64,000 nucleotides of DNA from Archangium sp. Its GTDB lineage: Bacteria; Myxococcota; Myxococcia; Myxococcales; Myxococcaceae. The DNA lies in the NCBI GenBank assembly GCA_047600485.1, contig JASGKS010000001.1, positions 6,720,259 through 6,784,258 on the forward strand. The letters run 5' to 3'. This document shows, one piece after another, positions 1 to 64,000 of the stretch; position 1 is the stretch's first letter, and the number at the start of each line of letters is the position of its first letter. The translations under genes were made by a program, and so were the position numbers. A model generated the notes under the pieces. The model had not been told where the DNA came from. It did not search any database and saw only the letters and a list, made by a program, of their open reading frames with translations.

Positions 1-595
1 AGTCCCGGGCTGCAGCACGGTGCTCGGCTTCGGTGAGTCGGTGTTGAGCGACGCCGACGTCGTGGCGCGCATCGAGCGCGACTTCGTTCCCGTCGCGGTC
101 TTCAACAACATCGGCGGCGCTGACGCGAAGGTGCTCGCGTCGTTCGGTGAGCCGACGTGGAACAACCCCGTGGTGCGCGTGATGGACGCCAATCGCCGCG
201 AGCTGACCGCGCGCTTCGAAGGGCCGTACACCAAGGACGCGTTCGCGAAGGTGCTCGACGCCGTGAAGCCGAAGCTCGAGACGCTCACGCTCGGCGCGGC
301 GTGCTTCTGGGAATGCGAAGCGAAGTTGGGAACGCTCGACGCCGTGCGTGCGTCACGCGTCGGTTTCCTCGAGGGCGCTGAGGTCGTCGAGGTGCAGTTC
401 GACCCGAGCGTCACGCCGCGCGCGAAGTTCCTCGAAGAAGCGAAGCGCCTCGACTGCGCGCCGAAGGTCTACGCCAACGGCGTGATGCGCTACTCCGAGA
501 AGGACACCAAGTACTTCGTGAAGGGCTCGGCGCGCTCGACGCCGGGCTTGAGCGAGCAGGACCTGGTGCGCCTCAACTCCAAACTCAGTCGATGA
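1..595 (+). CDS. msrA: Thioredoxin-like domain fused to peptide methionine sulfoxide reductase MsrA (5' partial)
   Basis: ORF runs off the window start. The C-terminal half carries MsrA signatures (GAACFWE, AEVVEVQFDP). The N-terminal part resembles a thioredoxin-like/DUF255 tail. Confidence 0.7.
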   Translation, partial: VPGCSTVLGFGESVLSDADVVARIERDFVPVAVFNNIGGADAKVLASFGEPTWNNPVVRVMDANRRELTARFEGPYTKDAFAKVLDAVKPKLETLTLGAACFWECEAKLGTLDAVRASRVGFLEGAEVVEVQFDPSVTPRAKFLEEAKRLDCAPKVYANGVMRYSEKDTKYFVKGSARSTPGLSEQDLVRLNSKLSR

Positions 596-3500
596 GGCCG
601 TCCCACTCGGCGCGCGACCACTTGAAGACGCGGCGCAACACGCGGCTCGTCTCGAACGCGCGGCCACCGGTGCCCAGGCTGTCGACCGGCAACGCCGAGA
701 GCATTCCGTACGCGGCGGCCCATGCGCGCGGCTCGGGTTTTTCGGCGAGGCGTTCTCCGAGCGCGACCGTGACCTCGGGAATCGCGTAGCTGCGTTTGGT
801 CTTCGGCATGCGCTGCAGCACGGCGAACGCTCCGTCGTCGTCGCCGCCAGTCACGAGGCGCGCCGCCACCTTGCCGATTTCCCAGTGGCGCTCGAGATCG
901 AGGTTCTCGATGGCTGCCGCGCGCGCGCGTGTCGCAGCGTCAGGAGCCGCTCCACGCATCGCAGCGATGACGAGACCCGCGAGCTGCGCCGGGTCCTTCT
1001 CTTCCAGCGCGCGAGCGAGCGCCTTCTCTCCGAGCTGCGGCCAGAGGCGACCGTCGGCCTCGAGCGCGTCGATGGCGGAGTCGAGCTCACCGTCCGCCAG
1101 CGCCTCGAGCGCCGGAGCCGCATCACCGAGCGACGCGGCCGCGAGACAGCGGGCGCGTGAAGAACCACTCTCCCTGTCGAGCCACGAGCGCGCGAGCGTC
1201 GCGTCGAGCTGCGCCATCAGCCGCACGCACTGCAGCCGCTCGTCGACCGTCGTGGCCTTCTCGTGACGGCGCGTGACGTATTCCGGCGCGGTCTCGAAGT
1301 TGCGGCGCATGCCTTCTTCGAGAATGCGGGCGCGCACCTCGGTGGTCGACAGGCCGTTGAACCACGAGAGGCACTCGAACGCGTCGTCGATGGCGCCGAG
1401 GCCGAGGAAGCCGTCGACCGTCATGTACATCACGTCGAAGTCGTTCGACGCGCAGGCCTTCGCCAGCTTCTTGAAGTCGGCGAGCCCACGCGGAGTCGTC
1501 TCACGCAGCAGCACCACCTTCTGACCCGAGCGCAGCTTCGGCGCGTGCGCGAGTGCGTTGTCGAACTCCCCCAACGCCAGTCGCGCAAGGGCGACGCGCA
1601 GCCGCTTCTCACCCGGGTTGTTCTCGGGCTCGATGGCTTTCTCGGCTGCGTCGAGCTCCGCGCTCGCGTCTTTGCCTTCGAGCAACTGCCGCAGCGCCGC
1701 ACGCAGCGCCTGCCCCTGCGGAGCGAGTGACGGCGTCTGCTCGTACGCTCGCGTGTAGAGCGCATCGTCGACGGTCGCGAAGTAGCGGCGGGCGCGGTCG
1801 AGTTCTCCACGCACCGCGCACGAGAGCGCGAGCTCCAATCGCACGCGCACGGCTTCGTAGAGCTGTGACGCCTTCTCCATCGCCTTGAGCGCGGCGTCGT
1901 CCATTCCCGCGCGGTGGTAGAGCCGACCGAGCAGCAGCGCGTACCAGTTGCCACGCCACGCATCTTTCGCCTCGGCCGCTTCGAGCTCGATGAGGGCCCA
2001 CAGGTCGAAGAGCTCACGCGGCTCGACCGACACACCCCAGCTCGGAGCAGCCTTCGCTCCGCCGCCGTGCACGTCGCGCACTTCGGGCGGCAACGACTTC
2101 GGCTCGGCGCGAATCGCGTCGGCGAACGAGGCGAAGCGTTTGAGCGGCGCACTGTCCAACGGAGCGCTGGTGCGACCGTCAGCCCAGCCGAGCAACTCGA
2201 AGGCTTCAGCGTCGTGGCCGTCGGGCACGATGAGCACGTCGCCGAGCAACGCTCCCCACACGCGCGCGCCCGGTTTTCCGAGCGGAAACTGTCCCGAGGC
2301 GTAGCCCTTCAAGCGCTCGTTATTGAGCGGCCCGTCGTCGGTCGGCGTGTCGAACAGCGCGCGCAGCGTGAACTTCGGTTTGTCGGCGACATCGATGAAG
2401 GTGAGCGTGCGGCCGCTCCACGCAATCAATCGCTCACACGGAGCCCACAACAACCCGCGCGGCTCGCTGACCTCGAAGGTGCTGATCAACCGCGGCGCCG
2501 CGCTGACGCTCCACACCTGCACGCGCTCTTCGGTGTCGATGAAGGCGACGGCATCACTCTTCGGGCCCCACGCGAACGGGTCGAAGTCACCGGGCCACGA
2601 GCCACGCGCGTGCGGCGGCACGTCGATTCTTCCGAGCAGCGACACGCTCTTTGCCGACGCGTTCACCTCGAACAACGCGATGCGCTGAGGCTCGTCTTCG
2701 TCTTCGCCTTCGATGACCGCCAGCCGCTTGCTGTCGGGGCTCCACGTGAGCGACTGCACGCCGTTCGCTTCGAAGTTCGCCCAGTCGAGTCGCGCGCCGT
2801 CGGCGTTCCACAGCTGCAGGCCGTCGTTGATGCGAGCGATGAACGCTCCGTTCGGAGAGAACGCGACGGGGCCGTACGACGACTCGAGCCACGCCAACTT
2901 TCGCGTTCGCAGATCGATGGCGAAGAGCTGGCTGTGGGAGTTCTCGGCGAGCAACTTGTCCTTCGCCCAGCGCAGCCGCCCGGGAGGCTCGATGCGGCGC
3001 TCTTCTCCGTCGGCGTCGTTGGCTCCACGCCAAGCACCGTCGGGCACGCCGGGCTCCATCCACTTCACATCGCCGTCGAGCGTCGCGAAGCAGCCTGGAA
3101 TGTCGGTGCCCTCGATGGGCGGAATCGGTTTGCGCGTCTTCGGGTCGTAGGAGGAGCGCCAGCACGAGACGAACACGCGCTTCGAATCGGCAGCCCAGGT
3201 GAAGGACGGTGGACGGCTCCAGCCGTCGGTGAGGTACAGCTCGTCGTCGATGCGCCCGCCGAGCACGAACGGGTCGAGGAACACGATGGCGTTGGTGTTC
3301 GCTGCGAGCGCGAGGGTCTTGCCGTCGGGGCTCCACTGAATGCAGCCCGCGTAGTCGGGCCAGCCGACGCCGCCGTCGATGGAGAAGTGATTCACCACGC
3401 GGCCGCTCGCCACGTCCCAGATGAGCAGGTCGCCGCCCGCGTCGTAGTCCTCTCCGACGAACGAGCCGGTCGCGAGGTGTTTGCCGTCGGGGCTCAGGCC

Positions 3501-3719
3501 AACCGCGATGAGCTCAGTGCGGTGGAGGAAGGGATGCAGCAGCTGCTTGCCGCCGCCCTTCGCCTTTTTCGCCGGTGCTGGCGCTTTCTTCGCCGGCGCT
3601 GGCGCCTTCTTCGACTTCGCCGGCGCGGCCTTCTTCGCGGGCTTCTTCGCAACCTTCTTCACAGGCGCAGACGGCTTCTTCGCCGCCGCCTTCTTCGCCG
3701 GCTTCTTCTTGCTCGCCAT
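585..3719 (-). CDS. Large WD40/beta-propeller repeat protein with Lys/Ala/Pro-rich histone-H1-like N-terminal tail and C-terminal TPR/HEAT-like helical repeats
   Basis: 1069-aa ORF. The likely true start is MASKKKPAKK at 3719, preceded by GGGGG about 10 nt upstream, which avoids overlap with the esterase gene. KKPAKKAA/KKAPAPAKK repeats. WD40-like strands (LATGSF, IWDVASG, WSPDGK). Helical repeats in the C-terminal half. Confidence 0.7.
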   Translation of the reverse strand: MASKKKPAKKAAAKKPSAPVKKVAKKPAKKAAPAKSKKAPAPAKKAPAPAKKAKGGGKQLLHPFLHRTELIAVGLSPDGKHLATGSFVGEDYDAGGDLLIWDVASGRVVNHFSIDGGVGWPDYAGCIQWSPDGKTLALAANTNAIVFLDPFVLGGRIDDELYLTDGWSRPPSFTWAADSKRVFVSCWRSSYDPKTRKPIPPIEGTDIPGCFATLDGDVKWMEPGVPDGAWRGANDADGEERRIEPPGRLRWAKDKLLAENSHSQLFAIDLRTRKLAWLESSYGPVAFSPNGAFIARINDGLQLWNADGARLDWANFEANGVQSLTWSPDSKRLAVIEGEDEDEPQRIALFEVNASAKSVSLLGRIDVPPHARGSWPGDFDPFAWGPKSDAVAFIDTEERVQVWSVSAAPRLISTFEVSEPRGLLWAPCERLIAWSGRTLTFIDVADKPKFTLRALFDTPTDDGPLNNERLKGYASGQFPLGKPGARVWGALLGDVLIVPDGHDAEAFELLGWADGRTSAPLDSAPLKRFASFADAIRAEPKSLPPEVRDVHGGGAKAAPSWGVSVEPRELFDLWALIELEAAEAKDAWRGNWYALLLGRLYHRAGMDDAALKAMEKASQLYEAVRVRLELALSCAVRGELDRARRYFATVDDALYTRAYEQTPSLAPQGQALRAALRQLLEGKDASAELDAAEKAIEPENNPGEKRLRVALARLALGEFDNALAHAPKLRSGQKVVLLRETTPRGLADFKKLAKACASNDFDVMYMTVDGFLGLGAIDDAFECLSWFNGLSTTEVRARILEEGMRRNFETAPEYVTRRHEKATTVDERLQCVRLMAQLDATLARSWLDRESGSSRARCLAAASLGDAAPALEALADGELDSAIDALEADGRLWPQLGEKALARALEEKDPAQLAGLVIAAMRGAAPDAATRARAAAIENLDLERHWEIGKVAARLVTGGDDDGAFAVLQRMPKTKRSYAIPEVTVALGERLAEKPEPRAWAAAYGMLSALPVDSLGTGGRAFETSRVLRRVFKWSRAEWDGLID
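3548..3716 (-). repeat. In-frame DNA tandem repeats (about 24-nt units cttcttcgccggcgctggcgcc) encoding the AKKPAKKA tail
   Basis: Directly visible near-identical tandem units at 3548-3716. A likely length-variable coding repeat. Confidence 0.6.
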
Positions 3720-3754
3720 TTCCGCGTGACCCCCGAATCGAGGAAGAGGTGCAG

Positions 3755-4885
3755 CTACTCGTAGACGAGGCGCAACGGGCCGGGGAACAGCCACGCGAGA
3801 CCTTCACGCAGCCGGTCGCGCCAGTTCTCCCAGTTGTGACCGTCGCGAGACTCGACGTACCGAATCTCCATCTCGGTGTTCTGGAGCATCGGCACCAGCG
3901 AGCGGTTCTCGTAGATGTTGCGCTCGTGCATGCCGCAGCTGATGAACACGCGCTCCGCGACCATGCTCGGGTTCTCGCGGAACTTGTTCATGAACTTGGT
4001 GATGGGCTGAACGAGGTCGCCGCGCTCCGACTTGTTGCCGAGGTCGGTGAAGGTGAACGTGCCCGACTGCAGCAGCAGCCGGCTGTAGAAACCCGGGTAG
4101 CGCACCGCGGTCGAGAGTGAGGCCACCGCTCCGAGCGACGCGCCCATCAGACAACGGCCGCGCGGTTGTCCGAGCAGCGGCAGTCGCGACTCGAGGTCGG
4201 GCACGGCCTCTTCAGTGACGAAGCGCGCGTGACGCTCGTCGTTCATGTACTCGCCCATGCGATTACGGCTGCCGCTGAACGCGACGATGAGGTCGGGGAT
4301 TTCGAGACGGTGAATCAGGTTGTCGAGCACCGTGCCGAGGTTCGCGAAGCGCAGGTAGTCGGGGCCGTCGTGCACGAAGACCAGCGGGTAGCGACGCGTC
4401 TTGCGGAAGCGCGCGGGCCGGTACACGAGAAAATCGCGGCGCTCGCCGAACGCCTTGCTGTTGACGACCCACTGCTCGAGCTTGCCCTCGGCCGCTTCAG
4501 GGTCGCGCTGCGTCCACGGAGGCACGACGTAGCCATCGCCGTGCACCACCGAGTTCGCGCCGTAGGGATCGATCGCGTGGTGGCGGTTGAGCGGGTCCTG
4601 AATCCACTGGCCGTGACCGCCGCGAACGACCTCGAGTTTGTATTCGAAGCGCGATTTGCGAGGGAGATCGAGCGTGAGGTACCAGAGGTTGGTCTCGGGC
4701 AACCGCACCAGCGCGTTCGAGTTGTCGAGGCCCCACACCCACGTCTTCAGGTACACGCCCTCGGCGTCGCCGCGGAACACGAAGGTGACCTTGGTGCCCT
4801 CGACGATGGGGAACGTGTGGTCGCGCATGAACGCGTCGACCGCGGCGGTGTCGGGCGTGTTCACCTTGAGCAGGTCGATCGCCAA
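3755..4885 (-). CDS. Putative esterase (enterochelin/ferulic esterase-like alpha/beta hydrolase with N-terminal E-set domain)
   Basis: 376 aa. The N-terminal beta-sandwich is followed by PLVFVHDG, GxSxG-like MGASLGA and a C-terminal His region, typical of the putative esterase family. Confidence 0.65.
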   Translation of the reverse strand: MAIDLLKVNTPDTAAVDAFMRDHTFPIVEGTKVTFVFRGDAEGVYLKTWVWGLDNSNALVRLPETNLWYLTLDLPRKSRFEYKLEVVRGGHGQWIQDPLNRHHAIDPYGANSVVHGDGYVVPPWTQRDPEAAEGKLEQWVVNSKAFGERRDFLVYRPARFRKTRRYPLVFVHDGPDYLRFANLGTVLDNLIHRLEIPDLIVAFSGSRNRMGEYMNDERHARFVTEEAVPDLESRLPLLGQPRGRCLMGASLGAVASLSTAVRYPGFYSRLLLQSGTFTFTDLGNKSERGDLVQPITKFMNKFRENPSMVAERVFISCGMHERNIYENRSLVPMLQNTEMEIRYVESRDGHNWENWRDRLREGLAWLFPGPLRLVYE

Positions 4886-4906
4886 GAATCTGCGTCGCGC
4901 CGGTGA

Positions 4907-5995
4907 TCATGACGTCCACCCCGGGCTCACGGTGCCGTCCTGCTTCAGGAGCAACGTACCTTCCGAGCCGAAGAAGCGGTCTCCGTCGAACAGCACGAAG
5001 TCGCCCTGGTCGAACGCCACACACTTGCTGTGCGAATAGCGGCGGCTCAACCAGCCCACGCGCAGCGGATCATCGAGCTTCAAGCGCAGCTTCGGGTTCG
5101 GCAGCGGCACCACGCCGCGGTGCAACCCGAGGCCCTGCTCGAGCACTTCGCTGATGCCCGCGCCCTCGGGCGGACTCTCGTGAAAGAGAATGACGCGCTC
5201 GCTGGTGACCATCGCGCCGCCGCTCCAGGCGACCAGCGCGTGGTTCTCGGTGAGCAGCTCGTCGAAGCCGAACATGCGCAACCGGTTGAGCAACACCGCG
5301 ACGTGACCACCGGCGATGGCCACCACGCCGACTCCCGACAACAGCTTGGTGAGCTCAGCGCGATGGCGCGCGATGGCGGGCCGCTGCAGCGGTCGCGTCT
5401 GCAGCTCGTACGCCTCGCGCAACGCGGTGACGCGCTCGAGATGCTCCGCATCGATGCGGCGAATGTGCTCGAGCGAGACGCGCACTTCTTCGGCCTCGAG
5501 GTCGGTGCCCGCCGCCTTGCGCGCGATGTCGAGCGCGGCGTCGAAGGTGCGCTCGAGGCGCAATTTGTAGAATTCCTGAATTTGCCGCAGCTGGTCCTGC
5601 CGGGCGCGATGCGCGCGCGCGTACTCGGGGTCGGCGGCGAACACCTGCTCGCCACGCTCGTACAAGCGCAGGTTGATGATCGGCCGCTCGAACTGCGCCG
5701 CGAGGTCTTCGTCCTGGTCTTCGCGTTCCTGCCAACCCGCGGTGACGAGCGCGATGGGTCCCTCTTTTCCGAGCGCGCGAACGACCGCTCCGAGGCTTTG
5801 CTTCAGCTGCTGGGGACCCAGCAGTGCACCCTTGAACTTGAACGACGACACGCGGCGCGGATGATGCGGCGCGAGGGTCGCGTTCTCAAGAGCGAATGCC
5901 GCTCGATGTACGCCTGCACGCGACACCTGCACGGACGGTGAGTCACCTGAGGCGATGCTGCACCAGCGCGAACACCTTCTCGCGCAGCCATGCAT
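4907..5995 (-). CDS. Hypothetical protein, possible class-I glutamine amidotransferase-like/peptidase S51-like fold
   Basis: Protein-like composition with weak AIAGGHVAVLL / WSGGAMV motifs. The annotated N-terminus overlaps the LysR gene, so the real start is probably internal (GTG/TTG). Confidence 0.4.
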   Translation of the reverse strand: MHGCARRCSRWCSIASGDSPSVQVSRAGVHRAAFALENATLAPHHPRRVSSFKFKGALLGPQQLKQSLGAVVRALGKEGPIALVTAGWQEREDQDEDLAAQFERPIINLRLYERGEQVFAADPEYARAHRARQDQLRQIQEFYKLRLERTFDAALDIARKAAGTDLEAEEVRVSLEHIRRIDAEHLERVTALREAYELQTRPLQRPAIARHRAELTKLLSGVGVVAIAGGHVAVLLNRLRMFGFDELLTENHALVAWSGGAMVTSERVILFHESPPEGAGISEVLEQGLGLHRGVVPLPNPKLRLKLDDPLRVGWLSRRYSHSKCVAFDQGDFVLFDGDRFFGSEGTLLLKQDGTVSPGWTS

Positions 5996-6854
5996 GACCT
6001 TCGTCGTGCTGGTAGCGCTCGTGCCACATCAACGCCGCCGGAAATTTCGGCAGCGGCGCGGGAGCCTCTCGCGTCACGAGGCCCAGCGTCACCGCGAGCT
6101 CATCGACCAACGCGCTCGGCGCGTTCATCAACAGGTCCGAGCCGGCGACGAGCATCAGCCCGGCGAGGAAGGTCGGCACTTCGGCGCCAACGCGACGCGT
6201 GAGGCCTTGCTTCTCGAGTGAGCGCGACACCGCGTTGGGGCTCGCGTTGCCGGTGCGGACGACGACGTGACCGAACGAGAGCCACCGCTCGACGGTGAGA
6301 GCACCTTTGAGAATCGGGTGGCCGCGGCGGGCGACGACTCCGAACTTCACGTCGCCCAATGAACGAGAGCGAGTCGACGGCGGCGCAGAGCGCATCGGAG
6401 CGAGCGCGAGCTCAGGCTCTCCCGCGGCGAGCCCTTCACCGAGCGCCGGAGGGAGTGTCACCACCCGCAACGAGATGCCCGGCGCTTCGCGGGTGAGCGC
6501 GCCCACCAACACCGGCAAGAGCGGAGCGAGAAGGTCGGGCATGCCGAGCACGAACGTGCGGTGACTGGTGCGCGGAGAGAACGGCTCGCTCGGCAACACG
6601 ACCTGCTGCAACGCCCTCAGTGCATCCGCCAGCGGCTTCGCCAGGGCCAGCGCCCGCGGAGTCGGCACGAGCTTGCGGCCGTCGGGCACCAGCAGCGGGT
6701 CTCCCAGCTCGGCGCGCAGCTGCCGCAGGCGGTGACTCATCGACGACTGCGAGAGGCCCACCCGCTTCGCCGCGCGCGTGACGTGGCGCTCCTCGAGCAG
6801 CGCGTGGAGCACGTAGAGCGACGCGGGGTCGAAGGCACCGTACGGACTAGTCAT
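5943..6854 (-). CDS. LysR-family transcriptional regulator
   Basis: N-terminal HTH (LYVLHALLEERHVTRAAKRVGLSQSSMSHRLRQLR) plus a LysR substrate-binding domain. Divergent from the epimerase gene. Confidence 0.85.
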   Translation of the reverse strand: MTSPYGAFDPASLYVLHALLEERHVTRAAKRVGLSQSSMSHRLRQLRAELGDPLLVPDGRKLVPTPRALALAKPLADALRALQQVVLPSEPFSPRTSHRTFVLGMPDLLAPLLPVLVGALTREAPGISLRVVTLPPALGEGLAAGEPELALAPMRSAPPSTRSRSLGDVKFGVVARRGHPILKGALTVERWLSFGHVVVRTGNASPNAVSRSLEKQGLTRRVGAEVPTFLAGLMLVAGSDLLMNAPSALVDELAVTLGLVTREAPAPLPKFPAALMWHERYQHDEGHAWLREKVFALVQHRLR

Positions 6855-6925
6855 CGACGTACACCATGCCTCGCATGAATTGCATCGATTGGAACCATAC
6901 CTTGCTGATGCGTACCGTGGAGCCC

Positions 6926-7885
6926 ATGAAGATCTTCATCACTGGCGGTTCAGGCTTCGTCGGCGGTCACCTCATCGAGCGGCTCTCGAAGCACCACGAC
7001 GTGCGCGCGCTCGCCCGCAGCGAGGCCTCGGCAAAGACGGTGCGCGGCTACGGAGCGACTCCGGTCGACGGCGACTTGAGCTCGGTCGACGCGAAGCTGC
7101 TCGGTGACGCCGAGGTGGTGGTGCACGCCGCCGCGTGGGTGAAGTCATGGGGCAAGCGCGCCGACTTCGTCGAAGGCAACGTCGAGGGCACGCGCCGCAT
7201 GGTGGCCGCCGCGAAGGCCGCGGGCGTGAAGCGCTTCATTCACATCGGCACCGAGGCGGCGTTCTTCGACGGTCACGACCTGCTCGACCTCGACGAGACG
7301 GCGAAGACTCCGGCGAAACAGAAGTACCTCTACAGCGAGACCAAGGCCGAAGCGGAACGACTCGCGCTCGCTGCCAACGCCGACGGCTTCACGGTGCTCG
7401 CGTTGCGGCCGCGGCTGGTGTGGGGCCCGCGCGACGCGTCGGTGCTGCCCGAGGTGCTCGAGGCCGTGCAGAAGGGAGCCTTCGCGTGGATCGACCGCGG
7501 CGAGCAGCGCACCAGCACCACGTGGGTCGGTAACCTCGCGCTCGCGGTCGAAGCAGCGCTCACTCGCGGCGTCGGTGGTCAGGCGTACTTCATCGCCGAC
7601 GAAGGCACGCGCACCATGCGCGAGTTCCTCACGGCGCTCGCGGCGACGCGCGGGGTCGCGCTGCCCGAGCGCAACGTGCCCGGCGCACTCATTCGCCCGC
7701 TGGCGTCCGCGGTCGAGTCGGTGTGGAGCGTGTTCGCCCCGAAGTCGAAGCCGCCGATGGTGGGCTTCAGCGTGTCGATGCTCTCGCGCTCGGTGACGGT
7801 GAAGACCGAGAAGGCAAAGCGTGAGCTCGGCTACGTGCCAACTGTCAGCGTCGACGAAGGGCTCGCGCTCCTGCGCACAATGTGA
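6926..7885 (+). CDS. NAD(P)-dependent epimerase/dehydratase (SDR family)
   Basis: MKIFITGGSGFVGGHL Rossmann motif and a YxxxK-like YSETK. Divergent from LysR. Confidence 0.85.
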   Translation: MKIFITGGSGFVGGHLIERLSKHHDVRALARSEASAKTVRGYGATPVDGDLSSVDAKLLGDAEVVVHAAAWVKSWGKRADFVEGNVEGTRRMVAAAKAAGVKRFIHIGTEAAFFDGHDLLDLDETAKTPAKQKYLYSETKAEAERLALAANADGFTVLALRPRLVWGPRDASVLPEVLEAVQKGAFAWIDRGEQRTSTTWVGNLALAVEAALTRGVGGQAYFIADEGTRTMREFLTALAATRGVALPERNVPGALIRPLASAVESVWSVFAPKSKPPMVGFSVSMLSRSVTVKTEKAKRELGYVPTVSVDEGLALLRTM

Positions 7886-7977
7886 CTTGCTGCACGTGGG
7901 TGTGCAGCTCCCTGCACACGCCTGCCACCCAGTCGGCCGGAGTCACTGGGGCACGTCACCTGCAGCGCCCGTCCACC

Positions 7978-8586
7978 ATGCGCTTCGTCTTACTCGTCGT
8001 GTCGTGCCTCGCGTCGCTTTCCCTGGCGCAAACGCAGCCGGACACGCTGACTCCGCCGCCGCCTCCTCCGCAGCAAGACGTCGAGCTGCAGCAACTGCCG
8101 CCGATTCCGCCGAGCACTCCCACGTCGGGCTACGTGCCGCAGCCGCTCAACCGCAAGCGCGACACGGGCCGCTACAAATACGACCCCGCGTACGGCGTGC
8201 CGCCCGGGTACCAGTTGATCAGCGAGCCGCGGTGGGCCCTCGTCGCGGTCGGCGCAGCGATGTTCGCTGGAGCTACGGCGTGGACCGTCGTCCTCGGCAG
8301 CTCGATGAACGAACCCATTCACATCGTTCCCATCGTGGGGCCCATCGTCAGCACCGTGAACGCGTGGAACTGGGCCGGGACCAACTCAGGGCGCGGCGTC
8401 GCGGCGTTCTTCTACACGTGGCTCACCATCGTGGAGATTGGCCTGCAGGCCGCGGGCATCGCGTGCCTCGTCGCGGGCTTCACCGCGCAGACGCAGTACC
8501 TCGAGCGTGAACGCCCACCGCGCGTGACGCTCGTGCCCGTGCTCGGGCCCGGCTTCGCCGGTGCGTCACTCGCAGCGCGTTTCTGA
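7978..8586 (+). CDS. Hypothetical secreted Pro-rich membrane protein
   Basis: Signal peptide MRFVLLVVSCLASLSLA, a PPPPPPQQ stretch, and two or three predicted TM helices. Confidence 0.5.
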   Translation: MRFVLLVVSCLASLSLAQTQPDTLTPPPPPPQQDVELQQLPPIPPSTPTSGYVPQPLNRKRDTGRYKYDPAYGVPPGYQLISEPRWALVAVGAAMFAGATAWTVVLGSSMNEPIHIVPIVGPIVSTVNAWNWAGTNSGRGVAAFFYTWLTIVEIGLQAAGIACLVAGFTAQTQYLERERPPRVTLVPVLGPGFAGASLAARF

Positions 8587-8662
8587 CGAACGATCGTTTC
8601 TTCTCTCGTCGGCAACCAACGCCCTGTCGCGTTGGCTGATCAGTCACACCCTGGAGAACGCC

Positions 8663-9496
8663 ATGAGCCTCTCACGCCGCGCCCTTCTCGTCGGAGCCGT
8701 CTCGTCAGCCGCAGCCCACGCCGCGCGCAACGAGCACGGCTTCGAGCAGACCAACGTCGAGCTCATCGTCGAAGGCCTCGACCCCGCGCACGACGGCATC
8801 CGCATCGCGCAGATCTCCGACATTCACGTCGGCATGTGCACGCCCGAGAAGCGCGTGCGCGCGGCGGTGGCGAGCATCAACGCGATTCGGCCCGACCTCG
8901 CGGTGCTCACCGGCGACTTCGTGACGTATTCGAAAGACCCGCTCCCGCACGTCGGTGAACAACTCTTCGGCATCGACGTGCCGACCGTCGCGGTGCTCGG
9001 CAACCACGACCACTTCGTCGACGCCGATGACGTCACGCGCTCACTCGACAAGTGCGGCTACGCGGTGCTCCGCAATCAACACGCCGAGCTGCGACTGCGC
9101 GGCGTGCGCTTCAACATCTTCGGCGTCGACGACGGAGGCACCGGGAGCGACGACGTGCACCGCACCTTCGACGGCGCTCCGAAAGACGGCTCGCGCGTGG
9201 TGCTCACCCACAACCCCATCACCGTGCGAAAGCTCCCGCGCGACGAAGGGCTGCTCTGTCTCTCGGGCCACACGCACGGCGGGCAAATCGTCATTCCGCC
9301 CATCACCGATGCGCTCTCGACCGCGCTCGGCCAGCCGTACATTCGCGGGCGGTACCTGGTGGGCGGCAACCAACTCTACGTGAACCGCGGCCTCGGCTTC
9401 GGCCGCGAGATGGAGTTCGCCCATCACGGCTCGGAGCCGGAGCTCTCGGTCTTCACACTCCGCTCGCCCGAGGCGTTCGGCGGCATCGGGCGTTGA
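8663..9496 (+). CDS. Calcineurin-like metallophosphoesterase with Tat-type signal
   Basis: SRRALLVGAV twin-Arg signal. Metallophosphoesterase motifs DIHVG, GDFV, GNHDHF, GHTHGGQ. Confidence 0.8.
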   Translation: MSLSRRALLVGAVSSAAAHAARNEHGFEQTNVELIVEGLDPAHDGIRIAQISDIHVGMCTPEKRVRAAVASINAIRPDLAVLTGDFVTYSKDPLPHVGEQLFGIDVPTVAVLGNHDHFVDADDVTRSLDKCGYAVLRNQHAELRLRGVRFNIFGVDDGGTGSDDVHRTFDGAPKDGSRVVLTHNPITVRKLPRDEGLLCLSGHTHGGQIVIPPITDALSTALGQPYIRGRYLVGGNQLYVNRGLGFGREMEFAHHGSEPELSVFTLRSPEAFGGIGR

Positions 9497-9523
9497 AGAA
9501 AGGTTGCACGCGCTGGCGAGTCG

Positions 9524-12070
9524 GTGCGTCCTCTGCACGTGCTGCCTCCGATTCCCCACTCCACCGCCAACGCGCATCACCTGCTGTGGCACCCGACCGA
9601 GAAGAAGCTGTGGCTGCTCGACCTGCACGGCAAGCAGCTGTGGCGCGTCGAGAAGGACGGCACCGGTGAGCTGCTCTTTCGCGGAGACGCGCTCGGCCTC
9701 GACTCGCTGAACCTCGCCTACCAACACGCGAGCGGTTTCCATTTCGACGCGGCTCGCAAAGGCGTCGTGTGGTTCGTCGCCACCTACGACCGCGTCTTGC
9801 TCTTCGTGCAGAAGAACAAGAGCTTCGTCGAAGTGAAGCTCGAGAACGGCTTCACGCCCGCGAGCGCAGACGTGTTCGTCTTCGACCCGAAGCGCAACGT
9901 GCTGGTGCACTTCGTCAGCACGCGAGCGATGAGCGTCGACGAGAACGCGGTGCGCGAAGCGCGTGGTGGAACGACGGTGCGTGAGCTCGGCGTCGACGGC
10001 ACGTGGAAGGACGTCGGCACGCCGCTCCCGAGCGCGCGCGGCATGTACACCGTCGGCGGTTGGGACGCGGAGCTCGGCATGAGCGTGCTCGTCGACGACG
10101 CGAAGAACGAGACGTGGGGTTGGAACGGGAAGGAATGGAAGAAGCTCGGGCTCTACCCATTCTCTCCGTGGCAGCCCTTCACTGCCGGCCAGTCGCCGAA
10201 AGGCGGCCTCGTCATCGTGCAGAAGGAACGAGGCCAGAGCGAGACCGCGCAAATCGCGCAGCTCGAGAAGGGAAAGTGGTCGACGCGCGACGCCATCGGG
10301 CTCACCGAGTGGGGCGGGCTCGCGAATGGCTTCATCGCTGGCCCGTGGTTCGGCGCAGGCACGCTGCAGGCCACGCTCGGCACGTACGACGGCAATCGCA
10401 TCTTGCCCACGGGTCGGCCCGTGCCGCAGCTCGAGTTCGGGAGCGTCTCGGGGACTCCGCGTTTCTTCGGCACGCGAAGTCACGTGCGAACCAACGCGCC
10501 GAAAATCGCGCCGCTCAAGTTGTCGACGGAACTCAAGAGCAGCGGCTCGCTCGCCGACGATGCGCTCGCGCACTTCGCCGAGACCGCCGGCGATTTCAGC
10601 GTGAAGGGCGATGGCGAGGTGCTGCTCGACGGCAAGCCGTTCGCGAAAGCGCCGAAGGCCTTCGTCGCGCGCACCGAGACGAACTTCGGCGGCGACGGCG
10701 CGGGGACGCTGATGCTCGTCGGCGGCGAAGTCACCTACGGCAGCAAGCGGCTCACCGACACGTGGCGCGTCACCAACGGCAAGTTCGAGCAACTCGCGGT
10801 GACCGGCAAACCACCGGTCGTCACCAACGCGCTCGTCGGTTTTCACGCTCCGAGCGCGACGTGGGTCGTCTGCGGAGGTCGCGACAAGAACTACCGGCGG
10901 CCCAACACCACCAGCACGCTCGACGGAAAGAAGTGGGCCTCGTTTCCCTCGAAGCTGAGCGACGAGAAGCGGTCGACGCCGGAGACGTACGACACGCACT
11001 CGTTGCTCGCGAGCGACGGGGTGAGCGGTGAGCTGCTGCTCGTGCGCGGCGGGTATTTCGCGAAGAAAATCTACGCGTGGCGCGGCGAAGGAAAGTGGCT
11101 GTTCGTCGCGAGCTGCGAAGACGAAACGCTCACGGGTTTTGCGTGGGACCAGGCGACGCGCTCCATCGTCGCGGGGAGCAGCACCGGCACCACGACGCTA
11201 CAGCTCGGCGCAAAGCTCGATGCGCTCCCGCGACCGAAGGGCAGCAAGCCGCTTGCGCCGAAAATCGCGAAGCAGGTGTGGCTGCAGCGCGACGCGGGCG
11301 ACGCACATCACTTCTGGTTCGCACACCTCGAGGGAACGGGCTGGGTCGAACGCTGGGGTGCGCGCAGCCCAGCGGCGAAGCTGAAGACGAAACGCCACGC
11401 GAAGGCAGAGACGTACGCCGCAGCAGTGCAAGCGCGGCTCGACGCCGGCTTCGAGCACGCGCCCGAGAAGGAGCTCGCCGCGGTCGTCGACGGGCGCACG
11501 TCGTTCCGCCCGAAGTTCGGCAAGAAAGGCGACGACCTCGCTGGCGGAGTCGCTCCCGGCATCACGGCGAAACAGTGGCCTCACTGCGAAGAGTGCAAGA
11601 AACCGATGACGCACCTCCTCACGCTGAACGCACACCCGCAGCGCTTGCCGCTGAAGAAGCACGCCGCGCTCTCGGCCTTCATCTGCAACAACGAAGAGAC
11701 CGCCGGCATTTGCGAAACGTGGGACCCCGACTACGGCTCGAGCGCGGTGCTGCTCTCGAAGAGTACGAAAGGTGGCTTGAAGCGCGCGCCGGGCGACCAA
11801 CTCTCAGCGTTCCGCCTCAGCTACGAAGAAAAGTTCGAGCCCAACCCCGAGCACGCCGACGAAGAGGATGCCGAGGCGGTGCCGAAGGTGAACGGCTACC
11901 CGGGTTGGTTGCAGCAAGACGCGACGCCCAATTGCGGCAAGTGCAAGAAGCCGATGCGGTTCGTCGCGCAGATTGGTGAGTTCGACGACGCGCTCGGGTT
12001 CGCGGGCGGCGATGCGTACATCTTCTGTTGCGAGTCGGAGCACGGCGGCGCGGTGCTCTGGCAGCACTGA
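9524..12070 (+). CDS. Multidomain protein: Kelch/galactose-oxidase-like repeats + WGR domain + C-terminal DUF1963 (YwqG-like) domain with two CxxC pairs
   Basis: 848 aa with good composition (K/E/W/F). Repeated G(T/K)WK..G motifs, a WGR-like HFWFAHLEGTGWVERWGARS, and a C-terminal WPHCEECKKPM ... CGKCKKPM. Confidence 0.7.
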   Translation: MRPLHVLPPIPHSTANAHHLLWHPTEKKLWLLDLHGKQLWRVEKDGTGELLFRGDALGLDSLNLAYQHASGFHFDAARKGVVWFVATYDRVLLFVQKNKSFVEVKLENGFTPASADVFVFDPKRNVLVHFVSTRAMSVDENAVREARGGTTVRELGVDGTWKDVGTPLPSARGMYTVGGWDAELGMSVLVDDAKNETWGWNGKEWKKLGLYPFSPWQPFTAGQSPKGGLVIVQKERGQSETAQIAQLEKGKWSTRDAIGLTEWGGLANGFIAGPWFGAGTLQATLGTYDGNRILPTGRPVPQLEFGSVSGTPRFFGTRSHVRTNAPKIAPLKLSTELKSSGSLADDALAHFAETAGDFSVKGDGEVLLDGKPFAKAPKAFVARTETNFGGDGAGTLMLVGGEVTYGSKRLTDTWRVTNGKFEQLAVTGKPPVVTNALVGFHAPSATWVVCGGRDKNYRRPNTTSTLDGKKWASFPSKLSDEKRSTPETYDTHSLLASDGVSGELLLVRGGYFAKKIYAWRGEGKWLFVASCEDETLTGFAWDQATRSIVAGSSTGTTTLQLGAKLDALPRPKGSKPLAPKIAKQVWLQRDAGDAHHFWFAHLEGTGWVERWGARSPAAKLKTKRHAKAETYAAAVQARLDAGFEHAPEKELAAVVDGRTSFRPKFGKKGDDLAGGVAPGITAKQWPHCEECKKPMTHLLTLNAHPQRLPLKKHAALSAFICNNEETAGICETWDPDYGSSAVLLSKSTKGGLKRAPGDQLSAFRLSYEEKFEPNPEHADEEDAEAVPKVNGYPGWLQQDATPNCGKCKKPMRFVAQIGEFDDALGFAGGDAYIFCCESEHGGAVLWQH

Positions 12071-13429
12071 TCAGCGTTCCGTCAGGCCGACTCGACGCGA
12101 GAGGTTCGACGAGAACACGCCTTGCGGGTCGTACTTCTGCTTCACCGCGCGCCACGCCGGGAGCCGCGGGTACATGCGCGCGAACGTGTCGGCGTGCAGG
12201 AACGCGTCCTTGCCCAGGTACACGCGACCGCCGAAGTCAGCGACCATCGCGTCGAGCCGCGCGAACAACTCAGCGAGCCCGTCGATGACCGGAAAGTCGA
12301 TGGCCAGCGTCCACCCCTCGGTGGGAAACGAGAGCGGCGCAGCGTTTTCCTTCCCCAACTTCTTGAGCACGTTGAGCGACGGGAGCTGATTCGCCGCGAC
12401 GATGGTCTCGAGCAACGCGCGCAGGTTCCGCGCTCCGTCTTCTTTCGGAATCACCAACTGGTACTGCGTGAAGCCGCGCTTGCCGTAGCCGCGGTTCCAC
12501 GCGCCGAGCAGCACGTCGAGTGGGTAGAAGAACGAGTCGGCGTGCGCGATGGGCGCTCCGCGCATGAGGAACTGGTGGCCGAGCAGGTGCACCAACCGCA
12601 GCGTCGCCGCGTTGACGGTGAACTCCGGCAGCATGAACGGCACGTCGAGAAACGCGTTGCCGTTTCCCCGCAACGGGTCGCTCGCGAACTTCGCCGGCAA
12701 TTCCTCGGGAGCCGCGTGGTCGCCCGCGGTGAGCACGCCGAAGCCGAGCCGCTCGCCGGTGTAGAGCGGGTTGATGCTCGCCACCGAATACGGGAACTGC
12801 TTGTCCTGCTCGAGAATGAGGTCGAGCAGCGCCTCGAGGTTCTTCGCTTCGAACGAGCGCTGCTTGAAGAAGGTGGTGCTCACCTTTCGCAGCTGCACGG
12901 TCGCTTCGAGGATGACGCCGAGCAGGCCCATGCCGCCGAAGCTCGCGAAGAAGAGGTCGGCGTTCTCGGAGCGGCTCGCGGTGACGACCTGCCCGCTCGC
13001 CAGCAGCACGCGCATCGACTTCACCGATTCGAGGAACGAGCCGTGCGCGTGGTGCGCTTTGCCGTGCACGTCGTTGGCGATGCAGCCGCCGATGGTGACG
13101 TAGCGCGTGCCCGGAGTGATTTTCGGAAACCACCCGCGCCCCGCGAAGTGCTCGATGAGCTGACTCAACGACACGCCCGCTTCGCAGCGCACTTCGCCGG
13201 TCGCTTCGTCGAAGCCGAGCACGCGATCGAACTTCGTCAGCCCGAGCACCGTGCGCCGGTCGTTGACCGCGGCGTCTCCGTACGAACGGCCGAGCCCTCG
13301 AGGAATCGTGCCTTCGACGTCGAGCGCGCGGCGCACGTCGCGCTCCGTGTCGGGCTCGACGAGTTTGCACTGCACGCGCGGATACAGACCCCAGCCAGAC
13401 AGCTCGACCATCGCCGCTGCAAGATACAC
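12071..13429 (-). CDS. FAD-binding PCMH-type oxidoreductase (DprE1/arabinono-lactone-oxidase-like)
   Basis: RGLGRSYGDAAV, TPGTRYVTIGGCIANDVHGK and further FAD-linked oxidase signatures. Confidence 0.8.
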   Translation of the reverse strand: MYLAAAMVELSGWGLYPRVQCKLVEPDTERDVRRALDVEGTIPRGLGRSYGDAAVNDRRTVLGLTKFDRVLGFDEATGEVRCEAGVSLSQLIEHFAGRGWFPKITPGTRYVTIGGCIANDVHGKAHHAHGSFLESVKSMRVLLASGQVVTASRSENADLFFASFGGMGLLGVILEATVQLRKVSTTFFKQRSFEAKNLEALLDLILEQDKQFPYSVASINPLYTGERLGFGVLTAGDHAAPEELPAKFASDPLRGNGNAFLDVPFMLPEFTVNAATLRLVHLLGHQFLMRGAPIAHADSFFYPLDVLLGAWNRGYGKRGFTQYQLVIPKEDGARNLRALLETIVAANQLPSLNVLKKLGKENAAPLSFPTEGWTLAIDFPVIDGLAELFARLDAMVADFGGRVYLGKDAFLHADTFARMYPRLPAWRAVKQKYDPQGVFSSNLSRRVGLTER

Positions 13430-13438
13430 TCGACCGCC

Positions 13439-13786
13439 ATGGTGGCGACTTTCACTCTGCTGCTGGCGTTGTCGGCCGAGCCTGCGACGCCGGTACCCAC
13501 ACTCAAGTCGCTCTCGGGCCTCAACGTGAAGGCACTCAAGCCGTGGCTGATTCAGAACCTGCCCTCACTCGCGAAGTGTGGCCGCGCTGGCGCACCGAAT
13601 GACAGTGAAGAGGTGCGCGTGCGCGCGCAGTTCTCGAGCACCCCCGACGTGAAGGTCGAGCGCGTCGACGCCGCGTTGAGCGACGTGACGTGCGTGAAGA
13701 CCGAAATCGAGAAGTGGAAGAACGACGGCCAGCAGCCGCGCGCTGGCGCGTTCAGCTTCGTGTACCGCTTCCGCGCGACGCGTTGA
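13439..13786 (+). CDS. Small secreted hypothetical protein
   Basis: 115 aa with an N-terminal hydrophobic signal (MVATFTLLLALSA). It fills the gap between two minus-strand genes. Support is composition only. Confidence 0.4.
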   Translation: MVATFTLLLALSAEPATPVPTLKSLSGLNVKALKPWLIQNLPSLAKCGRAGAPNDSEEVRVRAQFSSTPDVKVERVDAALSDVTCVKTEIEKWKNDGQQPRAGAFSFVYRFRATR

Positions 13787-15010
13787 CTACCGCGCGATGA
13801 CCTTCACGGTTTCACCAACGGTGTTGAGCATCGAGCGCAGCTGGTCGTAGTCGGGGTGCTTGAAGCGCAGCCACGCGTTGGCCATGTAGCCCGCCGACAC
13901 CGGCTGGGTCGGAGTGCCCTCGGGCGGCAGATGCGCGTCGATCATCCACTGGCCGAACGCGCGCTCGACCTTGTCGACGCCCTTGTACCCGGCGATGCGA
14001 CCGTCCTGCGTGGGACGCAGCGCGATGATGCCCGTCGAGAACCGACGCGAGAGCCGCGCGCCCGGTCGGCCGTGCACCACGGCCATCGCCCACTCCCGGT
14101 ACAGGTCGACGTCGTTGGCGACGTTGTAGAGGTCCCACGCGCGCACGCCCGGCGGCCGGCAGCCGATCTCGGAGAACTTGAGACCCTTGGGGCCCGCGAA
14201 CCATTCCATGTGCGTGGCCGAGGTGCCGATGTCGAGCGCGCGCACCACCTTCGCGCCCAACTTGCGCAGCTCCTGGTAGCCCTCGGCCGAGTCGATGCGA
14301 TTGGTGGTGACGAACTGAGGGCTGATCCACCGCGTGCGCATCGCCTCGAGCACGTTGGGGTAATAGTGCGTCGCGAAGTCGTGAACGATGCGGCCGCCGA
14401 TGGTGATGGTGTCGTAGAAACCTTCGTGGCCTTCGATGAACTCTTCGATGGCGACCGAGCGGCCCTTGTCGAGCCCCAGCTCACTCGCGGCGCGCTGAAG
14501 GTCGGCGATTGAATTCACGCGCGCGGTGCCTGATGCGCCGGCGCCATCGCGCGGCTTCAAGATGAGCGGGAAGCCGACCTGCTTCGCGAACTCGATGGCC
14601 TCTTCGACTGACGACACTGCGCTCGAAGCGGCGCACGGAATTCCCGCTTCGCGCAGCGCGGCCTTCATCGACGGCTTGTCGCGGCACAGGAACGACGTCT
14701 TCACCGACGTGCCCTCGATGCCCATCGCCTCGCGCACCTTGGCGGTCGACATGATGTGCGCTTCGACCGACGCCTCGAGACGATCGATGCGCTTCTTCGA
14801 GTTGATGAACTTCGCCGCGCGCAGCACCGCGCCTTCGTTCACCACCGAGTCGACTTGCTCGTAGTGCGAGAGCCACTGCCGCATTTCACCGTTGAGCGAG
14901 TCCTTGCTGCCTTCGCCGATGGCGGTGACGGTCGCTCCGACTTCTTTGAGCGCGCGTACGAAGAACCGCTGATTCGTCGGGAAACGGGGCTCGATGAAGA
15001 CGACGTGCAT
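13787..15010 (-). CDS. ATP-grasp domain protein
   Basis: FPLILKPRDGAGASG and an EEFIEG..FYD ATP-grasp core. First gene after the glgA cluster lipoprotein. Confidence 0.75.
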   Translation of the reverse strand: MHVVFIEPRFPTNQRFFVRALKEVGATVTAIGEGSKDSLNGEMRQWLSHYEQVDSVVNEGAVLRAAKFINSKKRIDRLEASVEAHIMSTAKVREAMGIEGTSVKTSFLCRDKPSMKAALREAGIPCAASSAVSSVEEAIEFAKQVGFPLILKPRDGAGASGTARVNSIADLQRAASELGLDKGRSVAIEEFIEGHEGFYDTITIGGRIVHDFATHYYPNVLEAMRTRWISPQFVTTNRIDSAEGYQELRKLGAKVVRALDIGTSATHMEWFAGPKGLKFSEIGCRPPGVRAWDLYNVANDVDLYREWAMAVVHGRPGARLSRRFSTGIIALRPTQDGRIAGYKGVDKVERAFGQWMIDAHLPPEGTPTQPVSAGYMANAWLRFKHPDYDQLRSMLNTVGETVKVIAR

Positions 15011-15043
15011 GCGCGAACGGTACCAGCCGCGCGAACGCGTGAG

Positions 15044-15598
15044 TCACTTCTTCGTCGCCGCGAGCGCGTCGCGAATCGGCGCCACGATTTCTTCGCGAAC
15101 CGTTTCCACCAGCTCGGTCGCGGTGCGGTCGTACGAAATCACCGGGAGTTTCTTCGACGACGGGTTCAGCTTGCCGGTGCTCGTCGCAAGTTGAGCGACG
15201 TTCTCGACCTCGATGAGCCGCACGTCGTATTCGCCGAGCACCGGGAAGACGCTCCCCACCGGCAGAATTCCCTGCCCTTCGACGGCCATCGACTTGAAGC
15301 GCGCGTTGCCCGTCACGGCCCACGCTGCTCCTTTCTCACGCGCAGCCTTCGCCGCCGCAGCACCGGTCGGGTCAGCCACACCCAGCGGAGTGAGCTCGAC
15401 CACTTCCCACCCCGCACTCGAGAGCGCTCCCACGATGGCCGAGGTGAAGTGATGCGCGGCCTCGGCCGAAGGCGCAGTCGCCAGCGGCTCCGCTTCGCGC
15501 TTCTCGTCGATGAACACCGCCACGCGCTTGCTCGAGAGCGCGCTCGTCGTCGCACAACCCGTGAGCAGCATCGTCACTGCGAGCAGCACGACACGCAT
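15044..15598 (-). CDS. Lipoprotein (TolB-N/LpoB-like periplasmic domain)
   Basis: True start MRVVLLAVTMLLTGC with lipobox LTGC. About 184 aa. Confidence 0.6.
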   Translation of the reverse strand: MRVVLLAVTMLLTGCATTSALSSKRVAVFIDEKREAEPLATAPSAEAAHHFTSAIVGALSSAGWEVVELTPLGVADPTGAAAAKAAREKGAAWAVTGNARFKSMAVEGQGILPVGSVFPVLGEYDVRLIEVENVAQLATSTGKLNPSSKKLPVISYDRTATELVETVREEIVAPIRDALAATKK

Positions 15599-15609
15599 GT
15601 GAGTCCCCC

Positions 15610-17058
15610 TCAGCGCAGCTTCGCGTAGAGCGCTTCGTACGACTGCACCTGATGTTCCCACGAGAAGTCCTGCAGCATGCCGTTGCGCTGCAGCCGCCGG
15701 TACACGGGCCGGTCGCGGTAGATGTTGAACGCCGCTTCGAGCGCCCAGTGCACCGCCTGCGCGTTGTAGTCGTCGAACACGATGCCGGTGCCGGTGCCCG
15801 TTCGCGGTGACCAGAGCTGCACGGTGTCGGCGAGGCCGCCCGTCTTCCGCACGATGGGCACCGTGCCGTACTTCAGCGCGTAGAGCTGCGTGAGCCCGCA
15901 CGGCTCGTACTTGCTCGGCATCAAGAAGAAGTCGGAGCCCGCCTGAATCCAGTGCGCGAGCGCGTTGTCGAACTGCGTCTGAAAACGCACCTGCCGCGGG
16001 AAACGGCGACGCAGGTCGTGGAAGAGCCGCTCGAAGCGCTTCTCTCCGCTGCCTTGCACCACCAACTGGAACTTGCCCTCACGCAGCGCGAGGCCGAGCG
16101 CGTCGGGCAACAGGTCGAAGCCCTTCTGACTCGCGAGGCGCGACACGATGCCCAACAGCGGAACACCGGGGAGCGACGGCAACCGCGCACGTGAGAGCAG
16201 CTCGCCCTTGCACAGCTCTTTTCCCTCGAGCCAATCGGGGCCGTAGCGCTGGGGAATGTGCTTGTCGGCCTGCGGGCTCCATTCGTCGTAGTCGACGCCG
16301 TTCAGAATTCCGAACACCGACGATTCGCGCGCCCGAAGGAAGCCGTCCATGTTGGCGCCGAACTCCGGCGTACGAATTTCGCGCGCGTAGGTCGGCGACA
16401 CCGTGGTGACCGCGCTCGCGTAGAGAATGCCGTGGAGCAGGAAGTTGATGCGGCCGTCGCGCAGCTGGTCCTGATGCAGCAGGTGCTTGTCGCGCAGCAG
16501 GCCCGTCTCGGGCAGCACGCTCGCGGGAAACGCGCCCTGGTAGTTCAAGTTGTGAATCGTGAGCACCGACCTGGTGCGCCCGAAAATCGCTCCGTCCCAC
16601 GCGAAGCGCGTCTTGAGCAGCAGCGGCACCATCGCCGTCTGCCAGTCGTTGCAGTGCACGACGTCAGGAGCGAACCGCATGCGCTGCGCCGACTCGAGCG
16701 CCGCGTAGCAGAGCACCAGGAAGCGCAGGTGTTCGTCGCCGTCGTGCGCGTAGATGGCGTGCCGCGCGTAGAGCTGCGGGCAGTGCACGAAGAACATCTC
16801 GAGCGTGGAGCCGGGGAGCTGCGCCGCGAAGATGCTCACCTCGAACGACCGCGTGCCGAAGCTCACCCGCAGCCCGCGCAGCGAATCGATGGAGCGGAAG
16901 CGGTACTTCTGCTGCTCGATGCGCGAGTAGAGCGGCATGAACACGCGCACGTCGTGACCCTTGCGGTGCAACGCACGCGGGAGCGCAGCGGCGACGTCTC
17001 CCAGCCCGCCCGTCTTCGCGAAGGGCGCTACCTCGGAGCTCAGGAACAGCACGTTCAT
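15610..17058 (-). CDS. glgA: Glycogen synthase (GT5)
   Basis: MNVLFLSSEVAPFAKTGGLGDV N-terminus and a C-terminal KTGGLADTV. The true start at 17058 is internal to the long ORF. Confidence 0.9.
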   Translation of the reverse strand: MNVLFLSSEVAPFAKTGGLGDVAAALPRALHRKGHDVRVFMPLYSRIEQQKYRFRSIDSLRGLRVSFGTRSFEVSIFAAQLPGSTLEMFFVHCPQLYARHAIYAHDGDEHLRFLVLCYAALESAQRMRFAPDVVHCNDWQTAMVPLLLKTRFAWDGAIFGRTRSVLTIHNLNYQGAFPASVLPETGLLRDKHLLHQDQLRDGRINFLLHGILYASAVTTVSPTYAREIRTPEFGANMDGFLRARESSVFGILNGVDYDEWSPQADKHIPQRYGPDWLEGKELCKGELLSRARLPSLPGVPLLGIVSRLASQKGFDLLPDALGLALREGKFQLVVQGSGEKRFERLFHDLRRRFPRQVRFQTQFDNALAHWIQAGSDFFLMPSKYEPCGLTQLYALKYGTVPIVRKTGGLADTVQLWSPRTGTGTGIVFDDYNAQAVHWALEAAFNIYRDRPVYRRLQRNGMLQDFSWEHQVQSYEALYAKLR

Positions 17059-17105
17059 CGCGAGCCGAACGGTATCACCGGCCCTCGGCGAGCCGGTCCC
17101 AAGAA

Positions 17106-17846
17106 TCAGCGCGTGCGCACCTTGCCGACCTCGAGGGCGTCGAACCAGTCGATGAACCGCTGCACGTCGTCGCCGCGGTAGATCGCTCCGTGTTGAGGGC
17201 AGAGCATGCGCGGCTCGAGCTCGCGAGCGAGCTTGCACCAGGCGGTCTTGGCGTCGGCGCTCCCCATCCACCGTTGGTGAAAGCCGCGCGCGTGCGCGAT
17301 GTGCTCCTCGAAGTTCTCGACGAACAACGGCGCCCCCGCAGGCACCAGCGCGGCACCGATGTCACCGGTGAAGAGGATTCGCGAGTCATGATCGAACAGG
17401 TGGTGATTGCCGGGCGAGTGGAGGAAGTGCGCGGGCACCGCTTGCAGCTCGAGCGTGCCGACCGTGATGCGCCCGCCCGCGTCATCGAGCGGAATCAAGG
17501 TGTGCTCATCGCCACCGAAGTGGGGAATGAAGGTGCACCACATCCAGCTCGTGTAGCAGCGGATGGCGGGGTTGAAGTCGAGCCACAGCGCGAGCGACGA
17601 GATGACGTCGGGGTCTTGATGGCTCGAGAAGATCCACTGCACGTGGCGCGGGTCGGCGCCTTCGCTCAGCGCCGAGAACACCGCCGGGAAAATCTCCTGG
17701 CCGCCCGGGTCGGTGAGCAGGCTCACGGTGCCGTCGCTGATCAGATACTCGTTGGTGTCGATCAGATGATTCGGCCGCGACGGGTCGCGAGCGATGACCT
17801 TCCAGCTACGAGCTCCCTTCTCATGGAGCGTGACCATCTTCTTCAT
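17106..17846 (-). CDS. MBL-fold metallo-hydrolase
   Basis: HSPGNHHLFDHDS and other metallo-beta-lactamase-fold His/Asp motifs. Its stop overlaps the start of the upstream gene. Confidence 0.7.
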   Translation of the reverse strand: MKKMVTLHEKGARSWKVIARDPSRPNHLIDTNEYLISDGTVSLLTDPGGQEIFPAVFSALSEGADPRHVQWIFSSHQDPDVISSLALWLDFNPAIRCYTSWMWCTFIPHFGGDEHTLIPLDDAGGRITVGTLELQAVPAHFLHSPGNHHLFDHDSRILFTGDIGAALVPAGAPLFVENFEEHIAHARGFHQRWMGSADAKTAWCKLARELEPRMLCPQHGAIYRGDDVQRFIDWFDALEVGKVRTR

Positions 17847-18415
17847 GCTGCCTCCCGTGTAGACCGTTGAAGTGCTCGCCCGCAGTCGAGGACCTGCGCG
17901 GCACGTTCTCCGAACTCGCGCGCGGCCAACATCAAGACGGTGCGGTCGTCACCACTCGCCGCGGTCGCTTCGATCATCGCGGTGCGGGAGAGCGCGGTCG
18001 CCATCAAGCCGAGCTGCCGGAGCTCGTCGAGCGTCTCGCGCAACGCCAGCAGCTCGGTCCTGCGTCGAGCCCGGGTCGCTTCCTCGCGCTGCAGGATTCT
18101 CGCGTCGGCCTCGTGACAGCGCGCCATCTGCACCAGCCGACGACGGCGCACGAGCGTCTGAGCCACGCATTCGGCGGAGACGGCCGAGGCGCACGCCTTG
18201 CGCAGCCGCTCGACCAGCAGCGTGAGGTCATCGGCCCAGGATCGCATCTGCGATGACACCTCTCGAAACCCGGCCAGCGTCAACGAACGGTCTCGGGCGC
18301 TGCGCACCAGCGCGTCGAGCGCGTGCACGCGAACCTCACAGGCCCGTGACTCCATGGCCTTCGCTGCCTCGTTGAATTCGACGATCAACTCGAGGCCAGA
18401 GGCGCCGGCGTTCAT
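17843..18415 (-). CDS. Hypothetical helical protein
   Basis: 190 aa, 4-nt overlap with the MBL gene. No recognisable domain. Confidence 0.45.
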   Translation of the reverse strand: MNAGASGLELIVEFNEAAKAMESRACEVRVHALDALVRSARDRSLTLAGFREVSSQMRSWADDLTLLVERLRKACASAVSAECVAQTLVRRRRLVQMARCHEADARILQREEATRARRRTELLALRETLDELRQLGLMATALSRTAMIEATAASGDDRTVLMLAAREFGERAAQVLDCGRALQRSTREAA

Positions 18416-18469
18416 GCCCGCAGGTTCAGCAAGTGGTGGACCAGCGATGTGCGCGCAGAAGTTTCGCCG

Positions 18470-19366
18470 TCACTCCCGCAACGGATTCGCGCTCTGCGCG
18501 ACCTGCTCACGCAGCCACTGATGCGCTCCGTCGGCTTGCCGCAAGGGATGCCACAACTGCACGACGTCGAGCGCGTCATGCGGAATCGGCGAGGGATGAA
18601 GCTCGAGCGGGAAGTGCTCCACGAAGCGCGCTGCGACTCGCTCTGGCAACGCGGCGATGACGTCCGACGACGCGAGCACCCACGGCGCGACGAGGTAGTG
18701 CGGAAGGAACGCCACGATGTTTCGGCGCAGCTTCGTCTTGCGCTCGAAGCGGCCCTCGGTGCCTCCGCGCGGTGAGACGTGCAGCTGCGGCATGGTCAAA
18801 TCGAGCTTCGCGCGCGGGCCGCGAAACGCGGGGTGCTTGCGGCGCGCCACCACCACGAACTTCTCGCGCGCGAGCACCTGACGCTTCAAACCCTGCGGCG
18901 GGGCGTCACCCGGAGCGAGCCCGAAGATGCCGAGCACGAGGTCGACCTCGCCGGTCTCGAGCTCACGGAGCGGAAAGTCCCGGGGAGGTGCGAGCACCCG
19001 CAGCCTCAACCCGGGGAAGCGCGCCAGCCGCTTCATCAACTCGGGCAGCACGATGAGCTGCGCGTGGTCGCTCGCGGTGATGACGAACGTGCGCCGGTCT
19101 GTGCTCGGGTCGAACGGCCGCGGTGGCTGCAGCGCCTCGGAGAACTGCTTGAGCGTGGCCGCCACCGTTCCATGCAGCGCGAGCGCGCGGGGCGTCGGCA
19201 CCATGCCGTCTCGCGTGCGCACCAGCAGCGGGTCTTTCAGCGCCTCTCGCAGCCGTGCCAGCGCGTTGCTGGTCGCCGGCTGCGACAGCTTGAGCCGCGT
19301 CGCCGCCCTGCTGACGCTGCCTTCCGTGATGAGCGCGTCGAAGACTCGGAGCAGGTTGAGGTCCAT
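18470..19366 (-). CDS. LysR-family transcriptional regulator
   Basis: True start MDLNLLRVFDALITEGSVSRAA. HTH plus LysR substrate domain. Confidence 0.85.
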   Translation of the reverse strand: MDLNLLRVFDALITEGSVSRAATRLKLSQPATSNALARLREALKDPLLVRTRDGMVPTPRALALHGTVAATLKQFSEALQPPRPFDPSTDRRTFVITASDHAQLIVLPELMKRLARFPGLRLRVLAPPRDFPLRELETGEVDLVLGIFGLAPGDAPPQGLKRQVLAREKFVVVARRKHPAFRGPRAKLDLTMPQLHVSPRGGTEGRFERKTKLRRNIVAFLPHYLVAPWVLASSDVIAALPERVAARFVEHFPLELHPSPIPHDALDVVQLWHPLRQADGAHQWLREQVAQSANPLRE

Positions 19367-19381
19367 ATTCACGAATTGAAT
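19367..19381. promoter_or_regulatory. Candidate LysR box (T-N11-A dyad TTCA-N5-TGAA) in the LysR/MBL divergent intergenic region
   Basis: ATTCACGAATTGAAT is AT-rich against a GC-rich background and sits between the divergent starts at 19366 and 19440. Confidence 0.45.
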
Positions 19382-19439
19382 ACTCCAGATTCGTTCATTG
19401 ATGCGGCGGATGTGGCGCCCACGGCCCATCTTCCGCGCC

Positions 19440-20390
19440 ATGAAGAAGCTCGCGCTCGCTGCCGTGTCCGTCGCCGTGCTGGCCGTCGTGCTCTGGCCTG
19501 CGTCTCTCCCCGCGGTTCAGCCGCACTCCTTCGTGCCCTTGCCGACGGCGACCACGCCGCTCACCGTGTGCTGGGTCGACACGGGAGGCCTCGACGCTCC
19601 CGCGCGCTACGGAGCTGCGGGGTTGCCGACCGCCGATGCATGGCACGTCACCTCAGCGGCGCTGCTGGTGCGCCACCCGAAAGGCGACGTGCTCATCGAC
19701 GCAGGGCTCTCGCCGAACGCCCAGCACGAAGCGAACGAGCTCGGGGCGTGGAAGCGCTTCGTCTTCTCGCAGACTGCGGGGCGCAATCAGCCGCGACGCT
19801 CGCTCACCGAAGCGCTGCGGCAGCTCGGCGTGACGAAGCTCACCGCCGTGATTCTCTCGCACGCGCACCCCGACCACATGGGTGGACTGGTGGCGCTCCG
19901 TGACGCGCCTGTGTGGCTCGCCGCCGAAGAGAAGACGTTCATCGAGAGTGGCAACACGGTGGTGATTCCCGCGCACGCTCGAGCGGTGAGCGGTCGCATG
20001 GCCGCGTTGAACTTCGAGCGCGTGCCATTCGCGAACTCCGATACGCGGGCCGACGTCTTCGGCGACGGCTCGGTGGTGGTGACACCCGCGTTCGGCCACA
20101 CGCCCGGCAGCATCAACACCTTCATCAATGCTCCCGGCGGGCGGCTGGTGCACGTGGGTGACCTCATCAACCTCCGCGAGTCGCTCACGCGCGAAGTGCC
20201 GAAGTCGTTCGCCATGCGAATGCTCACCGACGAAGACGTGCACGCCACGTCGGAGCAGGTCGCGCGTCTGGTCGAGCTGAGCAAGGCCGACCCGAAGCTC
20301 ACCATTCTCCCCGCGCACGACAGGCCCGGGTGGTCGGCGCTCTTCGGTGACGACGGCCTCGCGGGCGCGCCACCGTGTGTCCAGTGGTGA
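19440..20390 (+). CDS. MBL-fold hydrolase, N-acyl-homoserine-lactonase-like, secreted
   Basis: Signal peptide [28 protein letters not shown] zinc motif. Confidence 0.7.
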
Positions 20391-20454
20391 AGCCGGCGCG
20401 CGTAATACTTCCGAGCTATTTCCGGCTCTCGCCCGCGCAGCTACGAATCGACGG

Positions 20455-21435
<981 letters not shown>

Positions 21436-21438
21436 AGT

Positions 21439-22866
21439 TCAGAAGCGATCGTCGGCCGGCCCGACCGTCGTGACCGGCGGAGTGATGAGCACCTGCTGCT
21501 GGCTGCCCGGAGTGACCGGCAACACCAGCGTGAAGCGGCTGCCCTTGTTCATCTCGCTGGCCACGCGCACCACGCCGCCGTGGCCCTCGACGAAGCTCTT
21601 CACGATGGCGAGCCCGAGGCCCGCGCCGCCGTACTCGCGCGTCGACGACGAATCGACCTGGTAGAAGCTGTGGAAGATCTTGTCGAATTGATCAGCCGGA
21701 ATGCCGACCCCGGAGTCCTCGACGAGAATGCGGTAGCCGGGCGCGTTCAGGTCGGGTTGCTGCTGCACCTCGGTCAACGTCACCGACACCTTGCCGCCCT
21801 TGGGCGTGAACTTCACGGCGTTGGTCAGCAGGTTCACGACCACCTGGCGCAGGCGATCTCGATCTCCGGTCACCATCGCCATGCGCGGCGGCACCTTCGC
21901 CTCGAGAATCACGCCCTTCTTCGCGGTCTGCGGCTTGAGCGAGCTCACCGACGAATTGATCAGCTCCACCGCGTCCATCGGCTCGAAGTTGAGACGCACC
22001 TTGCCCGCTTCGATCTGCGAGATGTCGAGAATGCTGCTGATCAACTTCAGCAGGGTCTCGCCCTTCTCCATGATGGTGCGCACGTAGTCGAGCTGCTCAC
22101 CGTTGAGCGCGCCGGCGAGCCCTTCAGCCAGCATCTCCGAGTAGCCGATGATGCTGGTGAGCGGCGTGCGCAGCTCGTGACTCACCGTCGCGAGGAAGGC
22201 GCTCTTCAGGCGATCGAGTTCCTTCAGCTTGGTGTTCGCGTCTTCGAGGCGCTTGTTCCGTTCTTCGAGCTCGCGGTTGCTGTCGAGCGTCGCCTCGATG
22301 TGCAGCTGCGAGGTGAGGAACATCTTCTGGCCGCCGAACAACATCGTCTGCAGCAGCTGCCCGAAGTGCAGCATCACGCGCGCGATGGTGCCTTCCGGAG
22401 CGCGACGCACCTTCTCGACCAGCGCCTTCGCGTTGCCGATGTCGAAGCCTTCCGAAATCTCGGTCAGCGTGCGTGGCGCGAAGTCGCGCAGGTCTTCGGG
22501 GAAGAACGGGCCGAACACCACGCGGCCGAGCGTGTCGCCTTCCCACATGATGGGCACGATGAGGTACCGCAGCCCCGTGAAGCACGGCACGGTCAACATG
22601 CCCTTGCTCGCGGGAATCAGGTCGGGCTCGAGCACCGGCAACCGCGCGCCGTGCGAGAGCGCGAGCGGCCCGTCTTTCACGCGACCGACCGTCGCCGTGC
22701 AGCGCCGCCGCCCCTCGGGGAACGAGAACACGTAGCCGCAGAAGTCGCCGTTGCCGATCTTGATGTCGGCGATCTTCCCGCCCTTGTCGTCGAACACCTT
22801 GATGCCCACCCGGTACAGCTCGACGAAGCCCTTCACCACCTCGGTGAAGGACTCGGTGTCGAGCAT
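21439..22866 (-). CDS. Cytoplasmic sensor histidine kinase (N-terminal PAS-variant/PocR-like sensor, HisKA, HATPase_c)
   Basis: H-box ATVSHELRTPLTSI. N/G boxes LLTNAVKFT, DSGVGIP, GGAGLGLAIV. No TM segments. The true start is MLDTESF at 22866, and the upstream part of the long ORF is out-of-frame artefact. Confidence 0.85.
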   Translation of the reverse strand: MLDTESFTEVVKGFVELYRVGIKVFDDKGGKIADIKIGNGDFCGYVFSFPEGRRRCTATVGRVKDGPLALSHGARLPVLEPDLIPASKGMLTVPCFTGLRYLIVPIMWEGDTLGRVVFGPFFPEDLRDFAPRTLTEISEGFDIGNAKALVEKVRRAPEGTIARVMLHFGQLLQTMLFGGQKMFLTSQLHIEATLDSNRELEERNKRLEDANTKLKELDRLKSAFLATVSHELRTPLTSIIGYSEMLAEGLAGALNGEQLDYVRTIMEKGETLLKLISSILDISQIEAGKVRLNFEPMDAVELINSSVSSLKPQTAKKGVILEAKVPPRMAMVTGDRDRLRQVVVNLLTNAVKFTPKGGKVSVTLTEVQQQPDLNAPGYRILVEDSGVGIPADQFDKIFHSFYQVDSSSTREYGGAGLGLAIVKSFVEGHGGVVRVASEMNKGSRFTLVLPVTPGSQQQVLITPPVTTVGPADDRF

Positions 22867-22910
22867 CTCGGAGAGCGAGATGCGTCGCTGAAGGACGGAC
22901 TCGCCCTGTC

Positions 22911-23615
22911 TCACGGGCGCGCTCCCTGCCGCGGAGGCAGCACCTTCTCGAGCTCGGTGCCGGTGACGTCGATGTTGGCGAAGACCTGGGTGAGGAATTC
23001 CTTCTCGGTGAGGCCGATGGCCTTGCTCAACGACGCGCGCGCTTCGAGCGAGCGGTAGGCGCTCTGCAGCACCGCGAACAACGTCTCGAGCACGCCGACC
23101 CCGCGAATGGCGATGGCGCCGACCACCGGCTCCTTGCCCTTCTTGCGCGTCTCTTCGATCTCCGCGTCGGTCTTGGTGTCGGGGAGATCTCGCTTGTTGT
23201 ACTGAATGACGATCGGCGTCTGCGCGGGGTCGAGGTTGTTCTCCCGCATGTTCTCCTGCAGGTTCTTCCAGTACGCGTTGTTCTCCTGCGCGGCGGAGCG
23301 GCGGCTGTCGGCGATGAAGGCCACCGCGTCGGCGCCCTGCAACACGATGCGGCGCGTGGCGTTGTGAATCACCTGGCCGGGCACGGTGAACAGCTTCACC
23401 TTCACCTTGAAGCCGTTGGCGGTGCTGAAGAAGACGGGGAGCAGGTCGAAGAACAGCGTGCGGTCGTCGTGCGTTTCGACGGTGAGCAGCCGGCCCCTCA
23501 CCTCGGGGCTGGTCCGCTGATGCACCATCTGCAGGTTGGTCGTCTTCCCCGAGAGACCGGGGCCGTAATAGACGATCTTGACGGTGAGCTCGCGCTGCGC
23601 GTGATTCAGTTGCAC
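22911..23615 (-). CDS. MglA-family Ras-like small GTPase (MglA paralog) with about 40-aa C-terminal extension
   Basis: IVYYGPGLSGKTTNL P-loop, TDRTLFFD (Arg-finger position), YTVPGQV (catalytic Gln), IQYNKRD (G4). Closely parallels M. xanthus MglA. Sits 44 nt upstream of the histidine kinase. Confidence 0.85.
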   Translation of the reverse strand: MQLNHAQRELTVKIVYYGPGLSGKTTNLQMVHQRTSPEVRGRLLTVETHDDRTLFFDLLPVFFSTANGFKVKVKLFTVPGQVIHNATRRIVLQGADAVAFIADSRRSAAQENNAYWKNLQENMRENNLDPAQTPIVIQYNKRDLPDTKTDAEIEETRKKGKEPVVGAIAIRGVGVLETLFAVLQSAYRSLEARASLSKAIGLTEKEFLTQVFANIDVTGTELEKVLPPRQGARP

Positions 23616-23724
23616 GTCGGCGGAGTCTGCGTCCGAACGCGCGGCTCACCAAGCACAACCCTCCACAACCCGATCGGTGCGGTCACACCGTATTGCTGAT
23701 GTCCGAGCGCCACTGTGGCCGTTA

Positions 23725-23741
23725 CGCACACACGGTGTGCG
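23725..23741. promoter_or_regulatory. 7-bp inverted repeat CGCACAC-ACG-GTGTGCG in the MglA-like/GNAT divergent intergenic region
   Basis: Perfect 7-bp arms directly visible. A candidate regulator binding site. Confidence 0.3.
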
Positions 23742-23828
23742 TCATGAAATGTCTGCTCGTGCACGCCGTTGAAGTTGGTGGTTAGGATCAGATCCAACAG
23801 GCCGAGCAGAACTACTTACGGAGAGGCA

Positions 23829-24350
23829 ATGACTGAAAAGCAGCTGGACTCGGCCGGTTCGACTCCCACTCCCCCGATGCCCGTCCCGACCGACTGGAAG
23901 CAGGTGAAGTTCGCGGCGCCGACCGACGAAGACATGAACGCGCTCGCGCAGCTCCGCTCGGGTTCCGACCCGTGGAAGTCGCGCGGCGAGACGCAGGCCG
24001 AGAGCCTCGAGGCACTCACCAAACTTCGCCCGTTCATCTCGGTCGGCAAGTTCAACGGCGGGTTGAGCGGCTACGTGACCATCGAGCGTGACGGCCCGGT
24101 GCCCGGCGCGGCGTACCTGCGCAACATCGTCGTGAAGCCCGAGTTCCGTCAGAAGGGCCTCGGCCACGTGATGCTCGAGCAAGGTCTCTCGATGGCGCGC
24201 GACATGAACCGCAAGACGCTCGCGCTGCGCGTCGACCCGGCGAATGGCCCCGCCGTTTCCTTCTACCGCAAGGCCGGCTTCACCACGGTTGCCACGGTGG
24301 TGTCGAAGAAGAGCGGCAAGCTGCGGCTGTTGATGAGCCGCGAGCTGTAA
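23829..24350 (+). CDS. GNAT family N-acetyltransferase
   Basis: True start MTEKQ with GGAGAGG RBS. GNAT motif RQKGLGHVMLEQ and FYRKAGF. Confidence 0.8.
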   Translation: MTEKQLDSAGSTPTPPMPVPTDWKQVKFAAPTDEDMNALAQLRSGSDPWKSRGETQAESLEALTKLRPFISVGKFNGGLSGYVTIERDGPVPGAAYLRNIVVKPEFRQKGLGHVMLEQGLSMARDMNRKTLALRVDPANGPAVSFYRKAGFTTVATVVSKKSGKLRLLMSREL

Positions 24351-24434
24351 GTCGCCCGCACTCACTCTTCGCGCGGTGCACGAGCGCCCTGATCTCCCAC
24401 GAGGTCAGGGCGTTGGTGTTTCCAAGCTCGTCGA

Positions 24435-25013
24435 CTACTTGAGCGCCTGCGTCTCTTTGTCCTGCGGGAGCGTGGCCTTCGCGAGCTCGAGCAATTTCTT
24501 CCGCGCGGGCTTCATGTCGAACGTGCCCTGCGGCACCCAGCGACCGCCCTGCTTGCCGAGCGCGAACAACACCTCGTTGCACGAGAAGCTCACCACCGCT
24601 TCGAGCGTGTCGAGGCCCACCTGCATCTGGAACGAGAGGTGCGGCACGAAGCGGCACTTCGCGACGTCGGCGTCGAAGCGGTAGCTCTTGTCGTCGTAGA
24701 GCGCCGAGCGCAGCGCCTCGAGCGACTTGGCGTCGAGCTCGTTGCCCGGGTTGCCGCGCACGAAGTCACTCAAGATGGCCTTCGTCGGGTCAGGCCGCAG
24801 CCCGCCTGAATCAGCCACGCGAAACACCTGCACCTTCGTCGCGTTGGCGATGCCGTTGAGCACCGTGTCTCCGAGTGCTTCGCTCACCTTCGGCATCGGC
24901 TCGGTCACCGGCGGAGGCGGAGGCGGCGGCCCCTTCTTCTTCGGCGCCTTCGGTGCCGCGGCTGACGCGACGAACGCGGTGAGGAAGACGACGAGCAGAG
25001 TGAGGCGCTTCAT
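24435..25013 (-). CDS. Secreted hypothetical protein
   Basis: Signal peptide MKRLTLLVVFLTAFVASAAA followed by a PPPPPPP linker. Confidence 0.55.
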   Translation of the reverse strand: MKRLTLLVVFLTAFVASAAAPKAPKKKGPPPPPPPVTEPMPKVSEALGDTVLNGIANATKVQVFRVADSGGLRPDPTKAILSDFVRGNPGNELDAKSLEALRSALYDDKSYRFDADVAKCRFVPHLSFQMQVGLDTLEAVVSFSCNEVLFALGKQGGRWVPQGTFDMKPARKKLLELAKATLPQDKETQALK

Positions 25014-25025
25014 GGCGCCCTTCTG

Positions 25026-26180
25026 TCACGAGCCAGCGGCGAGGGGAAAGAAGTCCGCCAGCAGCTGCTCTGACCGTCGTGGTGGTGTCCCGGGAACCCG
25101 CTTCAACGGAGGCAACACCGGGCTCACCGTGCGCGCCATCACCACTCGCAACGAGTCGCGCAGCCGCACCCAGTCTTCGTCGTCGCGCGGGAGCGTGTCG
25201 GCCAGCTCGGCCCACGCGCGCACACGGTGCACGCCGCCCGTGAGCGGAATGCGACCCGGCGCTCCGCCCATCAACTCGTGCGCGAGCATCAGCAACGCCG
25301 CGCGCGCGTCTTCACCGAGCACCGCCGCGCCCTCGGTGTGCCGCTGCAGCAGGAACTTGAGCGCCTCGCTCTCCTCTTCTTCCTGCACGCGCACGGGCGC
25401 GAAGTGCTCGGTGACGAACTGCGTGCGCAGCGCGAGGGCGTGCGTGCGCCAGAACTCGGCGGCGGCCAGCACCGCCGGGCCGCTCTTCGTCTTCGCGCGC
25501 CCACTCTGTCGCGGTGCGACGGCCGCGCGGCTCTTGAGCCACCGCTCGACGCCGCCGGTGCTGTCGACGCGCGCGATGCGAGCCCAGGCTTCGGCGAGCG
25601 CGTTCTCTCCGTCACGCCACACCGGCCGCAGCCGCTCGTGGTCTTCGAACGTGAACGACACGGTGCGCGCCTGCCGCGGGCGGCCGAACACCTTCGACAC
25701 CTCTTCGTGAAAGCGCGCCAGCCGCGCGACGAGCGGGTCTTCGGCGTCGAGCACTTCGCTGGCCGCCGTCTCCCGCTCGTGAATCGCCACCTTGCGCGTC
25801 AGGCCGATGGTCGAGACGACCAATTGCTCGAGCGACTCGTACTCGCGCGACGTCACCGCTTCGTCGAGCGACGAGAGCAACTTCGCGACGCGCTCCACGA
25901 GGGTGCGCACCGCGCTGGCCTTCGCCCAGTTCTCGCTCGTGGCGCGTCGACGTGCGCGTTCCACCAGAGGCCGCAGCTCGGGCAGCGAACGAATCACCGC
26001 GCGCGCGATGTCGGCCACTTCACGCACCCGCGTGCGCCAACGCCAGCTCTCGAGTGCGGGCACCAGCGCCTCGAGCCGCAATCTCGACGCTTCGAGGAGA
26101 GCCGCTCCACCTTCGAGCGCACGCACGTGGTCCTGGTCGGAAGCCGAGCTCAACGCGAGGGAGTCTGACCCAAAACGCAA
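25026..26180 (-). CDS. Hypothetical protein
   Basis: 384 aa, co-directional and 12 nt upstream of the secreted protein. No recognisable domain. Confidence 0.45.
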   Translation of the reverse strand: MRFGSDSLALSSASDQDHVRALEGGAALLEASRLRLEALVPALESWRWRTRVREVADIARAVIRSLPELRPLVERARRRATSENWAKASAVRTLVERVAKLLSSLDEAVTSREYESLEQLVVSTIGLTRKVAIHERETAASEVLDAEDPLVARLARFHEEVSKVFGRPRQARTVSFTFEDHERLRPVWRDGENALAEAWARIARVDSTGGVERWLKSRAAVAPRQSGRAKTKSGPAVLAAAEFWRTHALALRTQFVTEHFAPVRVQEEEESEALKFLLQRHTEGAAVLGEDARAALLMLAHELMGGAPGRIPLTGGVHRVRAWAELADTLPRDDEDWVRLRDSLRVVMARTVSPVLPPLKRVPGTPPRRSEQLLADFFPLAAGS

Positions 26181-26224
26181 CTCCGCGGGGCTCAGCGTGT
26201 TGGTTCAGCTACGGTTCTCCTCCC

Positions 26225-27079
26225 ATGTTCCTCCCGGTGGTCGTCTGTCTGCTCGCGCTCGGCGCGGCACCCGAGAAGTCCGCGCCCGCGCCGGCCGATG
26301 CCAGGCCTCGCCTGGTGGTGAACGAGTTCGTCGGGCTGCGGGTCGCGCCAGAAGAAGCGCAGGCCGTGAGCGACGCGGTGGTGACGTACCTCGCCGGCCG
26401 TGGGCTGTTCGAAGTGCTCGGGCCGCGCGACATTCAGACGCTGCTGGGCGCTGACCGTCAGCGCCAGCTGCTCGGCGCCTGCGAGTCGGACGCCGTCGGT
26501 TGCAGTCTCGATTTGTCGAAGCTGGTGTCGGCGCGCTTCGTGTTGTCGGGCCAGCTCGCGCGCGTCGGCACCGCGTACCAGCTCACGCTGCAGATGGTGG
26601 ACACCGAGCGCACGCAGACCTCGGCGCGCAGCAGCAAGCTCGCCGGTTCGCTCGAGGCGATTCGCGAGTTGGTGCCGTACGCCGCGTCGGAAGCGACGGG
26701 TTCGCCGCTGCCTCCGCCGCCCTCACGCGCGATTCCCATCACGTTGCTGGTGGTGGGGGCGGCGACGGCGCTCTCGGGTGCGGGCGTCGAAGTGCTCGCG
26801 CTGTCGCGTGAAGCCCAGCTCAACGACGAGCTGTGCCCGGGTGGGCCGTTGCCCGATGGCCGGTGCGCCGGAGTCAGTCTGCGTCCGCGCGACTTCTACG
26901 TGCAGCAGCAAAACTCGCTCACCGTGCAGAAGGTCGTCGGCATCGGCGTGATGGCAGCGGGCGCGGTGTTGCTCGGTCTGGGCATCTGGTTGATGCCGCC
27001 CGACGACGCGCGCACGCGCATCAGCGCGCGGCTGGTGCCCACGCCCAACGGCTTCGCGGTCGCAGGAGGGTTCTGGTGA
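26225..27079 (+). CDS. Secreted/membrane-anchored hypothetical protein (TolB-N/CsgG-like periplasmic fold, C-terminal TM)
   Basis: True start MFLPVVVCLLALGAA. Its stop overlaps the start of the next gene (TGATG). Confidence 0.55.
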   Translation: MFLPVVVCLLALGAAPEKSAPAPADARPRLVVNEFVGLRVAPEEAQAVSDAVVTYLAGRGLFEVLGPRDIQTLLGADRQRQLLGACESDAVGCSLDLSKLVSARFVLSGQLARVGTAYQLTLQMVDTERTQTSARSSKLAGSLEAIRELVPYAASEATGSPLPPPPSRAIPITLLVVGAATALSGAGVEVLALSREAQLNDELCPGGPLPDGRCAGVSLRPRDFYVQQQNSLTVQKVVGIGVMAAGAVLLGLGIWLMPPDDARTRISARLVPTPNGFAVAGGFW

Positions 27080-29517
27080 TGCGTCGCGCTCTGCTCTTCC
27101 TCGGCGTCATCGCGCTCGTCACCGCCGCGTGCACCGGCGTCTTCTTCGACAAGGGCAACGCGTTCCCCTGCGACTTCAACGCGGGCCTCGGAGTGCGCGA
27201 CGCGGTGTGTGTCACCGGCGACGTGTGCGGCACCGACAATCTCTGCCACTCCTATATCTATGAGGGCCCGCGCTTCGAGGGCCCGGCGCGCGTACCGACC
27301 TTCGAGGACAACGAGTTCACGAAGCTGCACCCGCTCACGCTCGACCAGCCCGTGGTGTTCCTCGCCCGCGCGCCGACTGCGGAATCGGGGCCGCTCATCG
27401 CGCAGCTGGCCGACGGTCGCGTCATCACGTCGAACAAGAAGGGTCAGCTCGCGACCAGCCCCAACCCGCCCGACGCGTCGATTCGTGACGCCGTTTTCTA
27501 TCGCGGTGAGTTCGAGCTGCCGGGCAACAACGTCGTCGAGGCGCAGGCGCTCGCCGGTGTGCGCGCACTCCCGGGACAGTACGGGCCGCTGGCGTACTTC
27601 GCGGTGGTCATCGACGGTGGGCCGAGCGTCTCGAACAGCTCCGGCGACATCGCGCGCTCGCTGCGCATCACGCCGCCCGCGGGGCACGACTTGCTCCCCA
27701 CGCTGCAGGGCATCACGCCGCCGCAGGGCGGGCCGCAGGGTCAGATTTTCGCGGGAGAAATCGGGCTCGGCCCGCCCGCACTGGAGTTCAAGACGCTGTA
27801 CCCGTTGAGCATCGACGCGGGAGATCCCATCGACGTCGGGCTGTTGATGCGCAGCGCGCCGCTCGTCACCCCCGAGCCCGTCATCCTCACGCAGACCGCG
27901 CTGTGGGTGATGCGCACCGATGCAGGCTTCGACGAGTTCCCGGCTGGGCCGTTTCCCGGGACGGCGGTGATGCGCTTCAACGGGCCGGGGACGTTGATGT
28001 CGGTCGAGACCGCGAACGTGCTCTCGGCGTGGCAAATCGGAGTGACGCGCGGCGAACACACGCTGCAGCAGCCGTGGGCCGACTGCACACCGTGCCGAGG
28101 TACCGGAAATGTGATGCGGCGCGCGACGCCTCTCCCGCCGCAGCTCGGGTTGGGCGTCGAGGTGTTCTGCTTCAAGCCGTCGGGGCCGGGACAGACCGAG
28201 CCGCAGCTCCAGTTGTTGCAGGTCACCGGCAGCACCGCGGTGATGCCGAGCGACCCGTGCACCACCGAGACCGTCGCGCTTCCGCTCGACACGCGGCAGC
28301 TCAACGTCGTGACGAACATGGGGACGCAGGTGTCGGTGGTCGGCGCGGCGGGTCAACGCGGCGTCGCGGTGGGAGGCAAAGCCGGCCAGGTGTGGTTCGG
28401 CGAGACGCTCTCGACGATGCAGCCCATCAACCTCGATCGCGTTCCGCTCGACGTGACGACCACCGGCGTCGAGGCCGATGGCGTGACCTCGAATCGGCTG
28501 CTCGCCATCACCGACCGCTACACCGCGGTGAATCAGCCTCCGGTGCTCGGAAAGTTGCCTTCCGGTTTCCGCCGGCTCGACGCGCTCGAATTCGGCGGCA
28601 AGAGCTCGCTCACGTTGCTCGCCGCGATTCACGGCATCGAAGGCTGGGGCATTCAGAACGACGGCGTGCTCGTGAAGTTCGACATCGACGAGAGCGAGGC
28701 GACGGACTCGACGGTCTCGTTCGGGCCGCGCATCGTGACGCCCGCGGGTCAACCCATCGCCCAGACCATCGGTGGCGAGGCGTTCCTCGATCGCGACGGT
28801 GGGCCGCTCGCGATGGTCATCGCCGCCGACGACGCGCTCTATTACGTGCAGACCAAAGACGTGCAGCTCGGCGAACAATCGCTGACCAGCCTCGCGCCCG
28901 AACTGCAGCCCGAGCCGTCGGTTCCCATTCGCAGCCTCGCGCTCGAGCGCACGCCGCTCGGCACCGATGGCGTCGACCGCGCGCGCGGTTACCTCGTCAC
29001 CTCGCGCAACGTGTTCGAGTGGAAGCTGGGTGGCGCTCCGGCGCGTTGGAGCAGCCGGCCGCTCATCGTCTCCGACGGAGAGCCGATGGAAGTGTGGTTC
29101 GACACCACGCGCAGCGCACTCGGGCGCGTCGGCTATTCGGACGGTCGCATCTTCACCTTGCCCGGCGGCTACCAGCTCTCGGTACCGCTGCCCGCGGCCG
29201 ACGGCGGCACGCTCAAGATTCTCGACTACGAAAACTTCGGCGGCTGGCCGGTGGTGCTCGCGAGGCACGGCCTCTTCGTCGCGCGCTGGGACACCGACCC
29301 CAGCGGCAAGCTGCTCAACAAGTTCCCCGATGGCGGCGTGAATCGCCCGATGGAGTGGCGTGAAATCACCCAGCCGGGAGGACTTCGCCCGTGGGCCGAC
29401 CGTGAGCACGGCAAGCTGTTCGTCTCGAGTGAGCGAATCGCCGACGCGGGCACCGAGTACAAACTCTTCGTCTTCGTCGACGACGCCGTCTACCAGGCAG
29501 GCGCGTTCACCCGCTGA
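27079..29517 (+). CDS. Large lipoprotein (812 aa), hypothetical
   Basis: MRRALLFLGVIALVTAAC signal/lipobox. Gly/Thr/Pro-rich beta-rich composition. Its stop overlaps the recF start. Confidence 0.6.
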   Translation: MRRALLFLGVIALVTAACTGVFFDKGNAFPCDFNAGLGVRDAVCVTGDVCGTDNLCHSYIYEGPRFEGPARVPTFEDNEFTKLHPLTLDQPVVFLARAPTAESGPLIAQLADGRVITSNKKGQLATSPNPPDASIRDAVFYRGEFELPGNNVVEAQALAGVRALPGQYGPLAYFAVVIDGGPSVSNSSGDIARSLRITPPAGHDLLPTLQGITPPQGGPQGQIFAGEIGLGPPALEFKTLYPLSIDAGDPIDVGLLMRSAPLVTPEPVILTQTALWVMRTDAGFDEFPAGPFPGTAVMRFNGPGTLMSVETANVLSAWQIGVTRGEHTLQQPWADCTPCRGTGNVMRRATPLPPQLGLGVEVFCFKPSGPGQTEPQLQLLQVTGSTAVMPSDPCTTETVALPLDTRQLNVVTNMGTQVSVVGAAGQRGVAVGGKAGQVWFGETLSTMQPINLDRVPLDVTTTGVEADGVTSNRLLAITDRYTAVNQPPVLGKLPSGFRRLDALEFGGKSSLTLLAAIHGIEGWGIQNDGVLVKFDIDESEATDSTVSFGPRIVTPAGQPIAQTIGGEAFLDRDGGPLAMVIAADDALYYVQTKDVQLGEQSLTSLAPELQPEPSVPIRSLALERTPLGTDGVDRARGYLVTSRNVFEWKLGGAPARWSSRPLIVSDGEPMEVWFDTTRSALGRVGYSDGRIFTLPGGYQLSVPLPAADGGTLKILDYENFGGWPVVLARHGLFVARWDTDPSGKLLNKFPDGGVNRPMEWREITQPGGLRPWADREHGKLFVSSERIADAGTEYKLFVFVDDAVYQAGAFTR

Positions 29518-30641
29518 TGCGTCTGCTGTCGCTCTCGTACTCGCGCTTTCGCAACCTCGAGCCGCTGACGCTCGAGCCGTCGCCGCGCGCGACCATCGCC
29601 GTCGGGCAGAACGGCCAGGGCAAGACCAACTTGCTCGAGGGGCTGTACCTGCTCGCGACGTTGAAGCCGCTCCGCGCGAATCGGTTGAGTGAGTTGATTC
29701 GCTTCGGAGAGCACGACACGAAGGTGACCGGCCGCTTTCTCATCGCCGGCGCCGAGCGGGAAATCAGCGTCGAGGTGATTCCCGGTGGGCGCACCGCGTT
29801 CGTCGACGGAAAGCGCGCGTCGTCGCTCGAGGCGTATTTCGGCGGTGTGTCGGTGGTGGCGTTCACGCCCGATGACTTGTCGGTGGTGAAGGGCGGGCCC
29901 GATGGCCGCCGCGCGTTTCTCGATCGCAGCGTGTTCAACGTGCAGCCCGCGTATCTCGACGAGAGCCGCGAATACGGCCGTGCGTTGAAGAATCGAAATC
30001 GGCTGCTCAAAGACCGCGCGCCCATGAGTCACCTGCAGGCGTGGGACGCGACATTGTCGAAGCTCGGCGCGCGGCTGTGGGCGCGACGGCGAACGTTGAT
30101 GGTGTCGCTCGCCGAAAAAGCGCGCGCGGCGTTTCAGCGCATCGGCCGTTCGGAGCTGGAAGCGAGCTGGCTCTACGAGCCGTCGCACTTCGGTGAAGGC
30201 CTGGTGTTCGCCACCGCGTCGGAGAGCGAGCTGGCGGAGCGCATGTTGTCGCAGCTCGACGCGCGGCTGACCCGGGACGTCGAGCGCGGTTTCACGTCGG
30301 TGGGCCCGCACGCCGATGACGTCGACATCACGCTCGGAGAGAAAGCTGCACGCGCGTTCGCGAGTCAGGGCCAGAGCCGCGCGCTGGTGCTGGCGTGGAA
30401 GGTGGCGGAGATCGAACACCTGCGCGAGCGAAACGGCTTCATGCCGCTGCTGCTGCTCGACGACGTGTCGAGTGAGCTCGACCCCGAGCGCAACGCGTTC
30501 CTCATGAACTACCTCGCCGAGTCGGGTGCGCAGACGTTGCTGACGACGACCGATGCCGCGTTGGTGCAACGCGCGGCGGGCCCGGAGACGCGGTGGTTGA
30601 ACGTCGCGAACGGACGCATCGAGGTGCAGCCGTCGCCGTGA
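29517..30641 (+). CDS. recF: DNA replication and repair protein RecF
   Basis: MRLLSLSYSRFRNLEPLTL...GQNGQGKTNLLE Walker A and a C-terminal LLLLDDVSSELD D-loop. 374 aa. Confidence 0.85.
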   Translation: MRLLSLSYSRFRNLEPLTLEPSPRATIAVGQNGQGKTNLLEGLYLLATLKPLRANRLSELIRFGEHDTKVTGRFLIAGAEREISVEVIPGGRTAFVDGKRASSLEAYFGGVSVVAFTPDDLSVVKGGPDGRRAFLDRSVFNVQPAYLDESREYGRALKNRNRLLKDRAPMSHLQAWDATLSKLGARLWARRRTLMVSLAEKARAAFQRIGRSELEASWLYEPSHFGEGLVFATASESELAERMLSQLDARLTRDVERGFTSVGPHADDVDITLGEKAARAFASQGQSRALVLAWKVAEIEHLRERNGFMPLLLLDDVSSELDPERNAFLMNYLAESGAQTLLTTTDAALVQRAAGPETRWLNVANGRIEVQPSP

Positions 30642-30677
30642 ACGGAATGGAGTTCAGGCGTCGCTGTTGAGGGGAGC

Positions 30678-31385
30678 GTGCGCTCGACCCTGCTGGTGTT
30701 CGCGGTGCTCCTGAGTTCAGCGTGTGCTCGCAAGCCCGGCCCCGTCGAAGGGCTGTGGGTCGCGGCGGAAGACGAGGGATTTCTCGAGGTGGTGAAGCTC
30801 GACGAAGGGCGCTGGAGCTTCGCGCTCGCCGAGGAACCGACGACTTCGTATTGGCTCTGCGCGGCTGAGGGCGCGACTGGTGACCTGCAGTGCGCGGAGC
30901 GACTCGGTTGTTCGCGACGCGTGCGTATCGTTCCTTCGGGCGACGCAATGCAGGTGGTGTTCGGCGAGGGCTGGAGCGGAACGTGCGCAGTGAAGAGCAC
31001 GCAGCATGAGTGGCGGCTGCATCGCACCGACGCGCTGAAGATCGTGGTGCACCCCTGGGTCGAGGCGATGCGCGAGAGCGACCTGGGCGCGTCGGGCGGC
31101 CGAATGCTCTACGCCGCGCTGGGCCCCGACCCGATTCAGACCGCGACGTTGCTGCGAGATCGACTCGCGAAGGAGCTGCGCGCGGCGGACGTCGACGTGA
31201 GCACGCTGAGTCTCGACGACGCCTCGACGTTGCTCACCGGCATGCAGTTCAGCCTCGCGCTCTCGTGCGTCCAGCTGAGCCCGCTGGGAGATCGCTGTGC
31301 GTTGCCAGGAGAGAAGGAAGAAGACCCGCTCCCCGTCATCGATGCCGCGGCCAGAGAGAGCTGGCGCCGGTTCTCGACGAGATGA
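30678..31385 (+). CDS. Hypothetical lipoprotein
   Basis: MRSTLLVFAVLLSSAC lipobox. Confidence 0.5.
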   Translation: MRSTLLVFAVLLSSACARKPGPVEGLWVAAEDEGFLEVVKLDEGRWSFALAEEPTTSYWLCAAEGATGDLQCAERLGCSRRVRIVPSGDAMQVVFGEGWSGTCAVKSTQHEWRLHRTDALKIVVHPWVEAMRESDLGASGGRMLYAALGPDPIQTATLLRDRLAKELRAADVDVSTLSLDDASTLLTGMQFSLALSCVQLSPLGDRCALPGEKEEDPLPVIDAAARESWRRFSTR

Positions 31386-31395
31386 CCGCTCGCAC

Positions 31396-33960
31396 TCAGC
31401 GCAGCGGAACGCGGGTCTCGCCGACGCCGACGTCGACCACGCGCGCCTGACCGTCGGGCATCAAGAGCGTCACGCCCTTCACTTCACGCGCGCTGCTCAA
31501 CACCACCGCGTCCGCGTCGAGCGTGAGCCGCAGTTGCTGCACCGCGAGCAGATGCTCGGCGAGCGCGCGCAGCGTCGTGACCCACAGCTTGTTCTGCTTC
31601 TGATGTTTGCCGAGCCGCGCGAACACCTCGTCGGCCTCGTCACTCAAGCGATAGCCGTTGGGAATCTTCTCGAGGAGCGACCATTGGTCGAGCCGTGTGC
31701 CGGATTCCTCGATGAAGATGTCGAGGTAGGTGTGCGCGATGAGCAGGCCGCGTTCGTTCTCGAGCCGCTCGAGTGACTTCTGCGACAGCCGCTCGAAGAA
31801 CTCGCCGCGCTCGAGCGCCATCCACCGCGAGGGAAACAGCCACAGGTCGCCGGCGAGCGGGTGTTGGTAGAGCAGCGGCGTCTTCCCCGAGAAGAGATTC
31901 AAGTCCTTCAGGTGGTCGTCGTCGCCGCTCCATGCGTAGCGAAACTTCGCGTCGGTCAACGCCTTCAGCGTGTCGGCGCGCCCGGAGTTGGTGAGCGCTT
32001 CGCAGTTCGTCGTGGGCTGATGATCGATCCACGTGGTCGGCTTGAACTTCGCGAGCAGCTCGAGCCCCTCGACCGTCTTCTCGGGCGAATCAGGATCTCC
32101 CGAAGCGGAGTGTGAGCCGATCTCGATTCCGTCGGCGGCGAGCGCGTCGAGCAGCTCAACGAAGCGCGGGTCTTCCAGCTGCGCGGCGTAGCCATTCGAC
32201 GGCAGTGAGAACACCGCCTTGGTCATCGTCAGCCCGCGATTGGCGAAGCCCTTGTTGCCTCCGCGCGCGGCGAGCGGCGCCTTGTACGTCGATTTGCCGT
32301 ACATCAACGCGCCGAGCCGCGTGACGTTGGCTTGATCAGCGTGATCAGTCAGCACGAACGCCGCGCGAAAACCGTTCGGAAAACGCGACAGCAGCGGAAC
32401 GCTCGTGGTGCCGGGCAGCACCTGCAGCGACACGCTCAGCTTCTCACCGGCGATCACCTTGCGCGCCGAGAGGTCGACTTGCGGAGGCCGCGTGACGATG
32501 GGCTTGTCGGTCGCTTCCTTCACGCACTCGCTCCACAGATGAAACGGGTGCGAGGTCGCCACGTCGACGTCGAGGCGCAGCTTCGAGCTCGTGAGCGACA
32601 TCGCCTGCGCATGACCGATGAACGTCACGTCATCGAGCACCGCCACCTGCGGCGTCAGCGCATCGGCTCGCACCGGCGGCGCGCGGAACTTGAAGTTCTC
32701 GTCGAGCATCTTCGGCTTCGACGCGACGACCGGCAGCTCGACCCACGCGCTCTGGACTTCTCCGCTCTTCGAAAAGGTGACGGTGGTGTCGATGCCCCGA
32801 GTGGTGGCGTCGAACTTCCAGCTCGCGCTCGGCGTAACGAGCGTCGCGACGAAGCCGCCGTCGGTGCGTTCCCATCGCGCGTCCTTCGCGTCTTCGGTGG
32901 GCAGGCCGTTCAGCTGCACGTGCGCTTCAGGTTTCAGCGCGAGCGGCGTTCCTCCATCGGGGCGCGCGAGCGCGAGCGTGGTGCCGTCGAGCGTGAGCGA
33001 CCAGCTGCCGCTCTCATCGCGAGTCGGAGCTGGAGACGGAGGCGGCGCTCGCGACTTGCCGCGCTCGAGCATCAGCGCATGCAGTGACTGACCGAATTCC
33101 TGAAACGCGGGGTCGTCTTTGTCGAGCCCCTTCATGACGATGGCGACGATGTAGCGAGCGCCGGGCGACTCGATGAGCATGCCCTCGGCGATCTCCTTCC
33201 CGAGGATGCCGGGCTTCCCGTAGTACTCGGTGTCGCCGAAGCGCTTCTGAATGCCCTTCGAGAACAGCGCGAGGCCCGCGTTGTGAAACACCGACTTGAT
33301 CAGCCGCGAGTCGTCGGGAGTGACGAGCTTTCCCTGCTCCATCATCAAGAAGTAGCGAGCGACCTGGCGCGCGGTGGCGGCGATGCGCAGCTGGCCTTTG
33401 GGGCTCTTCGGCCACGGAGCCGACGGCGTCCACCACAGCCCTCCGGCCTTCTCGTCGTAGAGCTTGTGACGCGCGACGGCCTCGACGATCGACGCGTGCG
33501 TGGCCCACGCAAACAACGCGCTCGCGTCTTCGTTCGACGACGCCTTGATCATCCGGTCCATCGACGCGCGCAGGTTGATCAACTGCTGCGGCTGCTTCGT
33601 GACGTGCGCCTTGTCGACCACTCCGAGGAGGATGGCGATTTTCCCGAGCGAGGCGGGGAACGTCTCCCAGTCAGGACGCACCGCGGCGGCGGCGAGCGCG
33701 TGAGGATTCGTCAGATCCACCAGCACCAGCGAGAGCTGTTCATCGGCGAGCGCCTTCGCGAACGCAGGCCGCGCTTTCAACAGCGCGTCGACCTGCGCCT
33801 GCAGCTCTTCGTCGGGAGCGCCCCAGAGATCGGTCTCGAGATCACCCTTCGCGTCGAAGAGCGAGAGCTTCTCGGGGCCGGAGTGCTTCTTGATCTTCTG
33901 CGCGTGCGCGACGCCAGCGAAGGCGAAGGTCACGATGATCAACACCCACGCGCGCATCAC
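31396..33960 (-). CDS. Large secreted protein with N-terminal class-A beta-lactamase-like serine-hydrolase domain and possible C-terminal CE4/NodB-like domain
   Basis: Signal peptide MMRAWVLIIVTFAFAGVAHA. SxxK-like ASLGK and SSNED loop. C-terminal motifs LTDHAD, IGSHS, LLIAHT resemble deacetylase motifs. This is a tentative call. Confidence 0.5.
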   Translation of the reverse strand: MMRAWVLIIVTFAFAGVAHAQKIKKHSGPEKLSLFDAKGDLETDLWGAPDEELQAQVDALLKARPAFAKALADEQLSLVLVDLTNPHALAAAAVRPDWETFPASLGKIAILLGVVDKAHVTKQPQQLINLRASMDRMIKASSNEDASALFAWATHASIVEAVARHKLYDEKAGGLWWTPSAPWPKSPKGQLRIAATARQVARYFLMMEQGKLVTPDDSRLIKSVFHNAGLALFSKGIQKRFGDTEYYGKPGILGKEIAEGMLIESPGARYIVAIVMKGLDKDDPAFQEFGQSLHALMLERGKSRAPPPSPAPTRDESGSWSLTLDGTTLALARPDGGTPLALKPEAHVQLNGLPTEDAKDARWERTDGGFVATLVTPSASWKFDATTRGIDTTVTFSKSGEVQSAWVELPVVASKPKMLDENFKFRAPPVRADALTPQVAVLDDVTFIGHAQAMSLTSSKLRLDVDVATSHPFHLWSECVKEATDKPIVTRPPQVDLSARKVIAGEKLSVSLQVLPGTTSVPLLSRFPNGFRAAFVLTDHADQANVTRLGALMYGKSTYKAPLAARGGNKGFANRGLTMTKAVFSLPSNGYAAQLEDPRFVELLDALAADGIEIGSHSASGDPDSPEKTVEGLELLAKFKPTTWIDHQPTTNCEALTNSGRADTLKALTDAKFRYAWSGDDDHLKDLNLFSGKTPLLYQHPLAGDLWLFPSRWMALERGEFFERLSQKSLERLENERGLLIAHTYLDIFIEESGTRLDQWSLLEKIPNGYRLSDEADEVFARLGKHQKQNKLWVTTLRALAEHLLAVQQLRLTLDADAVVLSSAREVKGVTLLMPDGQARVVDVGVGETRVPLR

Positions 33961-35147
33961 TTCGTCTTCACGCAGTTGGCGATGATCAGGTGGTCGTTTT
34001 TCTGCTCGGTGCCATCGGCGTAGCCGAACCGCATCGGCACCTTCTTCGCGTTCTCGAACAGCGCCTTCACTTCGTCGACGTGCGGATCATTCTGCGCCTC
34101 GACGAGGAACGGCTTCTCGAATTTCCCGAACGCTTCGACCTTGCAGCCCTTCTCCTTCCATTCCGAAGGAGGCACGCCGGTCGAGTCGCTCACCATGAAC
34201 ACCGCGTTGGCGAGCAGCCAGTTGGTCAGCTTGCTGAAGCCGCCGTCCCACAAGAGGTAGCTCGCGGCCTTGGTCATGGCGGTGACGCGGCCCTTCTTCT
34301 CGAGATGCGCGATGAGCCCTGCCGGCAATTTCTTGTTCGCGAGGTTGGCGGCGAAGTGGCGATGAATGCGCGGAGTCGCGTCGCGCTGACCCTTCGGCAC
34401 GAACTGCACCTCGACGTTCGCGAACGCCGGAGAGAAGTCAGGGCTCTTCCACTCGTCGTTGAGCTTCTTCGCCTTCTTGCCGTCGAGCGCGTCGATGTCG
34501 TCGAGCGTGAGGTAGTGCAGAGAGCCGTCACTCTCGAGGCGGAAGAAGCGCACTGAGACCGGCTCCTGGCCTGCGAGCGCGAGCCCCATGAGATGCATCG
34601 AGAGCTGCGCCGGCAATTCACCGCGCTGCGCGTCGGACATCTCTTCGGAGACCGAGTCGTTGTTGATGAGCGTCGACTCGCTGACGTCGGCGATGACCTT
34701 GAGCGACTTCTTCAGCACCTTCGCGTCGCTCAACGACTTCCACCGTCGCGGGTCGCCGGCGAGCTCGAGCGAGATGGTGGTGACTTCCTGCGCCTCCGGG
34801 AAGAGCTGCAGCGCCGACATCAAGTCGCCACCGCCGAACGGGTACACCACCGAGGTCGGGAGGCCGGCCGGTTTGTGCGGAGTGAGAAAGCCGTTCGCCT
34901 TCTTCCCCCACTTCGAGGTGAAGCGGTCGTAGCGGCGCTTCTGCTTCACGCACCACTTGTCGACCACGCTCGCGTCGATGCCCGATGGCGTCGCCTGGCA
35001 GGTCACCAACTCGAAGATGGGGCGAACGTCGTCGATGAACTCCGCGGGCGCGGGCGAAGCGACCGCGGGTTGATCAGCCGCGGCCAACGTCAATGCGAGA
35101 GCGAGTCCGAACACGCCTTCGAAGAAGACCACGAAAGCGCGGGCCAC
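33957..35147 (-). CDS. Secreted hypothetical protein
   Basis: Signal peptide. 4-nt overlap with the upstream 854-aa gene. Confidence 0.55.
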   Translation of the reverse strand: MARAFVVFFEGVFGLALALTLAAADQPAVASPAPAEFIDDVRPIFELVTCQATPSGIDASVVDKWCVKQKRRYDRFTSKWGKKANGFLTPHKPAGLPTSVVYPFGGGDLMSALQLFPEAQEVTTISLELAGDPRRWKSLSDAKVLKKSLKVIADVSESTLINNDSVSEEMSDAQRGELPAQLSMHLMGLALAGQEPVSVRFFRLESDGSLHYLTLDDIDALDGKKAKKLNDEWKSPDFSPAFANVEVQFVPKGQRDATPRIHRHFAANLANKKLPAGLIAHLEKKGRVTAMTKAASYLLWDGGFSKLTNWLLANAVFMVSDSTGVPPSEWKEKGCKVEAFGKFEKPFLVEAQNDPHVDEVKALFENAKKVPMRFGYADGTEQKNDHLIIANCVKTK

Positions 35148-35177
35148 TCGATTTCGTGACCCGCCCGAATTGCATCC

Positions 35178-35657
35178 TCACTTCGCCGGCGGGAGCAAGA
35201 CCGCGTCGACGATGTGCACGATTCCGTTGCCGGCGCGGGCCGAGCCGAGAATCTGCGCGTCGTTCACGTACGTCTTTCCGTCCTTCACGTGGAAGACGAC
35301 GTTGCCGCCGTTCGCAACGCCCAGCTTCATGCCTTCCTTCATGGAGCGCACTTCGTAGACCGACACCGCCACGTGGAACTTGAGGATGTTCTGGAGCGCT
35401 TCTTTGCTCTCCGGCTTCATCAAGCCATCGAGCGTTCCTTTGGGGAGCTTGTCGAACGCTGCGTTGGTGGGCGCGAACACCGTGAACGGTCCGGCGTTCT
35501 GCAGAGAACGCACGTACTCGGCGGCCTTGAGCGCTGTGACGAGCGTGGTGTGGTCAGGCGAGCTCACGGCGATGTCGACCACCGTCGCGGGAGGTGCGTC
35601 GGCCGCGAGTGTGAACGACGAGAGGAGACAGATGATGGCGAGGGAAGTGCTTCGCAT
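35178..35657 (-). CDS. Fasciclin (FAS1) domain protein, secreted
   Basis: Signal peptide plus FAS1 motifs (TVFAPTNAAF, GIVHIVDAVLLP). Sits 34 nt downstream of nosY. Confidence 0.8.
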   Translation of the reverse strand: MRSTSLAIICLLSSFTLAADAPPATVVDIAVSSPDHTTLVTALKAAEYVRSLQNAGPFTVFAPTNAAFDKLPKGTLDGLMKPESKEALQNILKFHVAVSVYEVRSMKEGMKLGVANGGNVVFHVKDGKTYVNDAQILGSARAGNGIVHIVDAVLLPPAK

Positions 35658-35690
35658 GTGAACCTCCGGGTGCGACGTGAAAGCAGGGCC

Positions 35691-36524
35691 TCAAGCAATG
35701 AGGTCCATGCGCTGCGCTCGACGGAGCGCAGCAAGCGTGGCGATGGTGCCCAGCGCGGCGGGCCAGGCGATGGCGACCGTCAGCGCGAGTGCCGGGCCCA
35801 GCGTGTTGGCGAGCCAGAAGCCGACGGGGCCGAGCACTGACAGCTCGGGGTCGGTGCTCGCCAGAATTCCCACGCGCGCGGCTTCGACGGGGTTGATGGC
35901 CGAGAGCGCGAAGACGAGCTGCGGCGGCAACGAGGTTCGCAGCAGCACGGTGATGAGCAGCACATCGTGGAGCGCCGCGGTGACGACGAAGAGCAGCAGC
36001 GACCACACCATCGCGCGCTCGGCGTTGCGCGCCCAGGTTGAGATGAACAGACCCAGGCCGATGAACGCGAAGACCAGCGCCACGCTGACCCCGACGCTCT
36101 TGAAGGCGATGACGGCCAACCCGGGTTCGGGCTCGACGAAGAACGCGGCGACGAAGCTGCCGATGAGCAGCACGAGCAGCGGGCCGACGAGCACGATGAG
36201 CCGCGAGACGAGCAGCGAGAAGAACCACGTCGAGCGCTTCACCGGCTGGGTGAGCATCAGCTCGCAGAAGCCGCTGGTGCGCGCGCGCACGACGGCAGCG
36301 TGGGTGGCCACCAGCACCACCAACGGAAACACGAGGATGATGGCGTTGGCGAGATTGAGCAGCACTCGCGAGAGACCGGTGAAGCCGAGCACGGTCGACT
36401 CGCGCAGGCCGAACCACACGAAGGCCCCGGCGAGCCCGAGGTAGATCAACCCGGTCAGCGCCACCCAGCGCGAGCGGAGCGCGTCGGCAAGCTCGAGCCG
36501 AAGGAACGCAGCGAAGGGACTCAT
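35691..36524 (-). CDS. nosY: ABC-2 type permease NosY
   Basis: Six-TM ABC-2 permease. Its start ATG overlaps the nosL stop (ATGA). Confidence 0.75.
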   Translation of the reverse strand: MSPFAAFLRLELADALRSRWVALTGLIYLGLAGAFVWFGLRESTVLGFTGLSRVLLNLANAIILVFPLVVLVATHAAVVRARTSGFCELMLTQPVKRSTWFFSLLVSRLIVLVGPLLVLLIGSFVAAFFVEPEPGLAVIAFKSVGVSVALVFAFIGLGLFISTWARNAERAMVWSLLLFVVTAALHDVLLITVLLRTSLPPQLVFALSAINPVEAARVGILASTDPELSVLGPVGFWLANTLGPALALTVAIAWPAALGTIATLAALRRAQRMDLIA

Positions 36525-36949
36525 GGCAACACCTGCTCGGTGCCCGGCCGCGCCTTCTTCGCGACAGCCGCGCGCACCTCGTCGAAGCCCACGCCCTCGT
36601 TGGCCGGGAGGAAGCCGAAGTCCATCGGGGTCTTGCCCGCCGCGAAGCGCGTCTGCGCGGGGTCCACCCACCCTTCTCCACGCGGATCACGGACCCAGCG
36701 CGCGACGACCTGAGGGTGCTCGCGGTCTTCCCACGAGATGAGACAACCGACGTCGTCGAAGAACTTTCGCTGGCCGTTCTCGAGCAACAGCTGCGCGCTC
36801 GGCGCCTTCTCGCTCACCAGCATCGAGCAGTGCGCGCACGCCTGCTTTCCCCACCAGGGTTCCTGCGGAGCGGCCGGCCCGCGCGCGCAAGCGGTGGCGA
36901 GCAACACCACCGCGACGAGCCGATTCCAGGTCATCGCGGAGCACTTCAT
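36521..36949 (-). CDS. nosL: Copper chaperone lipoprotein NosL
   Basis: Lipoprotein signal (LLATAC). CAHCSM and DDVGC motifs typical of the NosL family. Confidence 0.7.
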   Translation of the reverse strand: MKCSAMTWNRLVAVVLLATACARGPAAPQEPWWGKQACAHCSMLVSEKAPSAQLLLENGQRKFFDDVGCLISWEDREHPQVVARWVRDPRGEGWVDPAQTRFAAGKTPMDFGFLPANEGVGFDEVRAAVAKKARPGTEQVLP

Positions 36950-37650
36950 CGGACACCTCCCGGGCGCAGCGTGATGACGTTGTCGACGCTGGCCTGCGCG
37001 CCCCACTGCATGTGTTCGAGCGCGGCGTCCTGCACCACGCGGCCCTCGTCGAGCTGCACCACGCGCTGCACGAGGTGACGCACCTCATCGACGCGGTGGC
37101 TGCACAGCACGAGAATCGACGTCGCGGGCCGCGCGAGCACGTCGTCGAAGAAGGCGTTCCGCGCCGCGGCGTCGAGGTTGGCGGTCGGCTCGTCGCACAC
37201 CAGCACCGGCGCTTCGGCGGTCAGCGCCAGCGCGGCGAGCAGCTTCTGCTTCATGCCGCCCGAGAGGTCGCGCACGCGCGTCTTCGCCACGGCGTCGAGG
37301 TCGAGCCCGAGCCGCCGCGCACGCAACGCACACGCCCCCGGCTCGCGCGAGCGCAGGGCGCAGAACGCAGTGACCAATTCCCGCACCGGCGCGTCGAGCG
37401 GCGGAGCGACCTGGGGCATGCACGCCAGACTGCGCAGGGCGACCTCGGGTTCGCGCGCGACGTCACTCCCGAACAAGGTGACGCGCCCCTCGACGCGCAG
37501 CAACCCACACAGCGCGCGCAGCAGCGTGGTCTTGCCCGAGCCGTTGGTGCCGACGAGAGCCACGCGCTCACCGGGCTTGATGTCGAGCGACACCGCGTCG
37601 AGCGCACGCACGCGGCCAAACGTCTTGCTCACGTTCTGAAAGGAGATCAT
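36946..37650 (-). CDS. nosF: ABC transporter ATP-binding protein NosF
   Basis: Walker A GTNGSGKTT, LSGGMKQK signature, Walker B LVCDEP. Confidence 0.85.
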   Translation of the reverse strand: MISFQNVSKTFGRVRALDAVSLDIKPGERVALVGTNGSGKTTLLRALCGLLRVEGRVTLFGSDVAREPEVALRSLACMPQVAPPLDAPVRELVTAFCALRSREPGACALRARRLGLDLDAVAKTRVRDLSGGMKQKLLAALALTAEAPVLVCDEPTANLDAAARNAFFDDVLARPATSILVLCSHRVDEVRHLVQRVVQLDEGRVVQDAALEHMQWGAQASVDNVITLRPGGVR

Positions 37651-38888
37651 CGCGGCACCTCACGGTGGGGACGCATCGCGGGCGTCGGGTCTTGCAGCAG
37701 CAACGTCGCGCCGAAGTACGGCAACGCCGAGGCCACCGCGTCGTAGAGCCCGAAGGCCGCGGTGCCGTGGAACCAGTGGAGCTCGGGGTGGGCGTCGCTG
37801 ATGCCCGAAGACGCGCGCTTCACCTGGAACGCGACGTCACCCACGCCGTCGGAGTCGAGGTCGTAGCCGGCGTACGCCGCCCAGTGGTTGCCCGCGAAGT
37901 CGATGCCCAGCGCGTCGCCGTTCCCGTCGACCTCGACCAGCGCGTCGTTGTCGAGGAAGTCGTTGTCGGTGAACCGCGCGCCTCGCTCGCTGGAATGGGT
38001 GCGCAGCGCGCAGGCGTTGAGCGCCAGCATGTTCTCTTCGAACACCACCGGCTGCTTCGGGTCGCGCGGCGTGTAGTCGAGGTACAGGCCGGTGGTGTTG
38101 GCGACGATGGCGTTGCGGCGCAGCGTCACTGCGTCGCTTTCCTTGAAGCCGATGCCCATGCCCGCTGGCCCGCGCGCGCCAGACAGCTCGTTGTCCTCGG
38201 CGAGCACGCGGGCCGAGTACATGAAGAAGATGCCGACGGTGTTGCCGCGGAGCACGCTGCGCCGCACCGTCGAGTCGTGCGCGTACATGAAGTGCGTGCC
38301 GTAGCGGCCGCCGGTGATGCGGTTGTCTTCCAGCGTGACGTGGCGCGAGTACCAGACGACGAGGTCGCGCACGCCGCGCACGTCGAGCCGCCGCACCGTC
38401 GAGCCGTGCGCTTCCCACAGCTTCACGCCGTCGCCGCGCTGGTTCTCTTCGATCTCCGCGCGCCCCTCGATGCGGGTGTCCTCGAGCAGACAGGCGTGGC
38501 ACTGCTCGAACGCAATTCCATACAGCGTGTCACGCACCGCGACGCGACGGACGGTGGCGCGCTCTCCGGTGAGCTTGAGCGCGCCGTCTTCGAACGACAC
38601 GCGCGCGCCGGAGCCCTGGAAGGTGACGTCTTCCACCACCACGTCGTCGCCGTGAATGCGCAGGATGGTGGCCTTGCCGCTGCCCTGCAGCACGGCGTTC
38701 TCGCAGCCGTGAAGCGCGAGGCCACGCTTCACCTCGAAGTCACCCTGCACCGTGCCGCCGATCCACACGTCGCGGTCGCTGCCCTCGAGCGCGGCCTTCA
38801 ACGACGCCGCGTCACGGCTGGCGTTGGGAGGGCACGGCGGCGAGAGCGGACCGGCGGCGGTCAGCAGCGTGAGGAGCAGGGCGCTCAC
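37647..38888 (-). CDS. nosD: Periplasmic parallel beta-helix protein NosD
   Basis: Signal peptide plus repeated right-handed beta-helix units (NxxxGIxxxxS-type). Overlaps nosF by 4 nt. Confidence 0.8.
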   Translation of the reverse strand: MSALLLTLLTAAGPLSPPCPPNASRDAASLKAALEGSDRDVWIGGTVQGDFEVKRGLALHGCENAVLQGSGKATILRIHGDDVVVEDVTFQGSGARVSFEDGALKLTGERATVRRVAVRDTLYGIAFEQCHACLLEDTRIEGRAEIEENQRGDGVKLWEAHGSTVRRLDVRGVRDLVVWYSRHVTLEDNRITGGRYGTHFMYAHDSTVRRSVLRGNTVGIFFMYSARVLAEDNELSGARGPAGMGIGFKESDAVTLRRNAIVANTTGLYLDYTPRDPKQPVVFEENMLALNACALRTHSSERGARFTDNDFLDNDALVEVDGNGDALGIDFAGNHWAAYAGYDLDSDGVGDVAFQVKRASSGISDAHPELHWFHGTAAFGLYDAVASALPYFGATLLLQDPTPAMRPHREVPR

Positions 38889-38889
38889 G

Positions 38890-39348
38890 TCATTTCTCCA
38901 CGCTCTTGAGGTAGCTCAAGATGAATGGGAGCTCGGTCTGCGGGTTCACGCCCTGGTTCGGCATCGGCGTGAGGTGCTCGACGAAGGGCTTCTTGGCGGT
39001 CTCGTCGTCTTTGATCATCACGTCGGGGCGCAGAATCATCTTCTTGATCCACGTTTCGTCGCGGCGCGCGGTGACGCCCTTGAGATCAGGACCGACGAGC
39101 TTGCCGCCGCCGATCTTGTGACACGCCGAGCAACCCTTGGCGGCGAACGTCTCCTCGCCCTTCTTGATGTCGGCGGGCGCGGTGCTGATGGTGAAGGTCG
39201 GCACTTCGATCTCCACCTTCGCGGGCGCCGCGGGCTCGGCCGGTGCGGGAGCCGCGACCGCCTGCGGCTCGGGTGATTTGGGCGCTTCGGTCGGCTTTTC
39301 GTTGCACGCGGACAACACGAGTCCCGCGGCGAGGATGATTCGCTTCAT
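38890..39348 (-). CDS. Monoheme c-type cytochrome lipoprotein (clade II nos-associated)
   Basis: Lipobox LSAC. Single CSACH heme motif. The Met ligand is in MILRPDVM. Confidence 0.8.
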   Translation of the reverse strand: MKRIILAAGLVLSACNEKPTEAPKSPEPQAVAAPAPAEPAAPAKVEIEVPTFTISTAPADIKKGEETFAAKGCSACHKIGGGKLVGPDLKGVTARRDETWIKKMILRPDVMIKDDETAKKPFVEHLTPMPNQGVNPQTELPFILSYLKSVEK

Positions 39349-39388
39349 GACTGCTCTCCTGGTGGTGAACGGGTGAGGTGGGAACCGG

Positions 39389-41350
39389 CTACTTCGCCTT
39401 CGGCTTCACCATGAAGTAGCCCATCATCTCGAGGTGCAGCGCCGAGCAGAACTCGGTGCAGTACATCGGGAAGACGCCCGGCTTGTCGGCGACGAACTTC
39501 ACGTTCTCGTGCTTGCCGGGCTCGAGCGACAAGTTGATGCCGTACATGTCGATGGTGAAGCCGTGCACCTGGTCCTCGGCCTGCTCGACCGAGGTGATGT
39601 GCAGGTAGACGATGTCGCCCTCTTCGACCTCGATGCGGTCGGGCGTGAAGTGGCTGCGAATGGCAGTCATGTACACGTTGACCACGTTGCCGTTGCGCTC
39701 GATGCGCTCCTTGCCCGGCGTGACGGCGAACTCGTCCTTCTGATCAGTGTAGGGGTTGGTGCCCATCGGGTAGACCTTCATGGGCGCCAACTTGTCCGCC
39801 TTGATCATCTGCGCGTAGTGCGGCTCGCCGATGCCGATGGGCATGTCGGCCAGCAGCTTCATCTTTTGTCCGTCGATGCCGACCAGCTGGAAGTTCTGCG
39901 GGTAGAGCGGACCGATGTTCGCGAAGCGGTCGATGCTCATCTTGTTCATCGCCACTACGTACTTGCCGTCGGGGCTGACCGTGTCGCCCTCCGCCGCGAG
40001 GATGTGGCCGATGTTGTAGTGAACCGGCAACTTCTCGACGACCTTCAGGGTCTTCAGGTCCCACTTCGCGACCACGCTCTCGATGAACACCGAGGTGTAG
40101 GCGAAGCCCTTGTCGTCGTAGACGGTGTGCAGCGGCCCAAGGCCGATCTCCACCTGCCCGCGAATGCTGTCCTTGAACGGGAGGATGTTGAGGCCGTAGC
40201 TGTCCTTGCCCTCGAACGTTCCCGCCTCGATGAGGTTCTTGATCTTCTCGAAGCGATACACGGTGGCGTGCGTGTCGAGCTTGCCGCCGACCACGATGTC
40301 TTCACCGTCGGGAGTGACGTCGACGCCGTGCGGTGACTTCGGCTCTGCGATGAGCGTGAGCACCTTCTCCGGCCCGGTGACCTCGAGCGGCAGCACCTTC
40401 ACGCCCTTGATGGTCTTCGCCTTGCCTTCCTTCACCAGCGCTTCGGCCTTCTTCCAGTTGATGACGTGGAGGAAGTCGGTGTCGTTCTGCGACGCGCCAG
40501 ACTCGACGGGCGGGTTGCCTTCGAGAATTCCGCCCGTAGCCATCTCGGTGTTGAAGCTGTTGATGAAGATGTAGCCGTCAGACGCGCGCTTGCCGGAGTC
40601 GGCGAGGTCCTGCGTGTACGGCGGCAGCTCGACGCCGAACGACTCGCTCTCGACGATGCGGCCCTTCGTGCGGTCGAACTTCCAGAACATCGCCAGGCCG
40701 CGGTACTTCTCCTTGTACTGGCTGACCGGCACGTACTCGCGGCCCAGCGGCGACGGGTACTGGCTGGTCTCGATGACGTAGTCGGTGTTGGGCGTGACGA
40801 AGGCGCCGCCGTGGTCGGACGCGACCAGCGGGTTGGGCACGATCTGCTTCGTCGCGAAGTCCGACAGGTCGACCACCGCCACGCGCGCGTTCGCCTTGTC
40901 GTTCACGAAGAGGAACTTGCCGTCGTAGTCGCCGTTCATCTCGCTCAGGTTCGGGTGGTGCACGTCGGCCCACGCGAGCTTGCCGCCCTTGTATTGCTGG
41001 CCACCCTCGAGCACCTGATCAGACAGACCGCCGTAGCCGTAGCCCTGCCACGGCTCGGGCGTGAACACGCCGAGCACCTTCAACAACCGCATCGAAGGCA
41101 CGCCGATGGTGAGCACCTGACCAGACTGACCACCCGACGCGAAGATGACGTAGTCGTCCTTCTGCCCGCTGGGCTTGTACGTGAGGAGCGCGGCCTCGAC
41201 GTCGGCTTCGCTCAACTTGCGCTGAGCCATGATGTCCTTGAGGCCCGCGCTGGCTTGAGCGACGGGAGCGGAAGACGGCGTGCCCGGCGTCGAGCCCGAA
41301 GAGCAGGCGCTCACGGACAGAACGACGAGGGCGAGGAGAAGACGTTTCAT
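39389..41350 (-). CDS. nosZ: Nitrous-oxide reductase NosZ, clade II (Sec/lipoprotein type)
   Basis: 653 aa. N-terminal MKRLLLALVVLSVSAC with no twin-Arg. Beta-propeller CuZ His region. C-terminal CuA motif CTEFCSALHLEMMGYF. Strong GGAGG RBS. Confidence 0.95.
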   Translation of the reverse strand: MKRLLLALVVLSVSACSSGSTPGTPSSAPVAQASAGLKDIMAQRKLSEADVEAALLTYKPSGQKDDYVIFASGGQSGQVLTIGVPSMRLLKVLGVFTPEPWQGYGYGGLSDQVLEGGQQYKGGKLAWADVHHPNLSEMNGDYDGKFLFVNDKANARVAVVDLSDFATKQIVPNPLVASDHGGAFVTPNTDYVIETSQYPSPLGREYVPVSQYKEKYRGLAMFWKFDRTKGRIVESESFGVELPPYTQDLADSGKRASDGYIFINSFNTEMATGGILEGNPPVESGASQNDTDFLHVINWKKAEALVKEGKAKTIKGVKVLPLEVTGPEKVLTLIAEPKSPHGVDVTPDGEDIVVGGKLDTHATVYRFEKIKNLIEAGTFEGKDSYGLNILPFKDSIRGQVEIGLGPLHTVYDDKGFAYTSVFIESVVAKWDLKTLKVVEKLPVHYNIGHILAAEGDTVSPDGKYVVAMNKMSIDRFANIGPLYPQNFQLVGIDGQKMKLLADMPIGIGEPHYAQMIKADKLAPMKVYPMGTNPYTDQKDEFAVTPGKERIERNGNVVNVYMTAIRSHFTPDRIEVEEGDIVYLHITSVEQAEDQVHGFTIDMYGINLSLEPGKHENVKFVADKPGVFPMYCTEFCSALHLEMMGYFMVKPKAK

Positions 41351-41391
41351 GTGAACCTCCGGGAGTTGCGAGTCGTGACGGCGCGCTGAAG

Positions 41392-41407
41392 TGCGAGCGA
41401 TGTGCCA
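41392..41407 (-). promoter_or_regulatory. Candidate sigma-54 (-24/-12) promoter upstream of nosZ
   Basis: The minus strand reads TGGCAC-ATCGC-TCGCA. The GG/GC spacing is exact and there is one mismatch to the TTGCA -12 element. The -12 element lies about 40 nt upstream of the nosZ ATG. Confidence 0.45.
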
Positions 41408-41515
41408 GCGCTGATCAGGAGCGCGGAGCGAGCGCAGCGCGTCGATTCGCTGCAGCGCGTGCGCGCGAGCCCGAATTCACGCAACCAGTGCGCACCGGCA
41501 TGTTCCGCCGCCGGT

Positions 41516-42495
41516 TCACTTTGAAACCGCCTCGTATTGCTTGAGCTTGCGCCACAGCGTGGTGCGCCCGATGCCGAGCACGCGCGCGGCGTCGACCAGC
41601 TGACCTCCGCAGGCGTCGAGCACGCGCAACACGTGCCGCTTCTCCGCCTCGTAGAGCGAGAGGAGCGGGTCGTTCACCGTCAGCGCCGGCTGCAGCACCA
41701 CCTCGGGCAGATGCGCCGGCTCGATGGCCTGGCCACGCGCGAGCTGTGCGGCGCTGCGCACGGCGTTGTGAAGCTCGCGCACGTTGCCCGGCCACGAATA
41801 GGCGCGCAGCGCACCGAGCGATGCCGGCACGAAGCCGGCGTGGTTGCCCTGCTGCTCGAGGAACATCTCGGCGAGCGAGAGCACGTCGTCACCGCGCGCG
41901 CGCAGCGGCGGCACTTCGAGCGTGAACACGCTGAGCCGATAGAAGAGGTCTTCGCGAAACCGCCCGTCGCGCACGAGTCGTTGCAGGTCGTGCACGGTCG
42001 AGCACACCAGCCGTACGTCGACGTGCACGGGTGCGCCGCCGCTCGGGTGAACTTCACGGTCTTCGACGACGCGGAGCAGCGGCCCTGCACCACGAGCGGG
42101 AGGTCTGCCACCTCGTCGAGAAAGAGCGTTCCCCCGTGCGCCACTTCGAATGCGCCGTGGCGCAACACCGCGCCGAAGAGCTCGAGCGACAGCGCGTCGA
42201 CTTCGCCCGCGGCGCAGTTGAGCACCACGAACGGCCGGTCGCGCCGCGGACTGTTCACGTGGAGCGTGCGCGCGAGCACCTCTTTCCCGACGCCGGGCTC
42301 TCCACGCAGGAGCAGCGGCTCGGGAGCACCCGCGAGCGCCTCGAGGCGCGAGAGAATGGTCTGCATCGTCTCGCTCTGCGCGACGAGTCGGCGGCAGGTG
42401 CGCGGGCCGGCGTGCTGCTCGGCCGCGGCGCTGCAAATCCTGCACAGCGTGCCTCGCTCGACCGGGCTGCTGCACGTGAAGGGTCCCAGAGCCAT
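41516..42495 (-). pseudogene. Sigma-54-dependent activator with Cys-rich N-terminus, interrupted by a -1 frameshift (or sequencing error)
   Basis: The N-terminal part (GEPGVGKE...GGTLFLDEVADLPLVVQGR) and the C-terminal part (LLRVVEDRE...VDVRLVCST...GNVRELHN...HTH) are each contiguous but lie in two frames. The junction at about 42079-42083 is consistent with one missing C. Confidence 0.7.
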
Positions 42496-42561
42496 GCGCA
42501 GATGCGGTGCATGGACGGTACCGGCGCGACGCTGGCGTGCCCGATGCACCGCAGGCTGCGC

Positions 42562-43221
42562 ATGAAGATCTACCTCTCGCGCTTCTACGCCTTCCTCGCG
42601 CAGCCGCTCCGGCCGGTCTCGCGCGTCGTGCTCGCGACGCTGGCCGTGCCGCTGGCGCTGGCGTTCTTCCAGCCGCTGTGGCGCATCTCGATGGAAGCGC
42701 CGCAGTACCCCGCGGGGCTGTACCTCGACATCTACGCGCACACCGTCGAGGGCGGGAACGGCGGCCAGCACCTTCAGGAAATCAACACGCTCAATCACTA
42801 CATCGGCATGCGCACGCTCGATCGCGCGGCGATGACCGACCTCGACTGGATTCCGTTTGCGCTCGGCGCGCTGCTCATCTTCGCGCTGCGCGTGGCCGCC
42901 ATCGGCAACGTGAGCTCGCTGGTCGATCTCGCGGTCGCCACCTTCTATGTGAGCGCCTTCGCGTTCGGCCGCTTCGTCTACACGCTGTGGGTGTTCGGTC
43001 ATCACCTGAAGCCCGATGCGCCCGTGAAGGTGCCGGGGTTCATGCCCGCGGTGCTGGGCAGCAAGCAGATCGCCAACTTCACGACGCACAGCGGGCCACG
43101 CGAGGGCTCGTTCCTCCTCGGCGTCTTCGTGTTGGGCGTGCTCGGCGTACTCCTCTTTCACCTCGTCGCAGGGCGGCGTGAGGCCGTGCGGCAGGCGGCG
43201 CTCGCTGGCGCGGCGGCTTGA
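42562..43221 (+). CDS. Hypothetical integral membrane protein (4 TM)
   Basis: Divergent from the sigma-54 activator. Hydrophobic helices. First gene of the plus-strand operon. Confidence 0.5.
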   Translation: MKIYLSRFYAFLAQPLRPVSRVVLATLAVPLALAFFQPLWRISMEAPQYPAGLYLDIYAHTVEGGNGGQHLQEINTLNHYIGMRTLDRAAMTDLDWIPFALGALLIFALRVAAIGNVSSLVDLAVATFYVSAFAFGRFVYTLWVFGHHLKPDAPVKVPGFMPAVLGSKQIANFTTHSGPREGSFLLGVFVLGVLGVLLFHLVAGRREAVRQAALAGAAA

Positions 43222-43224
43222 CCC

Positions 43225-44499
43225 ATGACGACGCTCACGCAACGCCACCTGCGTCTGGGCGTGGTCGCGACGCCCGCACGTCAGGCCGCGCCATGGACAC
43301 CGTTCGTCGTCGCGTCGCTCGTCTTCACCGTGCTCGTCGGAGCGCTCACCGGCGCGCTCGACTTGTGGACGTTGCGCGTCCTCCAGACTGCGGTGCCCGA
43401 GGCGCATCGGCAGGCGCACGCGCTCGGTCAGCTGTTCGGCTTCCTGTGGCTGCTGACGCTCGGCGTCTCGCTGCACCTCGCTCCGAAGTTCTTCGCGCAC
43501 CCCGAGCCACGCCCTGAGCTGGTGCGCGCGCTCGCGTGGTTCGGCATCGGCGGCGTGGTGCTGCTCGTCATCGGCCGCTTCGGCCGGCTGGTTCCGCACT
43601 CCGCTTCACTCGGCGCCGTCGGTGCGTTCGCGCTGCTGGTGACGATGACCGCGTGGCTCCACTGGCTCTCGCAGGCGTGGAGACAGGGCGTCGCGCCGAA
43701 GGAGCCGCTCCACGCCTTCATCACCGCGGGCGCCGCGTGGTGGTGGCTCGCTTCGCTCGGCGTCATGGCGTGGACGTGGTGGCCCGCGAAGGTGCCGCTC
43801 GAGGCCGTGTGGCGCATCGCGCTCTTCGGCGGCGTCGCGTCGTGGCTGTGGGGCGTCTTCTTCCGCGCAGGAATCTGCACCTTGCGCGTGCAGCGACCGA
43901 CGCTCCGCTCGCAGTGGGTGCTCTTCGGCATGTGGCAGCTCGCGAGCGCCTCGAGCGTGCTCGCCGTGGTCTTCGACGCGCGCGCGCTGCAATTCACCGC
44001 CGGCCTCAGCATGGCCGCGGCGTGCGCGCTGTTGTGGCGCAACGTGCGGCCCTTCTCGGGTGACGGCGTCGCGGCGCTCGGGGCGCTCCAGCCGCGCGCG
44101 GTGCAGGCCGGCCTGGTCTTCGTCGCGCTCTTCGGCGCACTGCAGGCGTGGGTGGCGCTGCGCGCGCTCGAGGTGTGGAGCCCTGCGTTGCTCGACGATG
44201 CCGCTCGGCACGCGTTCACGCTCGGCGCGGCGACTCTGCTCGCGTTCGGCTTCGCCGGGCGCATGGTGCCCGGCTTCCTCGGAACCTCTCTGCGTTGGCC
44301 GCGCGTCTACGACGTCGGCGTGGTGCTCGTGGCGTGCGGCGCCGCCGGTCGATTCGCCGAGCTGTCGGCCCTGCCCGTGATGCAGCGCCTCGCGGGGGGC
44401 TCCGGTGCGCTCGCGGCCCTCGGCGTCACGGCCCTCACCGCCTCGCTGCTGCGCTCGATTCGCGCAGGACGCGCTCTGCAGCAGGAGCGCGCGTCATGA
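43225..44499 (+). CDS. Polytopic membrane protein, NnrS-like (NO-response heme-copper membrane protein family)
   Basis: 424 aa, about 12 TM helices, Trp/His-rich. The NnrS assignment rests on size, topology and denitrification context. Confidence 0.45.
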   Translation: MTTLTQRHLRLGVVATPARQAAPWTPFVVASLVFTVLVGALTGALDLWTLRVLQTAVPEAHRQAHALGQLFGFLWLLTLGVSLHLAPKFFAHPEPRPELVRALAWFGIGGVVLLVIGRFGRLVPHSASLGAVGAFALLVTMTAWLHWLSQAWRQGVAPKEPLHAFITAGAAWWWLASLGVMAWTWWPAKVPLEAVWRIALFGGVASWLWGVFFRAGICTLRVQRPTLRSQWVLFGMWQLASASSVLAVVFDARALQFTAGLSMAAACALLWRNVRPFSGDGVAALGALQPRAVQAGLVFVALFGALQAWVALRALEVWSPALLDDAARHAFTLGAATLLAFGFAGRMVPGFLGTSLRWPRVYDVGVVLVACGAAGRFAELSALPVMQRLAGGSGALAALGVTALTASLLRSIRAGRALQQERAS

Positions 44500-45392
44500 G
44501 CGTCAGAAAAGTAAGTCTTTGCTTACTTCTATTGGCGGCTCCTGCGGCACAAGGCGCGGCCTGCTGCCTGTCGGTCTCGGTGGTCGGGGCCGGCCGGCTC
44601 ACCGCGTGGGAAGCGGGAGCAGCGGGCGTCTCGTCTTCTTTCGCGCACAGCACCGGGCGCTGGAACGGCGCCAGCACCTGGCGAGCCTTCGACGGCGGCC
44701 TGCTGGAAGACGAGCTGCGCTTCGAAGCGTGGGGCATCGTGCGGCTCGCCGACGCGTGGCAGCTCTCGGCGCGCGTGCCGTGGGTCGTCGGTTTCCGCTC
44801 GGCGGGTGACGTGAACTCGGTCGGCACGGGCCCGGGTGACGTCAGCGCCGCGATTCGCTGGGAAGCGGTGCCGCTCGGAGCGTGGCTGCACGTACCGGGC
44901 ATCGCGTTCACCGCCGGCGTCACGGGTCCGACGGGCCGACGGCCGGAGCAGGCCACCGACACGCTCGGAGCGAGCATCACCGGGCGCGGCGCGTTCGGCG
45001 GAAGTCTTGGCGTGACGGTCGAGGAGACGTGGAACCCGTGGTTCGTGCGCGGAGACGGTGGAGCGACGGTGTTCGCTCCGTTCACGCGGCAGGACCTCGG
45101 CGCGTCGCAGTGGCTCGGCCCCAACCTGCAGGTCGCGCTCTCGGGTGGCCGCGAGTTGTTCGAGAAGCTGGTGCTCGCGCTCTCGGTGCGCGTCGACCAC
45201 GACTTCCCGTACGCGCTCGACGGTCGCGTCATCGCGGGTTCCGCGGCGACCACGCTCTCGGCTTCGGCCTCAGCCGCATGGAAGGTGACCAACCACTGGA
45301 CCGTCACGGCCGCCGTCACCGGCGACGCGCTGGGCGTCAACCGCGAGGCGCGTCTCGCCGCCACCCTCGGAGTTCGTCATGGCTTCTTCTGA
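44496..45392 (+). CDS. Outer-membrane beta-barrel-like protein
   Basis: Signal peptide, alternating amphipathic strands, C-terminal ...HGFF. ATGA overlap with the upstream gene. Confidence 0.45.
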   Translation: MSVRKVSLCLLLLAAPAAQGAACCLSVSVVGAGRLTAWEAGAAGVSSSFAHSTGRWNGASTWRAFDGGLLEDELRFEAWGIVRLADAWQLSARVPWVVGFRSAGDVNSVGTGPGDVSAAIRWEAVPLGAWLHVPGIAFTAGVTGPTGRRPEQATDTLGASITGRGAFGGSLGVTVEETWNPWFVRGDGGATVFAPFTRQDLGASQWLGPNLQVALSGGRELFEKLVLALSVRVDHDFPYALDGRVIAGSAATTLSASASAAWKVTNHWTVTAAVTGDALGVNREARLAATLGVRHGFF

Positions 45393-46011
45393 GCTGCGCC
45401 GCGCCATCGCTGTCGCCGTGCTGGTGTTCGCGGGCTGCGCGACGTCGAGCTCGTCGCGCGGGTTGCAGCACGCGACGCTGACCTCGACCACGCGCGCGCG
45501 CACCACCGCGCAAGAACTCGTCGCCGCGTCCGACGGCACGGTGTTCGTCTTCTGGTCGGGCGGCTGCCCGTGCGTGCGCCGCTACCAGGCGCGCATCGAA
45601 GCGCTCGCGGCCGAGTGGAGCGTTCGCGGCATCGCGTTCGTGCAGGTCTCGAGCAACGCGGGAGAGAGCATCGACTCGCTCGCCGACGTGGCGCGAAACC
45701 GCGGGCTGAAGCTGCCGCTGTGGCGCGACGACGAAGGCGCGCTGGCCGAAGCGCTCGACGCGCGCACCACACCGACCGTGGTGTTCGTCGCGCGTGATGG
45801 CCGCGTGCTCTACCGCGGGTGGATCGACAACGAGCGCGCGCCCGGAGAAGACGGTCGCGAGGCGTGGCTCGAAGACGCGCTCGTAGGCTTCACCGCGGGC
45901 AGGCCGTTCGCCAGCCGCACGCCGACCTGGGGCTGCACCATCACCCGCTCACTCGCGCGCTCGTCGGCGCCGCTGTGTCACGTCGTCACCGAAGAAGGAG
46001 TCACGCCATGA
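45379..46011 (+). CDS. Thioredoxin-fold lipoprotein (TlpA/Sco-like thiol-disulfide oxidoreductase)
   Basis: Lipobox FAGC. FVFWSGGCPCV redox motif. Confidence 0.6.
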   Translation: MASSELRRAIAVAVLVFAGCATSSSSRGLQHATLTSTTRARTTAQELVAASDGTVFVFWSGGCPCVRRYQARIEALAAEWSVRGIAFVQVSSNAGESIDSLADVARNRGLKLPLWRDDEGALAEALDARTTPTVVFVARDGRVLYRGWIDNERAPGEDGREAWLEDALVGFTAGRPFASRTPTWGCTITRSLARSSAPLCHVVTEEGVTP

Positions 46012-46793
46012 AGTTCTTTGGGCTCTGCGTCGTTGTGTCGCTGTTCGCATGTGGGCCGCAGCCATCGGCCACTCCCGACTCCACGCTTCGTGCGAGCGCG
46101 ACGAGCGGTGAGCTGACGGTCGAACTGCGCTCCGACGAGCCGCTGCACGTCGGGCAGAACGTGGTGCGCTACCGGGTGTTGCACGACGGCGTCGACGCAC
46201 CGCACGCGCTGATCACGCAGACGCCGCGAATGCAGATGATCATGGGCTCGGGCGAGACCCCGCACGGGTGCCCGCTGAAGAACCCCGACCACGAGCCGAA
46301 CGCCGACGGCTTCTTCGAGGGGCTGCTGGTCTTCACCATGCCGAGCTCTGTCGACACGCGGTGGTCGCTCACGCTCGAGGTCGAGCTGCACCACGGCGCG
46401 GCGCCACTGCTCGTCGACTTCGGTGAGCTCGAGATTGCTGACTCCACGTCGCGGCAGTTCGCGATGCGTGACGGGCAGCGCGTGATGCTCACCGCGGCGC
46501 TCGAGTCGAAGCCGAAGCTGGGAGCGAACACCTTCATCGTCACCGCGCATCGCGCCGAAGACGCGGCCCTGCTCTCGTGGGTGCCGGTGACCGACCTGAC
46601 GTTCAGCGTGACGCCCGAGATGCCGGTGATGGGCCATGGGTCGTCGAACAACGAGGCTCCGGTGCCCGGCGAAGACGGCCTGTACCGGGGCACGGTGAAC
46701 TTCATGATGGCCGGTGACTGGGTGGTGCACGTGGGCGCGCGCGCTGGTGACGTCGCGCTGACGACCTTCGACGTGCCGTTCACCGTCGAGTGA
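46008..46793 (+). CDS. Lipoprotein with Met/His-rich putative Cu(I)-binding motif (CopC/YtkA/PCuAC-like)
   Basis: MKFFGLCVVVSLFAC lipobox. TPRMQMIMGSGETPHG and MPVMGHG Met-His clusters. Two beta-sandwich-like halves. Confidence 0.5.
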   Translation: MKFFGLCVVVSLFACGPQPSATPDSTLRASATSGELTVELRSDEPLHVGQNVVRYRVLHDGVDAPHALITQTPRMQMIMGSGETPHGCPLKNPDHEPNADGFFEGLLVFTMPSSVDTRWSLTLEVELHHGAAPLLVDFGELEIADSTSRQFAMRDGQRVMLTAALESKPKLGANTFIVTAHRAEDAALLSWVPVTDLTFSVTPEMPVMGHGSSNNEAPVPGEDGLYRGTVNFMMAGDWVVHVGARAGDVALTTFDVPFTVE

Positions 46794-46841
46794 GCATTGC
46801 TTCGTTTTGACGAAACATCGGTCGGCGCGTAGCTCACGCGC

Positions 46842-47279
46842 ATGTTGAAGACTCAAGTGCGCGCCGTACAGCGCGCGTATCCCCGCATCTACGTCGCGTG
46901 TCACACCGACCACCGCGGCCGTGGAACCACGCGCGACTCGGTCTCGCCGCGCGACGAGGCCATCCTCTCGCACCTCGACTTGAAGGAACCGCTCAAGCCC
47001 TCGACCCTCGCGAAGCACCTGGCGATTGGAATGCCGACGTTGTCGGAAGCCATCGATCGACTCGAGGTCGCCGGGCTCGTGGAACGCCGTCGCGCGGTGA
47101 AGGACCGACGTGAGGTCGAGCTGCGACTCACCGCTCGCGGAGAAGCGCTGTCGGCCGCACAGTCGGTGCTCGACGCGACACGGCTCGCTCGCGTGCTTCG
47201 CCGCCTGAGCGCCACCGAGCGAAAGTTGGCGGTGCGCGGCATGGAAGTGCTCGCGCACGCGTGTCGGGGCACGCCTTGA
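46842..47279 (+). CDS. MarR-family transcriptional regulator
   Basis: Winged-helix region LKPSTLAKHLAIGMPTLSEAIDRLEVAGLVERR. Confidence 0.8.
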   Translation: MLKTQVRAVQRAYPRIYVACHTDHRGRGTTRDSVSPRDEAILSHLDLKEPLKPSTLAKHLAIGMPTLSEAIDRLEVAGLVERRRAVKDRREVELRLTARGEALSAAQSVLDATRLARVLRRLSATERKLAVRGMEVLAHACRGTP

Positions 47280-47782
47280 AGCTCGCGCTCATCATCATCG
47301 CGGTGCTCGTCGCGCTGGTCCTCGTGATGTTCATCGTCGGAGCCATGCTGCCGAAGGACCACGTCGCGTCGCGTTCCGTCACGCTGAGCGTCCCGCCTGA
47401 GGTGGTGTTCGCGCTGATCAGCGACGTGAAGAACGCGCCGTCGTGGCGCTCGGGCCTGAGCGCCGTCGAAGGTGATGAGCAGCGCTTCATCGAAGTGACA
47501 CGACACGGGCGAATTCCGTTTCGCGTGCTCGAGAACACCGCGCCGAGCAAGCGGGTGGCGCAGATTGATGATCCGTCGCTGCCGTTCGGCGGAACGTGGA
47601 CGTGGGAGCTCGTTCCCGAGGGAACGTCAGGCACGCGCGTCACCGTCACCGAGCGAGGCACCGTGGGCCCGCCTCTCTTCCGCTTTCTCTCGCGCTTCGT
47701 GTTCGGCCACGACGGCACGCTGAAGCAGGTGCTGAACGACCTGCAGCGTCACTTCACGACGACGTCCCAGAGCGCTTCGTAG
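47261..47782 (+). CDS. SRPBCC (polyketide cyclase/dehydrase-like) protein with N-terminal TM anchor
   Basis: N-terminal TM helix followed by a START/Bet v1-like fold. Confidence 0.55.
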   Translation: MSGHALKLALIIIAVLVALVLVMFIVGAMLPKDHVASRSVTLSVPPEVVFALISDVKNAPSWRSGLSAVEGDEQRFIEVTRHGRIPFRVLENTAPSKRVAQIDDPSLPFGGTWTWELVPEGTSGTRVTVTERGTVGPPLFRFLSRFVFGHDGTLKQVLNDLQRHFTTTSQSAS

Positions 47783-48366
47783 AAGCTCGTCGCTCCGCGA
47801 AAGTCGGGCTGCGTTCCGAGGAAGAACGGAGTCTCTTCCGCGCTGATGGTCGCCACGCCGAAGAACGGGCGAAAGAACCACGCGGCCTGCGCTCCGACGA
47901 GCAGCGACATCGCGAGCCAGCACGCGACCAACGCTCGGCCACGCGAAGCGGAAAGTGAAGTCGCCGCCACGACGCTGCGCGACTGCCGAATCAACGCCAG
48001 CGTGCCGCAGATGCCGATGAGCACCACGTTCGCCGCCATGAACAGCGGGTACTCGTGCAACCCGCACTCGTCAGGCCGCTCGAGCGCACGCGAGAGAAAC
48101 AGGCTCACCGTGGCGAACGACGCCAGCAACACCGAGGCGTCGCGGAACAGCGAGAAGCTCAGCGTCTGCACCTGCGCGAATCGCAGCCGCGCTCCGAACG
48201 CTGCCGCGACGACGAAGTACGCCACCGCGCATACCGTCGCCGTCACCAGCAGGAACAGCGGGAACTTGATGACGTTGTGCAGACCGAACCGAAGGCTGTG
48301 CACACAGCCGATGGAGAAGCCGTACAGCGCCGCTCCGCCGATGAGCGTCAGCACCAACCGCTTCAC
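47749..48366 (-). CDS. Hypothetical membrane protein (paralog of upstream gene), GTG start
   Basis: Five to six TM helices. The GTG start overlaps the stop of the upstream paralog (GTGA). Sequence is similar to 48363-48980. Confidence 0.45.
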   Translation of the reverse strand: MKRLVLTLIGGAALYGFSIGCVHSLRFGLHNVIKFPLFLLVTATVCAVAYFVVAAAFGARLRFAQVQTLSFSLFRDASVLLASFATVSLFLSRALERPDECGLHEYPLFMAANVVLIGICGTLALIRQSRSVVAATSLSASRGRALVACWLAMSLLVGAQAAWFFRPFFGVATISAEETPFFLGTQPDFRGATSFYEALWDVVVK

Positions 48367-48980
48367 AGCTCGAGCACCGACGCCAGCCGCCACGTGATGA
48401 CGAGGAACAACACCGTCCACATCACGAACAGCGGCGTGAGCGGCCCACGAAATTCTCGCAACCTGCCGACCGCGTGCTGCGAGCGCAGCGAATGAACCAC
48501 GCCCGCGAGCACCGAGACGCTGAGCAGCACTCCGGCGATGCCGCGCGCGGTGACGAGCCCATCGCCCACCGTCGCGCCCAGGAACCACATGATGGGGAAG
48601 AAGCCGAAGGTGAAGAGCGACGCGACAGAGCAGATGAGCAGGCTCAAGCTCAGCGTCTGCGGCAACGTGAGGCGCGTGCCGACGAACGCTCCGACGACGT
48701 GCAGTGATGGAGCGCAAATCGCGACCGACCCGAGCAACAGCGCGGGCACCTTCCAGAACCCGGCGCCCGACAGCACCACACCGAACGGCACCGCATAGAG
48801 CACCGTGCCCGCGAGCAACGCACCGACGAGCCACCACAGGTTGGCGGCACGCGCGACGCTCGTGAAGAGACGTTCGCGACGGGTGAGCACCAGCGAAAGC
48901 AATTCATGAGGGCGAAGCGCGGCTTCGCGAAGTTCTTCTTCGGAGTGCGCGGAGACGTCGACGGTGAGCGGCGCGTTCAT
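48363..48980 (-). CDS. Hypothetical membrane protein
   Basis: 205 aa, multi-TM. Tandem paralog of the downstream gene. Confidence 0.5.
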   Translation of the reverse strand: MNAPLTVDVSAHSEEELREAALRPHELLSLVLTRRERLFTSVARAANLWWLVGALLAGTVLYAVPFGVVLSGAGFWKVPALLLGSVAICAPSLHVVGAFVGTRLTLPQTLSLSLLICSVASLFTFGFFPIMWFLGATVGDGLVTARGIAGVLLSVSVLAGVVHSLRSQHAVGRLREFRGPLTPLFVMWTVLFLVITWRLASVLEL

Positions 48981-49060
48981 GAGGACAGACGCTGCTGCAA
49001 TACGACTCGACGCCGAGCGGCTCCTCGGTGAACGGTCGATTTCTCGAGCCGAGTGGTCTC

Positions 49061-49492
49061 TCAGGCACCGCCGTGCACGGGGAACAACGCGCTCGCCAAC
49101 ACGCGCGCCGGCATCGTCAGCCCCTGCCCCGCGAGCTCATCGCGCAGCACCTGCAACCGCGCGGGCCCGAGCGGCTGCCGTTCCCAATACGAATCGGTCG
49201 CGGTCGGCACGGTGGCGAGCTCTTCCATCACCAGCTTCACGTGCGGCGACACCTCGGTGAGCGCGAGCAACTTCTTCCACCGGTCGACCAGTTCCTGAAT
49301 CGGAGCCCCGCACCCGCCGTTCCAGTGCGCGCGCCGAAAATCGTTCGAGTCCATCACTGCGCGCCGGTAGCTCGCTCCGCAGGTCTGAAAGCACTCGCAC
49401 GGTTTCACCAGCGCGCCGCCGCCGCATTCCGCGCACGACCATTTCCATTGGCCCCGGTCCCAGTCGGCCCCGCAGCTTCGGCATGCGCTCAT
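49061..49492 (-). CDS. Cys-rich zinc-ribbon/SWIM-like protein
   Basis: CRSCGADW...CAEC and CECFQTC cysteine clusters. Confidence 0.5.
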   Translation of the reverse strand: MSACRSCGADWDRGQWKWSCAECGGGALVKPCECFQTCGASYRRAVMDSNDFRRAHWNGGCGAPIQELVDRWKKLLALTEVSPHVKLVMEELATVPTATDSYWERQPLGPARLQVLRDELAGQGLTMPARVLASALFPVHGGA

Positions 49493-50765
49493 GAATCAGG
49501 ATGGTAGCGTCTCGCGCACCTTGGCGAACGTGACCCGAAACATCGGCCTGTCGCTCGGCGCAGACATCTGTTGGCCCCTCTGCTTCGAGCACATCATGAA
49601 GAGACTCGCGCTCCGCATTCCGTACCGCGGAGACACCGTCGACTTTCACGTCGAGCGCGTGACCATCGAGCCGTTCAACCTCGCGCAGCCCGTCAAATAC
49701 GACGTGGTCATCGACCGCCTCACGCACTGGTACGACGTGACGCGCGAGTGGATCAAGAAGTCGGTGTTGATGGACGGCTTGTACGTCTTCAACAACCCGT
49801 GGGCCGTGCAGTCGATGGAGAAGCACACCAGCTACGCCGCGATGATGGCGCTCGGCATGCCCATCCCCGAGACGTGGATGGTGCCTCCCAAGTCGTACGA
49901 GCAGCTGCCCGACTTGAAGCCGACGCTGAAGCAGTACGCGCAGCTCTTCGACCTCGCCGCGCTCGGCAGGAAGATGGGCTACCCGCTCTTCATGAAGCCG
50001 TACGACGGCGGCGGGTGGAAGGGCGTCACGCGCATCAAGGACGAGGCGGCGCTCAAGAAGGCGTACGACGAGTCGGGCACGCTGGTGATGCACCTGCAGA
50101 AGGCCGTCGACCCCTACGACCGCTTCGTGCGCACCATCGGCTTCGGCCCGCAGACGCACTCGGTGTTCTACGACCCCGACGCGCCGCTCCACGACCGCTA
50201 CACGATGAAGAAGGAAAAGGAGTTCCTCACCGACGCCGACGCTCAGGTGCTGCGCGACACGACGCTCACCATCAACGCGTTCTTCGGTTGGGACTTCAAC
50301 TCGTGCGAAGCGCTGCGCAGCACCAAAGACGGAATCTGGTACCCCATCGACTTCGCCAACCCGTGCCCCGACTCGCAGGTGACGTCGCTGCACTACCACT
50401 TCCCGTGGATGGTGAAGGCGTACCTCAAGTGGGCCATCTTCACGTCGACCACCAAGCGGCCGATGCGCAAGGCGTTCGACTGGGAACCGTTCTACGCCAT
50501 CGCGAAGGAACAGCTCCCGTACGCCGAGAAGCTGAAGAAGTACGGAGCGCTCAGCCGAAAAATCCTGCAAGCGGACGAGTTCGAAGAATTCTGCGCCACG
50601 CACCTCAAGCACCTCGATGAAGTGGCCTGGGAGTTCTTCTCGACCGACGCGGCGAAGGACGCGATCCGAAAGAAAGTGACAGCGCTCTTCCCGGCCCACG
50701 AAATCGAGCAATTCACCGAGCTCTTCTTCAAGCGCATTCAACAGTGGCGCGCTGATCAGAAGTGA
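49491..50765 (+). CDS. ATP-grasp-like ligase family protein
   Basis: GYPLFMKPYDGGGWKGV is an ATP-grasp-like nucleotide-binding segment. GC looks locally lower. Confidence 0.55.
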   Translation: MNQDGSVSRTLANVTRNIGLSLGADICWPLCFEHIMKRLALRIPYRGDTVDFHVERVTIEPFNLAQPVKYDVVIDRLTHWYDVTREWIKKSVLMDGLYVFNNPWAVQSMEKHTSYAAMMALGMPIPETWMVPPKSYEQLPDLKPTLKQYAQLFDLAALGRKMGYPLFMKPYDGGGWKGVTRIKDEAALKKAYDESGTLVMHLQKAVDPYDRFVRTIGFGPQTHSVFYDPDAPLHDRYTMKKEKEFLTDADAQVLRDTTLTINAFFGWDFNSCEALRSTKDGIWYPIDFANPCPDSQVTSLHYHFPWMVKAYLKWAIFTSTTKRPMRKAFDWEPFYAIAKEQLPYAEKLKKYGALSRKILQADEFEEFCATHLKHLDEVAWEFFSTDAAKDAIRKKVTALFPAHEIEQFTELFFKRIQQWRADQK

Positions 50766-52915
50766 ACGCCGAGACGCGCGGTCCCGGGCATCGACTCACC
50801 GAGCGCTACACCCTCATTCGCGTCGTCGGGCGCGGCGGCATGGCGACGGTGTGGGAAGCGGTGAACGCCGCGGGCCAACGCGTCGCGCTCAAGCTGCTCC
50901 ACGACACGCTCGCGCAGAATCAAGAGAACGTGGCGCGCTTCTTTCTCGAGGCACGCAACGCCACGCGCATCGCGCACCCCGGCATCGTGCGCGTGCTCGA
51001 CACCGCGCAGACCGACGACGGCACTCCGTTCCTCGTCATGGAATACCTCGAGGGCGTTTCGCTCGAGACCTTCCTCGAACGGAACGGGCCACTCGATGCG
51101 CAGCAGACCGTGAGCGTGCTGGTGCCCATGCTCGACGCGCTCGCCGCAGCGCACGCCGCCGGAGTGATTCACCGCGACTTGAAGCCCGGCAACGTCTTCA
51201 TCGCGCTCGGCAAGTCGCCGTCGGTGAAGCTGCTCGACTTCGGCATCTCGCGCGCCATCACCAACGAGACGCGCCTCACGCAGACCGGCATGTTGTTCGG
51301 CACGCCCGCGTACATGTCGCCGGAGCAAATCGAAGGCACCAAGGACGCCGGGCCGCCCGCTGACCTCTACGCGACCGGAGCCATCGCCTTCGAGCTCGTC
51401 ACCGGCGCGCCTCCGTACACCGCTGCGAGCGCGCTCGCCCTGGCGGCGATGGTGGTCGCCAAACCGCCACCCGCACTCGCGAGCGTGAAGCCCGGCCTGC
51501 AGCCCGCGTTCGCCGCCGCGATTGATGCATCGCTTCGACGCGACGTGAACGAGCGTCCGGCAGACGCGATGGCGTTCAAGCGTGCGCTGGTAGCTGCCGT
51601 CACTCCCGACTTGCAGTGGCCGTTCGAGCGCGCGGCGCAGTTGCTCGAGCAGAAGCCGCGCGACGACGTCGAACCGCATCGCCTGCGGCGCGTGCCTCAG
51701 CCGACGCCGCCCATCGGTGCCGAGGTGACGCTCGCGGTGCTCGCCGAGCGCCTTCGCACCACCGAGCGCACGTTGCCTCCCGCGCTCGCCGTGCGGATTC
51801 TCTGCGACTTGCTGCTCGACCCCGAGACGCCTCCTTCGTTCGGGCTCTCGCACATTCGCGTCGCCAGCAACGGAGCGGTGCGTGCCGTCGCTGGAGTTCC
51901 GAAGCGACTGCGCTTCGCCGCCAGCGTGCAGTCGACGCTCGCGCCCGAAGCGTGGGACGGAAAGCCGGGCGCGCTCAGCTCGCAGTTCTCGGCCGCGGCG
52001 GTGCTGACGCAATTGCTCACCGGCGTCGCTCCATTCGAGGCCGCCGATGAAGCGACGCTCGAGCAGAAGCTCCGCGCGGGTGCGCCCGACCTCGCTGCGC
52101 TCCCTGCTTCGTTGCGCGCGACGGTGCAGCGCATGCTCGCCGCCGACCCGCTGCACCGTTTTCCCGACGCCGGCTCGTGCGCGAACGAGCTCGCCGCGCC
52201 GTTCAAGAGCGCACCGCTCTTCTCGCGCGCGCACGAAGAGCTCGCGGCGTTGTTGCGCGCGACGAGCCAGGTGCAGCCGCCGGCACCGGAGGTTCCGAGC
52301 GCACGCGCAACACCGCCCGAGACGCGCCGCGTGGGCCCGTTGCTCGCGCTGCTCGTCGTCATCGCGGTGGGCATCGTGGTGTGGCGTACGCGCGGGCCGT
52401 CGCAGGTGTTGGTGCAACGCGAAGACGGAACGCTCGAGCTGATGAACGTAGACGCGTTCGACGCGAGCGCGCCTGTGGCCCAGACGGTGGTCACGTCGAG
52501 CGAATACGCCGTGCAGACCAGCCCACCCGGAGCGGCGCTGTGGCTCGATGGTCAGTTCCGCGGCAACGCGCCCGGCACGCTCGCCCTCGAGGGAAACGGA
52601 AAGGCCACGCTGCACCTCGAACTCCCCGCGCACGTTCCGCTCGACGTGCCGCTCGTGCCCGACGGCAAGCCACACCCGTTGACGCTGAGGCTCACGCGCG
52701 CGCCCGACGTCACGCTCGCCTTCGCGACCTTCGAGGTGCTCGACGACGATGTGCTCTGGCTCGACGACGTGCTGGTGGCACGCGGCCCGATTCGCTTGCC
52801 GGTCGAGGCCGGAAAGACACACCGCTGGGAAGTGGAGCGCGGTGGCACGCGGCTCGAGGGGCGCGGCTTCTCGTTGAGCACCGGCGAGGAGAAGACGCTC
52901 GATGCACCGCGATGA
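50762..52915 (+). CDS. Ser/Thr protein kinase with TM segment and C-terminal PEGA domain
   Basis: VGRGGMATVWEA..ALK, HRDLKPGNV, DFGIS, APE-like MSPEQ, then a TM helix and a PEGA-like beta domain. GTG start overlapping the previous stop. Confidence 0.85.
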   Translation: MNAETRGPGHRLTERYTLIRVVGRGGMATVWEAVNAAGQRVALKLLHDTLAQNQENVARFFLEARNATRIAHPGIVRVLDTAQTDDGTPFLVMEYLEGVSLETFLERNGPLDAQQTVSVLVPMLDALAAAHAAGVIHRDLKPGNVFIALGKSPSVKLLDFGISRAITNETRLTQTGMLFGTPAYMSPEQIEGTKDAGPPADLYATGAIAFELVTGAPPYTAASALALAAMVVAKPPPALASVKPGLQPAFAAAIDASLRRDVNERPADAMAFKRALVAAVTPDLQWPFERAAQLLEQKPRDDVEPHRLRRVPQPTPPIGAEVTLAVLAERLRTTERTLPPALAVRILCDLLLDPETPPSFGLSHIRVASNGAVRAVAGVPKRLRFAASVQSTLAPEAWDGKPGALSSQFSAAAVLTQLLTGVAPFEAADEATLEQKLRAGAPDLAALPASLRATVQRMLAADPLHRFPDAGSCANELAAPFKSAPLFSRAHEELAALLRATSQVQPPAPEVPSARATPPETRRVGPLLALLVVIAVGIVVWRTRGPSQVLVQREDGTLELMNVDAFDASAPVAQTVVTSSEYAVQTSPPGAALWLDGQFRGNAPGTLALEGNGKATLHLELPAHVPLDVPLVPDGKPHPLTLRLTRAPDVTLAFATFEVLDDDVLWLDDVLVARGPIRLPVEAGKTHRWEVERGGTRLEGRGFSLSTGEEKTLDAPR

Positions 52916-52948
52916 CCCACGAATCGCGGCTCGGACGACGAACGTCAG

Positions 52949-53614
52949 ATGATTCGCTGGTTGTGGTTGTTGACGCTCGCTGCGGGCCCCTCTGAGCCGA
53001 CGCTGGCGCAGCGCAAGGCGTTCGCCGAGCAGCACCGCATGAAGCTCAGCTTCGATTGGAAGAACTACGACGACTGCCAGAAGGTCGTGGGGCCCGCGGC
53101 GCTGCGGTGCGACAAGCCGGTGTGGATTTGTCAGCGCGGCATGTCGGGCGGCATGTGCAACGGCAGCTTCTTCGAGTCGCGTGGAGTCACCTTCGAGCTG
53201 CAGGAACCGACCGCCGCGGTGCTCGACGCCACGCCGCTGCCGGAGCTGATTCTCGAAGAAGAAGCGGGCGACTCGTGCCCCGAGTGCGAATGCAACAGCG
53301 ACATCGGCATCACGTTCGCTGCCGGAGCGACGGAAGCGCAGAAAGAACGCGAGCGCCGTGAGTTCGCGAAGCTCGTCGCGCGTGAGCACGAGAAGTGTCT
53401 CAAAGAAACCGCGCGGCGGCAGAAGGCCGAACGCCTGGTGCGCAAGTGCACGCTGTTGATGGTCGACCCGTGCCGGCAGGAAGCGTTCATCCGCTGCACG
53501 GGAAAGAACGTGGGCGACATGGCGCTCAACAAGACGCTCCACTTCTCGTTCGCGCAGCAGAGCGACGGCGGCGCACCGCTCGGTGGCGAGTGGGAAGTGC
53601 AGGAAGAAGAGTGA
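52949..53614 (+). CDS. Cys-rich secreted hypothetical protein
   Basis: Signal peptide and about 12 Cys residues. Confidence 0.45.
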   Translation: MIRWLWLLTLAAGPSEPTLAQRKAFAEQHRMKLSFDWKNYDDCQKVVGPAALRCDKPVWICQRGMSGGMCNGSFFESRGVTFELQEPTAAVLDATPLPELILEEEAGDSCPECECNSDIGITFAAGATEAQKERERREFAKLVAREHEKCLKETARRQKAERLVRKCTLLMVDPCRQEAFIRCTGKNVGDMALNKTLHFSFAQQSDGGAPLGGEWEVQEEE

Positions 53615-53636
53615 GCGGTCGAGTACATCGCGGCTC

Positions 53637-54368
53637 ATGAAGACGACAGCGAAGTGGTACTCGCAACGCCTGCAGCGCGACGTGCGCATGGTGCGCTGGG
53701 GCACGTTCGGTCAGCCGGTGCTCTGCTTCCCCACCGCGGGCGGCGACTTCGAGGAAATCGAGCGCTTCTTGATGATCAAGGTGCTCTCGCCGCTCATCGA
53801 CGCGGGGCGCATCAAGCTCTACTCGTGCGACTCCATCGCGGGCATGGCGATGGTGCAGCAAGAAGGTTCAGGCCCGCACCGCCAGTGGGTGCTCAACCAG
53901 TTCCACCAGTACATCCGCCACGAGCTGGTGCCCGCGGTGCGCACCGACTGCGAGAACCCGAACATCGAGCTCATCTCGACCGGAGCGAGCATCGGCGCCT
54001 TCCACGCCGCCGCCGTCATCTGCCGCTTCCCCGACGTGTTCAGCAAAGCCATCTGCATGTCGGGCACCTTCGACATTCGCCGCTTCATGAAGAGCGACCG
54101 CTTCACCGACGACTACTGGGTGAGCTCTCCGCTGCACTTCGTGCCGACGCTCAAAGGGCCGCACCTCGACAAGCTGCGCGAACGCTTCATTCTGATTCCC
54201 AGCGGCGAGGGCAAAGCCGAAGACATCAGCGAGTCGTGGGCGCTCGCGAAGGTGCTCGGCCGCCAGGGCATCCCCAATCGCGTCGACTCGTGGGGCAAGC
54301 AGACGCCGCACGACTGGATGACGTGGCGCGAGATGTTGCCGAAGTACCTCGACCAGCTCGTGAAGTGA
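53637..54368 (+). CDS. Esterase family alpha/beta hydrolase (esterase D-like)
   Basis: TGASIGAFHAA nucleophile elbow, as in the putative esterase family. Confidence 0.65.
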   Translation: MKTTAKWYSQRLQRDVRMVRWGTFGQPVLCFPTAGGDFEEIERFLMIKVLSPLIDAGRIKLYSCDSIAGMAMVQQEGSGPHRQWVLNQFHQYIRHELVPAVRTDCENPNIELISTGASIGAFHAAAVICRFPDVFSKAICMSGTFDIRRFMKSDRFTDDYWVSSPLHFVPTLKGPHLDKLRERFILIPSGEGKAEDISESWALAKVLGRQGIPNRVDSWGKQTPHDWMTWREMLPKYLDQLVK

Positions 54369-54452
54369 GCCGCGCGGTTTCGTGGCTGAACTGCAAAGGC
54401 GCTGAACATCGACGCGGTGAGTCGCAGAAGCACCCACGTCGAGAACAGCGCC

Positions 54453-55952
54453 ATGACGATCCATCGACGACATTTCCTGAAGGCCTCGGGCGTGCTCGGT
54501 CTCGCGCTCACCGGCTGCGGGCCCGACGCGACGCTCGTCAGCGCTGACGACTTCGGTGGCGACGAGCTCGCCTACGACGAGTCGGAGCTCACCGCTTCCT
54601 TCACGCTCGACAACACCATCTTCCCGCTCGGCGTGATGGCCGGCGACGTGTTGCCGCACCGCGCGGTGGTGTGGACGAAGGTCGACACCAGCTCGCTCGA
54701 GCCGATTCGCCTGCGCGTCTACAAGGAGAACGCCGACGGCACGCGCACGCGCGTTCACGGCGCTCCGCTCGAGGCGACCGAAATTTCAGACGCCGGCTTC
54801 GTGCACGTCGACGTCACCGACCTCGAGCCCAACACGCGCTACGCGTACCGGTTCCTCATCGACCCGGGCGCGCAGAACAAGAAGTACCGCGTCAGTCACA
54901 CCGGCTTCTTTCGCACCGCGCTGGCGAACGGCTCACGCGGCACGTTCAGCTTCGCAGGCATCTGCTGCACCAACCCCGTCACCGGCGAGCGCGACGAGTT
55001 CAAGGTGCTCAACGACGCGAGCCGGCGCAGCGACCTCGCGTTCATGCTCCACATCGGCGACCACGTGTACGCGGACCACGCGAAGACGCGCGAGGAGTAC
55101 CGCACCGTCTACGAGCGGCAGTGGAATCGGCGCGGCATGAAGAACCTCCACAAGTCGGTCGCGCACTGGGAAATGTGGGACGACCACGAGGTCGACAACA
55201 ACTGGAACGTCGAGACCATCAGCGACGCGCGGCTGCGCGCTGCGCGGGGAGCGGCGTTCGAGCACCGCCCGCTGCGTCGCAACGCCGAAGACCCGAACCG
55301 CTGGTACCGCTCGTTCAAGCAAGGTGACTCGGCAGAGTTCTTCCTGCTCGACGTGCGCAGCGAGCGCCTCGCGTCGACGCGCGGCAACGCGATGAGCGAC
55401 AACCCGCCCGAGCAATTCATCTCGATGGCGCAGCTCAGGTGGCTCAAAGAAGGCCTGCGCAACTCGACCGCGGTCTTCAAGTTCATCGTCACGCCGCAGC
55501 CCATCACCAACTGGCCCAACTCCGACGCCGACCGGTGGGACGGCTACCGCCACCAGCGCGCCGACCTGTGCGATTTCATTCTCTCGCGCGGAAAGTTCGA
55601 GGAGCGCGGGCTCACCGGCGCGCAGCGTCGCGGCATCTTCTTCCTCGGCGGCGACGTGCACATGGGCAGCATCGGGCACCTCGATGCGCCGGGCGGCGCG
55701 TTCCACTCGCTGCGCGAAGTCGTCATCGGTCCGGGCGGAGCGGCGAACCCCAGCGAGCGCGTCGGCTCTCTGCAGCGCAACCACACCGGCCCACGCGAGC
55801 AGTTCCAGTTCGTCACCGGCCGCAACAACTACACCGTGCTCACCGTCAACCCCGACGCTACCGGGCGCGGAGGCAAGCTCACGATTCGGTATGTGGGTGT
55901 GCTCGGCAGCGAGGACCGCGACGTGTTCCACGAACAGGTGTTCGAAGTCTGA
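54453..55952 (+). CDS. phoD: Alkaline phosphatase D family protein (PhoD) with Tat signal
   Basis: HRRHFLKASGVLGLAL twin-Arg signal. PhoD metallophosphatase motifs (GDHVYADH, WDDHE). Confidence 0.75.
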   Translation: MTIHRRHFLKASGVLGLALTGCGPDATLVSADDFGGDELAYDESELTASFTLDNTIFPLGVMAGDVLPHRAVVWTKVDTSSLEPIRLRVYKENADGTRTRVHGAPLEATEISDAGFVHVDVTDLEPNTRYAYRFLIDPGAQNKKYRVSHTGFFRTALANGSRGTFSFAGICCTNPVTGERDEFKVLNDASRRSDLAFMLHIGDHVYADHAKTREEYRTVYERQWNRRGMKNLHKSVAHWEMWDDHEVDNNWNVETISDARLRAARGAAFEHRPLRRNAEDPNRWYRSFKQGDSAEFFLLDVRSERLASTRGNAMSDNPPEQFISMAQLRWLKEGLRNSTAVFKFIVTPQPITNWPNSDADRWDGYRHQRADLCDFILSRGKFEERGLTGAQRRGIFFLGGDVHMGSIGHLDAPGGAFHSLREVVIGPGGAANPSERVGSLQRNHTGPREQFQFVTGRNNYTVLTVNPDATGRGGKLTIRYVGVLGSEDRDVFHEQVFEV

Positions 55953-56079
55953 GGCGTTCGCGTCTGATCAGCTATGATTCCCTCGAAGGCGACCTTCGGA
56001 GGGGTTTCTGGGAACCGAGACGACCAGGGCGCACAAAGAGATCGAAGTCGAACGCGACGCGAAATCCGGCCGGGCTTTC

Positions 56080-57930
56080 GTGCGCGCAGTGCTCGCAGAC
56101 CTCCGCGCGCTCGAGCGAATGCTCGCGGAAGGCCGTTTCGAGAAGGGCGTCAAACGCATCGGCGCCGAGCAGGAGATGTTCCTCACCGACGCCTCGTATC
56201 TCCCAGCGCCCGGCGCGCTGAAGATGCTCGAGCGGTTGAAGGACCCGCACTTCACGACCGAGCTGGGCGCGTTCCAGCTCGAGATGAACGCTGATCCCCA
56301 CTTCTTCGCGGGCACGGGCTTCTCGGAGCTCGAGCGCGACATGTCGGGGCTCGTGAAGAAGGCATGGGACGCCGCCGACGCGCTCAACCTCCACGCGGTG
56401 CTCATCGGAATTCTCCCCACCATGCGCCAGGCCGACCTCGGCCTCGAGAACATGGTGCCGTCGCCGCGCTACCTCGCGCTCAGCAAAGCGGTGCACGACC
56501 TGCGCGGGAGCGATTTCGAGTTCTCGATTCAGGGTCTCGACGAGCTCGTCATCTCGCACGACTCGGTGATGGTCGAAGCGTGCAACTCGAGCTTCCAGGT
56601 GCACCTGCAGGTCGACGCCGACGACTTCGCGCACCAGTACAACCTCTCGCAGGTGCTCGCCGGGCCGCTGATGAGCGTGGCCTGCAACTCGCCGCTGCTG
56701 TTCGGCAAGCGGCTGTGGGCCGAGACACGCATCGCGCTCTTCCAGCAATCGGTCGACACGCGGAGCAAGACGCAGCACCTCCGTTCCGCCGCGGGCCGCG
56801 TCACGTTCGGCACGCGCTTCGTCGAGAAGAGCATCACCGAGATTTTCCGCGAAGACATCGCGCGCTTCCGGGCGCTGGTCGGCACCGACCTCGACGAAGA
56901 CCCGATGGCGGTGTTGGACCGCGGGGGCGCTCCGCAGTTGAAGGCGCTGCGGCTGCACAACGGCACCATCTACCGGTGGAACCGCGCGTGTTACGGAATC
57001 ATCGACGGCAAGCCGCACCTGCGCATCGAGAACCGCGTGATGCCTTCGGGCCCGAGCGTCGCCGATGAAGTGGCCAACGCCGCGTTCTGGTGCGGAATGA
57101 TGGTCGACTTCGCGAAGCGCTACGAAGACATCACGAAGCACATCGACTTCGACCACGCGGCCGGCAATTTCTACACAGCGGCGCGCGAGGGCTACGTGGC
57201 GCCGATGTACTGGCTCGACGGCCAGGAAATCTCCGCGCAGAAGCTGGTGCTCGACACACTGTTGCCCTCGGCTGAAGCGGGCCTGCGCTCGCAGAAAATC
57301 GCCGAGGCCGACATCAAGCGGTACCTCGGCATCATCGAGCAGCGCGTGCGCACCGGCCGCACCGGAGCGCGTTGGCTCACCGGCTCGCTGCAGCGCATGA
57401 AGGACGAAGGTAGCGCGGGCCAGCGAGCGAGCGCGCTGGTGGCGGCGACGTTGGCGCGACAGCGTTCTGGAAAACCGGTGTCAGAGTGGGAGCAAGCACA
57501 CTTGAGCGAAGCAGGCGCGACCAAGCACACCTACCAGCGGGTCGAGCAGTTCATGACCACTGACCTCTTCACCGTCGAAGTCGACGACGCCGTCGATCTC
57601 GTGGCGCACATCATGTCGAGCGAGAAGGTCCGCTACGTGCCGGTGGAAGACAAAGAGCATCGGCTGGTGGGTCTCATCAGCAACCGCGCGGTGCTGCGCT
57701 TCCTCGCCGACGGTGGCCACACGAAGGACATCAGCGTCTCCGAGCTGATGAAGAAAGACGTGATGAGCGTCGGCCCGCACACACTCACGCTCGAGGCGAT
57801 TCACCTGATGCGGAAGAATCGCATCGGCTGTCTGCCCGTGTTGCAGGACGGCAAGCTGGTCGGCGTGTTGACCGAAGAGAACTTCCTGAAGATTGCGGGC
57901 GATCTGCTCGAGGCGCAGCTGCGCGAGTGA
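56080..57930 (+). CDS. Glutamate-cysteine-ligase family 2 (carboxylate-amine ligase, YbdK-like) fused to tandem CBS domains
   Basis: N-terminal GCS2-type sequence (GAEQEMFL). The C-terminal 120 aa form a CBS pair (VPVEDKEHRLVGLISNRAV... CLPVLQDGKLVGVLTEENFL). Confidence 0.75.
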   Translation: MRAVLADLRALERMLAEGRFEKGVKRIGAEQEMFLTDASYLPAPGALKMLERLKDPHFTTELGAFQLEMNADPHFFAGTGFSELERDMSGLVKKAWDAADALNLHAVLIGILPTMRQADLGLENMVPSPRYLALSKAVHDLRGSDFEFSIQGLDELVISHDSVMVEACNSSFQVHLQVDADDFAHQYNLSQVLAGPLMSVACNSPLLFGKRLWAETRIALFQQSVDTRSKTQHLRSAAGRVTFGTRFVEKSITEIFREDIARFRALVGTDLDEDPMAVLDRGGAPQLKALRLHNGTIYRWNRACYGIIDGKPHLRIENRVMPSGPSVADEVANAAFWCGMMVDFAKRYEDITKHIDFDHAAGNFYTAAREGYVAPMYWLDGQEISAQKLVLDTLLPSAEAGLRSQKIAEADIKRYLGIIEQRVRTGRTGARWLTGSLQRMKDEGSAGQRASALVAATLARQRSGKPVSEWEQAHLSEAGATKHTYQRVEQFMTTDLFTVEVDDAVDLVAHIMSSEKVRYVPVEDKEHRLVGLISNRAVLRFLADGGHTKDISVSELMKKDVMSVGPHTLTLEAIHLMRKNRIGCLPVLQDGKLVGVLTEENFLKIAGDLLEAQLRE

Positions 57931-58397
57931 AGTTCGACAAGAAGGCGCTGAAGGCCGAGCTGGTGGCGACGCTCGAGAAGACGCTCGCCACGCTCGAGGC
58001 CGCGCACGCCGACACGCGTGAAGCGGCGACGCACGAAGAAGCGAAGCCCGAGAACGACAAGGACACGCGCGCGCTCGAGCAGAGCTACCTCGCGCGTGGC
58101 CAGGCGATGCGCATCGAGACCTTGAAGGCAGGTCTCGCCGCCACCGGAGCGATGTCGCTCGCGAAGACCGACGTGGCGAAGGCCGGCGCGCTGGTCGAAG
58201 CCGAAGACGAAGACGGCGAGACGCTGCGCTACTACCTCGCGCCCGAAGGCGGCGGCACCAAGCTGAAGGGCGGAGTGCAGGTGCTCACGCCCGTCTCTCC
58301 ACTGGGCGGTGCGTTGATGGGCAAGCGCGACGGTGACGAGGTCGAACTCACGCTCGCGGGCAAGAAGCGCGTGCTGAGCGTGACGTCGGTGAGCTGA
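57927..58397 (+). CDS. GreA/GreB C-terminal-domain (Rnk-like) protein
   Basis: C-terminal GVQVLTPVSPLGGALMGKRDGDEV FKBP-like motif. Confidence 0.55.
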   Translation: MKFDKKALKAELVATLEKTLATLEAAHADTREAATHEEAKPENDKDTRALEQSYLARGQAMRIETLKAGLAATGAMSLAKTDVAKAGALVEAEDEDGETLRYYLAPEGGGTKLKGGVQVLTPVSPLGGALMGKRDGDEVELTLAGKKRVLSVTSVS

Positions 58398-58910
58398 TCA
58401 ACGACCCGCGGCGCGGAGCATCGCCGTCGCGCCGCGCACGCGGAAGGCGCTGGAGTCGAGGAACGTCAGCCGCGCGCCACCGAGCTCGAGACCGTCTCCG
58501 CTGCCGAGCAGAATCACCGAGCCGGGCTGCACCACGATGTCTCCCACGCGCGTGCTCGCGCCGTCGGCTGCGACGCTGAGGTGCCACAGCTCGCCCTTCT
58601 TCTCGAGCACCGCGTGCGTTCGCGAGACCGTGGCATCCGACACCACGATTTCGTTCTCCGCCGCGCGGCCAATCTGCAGGCGATCTCCACGGCGCAGCGG
58701 GAAGCAGAGAGGATCTCCGTTCACCGGGCGCGACTCCGCGTCGTGCCGCGTGTCGACCACGCTCTGATCAGCGCTCGCCTCGGGTGGCGTCCAACCGCTG
58801 AGTTCCCACACCAACCAGGAGCACGGGTAGCGCTTGTCGAACCCGCTCGCGTCGAACGCAAGCTGCCGCGACAAGAGGGACATTGGAAAGCCGACGATGG
58901 AATTCAGCAT
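58398..58910 (-). CDS. FHA domain protein
   Basis: LQIGRAAENEIVVSDATVSRTHAVLEKKGELWHL FHA core. Start at 58910, and the upstream part of the long ORF is artefact. Confidence 0.75.
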   Translation of the reverse strand: MLNSIVGFPMSLLSRQLAFDASGFDKRYPCSWLVWELSGWTPPEASADQSVVDTRHDAESRPVNGDPLCFPLRRGDRLQIGRAAENEIVVSDATVSRTHAVLEKKGELWHLSVAADGASTRVGDIVVQPGSVILLGSGDGLELGGARLTFLDSSAFRVRGATAMLRAAGR

Positions 58911-59015
58911 CTGTACTGAATTGAATAGCGGCGCGTTTCTGGCTCGCCGCTCCGTCTGCGCGAGTGAGATTTGACTCGCCACGCGACCGCTCCCGCTGAG
59001 TACAACCGCACCATC

Positions 59016-61034
59016 ATGCGACTGATGTACGTGCTGAGCGCTGTGCTGATCACAGCGTGCAAGATCAACGAGCCCGGGCTCACGCTGCTCGCCTCGGCCG
59101 AAGACGCCGCGCTCATCAACGACGGCGTCGCGTTCGTCGGGGACGAGCGCATTCACGTGAAGGTGGTCGGCAATCCCACCGCGGAGCTCGCGTCGCGCGC
59201 GGGCGTAGTCATCGCGCTCAGCACGTCGAGCGAGCTCTGCGATGAGTGCTACCGGCTCGAAGGCAGCGGCACGTTGCTCCACGCGAAGGGCGGCGGAGTG
59301 CTCGGGCGGCAGTACGCGCTGTGGAACGCGCTCGAAGCGCTCGGCTACCGCTTCCCGCACCCGCGCTTCACGAAGAAGCCGGCCGAGTTCGCGAGCGCTC
59401 CGGCCGACGCGTTGAACCGCACCTTCACGCCCGAGGTGAAGCGGCGGCGCGGGCTGCATCTGCACACGCTCCACCCCATCGAGACGCTCTACGACTTCTG
59501 GATTCCCGGCGAAGGCAACCTCGACGGAGCGAAGCGCACCATCGACTTCCTGGTGAAGAACCGCGGCAACTTCCTCGAGTGGTGCGCGCTCGACGACATC
59601 ATGAAGGCCGACACGCTCGCGAAGTGGAAGCCGCACACCAGGGCCATCGTCGACTTCGCGCACGCGCACGGAGTGAAGACCGGCATCGCGATTCAGCTCT
59701 TCGGCCAGAGCAACCTGCAGAACGCGTTCGACCTCATCGACGACACGAGCGGCGACCCGATTCCCGAGATGGAGCGACGGCTGCATCTGCTCCTCGACGA
59801 CAGCGGCGGGTTCGACCTCATCGCGCTCAGCTTCGGTGAGTTCTTCGGAGCGGAGCCGGCGCGTTTCGTGGCTGAAGTCGACAGCGCGTACGCAGCGATG
59901 CAGCGTGTGTCACCCGGAGTGGCCGTCAGCGCCGCGATTCACGTCGGCAACTTCGACAACCTGCGCGTCGACTACATGGGAACGCGGCAGCTCTATTACT
60001 TCCTCGTGCGCTACGCGAACCCGGCCATCGTGCCGTGGGTTCACACCACGATGTGGTTCAACCTCTACGAAGACGCGGGCCTCGCGTACCTGCACGACCA
60101 GTTCGACGAGCACCGCGCGTTCCTCGAGGCGCGACTGCGAGCGGGCCAGAGCGCGGGCTACTACCCGGAGTCGGCGTACTGGGTGGCCTTCGACATCAAC
60201 ATTCCGCTGTTCGCTCCGGTGTACGTGCGCTCGCGGCACCTCGACCTCACGCAGCTCGCGCTCGCCGGCGAGCTCGACGACCACATCTTGTTCAGCTCGG
60301 GGTGGGAATGGGGCTACTGGCTCACCGACGCGACGACGTTGCGCATGAGCTACACGAAGGGCGCCGCGTGGGACGACTCGGTGCGCGACGTGTACGCGGG
60401 CTGGGGTGCCGATGGCACGAAGGCCGCGTCGTTGATCAGCCGGCTCGGCGAAGCACAGCACCGCGCGCTGATTCTCGAGCGGCTCGCGGCGTACGCGGCG
60501 AGCAGAGATCAGATCATCGACACGGGTGATCAACTCGGCATCTTCAGTCAGCCCGACCGGCCGGAATTCAGCGAAGTGGTGGCGATGATGCCGACCACTC
60601 GCGAAGACTTCCGCACGCGCGTGGTCGCGAAGCTGAAGGTGCACGCCGACGAGCTCGCGGTGCTGGCCAGCGAAGCCGACTCACTGCCCGGCGACGACCC
60701 GGTGCTCGCCGAACTCAAAGATGGAATTCAAATCACCGCGACGCGCATGGCGTTCATTCACGCGCTGTTCGGCGCGACGGTGGCGAACGACACGGCGCTG
60801 CTCAACTCAGCCGACGCGTCACTCGCGCGCGCGAAAGAAATCGTTGCCCGGCGTCGCCGCGCGCTGTGGGACCCGGACCCGCTGTCCATCTTGCGCAACA
60901 ACGCGAACCCGACCTTCTACCAATACGGCTACCTGCGCGAAGGCGACACGCTCTGCTTCTGGGAACGTGAACGTGCGCAGGCGCGCAACGCGATGCTCGC
61001 CGAAGGCAACTTCGTCGCGGGCTGCGTGCTGTGA
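59016..61034 (+). CDS. Large lipoprotein, possible glycoside-hydrolase-like (DUF4838-like) fold
   Basis: MRLMYVLSAVLITAC lipobox. About 670 aa. The domain call is weak. Confidence 0.55.
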   Translation: MRLMYVLSAVLITACKINEPGLTLLASAEDAALINDGVAFVGDERIHVKVVGNPTAELASRAGVVIALSTSSELCDECYRLEGSGTLLHAKGGGVLGRQYALWNALEALGYRFPHPRFTKKPAEFASAPADALNRTFTPEVKRRRGLHLHTLHPIETLYDFWIPGEGNLDGAKRTIDFLVKNRGNFLEWCALDDIMKADTLAKWKPHTRAIVDFAHAHGVKTGIAIQLFGQSNLQNAFDLIDDTSGDPIPEMERRLHLLLDDSGGFDLIALSFGEFFGAEPARFVAEVDSAYAAMQRVSPGVAVSAAIHVGNFDNLRVDYMGTRQLYYFLVRYANPAIVPWVHTTMWFNLYEDAGLAYLHDQFDEHRAFLEARLRAGQSAGYYPESAYWVAFDINIPLFAPVYVRSRHLDLTQLALAGELDDHILFSSGWEWGYWLTDATTLRMSYTKGAAWDDSVRDVYAGWGADGTKAASLISRLGEAQHRALILERLAAYAASRDQIIDTGDQLGIFSQPDRPEFSEVVAMMPTTREDFRTRVVAKLKVHADELAVLASEADSLPGDDPVLAELKDGIQITATRMAFIHALFGATVANDTALLNSADASLARAKEIVARRRRALWDPDPLSILRNNANPTFYQYGYLREGDTLCFWERERAQARNAMLAEGNFVAGCVL

Positions 61035-61035
61035 C

Positions 61036-61383
61036 TCAGGGCTCGAGGAACTTGCCGTTGTCGCTCATGCACGAGCTCTGCACGTCGGCGCGCGTCTTCG
61101 GCGGGTAGAACCAGTCGTTCACCTTGCTGCCGTCGCCCTGCGTTCCGACTTCGCAGCCACCGACCGAGCCGGTGCGCGGACACTTGCCGTCCGACGACAC
61201 GCCCTGCGCGACGGAACAGGTGCCCTTGAACGCCGCGGCCGCGAGCGAGTCGACGCGCTCCTGGCAGCGATCTTCGGTGTGCATCGCTCCGGCATCGGCG
61301 CGGAAGTCACAAGCCGCCGAGCCCAGCGCACCGCAGCCCGAGAAGACGAAGCACACCAACGCAGAGATGAGGATTCGGGTCAT
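61036..61383 (-). CDS. Small Cys-rich lipoprotein (115 aa)
   Basis: MTRILISALVCFVFSGC lipobox. Eight Cys residues. Confidence 0.5.
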   Translation of the reverse strand: MTRILISALVCFVFSGCGALGSAACDFRADAGAMHTEDRCQERVDSLAAAAFKGTCSVAQGVSSDGKCPRTGSVGGCEVGTQGDGSKVNDWFYPPKTRADVQSSCMSDNGKFLEP

Positions 61384-61406
61384 GGACGCGAAGTATCGAC
61401 TACGAA

Positions 61407-61694
61407 GTGCGGGTGCGCACGATTCTGCTCGGTGTGGCGGTGTTGCTGCTCGACGTGTTCCCCGGTGGCTGTGGCTGTCGGCCTTCGACCACCGCCGGCC
61501 CGTGCAACACCACGTGCGACTGCAACGCGAGCATGAACGCGCCGCTTCGCTGCGTCGGTGAGTGGGCCTGCAACGCCCAGAAGACCTGCGAGTACTCGTG
61601 CTTCGACAGCTGCGGCACCGACGGCGGCTGCGCCAACGCGGGTGAGACCTGCGTCGACGGCGCGTTCTGCAAGACGACCCGCACCTGCCCTTGA
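61407..61694 (+). CDS. Small Cys-rich secreted protein (95 aa)
   Basis: Signal peptide MRVRTILLGVAVLLL. Fourteen Cys in 70 mature residues (CNTTCDCN..C..C). Confidence 0.5.
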   Translation: MRVRTILLGVAVLLLDVFPGGCGCRPSTTAGPCNTTCDCNASMNAPLRCVGEWACNAQKTCEYSCFDSCGTDGGCANAGETCVDGAFCKTTRTCP

Positions 61695-61747
61695 CGCATC
61701 GATTACCAACAGTCATCAACGAAGCATGAATTCGTAACCAGACCTGA

Positions 61748-62467
61748 TTGCTCCGCCGTGCGTTGATGCACGTCATGGAAGCGAACACGGTGTGGAAGCA
61801 GCGGTTCTCGAACTGGGCGTGCGGAGCGCTGACCGGCGCGGTCGGGCTGGTCACCGGCGGCGTGGTGATGGCGGTCTACCGGCTCATCAGCGCGCACACC
61901 TGGGGCACCTTCCCTTCGACGCCGCTCACGTTCGCCCTCACCTTCGTGGCGCTCGACGTCCTCTATTACTGGCAGCACCGCGCCGAACACCGCCTGCCCG
62001 CGCTGTGGGCGATTCACGCGGTGCACCACCAGTCGAACATCTGCGACACGTCGGTCTCGCTGCGCACCTCGATGTTCGCGCCGCTCAGCGTGCTCACCTT
62101 CCACCTCGTGCTCGCGGTCGTCGGAGTGCCGTTCAAGACGTACTTCCCCGCGTACCTGCTCCACACGGGGCTCATCTTTCTTCTGCACTCGCGCACGCCG
62201 CGAGCGCTCGACCGCGCGGGCTGGCTGCTCAACTCGCCGTTCCTGCACCGCGGCCACCACAGCAATCACCCGCGACTGCGCGGCAAGAACTTCGGCGGCG
62301 TGTTCATCGTGTGGGACCGGTTGTTCGGCACCTTCGAAGCGCAGTGCGAAGACGCGACGGAGTTCGGCATCGGTCAGGCCGGGACTCCGCTCAACCCACT
62401 GGTCGCGAACTTCGCGCCGCTCAGAGCGGCAGCCGCACGCTGGCTTCCCCGGCGAGCAGCGCGCTGA
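61748..62467 (+). CDS. Fatty-acid hydroxylase/sterol desaturase superfamily membrane protein
   Basis: Histidine boxes HRAEH, HAVHHQS, HRGHHSNH with TM helices. Confidence 0.7.
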   Translation: MLRRALMHVMEANTVWKQRFSNWACGALTGAVGLVTGGVVMAVYRLISAHTWGTFPSTPLTFALTFVALDVLYYWQHRAEHRLPALWAIHAVHHQSNICDTSVSLRTSMFAPLSVLTFHLVLAVVGVPFKTYFPAYLLHTGLIFLLHSRTPRALDRAGWLLNSPFLHRGHHSNHPRLRGKNFGGVFIVWDRLFGTFEAQCEDATEFGIGQAGTPLNPLVANFAPLRAAAARWLPRRAAR

Positions 62468-63524
62468 GAATCTGCGCGGGCGCTCCGGCCGAGAGGTCTC
62501 CGCCAATCTCGAGTGAGCGCTCGGTGAGCACCACCTGCGCGACTCCCGGCGTGAAGACGATGGGCGGCGCGTGCATCGAGAACGCGACCAGCTTGCGACC
62601 GAACCCGACACGCCCGCGCAGCGCGTTGGCGAATCGCTCGGCGCCCTGCTTGCTCTCCGGCAGGTGCAGCTCGACGCCGTCTTGCGTCTCGTCCCACACC
62701 AGGTCGAACAACGCGGCGTCGATGTCGCTGCCTTCGCTCGCGAACCGCTTCTCGACGGTGGCGCCGAAGCCCGCATCGTCGAGCAGACACCGGCGCGTCA
62801 GCGGAGAGAGCAGCAGCGGGTCGGCCTTGCGCAGCTCCTCGAGGAAGCCCTTCGCGCTCCACGTCTCTGCGCGGTCGAGCTCGCGCGAGTCGATGCACAC
62901 CAGACGTCGCACTTCGACGGCCCCGTGCGGCGTGTCGATGCGCGGCAGCACCGGGTCGATGGTGGCGAGCATTCCGACCAGTGAGCTGTCGGGCATCATC
63001 GCGTGGTGCGCCGGCTGAAACGGAATGCGCGTCATCGCCACGCCGCGAAACGGCACGCAGTCGTTGGGGCGAATGTCGCTCCCCTGCGTGAGCACGTAGC
63101 GCGCCTGGTGGCGCAGAAACGCGTCGGCCCACGGAGACAGCGGCGTTCCCTTCGGCACCGCGAAGCTGAACTCGTGCATCAGGCCTTCGCGAAACTTCTC
63201 GGGAGAGAGCGCGTGGCTGAAGCCGTACGTCATGAGCAACGTGTAGGAAGGAAGCTCGACCATGCCCACGCTCCAGATGGGCGGACCGCCGTGCTCGAAG
63301 CTCAAGAGGCGCGAGGGGTCCATGGCGTGCATCACGTTGCCGCCCAGTGACTGCAGCGCGTCGTCGAAGAGCGTCACCACGTCGTCGCGCACGGGCCGCG
63401 TGTCGCCGCCTTTGAGCGAGAACTCGGTGCGCACCGTCTGCGAACCGTCGGAGTTGTGCTGCACCGAGGTCTTCACGGCGTCACGCGGTGGATCGCTCTT
63501 GAACAACTTTCCGAGGAAGCCCAT
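62421..63524 (-). CDS. Hypothetical protein
   Basis: Start MGFLGKLFK at 63524, about 367 aa. No confident domain. Confidence 0.45.
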   Translation of the reverse strand: MGFLGKLFKSDPPRDAVKTSVQHNSDGSQTVRTEFSLKGGDTRPVRDDVVTLFDDALQSLGGNVMHAMDPSRLLSFEHGGPPIWSVGMVELPSYTLLMTYGFSHALSPEKFREGLMHEFSFAVPKGTPLSPWADAFLRHQARYVLTQGSDIRPNDCVPFRGVAMTRIPFQPAHHAMMPDSSLVGMLATIDPVLPRIDTPHGAVEVRRLVCIDSRELDRAETWSAKGFLEELRKADPLLLSPLTRRCLLDDAGFGATVEKRFASEGSDIDAALFDLVWDETQDGVELHLPESKQGAERFANALRGRVGFGRKLVAFSMHAPPIVFTPGVAQVVLTERSLEIGGDLSAGAPAQILSALLAGEASVRLPL

Positions 63525-63594
63525 GCGCGCCTGACACGCCAGTGGCCTGCGAAGTGCAATCCGCGAGGGCGCGCCGTGCGTACAGTTCGACGCC

Positions 63595-64000
63595 ATGACG
63601 CTGGTGCTGATCAGTCTGCTGCTGGCTGCTCCGACTGCGACTGAAGACATCGCGGTCGCGCGTCAGACCGCGAGCGCACAGAAGTTCGAATGGCTCGCGT
63701 ACGCGCCCGAGTCGTTCGCGCTCGCGAAGAAGCAGAAGAAGGTCGTGCTCATCGATTGCGCGGCGGAGTGGTGCCACTGGTGCCACGTGATGGACGAGAC
63801 GACCTACCGCGACCCCGAGGTCGGGGCGTGGCTCGCGGCGAACGCCATCACGATTCGCGTCGACATCGACGAGCGGCCCGACATCGCCGACCGCTACGGA
63901 GACTGGGGGTGGCCGGCCACGATTCTCTTGAGCCCCGACGCCGAAGAACTCGGCAAGTTCCGCGGCTACCTGCCGCCCGAGAAGCTGCTCGGCATTCTGA
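63595..64000 (+). CDS. Thioredoxin-like DUF255 family protein (3' partial)
   Basis: Signal-like N-terminus. DCAAEWCHWCHVMD thioredoxin-like CxxC. Runs off the window end. Confidence 0.65.
   Translation, partial: MTLVLISLLLAAPTATEDIAVARQTASAQKFEWLAYAPESFALAKKQKKVVLIDCAAEWCHWCHVMDETTYRDPEVGAWLAANAITIRVDIDERPDIADRYGDWGWPATILLSPDAEELGKFRGYLPPEKLLGIL

Follow-up and report, generated by a model that had tools for sequence, protein, structure and literature searches.

The small GTPase gene analysed here is very probably the ortholog of sofG (MXAN_6703), which codes for the orphan MglA-type GTPase of Myxococcus xanthus, and it is coupled to a gene for a histidine kinase with a PocR domain. It lies on a 64,000-nucleotide stretch of a contig from an Archangium sp. 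genome, which we refer to as the window (features in Table 1). The original prediction had presented the gene as an otherwise unexplained MglA paralog, a description which gives way to SofG because of 77% identity to the M. xanthus protein, a common clade recovered in 99 of 100 bootstraps and a shared arrangement with a GNAT gene. The open reading frame itself had been placed correctly, and we add that it is read from the minus strand. Its GC content at third codon positions is 0.92, and because only 10 open codons precede the GTG, an N-terminal extension is impossible and the N-terminus is fixed. The exact protein is deposited as MFT3712034.1 under the name "MAG: GTPase domain-containing protein [Archangium sp.]".

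Table 1. Features of the GTPase locus, with positions numbered along the window.
Feature	Position	Strand	Basis or remark
Very probable sofG ortholog, MglA-family (group 1) small GTPase	22911..23615	minus	234 aa, GTG start, ORF
G1/P-loop GPGLSGKT, residues 18-25	23541..23564	minus	translation check
Switch I, intrinsic Arg finger R52 and Mg-coordinating T53	23457..23462	minus	MglA register, translation check
G3/switch II TVPGQ with catalytic Gln81	23373..23387	minus	MglA alignment, 116-sequence conservation, translation
G4 NKRD, residues 140-143, guanine specificity	23187..23198	minus	translation check
C-terminal extension, residues 195-234	22914..23033	minus	no MglA counterpart
Conserved tail core LSKAIGLTEKEFLTQVFANID, residues 196-216	22968-23030	minus	per-column conservation
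GTGA, TGA stop of the GTPase gene overlapping GTG start of the kinase gene	22911..22914	minus	junction comparison, 61 loci
Cytoplasmic PocR-HisKA-HATPase_c histidine kinase, 491 aa	21439..22914	minus	Pfam
PocR domain of the kinase	22339-22866	minus	Pfam 5e-19
HisKA domain of the kinase	22003-22206	minus	Pfam 7e-21
H-box His246 of the kinase	22177-22179	minus	intact
HATPase_c domain of the kinase	21511-21867	minus	Pfam 1e-30
Divergent intergenic region, 213 bp	23616..23828		contains invariant GGTTAGGATC
Divergent GNAT acetyltransferase, ortholog of MXAN_6704	23829..24350	plus	Pfam Acetyltransf_1, 9e-14

The affiliation of the GTPase to the MglA family was confirmed by sequence and by structure. 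A phmmer search against all PDB chains returned MglA proteins as the sole matches, with E-values of 1e-49 for M. xanthus MglA (6hjh, 5ymx, 6h17) and 5e-48 for the Thermus protein (3t12). The alignment contained no gaps between residues 3-186 of the GTPase and 4-187 of MglA, which places R52, T53 and Q81 on Arg53, Thr54 and Gln82 of MglA and shows that the catalytic residues are not misaligned. All three are invariant across an alignment of 116 homologs with 50-89% identity, as are G18, P19, L21, S22, G23, K24 and T25 of the P-loop and N140 and K141 of the G4 motif. The TVPGQ motif lacks the Asp of the DxxG consensus, as is typical for MglA. The Pfam family Arf was matched with 24.5 bits (cutoff 22.3), and an AlphaFold2 model calculated from the 116-sequence alignment (mean pLDDT of 86.6) retrieved MglA structures 6h17 and 6izw as its best Foldseek matches, with TM scores of 0.88-0.90. 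The catalytic apparatus of the MglA type, consisting of P-loop, Arg finger R52, Gln81 and NKRD, is thus intact, and the predicted retention of the intrinsic Arg and the catalytic Gln holds.

The protein shows the features of group-1 MglA proteins, namely a Ras-like G domain with P-loop (GxxxxGK[ST]) and [NT]KxD motif, the Arg finger and the Gln of TVPGQ. Members of this group are typically coupled to mglB within four genes, and 59 of 449 are orphans (Wuichet and Sogaard-Andersen 2014, PMC4316618). The GTPase of the window lacks this trait, which is typical but not obligatory: Pfam detected no Robl_LC7 domain in the eight neighbouring genes or in ten small ORFs from other parts of the window, as expected from the original prediction that no MglB/Roadblock gene is adjacent. 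Four of the small ORFs had no Pfam match at all, and a divergent Roadblock protein could escape Pfam. In comparison with MglA of M. xanthus (MXAN_1925), the GTPase shares the fold, the P-loop, the equivalents of Arg53, Thr54 and Gln82, the TVPGQ and NKxD motifs and the gapless core. In contrast, MglA contains only 195 aa and no tail, and its gene shares a transcript with mglB, which codes for the Roadblock GAP, whereas the gene of the window is coupled to a PocR kinase gene instead. An identity as canonical MglA, with which the protein shares only 46% sequence identity, was considered and rejected.

The alignments to MglA and SofG proposed in the original prediction settled the identity of the protein. 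BLASTP aligned it with the M. xanthus protein P0124 at 77% identity over 222 aa, without gaps and with the tail included, compared to 46% identity with MglA over 180 residues. Neighbour-joining analysis of the G-domain core placed it in one clade with the SofG proteins of Myxococcus, apart from MglA, in 99 of 100 bootstraps. P0124 belongs to a 90%-identity cluster together with AAL56599.1, annotated as "MglA-like protein [M. xanthus DK 1622]", and a 239-aa protein of M. fulvus HW-1; the same cluster contains a 239-aa protein of Myxococcus sp. Y35 which is 78% identical to the window protein. According to Table S2 of Wuichet and Sogaard-Andersen (2014, PMC4316618), every Cystobacterineae genome codes for exactly three group-1 MglA members. 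These are MglA with 195 aa, encoded beside mglB; one orphan of 230-241 aa per genome, represented by LILAB_12945 (239), STAU_1215 (237), COCOR_07291 (241) and A2cp1_4477 (230); and a third, PATAN-linked member with about 370 aa. SofG itself (MXAN_6703) is annotated there with 298 aa, while the text gives 239 aa. Because the three paralogs differ in length, the cluster of AAL56599.1 and the Y35 protein corresponds by elimination to MXAN_6703 and LILAB_12945, i.e. to SofG. The assignment of P0123/P0124 to MXAN_6703 is deduced from this elimination and from the synteny in another Myxococcus species (Y35), and the comparison suggests that the SofG annotations of 281 aa and 298 aa in strain DK1622 are over-extended.

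The gene order of strain Y35 further supports the SofG identity. It consists of a gene for a PilT-like ATPase with a long N-terminus, the GNAT gene, the divergent GTPase gene and the PocR kinase gene, which matches the descriptions of MXAN_6705 as a PilT paralog whose long N-terminus is disordered (PMC13584747), of MXAN_6704 as a GNAT required for development (PMC4048283) and of MXAN_6703. A scan of contigs from one genome per species located relatives of the window protein at 56 loci. Archangium or Myxococcaceae MAGs account for almost all of these, and a cultured strain, Myxococcus sp. Y35, for a single one. The GNAT gene is present divergently at loci L001-L050, L055 and L056 and missing at four loci with 61-62% GTPase identity. 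In the window, the divergent GNAT gene and the gap of about 210 bp noted originally are both present, and within this gap the sequence GGTTAGGATC at 23780-23789 of the plus strand is invariant across 13 aligned loci, among them that of Myxococcus sp. Y35. The window therefore shares the divergent GNAT gene upstream and the PocR histidine kinase gene downstream with the sofG locus.

The wider surroundings are different. Myxococcus sofG is flanked by genes for the PilT paralogs MXAN_6705/6706 and located close to the dif cluster, which does not apply to the gene of the window; tblastn searches with the PilT-like protein and the che proteins of strain Y35 found no match in the window. Because it contains neither PilT paralogs nor dif genes, the wider Myxococcus sofG neighbourhood is not conserved. 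Neighbourhoods of group-1 MglA genes are generally not highly conserved, unlike those of groups 2 and 3 (Wuichet and Sogaard-Andersen 2014, PMC4316618). As judged by Pfam, a sigma-54 activator gene is convergent on the PocR kinase gene and adjoined by genes for a protein with metallo-beta-lactamase fold and a LysR regulator, and two ORFs upstream of the GTPase gene belong to no Pfam family. A scan of positions 21000-24500 for sigma-70 promoters found nothing, and two terminator-like sites, both on the plus strand, occur at chance level.

The second property that sets the GTPase apart from MglA is its C-terminal tail. MglA ends at about residue 194 of the GTPase, which runs on for 40 residues. 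A database search with the window protein found 8000 relatives, the best 120 of which showed 80-91% identity, 97-100% coverage and lengths of 232-290 aa, and a second search starting from a 62% identical relative (L052) listed another 120 of 203-293 aa. Among the matches listed, more than 230 homologs are 223-290 aa long. In the 116-sequence alignment, E204 and F207 of the tail are invariant and L208 (92%), F212 (89%) and G201 (83%) highly conserved, whereas residues 217-234 vary and frequently contain gaps. The tail thus consists of a conserved element of about 25 residues and a variable end. The conserved element is probably folded, as the AlphaFold2 model continues after helix alpha5 (residues 175-194) with helices at 196-200, 204-212 and 221-224, stays near a pLDDT of 90 across residues 191-220 and predicts only the last four residues to be disordered. 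The tail aligns with that of M. xanthus SofG up to residue 222 (BLASTP) and agrees with the SofG group in its length of about 40 aa and its GL[ST]ExEFL motif. The tail motif, as FGLSE.DFL, also occurs in two other clades with proteins of 216-224 aa, whose genes are followed by ribBA rather than a PocR gene; therefore, the tail and an adjacent PocR gene do not strictly co-occur, and the tail is not a simple docking element for PocR. It may still serve in interaction or localisation, as proposed originally, and might fill the pocket that on MglA receives the C-terminal helix of MglB.

A small GTPase with an additional C-terminal helical element is also known from eukaryotes in the form of Ran, whose GDP-bound state has the C-terminal helix packed against the G domain. 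Ran chains appeared among the weaker Foldseek matches of the GTPase model, and in both proteins the extra element is helical, being predicted to be ordered in the window protein. However, the SofG tail has no sequence relation to that of Ran, and we regard the resemblance as an analogy only.

Two other explanations had to be weighed against an orthologous SofG with a genuine tail. The tail could be an artefact of ORF calling or of a stop codon on an ordinary MglA, as considered a priori in the original prediction and suggested by nothing else. Such an artefact would have to recur in more than 230 listed homologs of similar length, preserve E204 and F207 in 116 sequences and yield an AlphaFold2 confidence of about 90, while the stop position of the GTPase gene is pinned by its conserved overlap with the kinase start and the core is merely 46% identical to MglA. 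We therefore consider this reading refuted and its probability negligible; the 40-aa extension postulated originally is genuine, conserved in homologs and without equivalent in MglA, and the structure prediction proposed for it modelled helices at a pLDDT of about 90 up to residue 220. The protein could also represent a separate, unrecognised paralog distinct from both MglA and SofG, which would fit the missing MglB and the absence of PilT paralogs and dif genes from the window. This is very improbable given the 77% identity to SofG that extends through the tail, the clade with SofG in 99 of 100 bootstraps, the synteny with GNAT and PocR kinase genes common to Myxococcus sp. Y35 and the fact that the surveyed Cystobacterineae genomes contain a single orphan of this size; identity, clade, synteny and survey together led us to reject it. 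The assignment as SofG ortholog is therefore retained. Orphan status in group 1, a length of about 235-239 aa and an intrinsic Arg finger are common to SofG (Bulyha et al. 2013; PMC4316618, PMC4085708) and the window protein, and the latter shares the divergent GNAT and downstream PocR kinase genes seen in Myxococcus sp. Y35. It differs in its origin from an uncultured Archangium-like MAG and is known here from its sequence alone.

While the statements on the upstream side of the gene stood, its supposed isolation did not, because a PocR kinase gene that overlaps the GTPase stop codon had been overlooked downstream. By its gene arrangement, the GTPase gene opens a translationally coupled bicistron that continues with the gene for a soluble PocR kinase, in whose sequence no hydrophobic stretch resembling a transmembrane segment was found. 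The peptide ESVLQRRxSLxEMLD, encoded between GTG 22914 and ATG 22866, is conserved across the loci, which identifies GTG 22914 as the start of the kinase gene instead of ATG 22866. As determined by tblastn, the kinase gene is located directly downstream on the same strand in every one of the 56 loci that reaches far enough, including the four loci with 61-62% GTPase identity, where it is still present though the GNAT gene is gone. Three more distant GTPases (53-55% identity) showed the same arrangement by independent gene calls and Pfam.

The junction of the two genes was compared at 61 loci covering about 55-97% GTPase identity, and start and stop codons overlap at all of them. A 4-nt NTGA overlap occurs at 58 loci, window included (42 GTGA, 15 ATGA and 1 TTGA), a TAATG junction at two and an 11-nt overlap at one (L057, as given by the gene call). 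No terminator-like site was found on the minus strand between the GTPase and the kinase gene. This pattern is evidence for co-translation as strong as a sequence can give; such an overlap proves co-expression, but not contact between SofG and the kinase. As far as the literature searched extends, the overlap of the kinase start with the sofG stop in every relative examined appears to be an unreported point: we found no paper there dealing with both PocR and MglA, and no mention of MXAN_6702, which is the number expected for the M. xanthus kinase gene from those of its neighbours; the primary SofG paper may describe the operon.

More distant relatives indicate which part of the kinase is the conserved partner. 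A search at the level of representatives yielded 5977 relatives at E <= 0.001, and only about ten of the 50%-identity clusters showed an alignment running into the tail. One of these, P0300, is 44% identical to the window GTPase. In a relative of P0300 (L063), the gene for a 198-aa protein overlaps the GTPase stop as ATGA, and in another (L062), the gene for a 218-aa protein starts 5 nt downstream of the GTPase gene. Both partner proteins match the Pfam family PocR (29.1 and 24.2 bits, respectively, with a cutoff of 23.9), have no kinase domains and align with the N-terminus of the window kinase through the helix after PocR. Because PocR occurs alone at 44% identity with the ATGA overlap kept, the conserved partner of the GTPase is the PocR domain. 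This clade includes a MAG labelled as Acidobacteriota, and the gene arrangement points to an ancient module of a SofG-like GTPase and PocR which we did not find in the literature searched. In several lineages, the GTPase-PocR pair stands at the front of a chemosensory gene cluster with MCP, CheW, REC and CheA.

[quoted passage not shown] The conserved Arg matters for the GTPase activity of SofG in vitro (Wuichet and Sogaard-Andersen 2014, PMC4316618). The effect of MglB is described in two ways: as cited in PMC4316618, Bulyha et al. (2013) reported that MglB does not stimulate SofG, whereas later papers cite Kanade (2021) as evidence that SofG, too, has the unlinked MglB as a GAP, and the two studies disagree as far as these citations go. 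The earlier reading of the GTPase as "GAP-activatable" agrees with the later literature on its ortholog, as it is cited there. By orthology, the SofG of the window would cycle between GTP and GDP, hydrolyse GTP with its own Arg and Gln, and may be stimulated by an unlinked MglB from the mglBA operon. It would likewise associate with a subpolar BacP patch and help the ATPases PilB and PilT to reach the pole for pilus-dependent motility. From the gene arrangement, SofG and the kinase with its PocR domain would be produced jointly and also function jointly, most likely through direct contact, linking the nucleotide state of SofG to the output of the kinase, and the direction could be either that the kinase reads the nucleotide state or that PocR regulates SofG.

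The nearest analogy to a pair of SofG and PocR kinase is the actinobacterial conservon, which consists of the kinase CvnA, the Roadblock protein CvnB, CvnC and the GTPase CvnD of MglA group 2. Both systems combine an MglA-family GTPase and a histidine kinase in one operon without a response regulator there. However, the locus of the window contains neither a Roadblock nor a CvnC gene, the gene order is not the same, and CvnA is membrane-bound with HAMP domain and LPxR tail, whereas the window kinase is soluble with a PocR sensor. Group 2 GTPases lack the Arg finger and the canonical NKxD and contain a G4 motif of the NxFD type (Wuichet and Sogaard-Andersen 2014, PMC4316618), while the window GTPase keeps R52 and NKRD. 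Because every defining feature fails (Roadblock, CvnC, kinase architecture and GTPase motifs), the locus was rejected as a conservon.

Even with the SofG identity accepted, the main task of the protein may be another one than that known from M. xanthus: it could primarily be the G-protein partner of the PocR kinase, with the sorting of pilus ATPases as one readout. PocR would then be either an effector that senses whether SofG is GTP-bound and adjusts the kinase activity accordingly, or a dedicated SofG regulator of GAP or GEF type that replaces the adjacent MglB, and the module would form a two-component pathway with G-protein input in analogy to the conservon, which provides a precedent for GTPase-kinase systems. 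This possibility gains from the overlap at 61 of 61 loci across about 55-97% GTPase identity, from the PocR protein without kinase at 44% identity with its ATGA overlap and from the pairs heading MCP, CheW, REC and CheA clusters. It loses by the AlphaFold2 model of the PocR domain, which was calculated from the single sequence only and reached a pLDDT of 31.9, by the occurrence of the tail motif in a ribBA-followed clade without adjacent PocR, and by the published SofG work, which does not mention the kinase as far as it is cited in the literature searched. On balance, we hold this role to be rather doubtful. The same tentative standing applies to the more specific proposal that PocR is a dedicated physical partner of SofG in an ancient, translationally coupled two-gene module and a G-protein-linked two-component pathway; PocR would be part of a histidine kinase in Myxococcota and a protein of its own in the clade of 44% identity, and SofG would serve as input or output of the pathway, which in some lineages would come first in a Dif-like chemosensory operon. 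The SofG orthology, and with it the published function, is the firmer reading.

The identity finding is a rediscovery of SofG and adds little. Because SofG has been studied since 2013, the GTPase finding as first stated contributes little either, and the gene arrangement is its useful residue; the conserved coupling of GTPase and PocR genes is the only part that specialists might not already know. A correction of the kinase start codon in the window to GTG 22914 is a further outcome. A review of 2014 (PMC4085708) posed the regulation of SofG and the choice of a single subpolar bactofilin patch as unanswered. The overlapping kinase gene and the clade with stand-alone PocR now offer a concrete and cheaply testable candidate for a SofG partner. 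If the proposed partnership were true, it would supply the missing regulator of SofG and assign a protein-binding role to the "sensor" domain PocR.

The start of SofG, the orphan MglA paralog of Myxococcus xanthus, is annotated in more than one way in strain DK1622, where the database protein P0123 has 281 aa and MXAN_6703 has 298 aa. The additional 42-59 N-terminal residues of these longer versions have no counterpart in the window protein or in most orthologs. The correct DK1622 SofG is probably the one of 239 aa that starts with TTG. In the window, the frame of sofG closes 10 codons upstream of its start.

The spacer between sofG and the divergent GNAT gene diverges among 13 aligned loci except for GGTTAGGATC (window 23780-23789, plus strand), which is invariant in all of them, including Myxococcus sp. 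Y35. The invariant stretch includes TAGGAT and is located some 40 nt before the GNAT ATG; it could be a regulator site or else the -10 element from which GNAT is transcribed. On the sofG side, a conserved TTGGTG is followed by a 17-nt spacer and CAGACT (23624-23652, minus strand), ending 8 nt before the GTG, with CAGACT replaced by CACAAT or GAGACT in other aligned loci. This candidate promoter was not called by the consensus promoter scan. If it is one, the sofG transcript would have almost no leader, an odd arrangement with a GTG or TTG start.

A chemosensory cluster directly follows the pair of GTPase and PocR kinase genes in several lineages (related loci L057, L060, L041, L047 and L055). 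Its order, an AIRS-family or REC gene followed by genes for an MCP with HAMP domain, CheW, REC and CheA, is similar to that of dif of M. xanthus, where difA, difC, difD and difE (MXAN_6696, 6694, 6693 and 6692) are located seven genes from sofG. A tblastn search found no genes of this kind in the window. Here, the kinase gene is followed by a gene for a sigma-54 enhancer-binding protein whose AAA+ domain starts at residue 44; Pfam detected neither a receiver nor a GAF or PAS domain at its N-terminus. This gene and its beta-lactamase-fold and LysR neighbours occur in 0 of 56 related loci, not even in L001 with 97% GTPase identity, and the window genome therefore differs from them in what lies downstream of the kinase gene. 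In both loci with a stand-alone PocR partner (L062 and L063), the next gene codes for a large fusion of a Ser/Thr protein kinase and an FGE-sulfatase domain, which may be a conserved third component in this clade.

Coordinates of genes in the window and in related loci
Feature	Locus	Coordinates	Strand	Remark
Chemosensory cluster	L057	8116-12714		downstream of kinase
Chemosensory cluster	L060	6528-11100		downstream of kinase
Ser/Thr protein kinase-FGE-sulfatase fusion	L062	6741-9308		convergent
Ser/Thr protein kinase-FGE-sulfatase fusion	L063	2187-4847		convergent
Sigma-54 enhancer-binding protein	window	20347-21435	+	convergent on kinase gene
Fasciclin protein	window	35178-35690	-	
ABC-2 permease	window	35691-36686	-	
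ABC ATPase	window	36946-37659	-	
NosD	window	37647-38915	-	
Cytochrome c	window	38890-39405	-	
NosZ-like protein	window	39389-41476	-	nos_propeller + cupredoxin/COX2

Most 50%-identity cluster representatives scoring just under the SofG-like clade (hits P0281-P0419) are proteins of 300-800 aa, with an N-terminal MglA-like domain (query residues 3 to ~195) and a long C-terminal region. They are probably of the PATAN-linked MXAN_2693 type, and their diversity at this clustering level is far greater than that of the SofG clade.

Separately, the window contains a nitrous-oxide reductase cluster (35178-41476, minus strand), and this set of nos genes suggests a capacity for N2O reduction in the source myxobacterial MAG.

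What the first reader, a model, noticed from the sequence alone, without database searches (positions are those of the whole stretch)
35178..41350. Clade II (lipoprotein, Sec-type) nitrous-oxide reductase cluster nosZ-cytC-nosDFLY in a myxobacterial-type genome
NosZ has a lipobox signal (LSVSAC) and no twin-Arg motif, and it retains the CuA motif CxxFCxxxHxxM. It is followed by a monoheme cytochrome c lipoprotein and nosD/F/L/Y, with ATGA-type overlaps throughout. nosL precedes nosY, whereas the usual order is D-F-Y-L. No nosR, nosB, nosG or nosH lies within the cluster. This is a compact atypical nos locus, implying non-denitrifier-type N2O reduction with an unknown electron-donor route.
Basis: partly seen in the sequence, partly recalled or inferred. 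Interest (0 to 1): 0.55.

Follow-up and report, generated by a model that had tools for sequence, protein, structure and literature searches.

The report
Myxobacterial clade II nos cluster, nosB included
This is a real but fairly ordinary nitrous-oxide-reductase gene cluster from an Archangium (myxobacterial) genome.

Summary
On the minus strand, 35178-41350 encodes a Sec/lipoprotein clade II NosZ (TIGR04246 838 bits, cutoff 625; the Tat-type model falls below its cutoff). It is followed by a monoheme cytochrome c lipoprotein and nosD, nosF, nosL, nosY.

The "atypical" interpretation mostly fails:
- **nosB is present** at 42562-43221 (+), 1.2 kb upstream of nosZ and divergent. It carries the published NosB motif LNHYIGM. 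Its homologues sit between nosZ and nosD in most related Myxococcota loci, and also in Hymenobacter and Thermomicrobium.
- **The D-F-L-Y order is lineage-typical**: all 66 related loci (of 80) that contain all four genes show it.
- **The electron route is not exceptional.** Clusters with a cytochrome c but no nosGH are common. The usual model is a bc-type complex feeding cytochrome c, then CuA.

The protein is already in NCBI as "Sec-dependent nitrous-oxide reductase [Archangium sp.]".

New details found here:
- Conserved sigma-54 promoters lie before both nosZ and nosB.
- The activator between them has an N-terminal four-cysteine motif and is frameshifted in this assembly.
- nosB heads an operon with NnrS-like, barrel-like, thioredoxin-like and YtkA-like genes.

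Verdict: new member of a known kind, low-to-moderate interest.

The parts
39389..41350 (-). nosZ: clade II, Sec-dependent nitrous-oxide reductase, predicted lipoprotein (653 aa)
   Evidence: TIGR04246 scores 838 bits (cutoff 625); TIGR04244 scores 396, below its cutoff. Lipobox LSVSAC, no RR. The lipobox Cys is conserved in at least 107 of 120 homologues. CuZ histidines and the CuA motif are present.
38890..39348 (-). Monoheme cytochrome c lipoprotein, the probable direct electron donor to CuA (152 aa)
   Evidence: PF00034 at 36.6 bits. Single CSACH motif and lipobox VLSAC. Found directly after nosZ in nearly all of the 40 (of 80) related loci that carry it.
37647..38888 (-). nosD: periplasmic beta-helix maturation protein (413 aa, GTG start)
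   Evidence: PF05048 at 120 bits. TIGR04247 scores 295.5, just under its cutoff of 300. Syntenic in 70 of 80 loci.
36946..37650 (-). nosF: ABC ATPase (234 aa), ATGA overlap with nosD
   Evidence: PF00005 at 85.5 bits. Assigned by position and synteny in 67 of 80 loci. Junction sequence.
36521..36949 (-). nosL-like copper chaperone lipoprotein (142 aa), ATGA overlap with nosF
   Evidence: PF05573 scores 22.9 bits, just under GA 24. Lipobox LLATAC and a CAHCSM motif. Syntenic in 66 of 80 loci.
35691..36524 (-). nosY: ABC-2 permease (277 aa), ATGA overlap with nosL
   Evidence: PF12679 at 46.7 bits. Start codon. Syntenic in 66 of 80 loci.
35178..35657 (-). Secreted fasciclin (FAS1) domain protein, 34 nt after nosY, probably co-transcribed.
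   Evidence: PF02469 E 6.5e-31. A fasciclin gene lies within 10 kb of nosZ in 27 of 80 related loci, about 11 of them just after nosY.
41392..41407 (-). Sigma-54 type -24/-12 promoter element TGGCACatcgcTCGCA, starting 57 nt upstream of the nosZ ATG
   Evidence: It is the only match in the 64 kb window (expected 0.16). An equivalent element lies upstream of nosZ in all 17 Archangium-type loci with enough upstream sequence (L001-L011, L013-L015, L017, L018, L051), and in many others.
41516..42495 (-). Sigma-54 enhancer-binding protein: N-terminal Cys4 motif (C-x10-C-x2-C-x13-C), AAA+ domain and Fis-type HTH, with no receiver domain. Its reading frame is broken by a 1-nt frameshift at about 42076-42079.
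   Evidence: tblastn with the L001 orthologue gives two pieces in frames -2 and -1 that meet at 42076-42079. The Cys4 motif is conserved in all 13 Archangium-type orthologues.
42533..42548 (+). Sigma-54-like -24/-12 element TGGCGTgcccgATGCA, starting 29 nt before the nosB ATG
   Evidence: An equivalent element sits at -28 to -31 in 15 of the 17 Archangium-type genomes examined (the window plus 16 loci); the other two have it at -40 and -50.
42562..43221 (+). nosB: four-helix membrane protein, the clade II hallmark accessory gene (219 aa; the NCBI call starts at 42511 and names it a hypothetical protein)
   Evidence: Exact LNHYIGM motif, plus FGHH where the published second motif is YGHN (PMC9697520). 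A homologue is present in 73 of 80 related nos loci, mostly between nosZ and nosD. Homologues occupy the same slot in Hymenobacter and Thermomicrobium. AF2 model pLDDT 90.
43225..44499 (+). Polytopic membrane protein (424 aa), possibly a distant NnrS relative
   Evidence: PF05940 NnrS gives only E 0.15, though the alignment spans the full length. Follows nosB in 8 related loci.
44496..45392 (+). Secreted protein of 298 aa that looks like an outer-membrane barrel; ATGA overlap with the preceding gene
   Evidence: No family match. Signal peptide and C-terminal ...GVRHGFF. Near nos genes in 10 related loci. The barrel assignment is an inference.
45379..46011 (+). Thioredoxin-fold (AhpC/TSA, redoxin, ResA/TlpA-like) lipoprotein
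   Evidence: PF00578 and PF08534. Weak matches to ResA and StoA.
46008..46793 (+). YtkA-like domain lipoprotein, a candidate CuA copper-insertion factor; ATGA overlap with the thioredoxin gene
   Evidence: PF13115 at 54.5 bits. B. subtilis YtkA/CtaK is a CuA assembly lipoprotein (PMC9145763).

Best explanation
This is a complete clade II nitrous-oxide-reduction regulon of an Archangium-type myxobacterium, spanning about 35178-46793 rather than 35178-41350.

**Shown from sequence**
- NosZ is exported unfolded by Sec, probably lipid-anchored, and carries all CuA and CuZ ligands.
- A lipoprotein monoheme cytochrome c follows nosZ.
- NosD, NosF, NosY and NosL form the usual sulfur/copper delivery machine for CuZ.
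- NosB is encoded in a divergent operon, translationally coupled to NnrS-like, barrel-like, thioredoxin-like and YtkA-like genes.
- Conserved sigma-54 -24/-12 elements precede both operons. A sigma-54 activator gene with a four-cysteine N-terminus lies between them.

**Inferred**
- Electrons pass from the quinol pool through a bc-type complex or alternative complex III encoded elsewhere, then to the cytochrome c lipoprotein, to CuA, and on to CuZ.
- The thioredoxin-like and YtkA-like proteins help assemble CuA.
- The Cys4 activator senses a metal or redox signal and switches on both operons.
For: - **NosZ clade:** HMM classification.
- **Ligands:** ligand and motif checks.
- **Lipobox:** conserved in at least 107 of 120 homologues, with essentially no twin-arginine motifs.
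- **Synteny:** across 80 Myxococcota loci, nosD occurs in 70, nosF in 67, nosL and nosY in 66, nosB in 73 and cytC in 40.
- **NosB identity:** motif LNHYIGM, and the canonical nosZ-nosB-nosD/L position in Hymenobacter sp. DG25B and Thermomicrobium roseum.
- **Operon structure:** translational coupling by ATGA overlaps in both operons.
- **Promoters:** the sigma-54 element before nosZ is unique in the window and conserved. The element before nosB is positionally conserved.
- **Activator:** adjacent sigma-54 activator.
- **Literature:** NosB is essential in Wolinella, and clusters with a cytochrome c and nosBDLYF are modelled with a bc complex (PMC9697520; PMC13274427). YtkA/CtaK and TlpA act in CuA assembly (PMC9145763).
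Against: - No expression or activity data exist.
- The activator gene carries a 1-nt frameshift in this assembly. If genuine, the regulon may be silent in this organism.
- NosL (22.9 bits vs GA 24) and NosD (TIGR04247 295.5 vs 300) fall marginally below curated cutoffs.
- NosB was not compared directly with the experimentally studied Wolinella protein. Its second motif reads FGHH, not YGHN.
- The bc-type donor complex is not in the window, so the electron route is inferred only.
- The roles of the NnrS-like, barrel-like, thioredoxin-like, YtkA-like and fasciclin proteins are guesses from domain families and co-location.
Confidence: 0.8

Rival explanations
1. One reading: a compact, nosB-less, nosR-less clade II cluster (nosZ-cytC-nosDFLY only) whose electron supply and maturation must follow an unknown route.
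For: No nosB, nosR, nosG or nosH lies inside 35178-41350, and no nosR/G/H lies anywhere in the window. NCBI and Pfam give the 219-aa protein no name, so it is easy to miss.
Against: The divergent gene at 42562-43221 has the NosB hallmark motif and occupies the nosB slot in 50 or more related loci and in two other phyla. Both operons carry conserved sigma-54 elements. Clusters of cytochrome c plus nosBDFYL without nosGH are already described.
Confidence: 0.07
2. The locus is intact in its structural genes but transcriptionally dead or decaying in this organism, because its dedicated sigma-54 activator is a frameshifted pseudogene.
For: The activator reads in two frames that join at 42076-42079, whereas 13 orthologues are uninterrupted.
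Against: Every other gene of both operons is open, with high third-position GC (0.76-0.91 for the minus-strand genes) and conserved ligands. A single missing base in a G/C run on a 9.4 Mb single-contig MAG is what a long-read consensus error would look like; that is an inference. A second sigma-54 activator exists at 20281-21435.
Confidence: 0.1
3. The cluster serves N2O or NO/copper stress handling under micro-oxic conditions rather than energy-conserving anaerobic N2O respiration.
For: Myxococcia such as Archangium are generally aerobes (own knowledge). An NnrS-like membrane protein, a family linked to NO stress, may be co-encoded, though the match is weak. No other denitrification genes lie in the window.
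Against: The complement of cytochrome c and nosBDFYL is the same as in organisms that respire N2O. Nothing in the sequence distinguishes detoxification from respiration.
Confidence: 0.15

Closest known systems
Polyangia-type Myxococcota nos loci (for example L020-L074: nosZ-[cytC]-nosB-nosD-nosF-nosL-nosY)
   Same: NosZ is 66-76% identical with the same lipobox-type signal. The accessory set and D-F-L-Y order are the same, a fasciclin gene is frequently nearby, and sigma-54-like elements often lie upstream of nosZ.
   Different: In those loci nosB sits in the canonical slot between nosZ/cytC and nosD. Here, and in the other Archangium-type loci, it has moved to a divergent operon behind a Cys4-type activator. 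In the Polyangia-type loci, most nearby sigma-54 activators have receiver domains and none has the Cys4 motif.
Compact clade II clusters of Bacteroidota, Bacillota and Thermomicrobiota (Hymenobacter sp. DG25B plasmid nosZ-nosB-nosL-nosD-nosF-nosY; Thermomicrobium roseum; Flavobacterium; Schinkia nosZ-cytC-nosBDLYF)
   Same: Sec-dependent NosZ. NosB plus NosDFYL with no NosR/X and no NosGH. A cytochrome c is often adjacent. The position of nosL is variable.
   Different: NosB is only 29-40% identical. Those clusters keep nosB right after nosZ, and Hymenobacter has a Crp/Fnr regulator rather than a sigma-54 activator. In some Bacteroidota NosB is fused to NosL; it is not fused here.
Wolinella succinogenes clade II nos cluster (nosZ, nosB, nosD, nosG, nosC1, nosC2, nosH, nosF, nosY, nosL)
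   Same: Sec-type NosZ, the presence of NosB, and NosDFYL maturation genes (Hein et al. 2017, as cited).
   Different: There is no NosGH/C1/C2 quinol-dehydrogenase module in the window. NosZ here is 653 aa with no CxxCH, so it lacks the C-terminal cytochrome c domain of the Wolinella enzyme (that domain is own knowledge). Electrons probably arrive through a separate monoheme cytochrome c.
Clade I nosRZDFYLX clusters of denitrifying Pseudomonadota
   Same: The same catalytic fold and ligands (solved clade I enzymes match at E 1e-74 to 1e-95), and NosDFY/NosL maturation.
   Different: Clade I has a Tat signal and nosR/nosX. Here the signal is Sec/lipobox, the Tat-type model is below its cutoff, nosR is absent and nosB is present.

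Membership tests
Clade II (Sec-dependent) NosZ | Scores above the curated cutoff of the Sec-dependent NosZ model and below that of the Tat-dependent model | tested here: met
   TIGR04246 838.1 bits (cutoff 625). TIGR04244 396.4 bits (cutoff 625).
Clade II (Sec-dependent) NosZ | Sec-type signal peptide without a twin-arginine motif | tested here: met
   MKRLLLALVVLSVSAC, with lipobox and no RR. At least 107 of 120 homologues keep the lipobox Cys, and 1 of 120 has an RR-like string. No dedicated signal-peptide predictor was available.
Clade II (Sec-dependent) NosZ | Seven CuZ histidines and the CuA ligand motif | tested here: met
   HH131-132, H180, H341, H408, H449 and H511 align with conserved histidines of solved enzymes. 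CuA: H596 and C631-x3-C635-x3-H639-x2-M642.
Clade II (Sec-dependent) NosZ | nosB in the gene neighbourhood; nosR and nosX absent | tested here: met
   nosB at 42562-43221, 1.2 kb from nosZ. No FMN-bind/4Fe-4S NosR-type or ApbE-type protein among the window ORFs scanned.
Clade I (Tat-dependent) NosZ | Passes TIGR04244 and carries a twin-arginine signal | tested here: not met
   396.4 bits against a cutoff of 625; no RR motif.
Clade III lactonase-type NosZ (L-NosZ) | Passes NF052460 | tested here: not met
   218.9 bits against a cutoff of 700.
NosB | Conserved sequence stretch LNHYIGM | tested here: met
   Exact LNHYIGM at residues 77-83. LNHYIGM or INHYIGM occurs in 71 of 73 related Myxococcota homologues. 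Motif definition from PMC9697520.
NosB | Second conserved stretch YGHN | tested here: inconclusive
   The window has FGHH at residues 145-148. The relatives have [FY]GH followed by a variable residue in 63 of 73. The Gly-His core is kept but the flanking residues differ.
NosB | Polytopic membrane protein | tested here: met
   The AF2 model (pLDDT 90.2, pTM 0.84) has four long helices (18-36, 92-114, 117-147, 181-218) plus a small sheet formed by the two loops.
NosB | Encoded next to clade II nosZ, typically between nosZ and nosD | tested here: met
   Homologues occupy that slot in 50 or more Polyangia-type loci, in Hymenobacter sp. DG25B and in Thermomicrobium roseum. In this window the gene is adjacent but divergent.
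NosB | Sequence homology to the genetically characterised Wolinella succinogenes NosB | not tested
   No reference sequence could be retrieved. No Pfam or NCBIfam model exists for it.
NosD | Passes the NosD family models | tested here: inconclusive
   Pfam PF05048 scores 120 bits (GA 23.6), so it is met. NCBIfam TIGR04247 scores 295.5 against a cutoff of 300, marginally below. Synteny supports the assignment.
NosL | Passes PF05573; lipoprotein | tested here: inconclusive
   22.9 bits against GA 24. A lipobox and a Cys/Met-rich N-terminal motif are present. The position between nosF and nosY is conserved in 66 of 80 loci.
NosGH/NosC1C2 quinol-dehydrogenase module | NrfC-like 4Fe-4S protein, NrfD-like membrane protein and extra cytochromes c in the cluster | tested here: not met
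   No such Pfam domains in any high-GC3 ORF of the 64 kb window.
Sigma-54-dependent operon | A -24 GG / -12 GC element at correct spacing upstream, plus a cognate AAA+ activator | tested here: met
   TGGCAC-N5-TCGCA starts 57 nt upstream of the nosZ ATG, is unique in the window and is conserved. TGGCGT-N5-ATGCA starts 29 nt before the nosB ATG and is conserved. The activator has PF00158 and PF02954. Actual sigma-54 dependence is not testable with these tools.

The most novel reading that the evidence does not exclude
Archangium-type myxobacteria may run clade II N2O reduction as a distinct sigma-54 regulon. A receiver-less activator would sense a metal or redox signal through a four-cysteine N-terminal module (C-x10-C-x2-C-x13-C). 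It would then fire two divergent -24/-12 promoters. One drives lipoprotein NosZ, lipoprotein cytochrome c, NosDFLY and a fasciclin protein. The other, near-leaderless, drives NosB with NnrS-like, barrel-like, TlpA-like and YtkA-like proteins, a dedicated copper-site assembly module for NosZ. I found no description of this regulatory and accessory layout in the papers searched.
Probability: 0.35. Interest if true: 0.45.

Novelty: new member of a known kind. Interest (0 to 1): 0.27.

Why it matters
Clade II NosZ organisms are the main biological N2O sink, and Myxococcota make up a few percent of nosZ-bearing genomes in wastewater plants (PMC11409646). This locus adds no new enzyme or pathway.

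Its practical lesson is that nosB can be displaced onto the other strand. A scan that only looks directly downstream of nosZ could then miss it and misclassify such genomes as nosB-less.

The conserved sigma-54 promoters and the Cys4 activator give a testable lead on how myxobacteria regulate N2O reduction. I found nothing on that question in the held literature. The co-encoded thioredoxin-like and YtkA-like proteins are candidate CuA assembly factors for NosZ.

Tried and rejected
- **Exact-sequence look-up of the NosZ protein's contig**: not on record, so the rest of the genome could not be inspected for nir, nor or bc1 genes.
- **Retrieving reference NosB sequences** from the supplement of PMC11409646: the file is 400 kb, mostly nosR DNA, and the NosB entries were not reached. 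I abandoned this.
- **NCBIfam and Pfam on the 219-aa protein**: no model exists, so its identity rests on motif, synteny and cross-phylum position.
- **Fold search against AFDB**: library unavailable.
- **Foldseek against PDB**: only weak matches of claudin/TARP-like topology (best E 2.3e-3, TM 0.5 or less). I treat these as shared topology, not homology.
- **Clade I or clade III placement of NosZ:** rejected on HMM scores.
- **Reading the ORFs 41680-43599(-) and 41537-42565(+) as genes:** rejected. They are shadows of the frameshifted activator and of nosB, with poorer third-position GC.
- **Sigma-70 promoter scan of 34800-42700:** nothing found. The terminator scan was at background level.
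- **Literature searches** for sigma-54/RpoN with nosZ, fasciclin with nosZ, and Archangium with nosZ gave nothing relevant.

Full report
**1. What is at the coordinates**

The window is high in GC (64-72%), so I chose ORFs by third-position GC.

On the minus strand, 35178-41350 holds seven co-directional genes:
- nosZ, 39389-41350
- a cytochrome c gene, 38890-39348
- nosD, 37647-38888
- nosF, 36946-37650
- nosL, 36521-36949
- nosY, 35691-36524
- a fasciclin-domain gene, 35178-35657

ATGA start/stop overlaps join D/F, F/L and L/Y. The other junctions are short spacers of 38, 1 and 34 nt.

**2. NosZ**

- The Sec-dependent model TIGR04246 scores 838 bits (cutoff 625). The Tat-dependent model scores 396 (cutoff 625). 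The clade III lactonase-type model scores 219 (cutoff 700).
- The N-terminus MKRLLLALVVLSVSAC has a lipobox and no twin-arginine.
- Among the 120 best database homologues, at least 107 keep a lipobox cysteine and essentially none has an RR motif. Lipid anchoring looks like a trait of this whole Myxococcota NosZ group.
- Alignment to solved clade I enzymes (E 1e-74 to 1e-95) shows all seven CuZ histidines and the CuA ligands, with CTEFCSALHLEM at residues 631-642.

**3. Origin and prior knowledge**

A 100% identical protein is held by NCBI as 'MAG: Sec-dependent nitrous-oxide reductase [Archangium sp.]' on a 9.42 Mb contig. All 7,995 scored candidates matched at E <= 1e-50, including a cultured Archangium lansingense protein at 84% identity.

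Clade II nosZ in Myxococcota MAGs is already reported; they make up 4.2% of nosZ-bearing wastewater MAGs (PMC11409646).

**4. Synteny**

I fetched 80 related Myxococcota loci and mapped the window's proteins onto them with tblastn.

| Gene | Loci with the gene (of 80) |
|---|---|
| nosD | 70 |
| nosF | 67 |
| nosL | 66 |
| nosY | 66 |
| cytochrome c | 40 |
| fasciclin gene | 27 |

- Wherever all four maturation genes are present, the order is D-F-L-Y. nosL before nosY is therefore the norm for the lineage.
- The cytochrome c gene is almost always the first gene after nosZ where it occurs.
- The fasciclin gene lies within 10 kb of nosZ in those 27 loci, in about 11 of them directly after nosY.

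**5. The missed gene: nosB**

A 219-aa membrane protein encoded at 42562-43221 on the plus strand has homologues in 73 of the 80 loci.
- In the Polyangia-type loci it sits between nosZ (or cytC) and nosD.
- In the Archangium-type loci, including this window, it is divergent, upstream of nosZ.

The literature describes NosB as an uncharacterised polytopic membrane protein that marks clade II clusters. It usually lies between nosZ and nosD, is essential for N2O respiration in Wolinella, and carries two conserved stretches, LNHYIGM and YGHN (PMC9697520; PMC11409646).

The evidence here:
- The window protein has LNHYIGM exactly, at residues 77-83. It has FGHH where YGHN is expected.
- Among the Myxococcota homologues, 71 of 73 have [LI]NHYIGM and 63 of 73 have [FY]GH.
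- tblastn against annotated plasmids found homologues at 29-40% identity in Gemmatirosa, Hymenobacter, Tunicatimonas, Thermomicrobium, Deinococcus and haloarchaea.
- In Hymenobacter sp. DG25B and Thermomicrobium roseum the homologue is the 'hypothetical protein' immediately between an annotated Sec-dependent nosZ and nosL or nosD.
- JGI labels several close homologues 'copper chaperone NosL'. That fits the known NosB-NosL fusions in Bacteroidota.
- An AlphaFold model (pLDDT 90.2) shows four long helices and a small sheet built from the two loops. Foldseek against the PDB gave only weak claudin/TARP-like topology matches, so there is no solved relative.

I conclude that nosB is present. I could not compare it directly with the Wolinella protein.

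**6. The rest of the neighbourhood**

nosB is translationally coupled to four further genes:
- a 424-aa polytopic protein at 43225-44499, with only a faint full-length NnrS match (E 0.15);
- a secreted 298-aa barrel-like protein at 44496-45392;
- a thioredoxin-fold lipoprotein at 45379-46011;
- a YtkA-like lipoprotein at 46008-46793.

B. subtilis YtkA/CtaK is a CuA-assembly lipoprotein, and TlpA-type thioredoxins keep CuA cysteines reduced (PMC9145763). A CuA-assembly role for these two proteins in NosZ maturation is a reasonable inference, not a result.

**7. Regulation**

Between nosZ and nosB lies a sigma-54 enhancer-binding protein at 41516-42495 on the minus strand.
- It has AAA+ and Fis-HTH domains and no receiver domain.
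- It has an N-terminal four-cysteine motif, conserved in all 13 Archangium-type orthologues.
- In this window its frame is broken by one missing base at about 42076-42079. On a 9.4 Mb single-contig MAG this may be a consensus error, but I cannot tell.

A -24/-12 element, TGGCACatcgcTCGCA, starts 57 nt upstream of the nosZ ATG. It is the only match in the 64 kb window (0.16 expected). Equivalent elements precede nosZ in every Archangium-type locus with enough upstream sequence, and in many Polyangia-type loci.

A second element, TGGCGTgcccgATGCA, starts 29 nt before the nosB ATG. It holds that position (-28 to -31) in 15 of the 17 Archangium-type genomes examined, counting this window.

Two divergent operons sharing sigma-54 control is therefore well supported at sequence level. 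I found no paper in the held library describing this.

**8. Electron supply**

Pfam scans of the remaining high-GC3 ORFs across the window found no NosR, NosG, NosH, extra cytochromes, bc complex, or nir or nor genes.

Clusters with a cytochrome c and nosBDLYF but no nosGH are described in other phyla. They are modelled with a cytochrome bc complex feeding a c-type cytochrome (PMC13274427).

The most likely route here is: quinol, then a bc-type complex or ACIII encoded elsewhere, then the lipoprotein cytochrome c, then CuA, then CuZ. This is inference. Whether the organism is a non-denitrifier cannot be decided from 64 kb.

**9. Verdict**

Clade II, Sec/lipoprotein NosZ is correct.

The cluster is not unusually compact or nosB-less, its gene order is lineage-typical, and its likely electron route is conventional. 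It is a new member of a known kind, already annotated as such for NosZ.

The modest novelty lies in three things: the displaced nosB operon with candidate copper-site assembly genes, the Cys4 sigma-54 activator with its paired promoters, and the recurrent fasciclin gene.

Noticed in passing
window 41516-42495 (-), break at about 42076-42079: The sigma-54 activator next to nosZ is split between two reading frames by a single missing base, while 13 orthologues are intact. It is either an assembly error on the 9.4 Mb contig or a genuine pseudogene.
   Followed up: partly
window 42360-42495 (-); L001, L003-L006, L009, L010, L013, L015, L017, L018, L051: The activator has no receiver domain. Instead it starts with a roughly 45-residue motif, C-x(10-11)-C-x2-C-x(12-13)-C (GPFxCxTPFERGGxLCxxCR...GRxCxR), conserved in all Archangium-type orthologues. 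No Pfam match. It may be a metal or redox sensor.
   Followed up: partly
window 35178-35657 (-); 27 of 80 related loci: A secreted fasciclin (FAS1) domain protein recurs next to Myxococcota nos clusters, often right after nosY. No paper in the held library links fasciclin proteins to nos genes.
   Followed up: partly
window 41350-41365 and 35657-35672 (-): nosZ and the fasciclin gene share an identical 16-nt translation-start context, CCCGGAGGTTCACATG.
   Followed up: no
window 43225-44499 (+): A 424-aa polytopic membrane protein directly after nosB gives only a faint but full-length match to NnrS (PF05940, E 0.15). It follows nosB in 8 related loci.
   Followed up: partly
window 42562-43221 (+), model mb4f874cf1e3c: The NosB model has four helices plus a five-stranded sheet made from both outer loops, a claudin/TARP-like topology. 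The invariant His79 (in LNHYIGM) and His147 (in FGH) lie at helix ends next to that sheet. This hints at a periplasm-facing metal site; the sidedness is inferred.
   Followed up: partly
window 42511 versus 42562 (+): The NCBI gene call for nosB (236 aa, hypothetical protein QM817_30795) starts 51 nt upstream of the start supported by homologues. That extension would swallow the conserved -24/-12 element.
   Followed up: partly
window 20281-21435 (+): A second sigma-54 activator (PF00158, E 3.4e-60), 38% identical to the L001 orthologue of the nos-linked activator, lies 20 kb away beside LysR and metallo-beta-lactamase-fold genes.
   Followed up: no
L020-L076 (for example L049, L054, L058, L060, L063, L065, L068, L076): Polyangia-type nos loci often have a receiver-domain NtrC-type activator a few kb upstream on the opposite strand, plus TGGYYC-N5-TTGCA elements before nosZ. 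Sigma-54 control of nosZ may be general in Myxococcota, with different sensors.
   Followed up: partly

Follow-up and report, generated by a model that had tools for sequence, protein, structure and literature searches.

The nosZ gene cluster and its upstream region

The window, by which we mean the whole 64,000-nucleotide stretch of Archangium sp. DNA that was analysed, contains a nitrous-oxide reductase gene cluster on its minus strand. Upstream of this cluster lies a regulator gene of the enhancer-binding protein (EBP) type. The features first needed here are the following.

35691..39348, minus strand: nos accessory genes downstream of nosZ, by Pfam matches
35691-36671, minus strand: nosY (Pfam)
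36946-37650, minus strand: nosF (Pfam)
37647-38888, minus strand: nosD (Pfam)
38890-39348, minus strand: cytochrome c gene (Pfam)
39389..41350, minus strand: nosZ, Sec-dependent (clade II) nitrous-oxide reductase of 653 aa, by TIGR04246 and the Pfam nos_propeller and cupredoxin domains
41356..41360, minus strand: GGAGG ribosome-binding site of nosZ, 5 nt ahead of the ATG, by sequence
41379..41383, minus strand: predicted nosZ transcription start, at about 41381, by standard sigma-54 promoter geometry
41392..41407, minus strand: probable sigma-54 -24/-12 element of nosZ, TGGCACATCGCTCGCA, with GG as -25/-24 and GC as -13/-12, by sequence, position weight matrix (PWM) and conservation
41516..42495, minus strand: Cys4 EBP-like regulator gene (four-cysteine N-terminus, AAA+, HTH_8), GAFTGA-less and frameshifted, by Pfam and alignments

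The reductase scored 838 bits with TIGR04246 (cut-off 625) as opposed to 396 bits with the TAT-type model TIGR04244 (cut-off 625), and its N-terminus, MKRLLLALVVLSVSAC, carries a lipobox-type Sec signal, that is, a non-Tat signal peptide of the lipoprotein type. The genes that follow it, cytochrome c-nosD-nosF-nosY, are probably co-transcribed with nosZ. The cytochrome c gene, nosD and nosY each align in a single frame to the related locus L001; nosF gave no alignment. The regulator gene lies directly upstream of nosZ on the same strand, begins with an ATG at 42495 and ends with a stop codon at 41518-41516. Its Pfam matches (PF00158, PF25601 and PF02954) define an AAA+ sigma-54 interaction domain and an HTH_8 domain, and its PDB matches include ZraR (1.8e-58) and NtrC1.

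Read on the minus strand from 41407 to 41392, the element consists of TGGCAC (41407-41402), ATCGC (41401-41397) and TCGCA (41396-41392), which places GG at 41406-41405 and GC at 41394-41393 with exact GG-N10-GC spacing. Compared with TGGCAC-N5-TTGCW it has 1 mismatch, a C for T at -14, so that 10 of the 11 specified bases match. The 16-mer is not palindromic. Its final base (41392) stands 41 nt from the nosZ ATG (41350), on the sense strand and at a promoter distance, and the GGAGG occupies 41360-41356. A first-pass annotation of this DNA had described the same TGGCAC-N5-TCGCA element, with exact -24 GG and -12 GC spacing and one mismatch, about 40 nt from the ATG and followed by a GGAGG ribosome-binding site, and the minus-strand sequence agrees with that description throughout. 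A transcription start inferred 12 nt 3' of the -12 C would give a 5' untranslated region of about 31 nt that contains the GGAGG. Our main reading, which we hold with a probability of about 0.8, is that this 16-mer serves a functional sigma-54 (RpoN) promoter as its -24/-12 element.

Chance matches, conservation and other control signals

A short motif of this kind may also be a chance match in GC-rich DNA that has no function. Counts of the consensus over the entire window would be compatible with such an origin: there is 1 match with at most 1 mismatch where dinucleotide shuffles predict 1.71, which is not above chance, and 8 real matches with at most 2 mismatches stand against 25.6 in shuffled sequence, the real sequence being the poorer of the two. 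Window-wide counting was dropped as uninformative, and PWM and comparative tests were used instead. Considering only the 61 sense-strand positions 5' of nosZ, hand arithmetic puts the chance of a match with at most 1 mismatch at about 0.0008. For the PWM, 29 nosZ-upstream sites from other genomes served as training set, with the close relatives of the window left out. The matrix scan, a check that the first-pass annotation had suggested and that was carried out here on the 64-kb window, placed the nosZ site (19.7 bits) at rank 1 of 127,958 positions, with runners-up at 13.4 and 11.3 bits and a window mean of -26.2 (sd 9.6). The training sites themselves score 12.9-23.0, a range that includes the nosZ site. 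A matrix score no better than the genomic background, which the first-pass annotation had named as grounds for refutation, is not what these 64 kb show. A random match would also have had to fall on the correct strand and at the correct distance from nosZ.

The comparative set comprised 80 nosZ loci from other genomes. These are all MAGs from Myxococcota (Archangium, Polyangiaceae or Labilithrix type), and their NosZ proteins are 64-91% identical. The nosZ start was located in each locus and the upstream DNA scanned; counts use 78 loci. Of the 78 loci, 33 carried the GG-N10-GC motif, with at most 2 mismatches and both GG and GC intact, 20-80 nt 5' of nosZ; the background elsewhere in the same loci is 0.0065 (0.65%) per 61-nt window (binomial P ~5e-51). 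Matches with at most 1 mismatch were found 5' of nosZ in 19/78 loci, against a background of 0.001. These formal probabilities (1e-40 to 1e-51) overstate the evidence, since the 78 loci are phylogenetically non-independent. Variants across clades track the sigma-54 consensus, with TGGCAC, TGGTTC and TGGCCC in the first element and TTGCA, TTGCT, TCGCA and TGGCA in the second, and the upstream flanks of the motif are very different from locus to locus. Within the five closest lineages (the window, L081, L001, L082 and L085) the 16-mer is 100% identical, while the intergenic spacer of about 165 nt averages 73% identity. Because of these comparative data, a functionless chance match is very unlikely.

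The same invariance bears on another explanation, in which a different DNA-binding protein, such as the GAFTGA-less regulator described below, would use the 16-mer as its operator, and the 16-mer would resemble a sigma-54 element without being one. The internal spacer ATCGC is also invariant in the five closest lineages, although sigma-54 reads it weakly and its binding alone does not need that constancy. However, distant loci preserve only the sigma-54-diagnostic positions and their 5-nt spacer varies freely. Furthermore, the 16-mer lacks the symmetry of a palindrome, its distance from the start codon is that of a promoter, and the site associated with the regulator family is a different sequence (IR1, see below). 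We therefore regard an operator as a highly improbable identity for the element and retain the promoter as the preferred reading.

Other control signals were sought around nosZ. A scan of 41200-42700 detected neither a sigma-70-like hexamer pair nor an intrinsic terminator. Since no terminator separates the EBP-like gene from nosZ, read-through could add to nosZ expression. An Rfam scan of 41000-42000 (E<=1) gave no match and hence no known leader or riboswitch. No FNR/CRP-type box (TTGAT-N4-ATCAA-like, at most 3 mismatches) was found in 40949-42217, and a nosR-like gene was absent among the cluster ORFs scanned. Together with the lack of a sigma-70 consensus, these results are in line with the suggestion of the first-pass annotation that control is not of the NosR/FNR type. 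The six-frame translation of the 64-kb window contained no RpoN box, and rpoN is not in the window. A separate EBP with a GSFTGA motif is encoded in the window, which indicates that the organism uses sigma-54. In Myxococcus xanthus, rpoN is present and essential.

The regulator gene, the upstream repeats and the Cys4 family

The GAFTGA loop of bacterial EBPs contacts sigma-54, and its mutants generally cannot activate (PMC7175178). This loop (HxxGAFTGA) is deleted from the EBP-like protein of the window, where a 9-residue gap faces the HEKGAFTGA of ZraR, NtrC1 and FleQ and the sequence at loop L1 reads ELFG----AVLRHGAFEVAHGGTLFLDE. The deletion is common to the window, L001 (P0003), P0001, P0002 and P0004, whereas 115 among the best 120 homologues of the protein possess GAFTGA. 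A string HGAFEVA was considered as a degenerate GAFTGA and rejected; in the alignment it falls opposite a conserved segment of the orthologues, GLFE(T/V)A, ahead of Walker B. The window copy is also frameshifted. Its Pfam Sigma54_activat match is split across two reading frames, and DNA alignment to L081 and L001 locates a 1-nt deletion (a missing G) between 42080 and 42081, which shifts the frame after about residue 138. Orthologues are in one frame, including that of P0001, which is 90% identical. The frameshift may be a sequencing error; if real, the gene yields no DNA-binding protein at all.

Loss of the GAFTGA loop, together with the frameshift, indicates that the adjacent gene does not encode a sigma-54 activator in this genome, and in all likelihood the nosZ activator here is not its product. 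In other genomes, GAFTGA-positive orthologues very probably activate the nosZ promoters. The first-pass annotation had appealed to the adjacent EBP gene in support of RpoN-dependent expression, a logic that holds for the family and fails for the window copy, which is frameshifted and without HxxGAFTGA. RpoN-dependent expression of nosZ is nonetheless well supported as a sequence inference from the promoter motif, its geometry, its conservation and the upstream repeats.

A damaged regulator could alternatively signify that the promoter itself is a relic, or at best poised: an inherited element that no longer fires, with nosZ expressed by read-through from the EBP gene or from an unrecognised sigma-70 promoter aided by the GAFTGA-less regulator. 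The loop deletion in the window, L001, P0001, P0002 and P0004, the frameshift in the window and the missing terminator between the two genes are compatible with this scenario, as are reports of GAFTGA-less bEBPs at sigma-70 promoters (10.1101/2023.06.06.543975; PMC6158489). The GAFTGA-less proteins also retain their four cysteines, Walker motifs and HTH. They evolve about twice as fast as GAFTGA-positive proteins at the same NosZ distance (66% versus 81-86% amino acid identity), and their dN/dS is about 0.37 compared to roughly 0.17-0.32, a value that is relaxed and not neutral. This ratio and the retained motifs argue that the proteins still do something. However, across five lineages the regulators share only 63-90% identity and the spacers have diverged, yet the 16-mer is the same in all of them, which is unexpected for a dead site. 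In addition, sigma-70-like hexamers were not found in 41200-42700, and relatives that do not have the regulator gene still keep the sigma-54 motif. A relic promoter is consequently an unlikely explanation, and a functional sigma-54 promoter is the interpretation that we carry forward.

Three inverted repeats upstream of the promoter bear on the question of its activator.

41513..41527, minus strand: IR1, GTTTCAAAGTGAACC, inverted repeat GTTTCA-N3-TGAAAC centred at about -139, overlapping the stop codon of the EBP-like gene
41481..41491, minus strand: IR2a, GCACTGGTTGC (GCA-N5-TGC), centred at about -105, member of a conserved pair
41452..41462, minus strand: IR2b, GCACGCGCTGC (GCA-N5-TGC), centred at about -76, member of the same pair

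All three are conserved and lie at typical enhancer distances of a sigma-54 promoter (about 70-150 nt upstream). IR1 is the sole match to GTTTCA-N3-TGAAAC at no more than 1 mismatch in the window, and GTTTCA/TGAAAC was the most enriched hexamer 5' of related nosZ promoters (17 observed vs 1.4 expected). Its background frequency is 0.037 per kb. We consider IR1 a candidate binding site of the Cys4 EBP family. The IR2 pair, with members 29 nt apart between IR1 and the promoter, is kept in 5/5 closest lineages, and IR2-like pairs also occur in L010/L013/L017, L007 and L014. As a primary site of the Cys4 EBP the pair was rejected, because it is IR1 and not IR2 that accompanies the genes of distant family members. 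IR2 is the best candidate site for a second, trans-encoded activator, and we tentatively suggest that the nosZ activator of this genome may bind there.

The regulator belongs to a family, here called Cys4 EBP, in which the N-terminus, a stretch of about 40 residues that contains four invariant cysteines, precedes an AAA+ domain and HTH_8. The cysteine spacing is C-x9-10-C-x2-C-x11-12-C in Archangium-type members and somewhat variable across the family. The regulator reached no equivalog cut-off among the NCBIfam models, with NorR, NtrC, NifA, PspF and others all far below. Archangium-like relatives encode a GAFTGA-positive Cys4 EBP just ahead of nosZ, in some cases separated from it by a hemerythrin-HHE gene; a small hemerythrin HHE gene, for a putative partner protein, often comes after the Cys4 EBP gene. 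In an AlphaFold model of P0002 the AAA+ and HTH domains are predicted with confidence (mean pLDDT 89.5); the pLDDT of the Cys4 segment is 48-67, which is uninformative on metal-site geometry.

Seven distant members (L086-L092) were sampled. Those of L090, L091 and L092 are divergent and adjoin nosZ-nosDFY clusters, that of L089 adjoins qNor, and those of L086-L088, from acidobacterial, planctomycete and Schekmanbacteria MAGs, adjoin DUF2249/hemerythrin genes. The sigma-54 motif precedes the neighbouring gene in 7/7 of these loci, and IR1 (at most 2 mismatches) stands at the start of the regulator gene in 6/7, compared to the background of 0.037 per kb given above. IR1 precedes the -24 element of the divergent gene by about 53-67 nt in L087, L090 and L092, and by about 90-100 nt in L091. 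The arrangement differs in L086 and L088, whose sigma-54 motif comes after the regulator gene and is separated from IR1 by about 1.1 kb. The presence of IR1 at distant Cys4 EBP genes ties the repeat to the family. As judged from these sequences, Cys4 EBP, IR1 and a sigma-54 promoter ahead of genes of N-oxide metabolism form a conserved module.

The gene on the other side of the regulator brings a second element of the same type.

42562..43221, plus strand: NosB-like membrane-protein gene, 219 aa, divergent from nosZ, by tblastn homology
42533..42548, plus strand: second sigma-54-type element, TGGCGTGCCCGATGCA, 13 nt before the NosB-like ATG

The NosB-like protein, for which there was no Pfam or NCBIfam match, has a homologue in Polyangiaceae loci that is encoded after nosZ, in the NosB position. 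In tblastn searches, close relatives showed 73-99% identity at the divergent position, and about 55 loci showed 31-40% identity at about 2.6-3.4 kb from the nosZ start, just past nosZ and on its strand. TGGCG-N6-WTGCA has a single match in the window, where 0.25 are expected, namely the element at 42533..42548. Of 17 related loci examined, 15 have a GG-N10-GC motif 12-15 nt before the orthologous NosB-like ATG; in the other two, L008 and L015, the distance is 24 nt and 34 nt. Transcription of the NosB-like gene is predicted to start at about 42559, which would produce a nearly leaderless mRNA.

The order of genes varies among relatives. In L002, L007, L008, L011, L014 and L026 the regulator gene is missing from between nosZ and the NosB-like gene, which are immediate divergent neighbours there, and the nosZ sigma-54 motif is kept in five of these loci (L002, L007, L008, L011 and L014), not in L026. 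Its persistence without a linked EBP gene indicates that a trans-encoded activator can serve the nosZ promoter. Relatives thus present the regulator as an intact Cys4 EBP, in GAFTGA-deleted form, frameshifted (the window) or absent, and the promoter persists throughout.

Proposed mechanism and comparison with known systems

We propose that sigma-54 holoenzyme would bind 41407..41392 and form a closed complex that is unable to open alone. An EBP bound upstream, for which IR1, at about -139, and the two GCA-N5-TGC repeats, at about -105 and -76, are the candidate sites, would then hydrolyse ATP and remodel the complex. Transcription would begin at about 41381, produce a leader of about 31 nt with its GGAGG and extend through nosZ and probably through the cytochrome c-nosDFY genes too. 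The second promoter, at 42533..42548 on the plus strand, would drive the divergent NosB-like operon likewise. The ancestral activator would have been the adjacent Cys4 EBP bound at IR1, with the GAFTGA loop lost later and the gene frameshifted in this genome. Given that the adjacent regulator lacks GAFTGA and is frameshifted, the nosZ promoter would be opened by an EBP encoded elsewhere, and a different activator probably fires it. Most likely this activator would either recognise the GCA-N5-TGC pair or be a GAFTGA-positive Cys4 paralogue from an unlinked gene.

A single account could join these observations, though we consider it rather more doubtful than probable. The Cys4 bEBP, recognising GTTTCA-N3-TGAAAC, would be the missing dedicated regulator of clade II nos, qNor and hemerythrin genes in Myxococcota and other phyla. 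Its signal would be NO, O2 or the redox state, perceived by a Cys4 metal or Fe-S centre and perhaps with the help of a hemerythrin partner, and it would fire sigma-54 promoters. In the lineage of the window, deletion of GAFTGA would have made it a modulator that no longer activates, still flanked by two strictly conserved sigma-54 promoters, and its role would have passed to a second activator, one that binds GCA-N5-TGC.

The closest analogue among known systems is NorR, which controls norVW in E. coli and norAB in Ralstonia eutropha. Both systems combine a sigma-54 promoter, upstream inverted repeats and a dedicated bEBP encoded beside N-oxide genes. However, NorR senses NO with an N-terminal GAF domain and its non-haem iron, whereas the Cys4 family has its four-cysteine segment of about 40 residues and no GAF, and the Cys4 regulator scores 221 bits with the NorR equivalog (cut-off 476). 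The target is also different, nosZ here and norVW or norAB under NorR, as is the repeat, GTTTCA-N3-TGAAAC here and GT-N7-AC in the sites of NorR. PspF-type bEBPs are alike in their short architecture of AAA+ and HTH_8 with a small N-terminal extension. The hemerythrin partner gene that follows the regulator suggests, by analogy, a trans regulation such as that of PspF by PspA. Note however that PspF is without the Cys4 motif and that its partner is PspA, while the putative partner of the Cys4 EBP is a di-iron hemerythrin-like protein.

Canonical clade I regulation, based on FNR/DNR/NnrR/FixK2 boxes and NosR, likewise controls nosZ and its maturation genes, but no FNR-type box within 3 mismatches exists in 40949-42217 of the window. 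In B. diazoefficiens, the nosR promoter has a FixK2 box, and the authors found no -24/-12 element there (PMC5582078). That sigma-54 and an EBP can influence how denitrification genes are expressed has a precedent in NifA-RpoN of Bradyrhizobium. There the effect operates via the RegSR-NifA cascade, and nosRZDFYLX itself is FixK2-dependent (PMC5582078, PMC6710368). Unlike this RegSR-NifA route, the -24/-12 element of the window is located directly at nosZ.

A search of the full-text literature, including that on Anaeromyxobacter, brought up no publication that describes a clade II or myxobacterial nosZ with a sigma-54 promoter, and the literature retrieved on sigma-54/RpoN and nosZ made no mention of a four-cysteine EBP family. 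Publications that connect RpoN with nosZ concerned FixK2/NnrR in Bradyrhizobium or the use of rpoN as a qPCR reference. To our knowledge, organisms with clade II (Sec-type) nosZ are abundant in soils and how they switch on the gene is largely unknown, and the known nos regulators (FNR/DNR/NnrR/FixK2, NosR and NssR) are those of clade I organisms or of Epsilonproteobacteria. A conserved module in Myxococcota and other phyla, in which a sigma-54 promoter is combined with a dedicated activator and a defined operator, offers a regulatory model that is concrete and can be tested, and the promoter, IR1 and the Cys4 EBP are sequence signatures by which expression of N2O reductase could be predicted. 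The mechanism proposed for the nosZ promoter is that of an ordinary sigma-54/EBP system; as a lead, the regulator family with its GAFTGA-less offshoot is more novel.

The locus further constitutes a natural series of regulator rewiring, with intact, loop-deleted, frameshifted and absent states, and cautions that a neighbouring gene labelled 'sigma-54-dependent regulator' is no proof of its being the activator. Natural GAFTGA-less bEBP homologues, such as NtrC of Caulobacter and Rhodobacter and VpsR, act at sigma-70 promoters (10.1101/2023.06.06.543975; PMC6158489). The protein of the window resembles this group (Rhodobacter capsulatus NtrC, Caulobacter NtrC, NtrX, Vibrio VpsR and TyrR) in the precise in-frame loss of the L1 loop and the retention of Walker motifs and HTH. 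Unlike those homologues, it is encoded beside two strictly conserved sigma-54 promoters, with IR1 kept upstream of one of them.

Sigma-54-type elements in the window

In alignment A1, which covers the nosZ -24/-12 element (41392-41407), both the 5-nt spacer ATCGC and the CTGA directly 5' of the element are unchanging across five lineages that lack GAFTGA, the sigma-54-contacting loop; among GAFTGA-positive relatives the spacer is variable. This added constraint on the ATCGC spacer and CTGA is more than sigma-54 recognition alone accounts for. The gene for the enhancer-binding protein (EBP) upstream of nosZ is also flanked by a second motif of this type:

42533-42548, + strand: second sigma-54-type motif, TGGCGTGCCCGATGCA, 13 nt ahead of the start codon (ATG) of the divergent gene for the NosB-like membrane protein

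In 15 of 17 relatives the distance from the corresponding motif to the ATG is 12-15 nt (24 nt in L008 and 34 nt in L015), a motif-to-ATG geometry that implies a nearly leaderless predicted transcript for the NosB-like gene.

The second-best match to the sigma-54 weight matrix lies in another part of the window:

18428-18443, - strand: 13.4 bits, TGGTCCACCACTTGCT, intergenic, upstream of a 190-aa ORF
17843-18415: the 190-aa ORF, the gene after this site
17106-17846: ODP-family di-iron beta-lactamase-fold protein, following the 190-aa ORF
18470-19441: LysR-type gene near the site
~20476-21435, + strand: second EBP gene in the neighbourhood, with GSFTGA

The site and its surrounding genes may constitute a further sigma-54 unit with a connection to O2 or NO. 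In loose counts over the whole window, FNR-like patterns (TTGAT-N4-ATCAA-like, at most 3 mismatches) were twofold commoner than in shuffles (126 vs 54), and sigma-54-like patterns (at most 2 mismatches) were threefold rarer (8 vs 25.6). This excess and deficit are probably codon-usage effects.

Reading frames and flanking genes of the nos cluster

Compared with the related loci L081 and L001, the EBP-like gene (41516..42495, - strand) lacks one G at 42080-42081, and because of this single-base deletion its reading frame is shifted past residue ~138. Among genes alignable to L001, nosZ, the cytochrome c gene, nosD, nosY and the fasciclin gene each occupy a single frame. The deletion could represent true pseudogenisation or a GG-to-G sequencing error.

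The nos cluster is accompanied by the following genes, which may encode uncharacterised nos accessory proteins:

33957-35147, - strand: conserved ORF
35178-35657: fasciclin-domain protein
43225-44499, + strand: conserved ORF, 424 aa, after the NosB-like gene, an arrangement also found in L085
44148-45392, + strand: conserved ORF
45819-46793: YtkA-domain protein

The three conserved ORFs had no match in Pfam or NCBIfam.

In the comparison locus L092, a NosZ-like ORF adjoins a variant of the Cys4 EBP (the family with four invariant N-terminal cysteines) and nosDFY:

L092 3430-4893, - strand: NosZ-like ORF, 487 aa

Its C-terminal portion is arginine-rich and apparently out of frame, and the ORF may be a nosZ with a frameshift or assembly damage.

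Gene neighbourhoods of EBPs in other genomes

A hemerythrin-HHE gene, often as a DUF2249 fusion, is a repeated neighbour of Cys4-EBP genes in several phyla:

L005 5276-5773: directly downstream
L006 ~5350-5841: directly downstream
L090 6090-6584: directly downstream
L086 6154-6834: directly downstream
L088 6084-6767: directly downstream
L087 1479-2174: in a divergent operon, ~2.8 kb away

In some Archangium-like loci it is placed between the Cys4-EBP gene and nosZ; the window's lineage lacks it. The hemerythrin-HHE protein may act as a partner of the Cys4 EBP, either as sensor or as anti-activator.

At Polyangiaceae/Labilithrix loci (L049, L054, L058, L063, L065, L067 and L076), the Cys4 type is replaced by an NtrC-type response-regulator EBP, encoded on the opposite strand ~2-3 kb upstream of nosZ. 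GAFTGA is absent from those of L054, L063 and L067 and degenerate in L058 (GAFPGA) and L065 (GALPGA). The motif CTGAGAGTG is over-represented 5' of the nosZ promoters at the Polyangiaceae/Labilithrix loci with this NtrC-type EBP.

Follow-up and report, generated by a model that had tools for sequence, protein, structure and literature searches.

Clade II nosZ enzymes account for a large share of N2O consumption in soil and wastewater. To our knowledge, the regulation of their genes is poorly understood, and outside the Campylobacterota only Crp/Fnr-type regulators have been proposed. Among sigma-54 enhancer-binding proteins (EBPs), NorR of E. coli and Ralstonia eutropha responds to NO, and its regulons are norAB and norVW. 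VnfA and AnfA are EBPs that also have Cys motifs. In OrpR, an EBP of Desulfovibrio vulgaris, the PAS sensor carries a [4Fe-4S] cluster (PMC8359166). The Myxococcus xanthus protein PexR binds dyad repeats and acts both as a repressor (sigma-A) and as an activator (sigma-54), with a Zn/Fe-binding GAF domain as its sensor and ahpC and katB as its targets (PMC12754779). Comparative work regards the GAFTGA motif as essential for sigma-54 contact and holds that the homologues without it, TyrR, DhaR, HupR and VpsR, are sigma-70-dependent (PMC3162934).

Here we describe a regulator gene located next to a clade II nosZ in an Archangium metagenome-assembled genome (MAG). Positions are counted along the window, by which we mean the whole 64-kb stretch of DNA that was analysed. 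The regulator shares with NorR a three-part layout of sensor, AAA+ core and Fis-type helix-turn-helix (HTH). The two proteins differ in the sensor, which in NorR is a GAF domain with mononuclear iron and here is a module of ~35 aa with four cysteines (Cys4) and no GAF domain; the clade of the window protein is in addition without GAFTGA. OrpR is an earlier example of an EBP gated by redox sensing at a cysteine-ligated Fe-S cluster, but its sensor is a full PAS domain with three conserved Cys, whereas the module described here is a minimal four-Cys peptide without a recognisable fold, its cofactor being putative. Likewise, PexR is a Myxococcota EBP with a metal-based sensor and illustrates that dual roles exist in this phylum, although its sigma-54 activation is intact, its sensor is a GAF domain and its targets are others. 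With TyrR, DhaR, HupR, VpsR, Rhodobacter NtrC and Brucella NtrX (the last of which we take to be without GAFTGA), the regulator has in common a PF00158 core whose L1 loop is deleted or degenerate and whose nucleotide-binding motifs are kept. TyrR- and HupR-type homologues have a sensor module different from Cys4 and act at sigma-70 promoters, whereas the window regulator adjoins a perfectly conserved sigma-54-type promoter.

A regulator gene in two frames

The regulator gene occupies positions 41516..42495 on the minus strand, from an ATG at 42495 to a stop at 41516-41518, a length of 980 nt that is no multiple of 3. Its N-terminal frame reads MALGPFTCSSPVERGTLCRICSAAAEQHAGPRTCRRLVAQSE...GGTLFLDEVADLPLVVQGR (MALGPFTC...LPLVVQGR) and its C-terminal frame, offset by 1 base, reads LLRVVEDREVHPSGG...GIGRTTLWRKLKQYEAVSK (LLRVVEDREVH...QYEAVSK). 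The gene is broken by a 1-nt deletion and encodes 326 aa once 1 base is added; the repaired protein matches PF00158 at positions 2-167/168 (E 4.7e-44), unbroken through the junction, and also matches AAA_lid_14 and HTH_8. The closest 4 database relatives are intact through the junction, where they read LPLAVQGRLLRVVEDREVHPSGG. A preliminary description had proposed one gene split by a 1-nt frameshift, with the junction LPLVVQGR / LLRVVEDRE near 42080. The domain match across the junction and the intact orthologues bear out the split, and the position proved exact, as DNA alignment to L001, the closest orthologue (86% nt identity), sets the gap between plus-strand coordinates 42079 and 42080. 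There the Arg139 codon is without its third base (CG_ before CTG CTC), and the window reads CAGGGCC-GCTGCTC vs CAGGGCCGGTTGCTC in L001. This gap of 1 nt is the sole frame-breaking one in the alignment, and a further indel of 24 nt, near the gene start, is in frame. The lost base sits in a dinucleotide, CC or GG depending on which base was lost, within a GC-rich GGCCG context; of the "CC run" suggested earlier, the dinucleotide stands and a long homopolymer does not. In the Archangium MAG, the product of the split gene could be limited to the 139-aa native N-terminus, followed by out-of-frame residues.

Comparison with orthologous loci, a check that had been set beforehand, revealed intact genes in 4 lineages and no two-frame organisation. 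Programmed frameshifting was rejected, as the site (CAG GGC CGC TGC) is without a slippery heptamer and the orthologues read straight through. The dN/dS of the window gene vs L001 is 0.16 overall, 0.157 in the N half and 0.152 in the C half, with no decay detectable downstream of the break. The lesion, if a true null allele, is thus very recent, or else it is a long-read consensus error, and we give these two about equal weight. An assembly or consensus error, under which the regulator of the organism is intact and a normal member of its clade, thus has an even chance in our estimate. The source is a single-contig MAG of 9,422,076 bp (proteins MFT3712048-55, locus tags QM817_), which implies a long-read metagenome assembly, and such an error would fit a lone 1-nt lesion in GC-rich DNA, a dN/dS as low after the break as before it, and an intact gene in 4/4 orthologous lineages. 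However, the base was lost from a 2-nt run and not from a long homopolymer, and the assembly shows no sign of being rich in errors: when codon-position GC was scanned along the 64 kb, no second convincing frame switch emerged within its ~58 genes, the remaining ORFs that it flagged being antisense shadows of real genes. Furthermore, 16 products that the split gene could give were looked up exactly in the public protein collection, and none is there. An exact look-up of the window nosZ in assemblies matched no contig. The frameshift itself is ordinary, and its relevance is one of annotation only.

Orthologues and the L1 site

Amino acid identity to the window protein is 90% for P0001, 66% for P0002, 65% for P0003 (from an Archangium MAG) and 64% for P0004, and the loci syntenic with the window are L001 (90% aa) and L002, L003-5 and L006 (64-66% aa). 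On one side of the orthologue loci the order is regulator, clade II nosZ, cytochrome c gene, nosD; nosF, nosL and nosY come next in L002, where alone the sequence reaches far enough to show them. In the nos cluster of the window, nosZ (TIGR04246) likewise comes before a cytochrome c gene and nosD. This nosZ, a clade II (Sec-dependent) gene at 39389..41350 on the minus strand (MFT3712050.1; TIGR04246, 838 bits vs a cut-off of 625), is the presumed target of the regulator. A gene for a membrane protein of 219-236 aa is found on the divergent side of all orthologue loci, and beyond it, in L002 and L006, whose contigs reach further, come genes for a membrane protein of ~423 aa, a protein of ~293 aa, a redoxin and a protein with a YtkA domain. 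In the window this conserved divergent set, which includes a 424-aa membrane protein and a redoxin, begins with the conserved membrane-protein gene QM817_30795 at 42511..43221 (plus strand).

Within the clade, whose lineages are separated by dS 0.6-0.9, dN/dS is 0.2-0.45, values that mark the orthologues as functional genes, evidently under purifying selection. Judging from the alignment, the residues for ATP hydrolysis are kept in the window clade as well. The Walker A motif (GEPGVGKE, 42280..42303, minus strand) falls in the invariant columns G65 to E72, and the Walker B Asp-Glu pair (in GGTLFLDE, 42112..42117, minus strand) corresponds to the invariant D127 and E128. Arginine-finger residues R181 and R187 and the sensor-II residue R240 (in WPGNVRE) are also invariant in the alignment with relatives. 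The Fis-type HTH_8 lies in the C-terminal frame at 41534..41650 (minus strand), residues 283-321 of the repaired protein.

The core deviates from that of its relatives at the GAFTGA/L1 loop. At the corresponding site (FGAVLRHGAFE, 42145..42177, minus strand), the window protein is 9 residues short of both GAFTGA-bearing relatives and solved activators: it reads ELFGAVLRHGAFE, that is ELFG-AVLRH-GAFEVAHGGTLFLDE, where the relatives next in line, with 50-56% identity, have ELFGHAKGAFTGAQAARKGLFE. The gap falls exactly at GAFTGA and measures 9 residues in the window protein, P0001, P0003 and P0004, and 6 residues in P0002; the same gap of 9 recurs against the solved sigma-54 activators ZraR (1OJL) and NtrC (4L4U). 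Among the 120 best hits GAFTGA is absent in 5, and 4 of those 5 constitute the window clade. The L2-loop region is altered too, with HPSGG in the window protein vs RRVGE. We considered whether GAFEVA could be a divergent GAFTGA and rejected it, as in alignments with relatives and solved structures this segment falls on the G-x-FE-x-A-x-GGTLFLDE strand after L1. An AlphaFold model of the orthologue P0002 (pLDDT 90.5) has an AAA+ core that superposes on the solved EBPs NtrC1, PspF and FlrC with TM 0.85-0.9. Its best full-length structural matches are Brucella NtrX and ZraR, with VpsR also among the best.

With the GAFTGA/L1 loop deleted, the regulator is unlikely to be a dedicated sigma-54 activator of nosZ, even if the frameshift is an error, and the alignments extend this expectation to the 4 close orthologues. 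Thus, the complete AAA+ enhancer-binding protein envisaged in the preliminary description holds for the PF00158 and HTH_8 matches across the junction and not for the loop that contacts sigma-54, and the candidate role that it proposed if the frameshift is an error, as dedicated regulator of a sigma-54-dependent nosZ, is improbable for an activator that, like its 4 intact orthologues, has lost this loop. The short-L1 signature, back-translated, was found in the metagenomes on a single contig (L094), which was rejected as a clade member: its EBP is unrelated, has a receiver domain and carries a frameshift of its own in the GAFTGA region. When genome contigs were scanned with the repaired protein, the generic WPGNV pattern saturated the output, and the 80 sequences returned were ordinary EBPs of <=45% identity, without Cys4 or nosZ. 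No L1-bearing partner EBP was identified, the other EBP of the window (20347-21435) lying 20 kb off and being without Cys4.

Between the same loci the regulator diverges much faster than nosZ (64-66% vs 93-94% aa identity), which could also mean weakening constraint. Taken to its end, the entire L1-less clade would be a decaying relic and the window frameshift the next step of decay. The L1 remnant, differing in length and sequence (AVLRH, APMQR, APQPGVER), would suit such a course. Nevertheless, dN/dS of 0.16-0.45 is below 1 over lineages that are dS 0.6-0.9 apart, the frames are intact in 4 other lineages, and the Cys4, Walker A/B, arginine-finger and HTH residues are invariant, all of which leads us to regard decay as very improbable.

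The nosZ promoter and its upstream dyads

A sigma-54-type -24/-12 element, TGGCACATCGCTCGCA, is located at 41392..41407 on the minus strand, and ~50 nt separate it from the nosZ ATG downstream. Nowhere else in the 64 kb is TGGCAC-N5-TYGCW matched, against 0.17 matches expected. The identical 16-mer is present in the same place in 6/6 syntenic loci (L001 to L006), and it forms the longest invariant block of the intergenic alignment, where mean column identity is 74%. Its conservation in these 6 loci supports the sigma-54-dependent nosZ that the preliminary description had assumed. Further upstream lie two candidate enhancers (UAS), both on the minus strand: dyad 1, CGCACTGGTTGCG (41480..41492), is ~85 bp upstream of the -24 element and appears as GCA-N5-TGC in five loci, and dyad 2, CGCACGCGCTGCA (41451..41463), is ~55 bp upstream of it. 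A sequence similar to dyad 2, ACGCAG-N4/5-TGCG, is found upstream of nosZ in L007 and L090. Conservation and position are what mark these dyads as candidates; the pattern CGCA-N5-TGCR is by itself too simple for significance and shows no enrichment, occurring 21 times in the window where 18.6 would be expected. A metagenome scan for CTGA-N7/8 together with the 16-mer promoter gave no match.

This arrangement is what would be expected if the regulator, frameshift aside, were a classical sigma-54 enhancer-binding activator dedicated to nosZ. Its gene is immediately upstream of nosZ, the protein matches PF00158 (E 5e-44) and HTH_8, the invariant -24/-12 element has candidate dyads at enhancer-like distances, and a GAFTGA-bearing relative holds the same position in L090. 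We nevertheless consider a classical activator improbable, since neither the window protein nor any intact close orthologue retains the GAFTGA/L1 loop, the L2-loop region reads HPSGG for RRVGE, and homologues without GAFTGA count as sigma-54-independent (PMC3162934).

Alternatively, the protein could be a sigma-70-type regulator of the TyrR/HupR/DhaR/VpsR/NtrX kind that, with the housekeeping polymerase, activates or represses nosZ or the divergent membrane-protein/redoxin operon, the -24/-12 element being vestigial or serving another EBP. Loss of GAFTGA with retention of the ATP-binding motifs is the hallmark of this class, Brucella NtrX and VpsR are among the best structural matches, and the conserved operon diverges from the regulator across a spacer of only 67 bp. 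However, a scan of 41300-42700 for sigma-70 promoters and terminators, which is weak for high-GC DNA, found none and leaves the sigma-54-type element as the only recognisable promoter, the conserved dyads are on the nosZ side and outside the divergent spacer, and the perfect conservation of the 16-mer argues for its use. We therefore rate a sigma-70-type role as unlikely, although less so than that of a classical activator.

The loop that contacts sigma-54 is lost, while conservation extends to the residues that bind DNA and nucleotide, to the dyads and to the promoter. The simplest reading of this combination is that the L1-less protein would occupy the upstream sites and modulate the promoter instead of firing it. 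We suggest that in the ancestral family the four cysteines would hold a metal or Fe-S centre that senses NO, O2 or redox state, and that sensing would gate the ATPase, which in turn would activate N-oxide reductase genes at their sigma-54 promoters. The nosZ-linked clade without L1 would no longer remodel sigma-54 by itself and most likely would still bind the upstream dyads as a signal-dependent modulator, which may be a repressor or anti-activator, or may sense the signal and bind DNA in partnership with an EBP that has L1. As a whole, this account, with a NorR-like ancestral family, a dyad-binding modulator in the L1-less clade and a frameshift that is a recent null or a consensus error, is the one towards which we lean slightly. 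A non-canonical sigma-54 contact is a further alternative for the window clade. Our searches found no direct precedent for an L1-less EBP that represses or modulates at a sigma-54 promoter, and an L1-less clade beside an invariant promoter of this type presents the sigma-54 field with a small but real puzzle.

The four-cysteine module and its family

The module C8-x9-C18-x2-C21-x12-C34 is encoded at 42394..42474 on the minus strand, and its last Cys precedes LVAxS, where the AAA+ domain starts, by 3 residues. It takes up ~35 aa in place of a receiver or GAF domain, as the preliminary description had recognised, and it is conserved in the orthologues and in a wider family. The spacing given there was right for C-x9-C-x2-C; the last interval is x12 (C21-x12-C34) and not x13. 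A Pfam scan of five N-terminal modules (E<=10) matched no family. In the AlphaFold model of P0002, the pLDDT of the Cys4 region is 53-74, too low to judge the geometry of a metal site, and we infer from the invariant cysteines alone that the module may bind an Fe-S cluster or a metal.

The N-terminal four-Cys pattern is carried by 96 proteins of 320-370 aa among the 120 best hits, and members of the family are typically ~340 aa long. Their consensus is C-x2-PFE-x-G-x2-LC-x2-CR-x(10-12)-C-x-RLV, and their hosts are Myxococcota, Acidobacteriota, Planctomycetota and others. As the 96 members were chosen by the Cys pattern and then aligned, the presence of four Cys in 96/96 is circular; P16, G20 and L22 are also at least 90% conserved across the 96 aligned sequences.

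We viewed the neighbourhoods of seven members that bear GAFTGA or a near-GAFTGA motif, each on its own contig. P0008 (L090) lies directly upstream of nosZ, in the layout seen in the window. P0035 (L091) is divergent from nosZ and is followed by a hemerythrin gene, P0083 (L092) is divergent from nosZDFYL with qnorB ~4.5 kb off, and P0112 (L093) is divergent from qnorB. A hemerythrin-like gene follows P0005 (L007), where nosZ is 5 kb off, and P0099 (L089, Acidobacteria) is located between nar/ACIII genes and a DUF2249-hemerythrin gene. P0016 (L088) has no N-oxide gene within the available contig DNA. GG-N10-GC elements precede the ATG of nosZ, qnorB and hemerythrin genes of the family loci by 28-74 nt, examples being TGGCACCCGGGTTGCG (qnorB, L093), TGGCACGACTGATGCT (nosZ, L091) and TGGCACGCGGCGTGCG (hemerythrin, L089). 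Across the family, the recurrence of nosZ, qnorB and hemerythrin genes near the regulator lends plausibility to the role in NO, N2O or redox response suggested earlier.

The adjacency to qnorB and hemerythrin genes with GG-N10-GC elements is a further likeness to NorR, one that belongs to the Cys4 family and not to the window's own clade. By analogy, the gene set and the promoter type are as would be expected of a NorR-like regulon. EBPs that have Cys4 and are linked to nosZ, qnorB and hemerythrin genes with sigma-54-type promoter elements apparently form a new family. Literature searches found no paper on sigma-54 or EBP control of clade II nosZ and none on a qNor-linked NorR-type regulator in Myxococcota. 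More tentatively, and with less confidence than we place in the modulator account, Cys4 may be a new, minimal NO/O2/redox sensor, Fe-S or metal-thiolate, that defines a NorR-analogous family of sigma-54 activators, with the Archangium-type clade as a natural L1-less derivative acting at a sigma-54 promoter as an anti-activator or as the subunit of a mixed ring that senses and binds DNA. If true, clade II nosZ and the genes for qNor and hemerythrin would be under the control of this family in Myxococcota, Acidobacteriota and Planctomycetota, and the L1-less anti-activator or mixed-ring subunit would constitute a mode of sigma-54 control so far undescribed. The pair of Cys4 EBP and -24/-12 promoter provides a testable handle on the switch for N2O reduction in Myxococcota and Acidobacteriota.

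Public annotation hides the module. Three of the 4 orthologues are called as 283-aa proteins from an internal Met, and in each of these cases the four-Cys module is encoded in frame upstream of the called start, a systematic mis-calling of start codons in public records.

Gene calls and divergence of the regulator

Examination of the gene starts shows that the public calls for three orthologues, P0001, P0003 and P0004 (283 aa; L001 470-1321, L002 10001-10852 and L006 5793-6644), begin at an internal methionine (M44). Upstream of M44, in frame and with its own ATG, lies a 35-aa Cys4 module; the sensor module of these proteins is hidden by the public annotations. In the window, one NCBI protein accession, MFT3712051.1, falls between MFT3712050 (nosZ) and MFT3712052 (QM817_30795, the divergent membrane-protein gene). 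We looked up 16 products that the split regulator gene could plausibly yield, and no match to any of them turned up in the protein collection.

We compared the divergence of the regulator (41516-42495) and the adjacent nosZ (39389-41350) of the window against the syntenic loci L002, L003 and L006. Across the same locus pairs, dS was 0.6-0.9 for the regulator versus 0.24-0.38 for nosZ, an approximately two-fold difference, and protein identity was 64-66% versus 93-94%, respectively. These differences could stem from strong codon bias in nosZ, or from recombination or transfer of nosZ.

Sigma-54 contact beyond the window's clade

An altered L1 motif was also found in P0099, a Cys4 family member encoded in an Acidobacteria MAG (GCA_020850715.1; L089 10001-11053), where the degenerate GARAGA replaces GAFTGA, so that contact with sigma-54 may have been lost a second time, independently, within the family. 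The gene adjoins a hemerythrin/DUF2249 gene, which carries TGGCACGCGGCGTGCG 60 nt before its ATG.

A metagenome scan for the short-L1 signature returned a single contig, from JGI (L094), which we rejected as a relative. Its matching gene (1096-2460, minus strand) is an unrelated receiver-domain NtrC-type gene frameshifted within the GAFTGA region, where one frame reads ELFGYEKGNRAG... and a different frame reads ...GRFELADGGTLFLDE, and it was matched solely because this frameshift imitates a short L1.

The window itself harbors a second enhancer-binding protein (EBP) gene (20347-21435, plus strand), adjoined on the opposite strand by a large histidine-kinase gene (21439-23658, minus strand). 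Its product retains an intact GSFTGA motif along with WPGNVREL and a C-terminal HTH; within it, no sensor domain was recognisable and the Cys4 module is absent. In principle, the contact with sigma-54 at nosZ might be provided by this second EBP, but no link between the two emerged.

nosZ leaders and the divergent gene set

Inspection of the nosZ leaders of GAFTGA-bearing loci revealed a conserved inverted-repeat element, G(C/T)GCGAC(A/C)GATTGCCGCAC, following the -12 element (L007 ~6520-6545, L090 ~11395-11420 and L091 ~9880-9905), which could form a 5'-UTR hairpin or serve as an operator. The window's clade lacks this repeat, and GTCACG is conserved there instead.

The spacer between regulator and nosZ in L090 (~11050-11190) contains tandem CGCGGGGT repeats broken by a string of Ns, representing either a gap in the assembly or masked sequence.

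The nos clusters of the window (42511-46011, plus strand), L002 (6093-9794), L006 (1754-5633) and L090 (7568-9913) share a conserved set of divergent genes, encoding a membrane protein of 219-236 aa, a membrane protein of ~424 aa and a ~293-aa protein, followed by a redoxin and a YtkA-domain protein. For the first three, neither our scans nor the existing records, where available, gave a match to Pfam or NCBIfam. Possibly, the set comprises accessories for NosZ maturation or copper handling.
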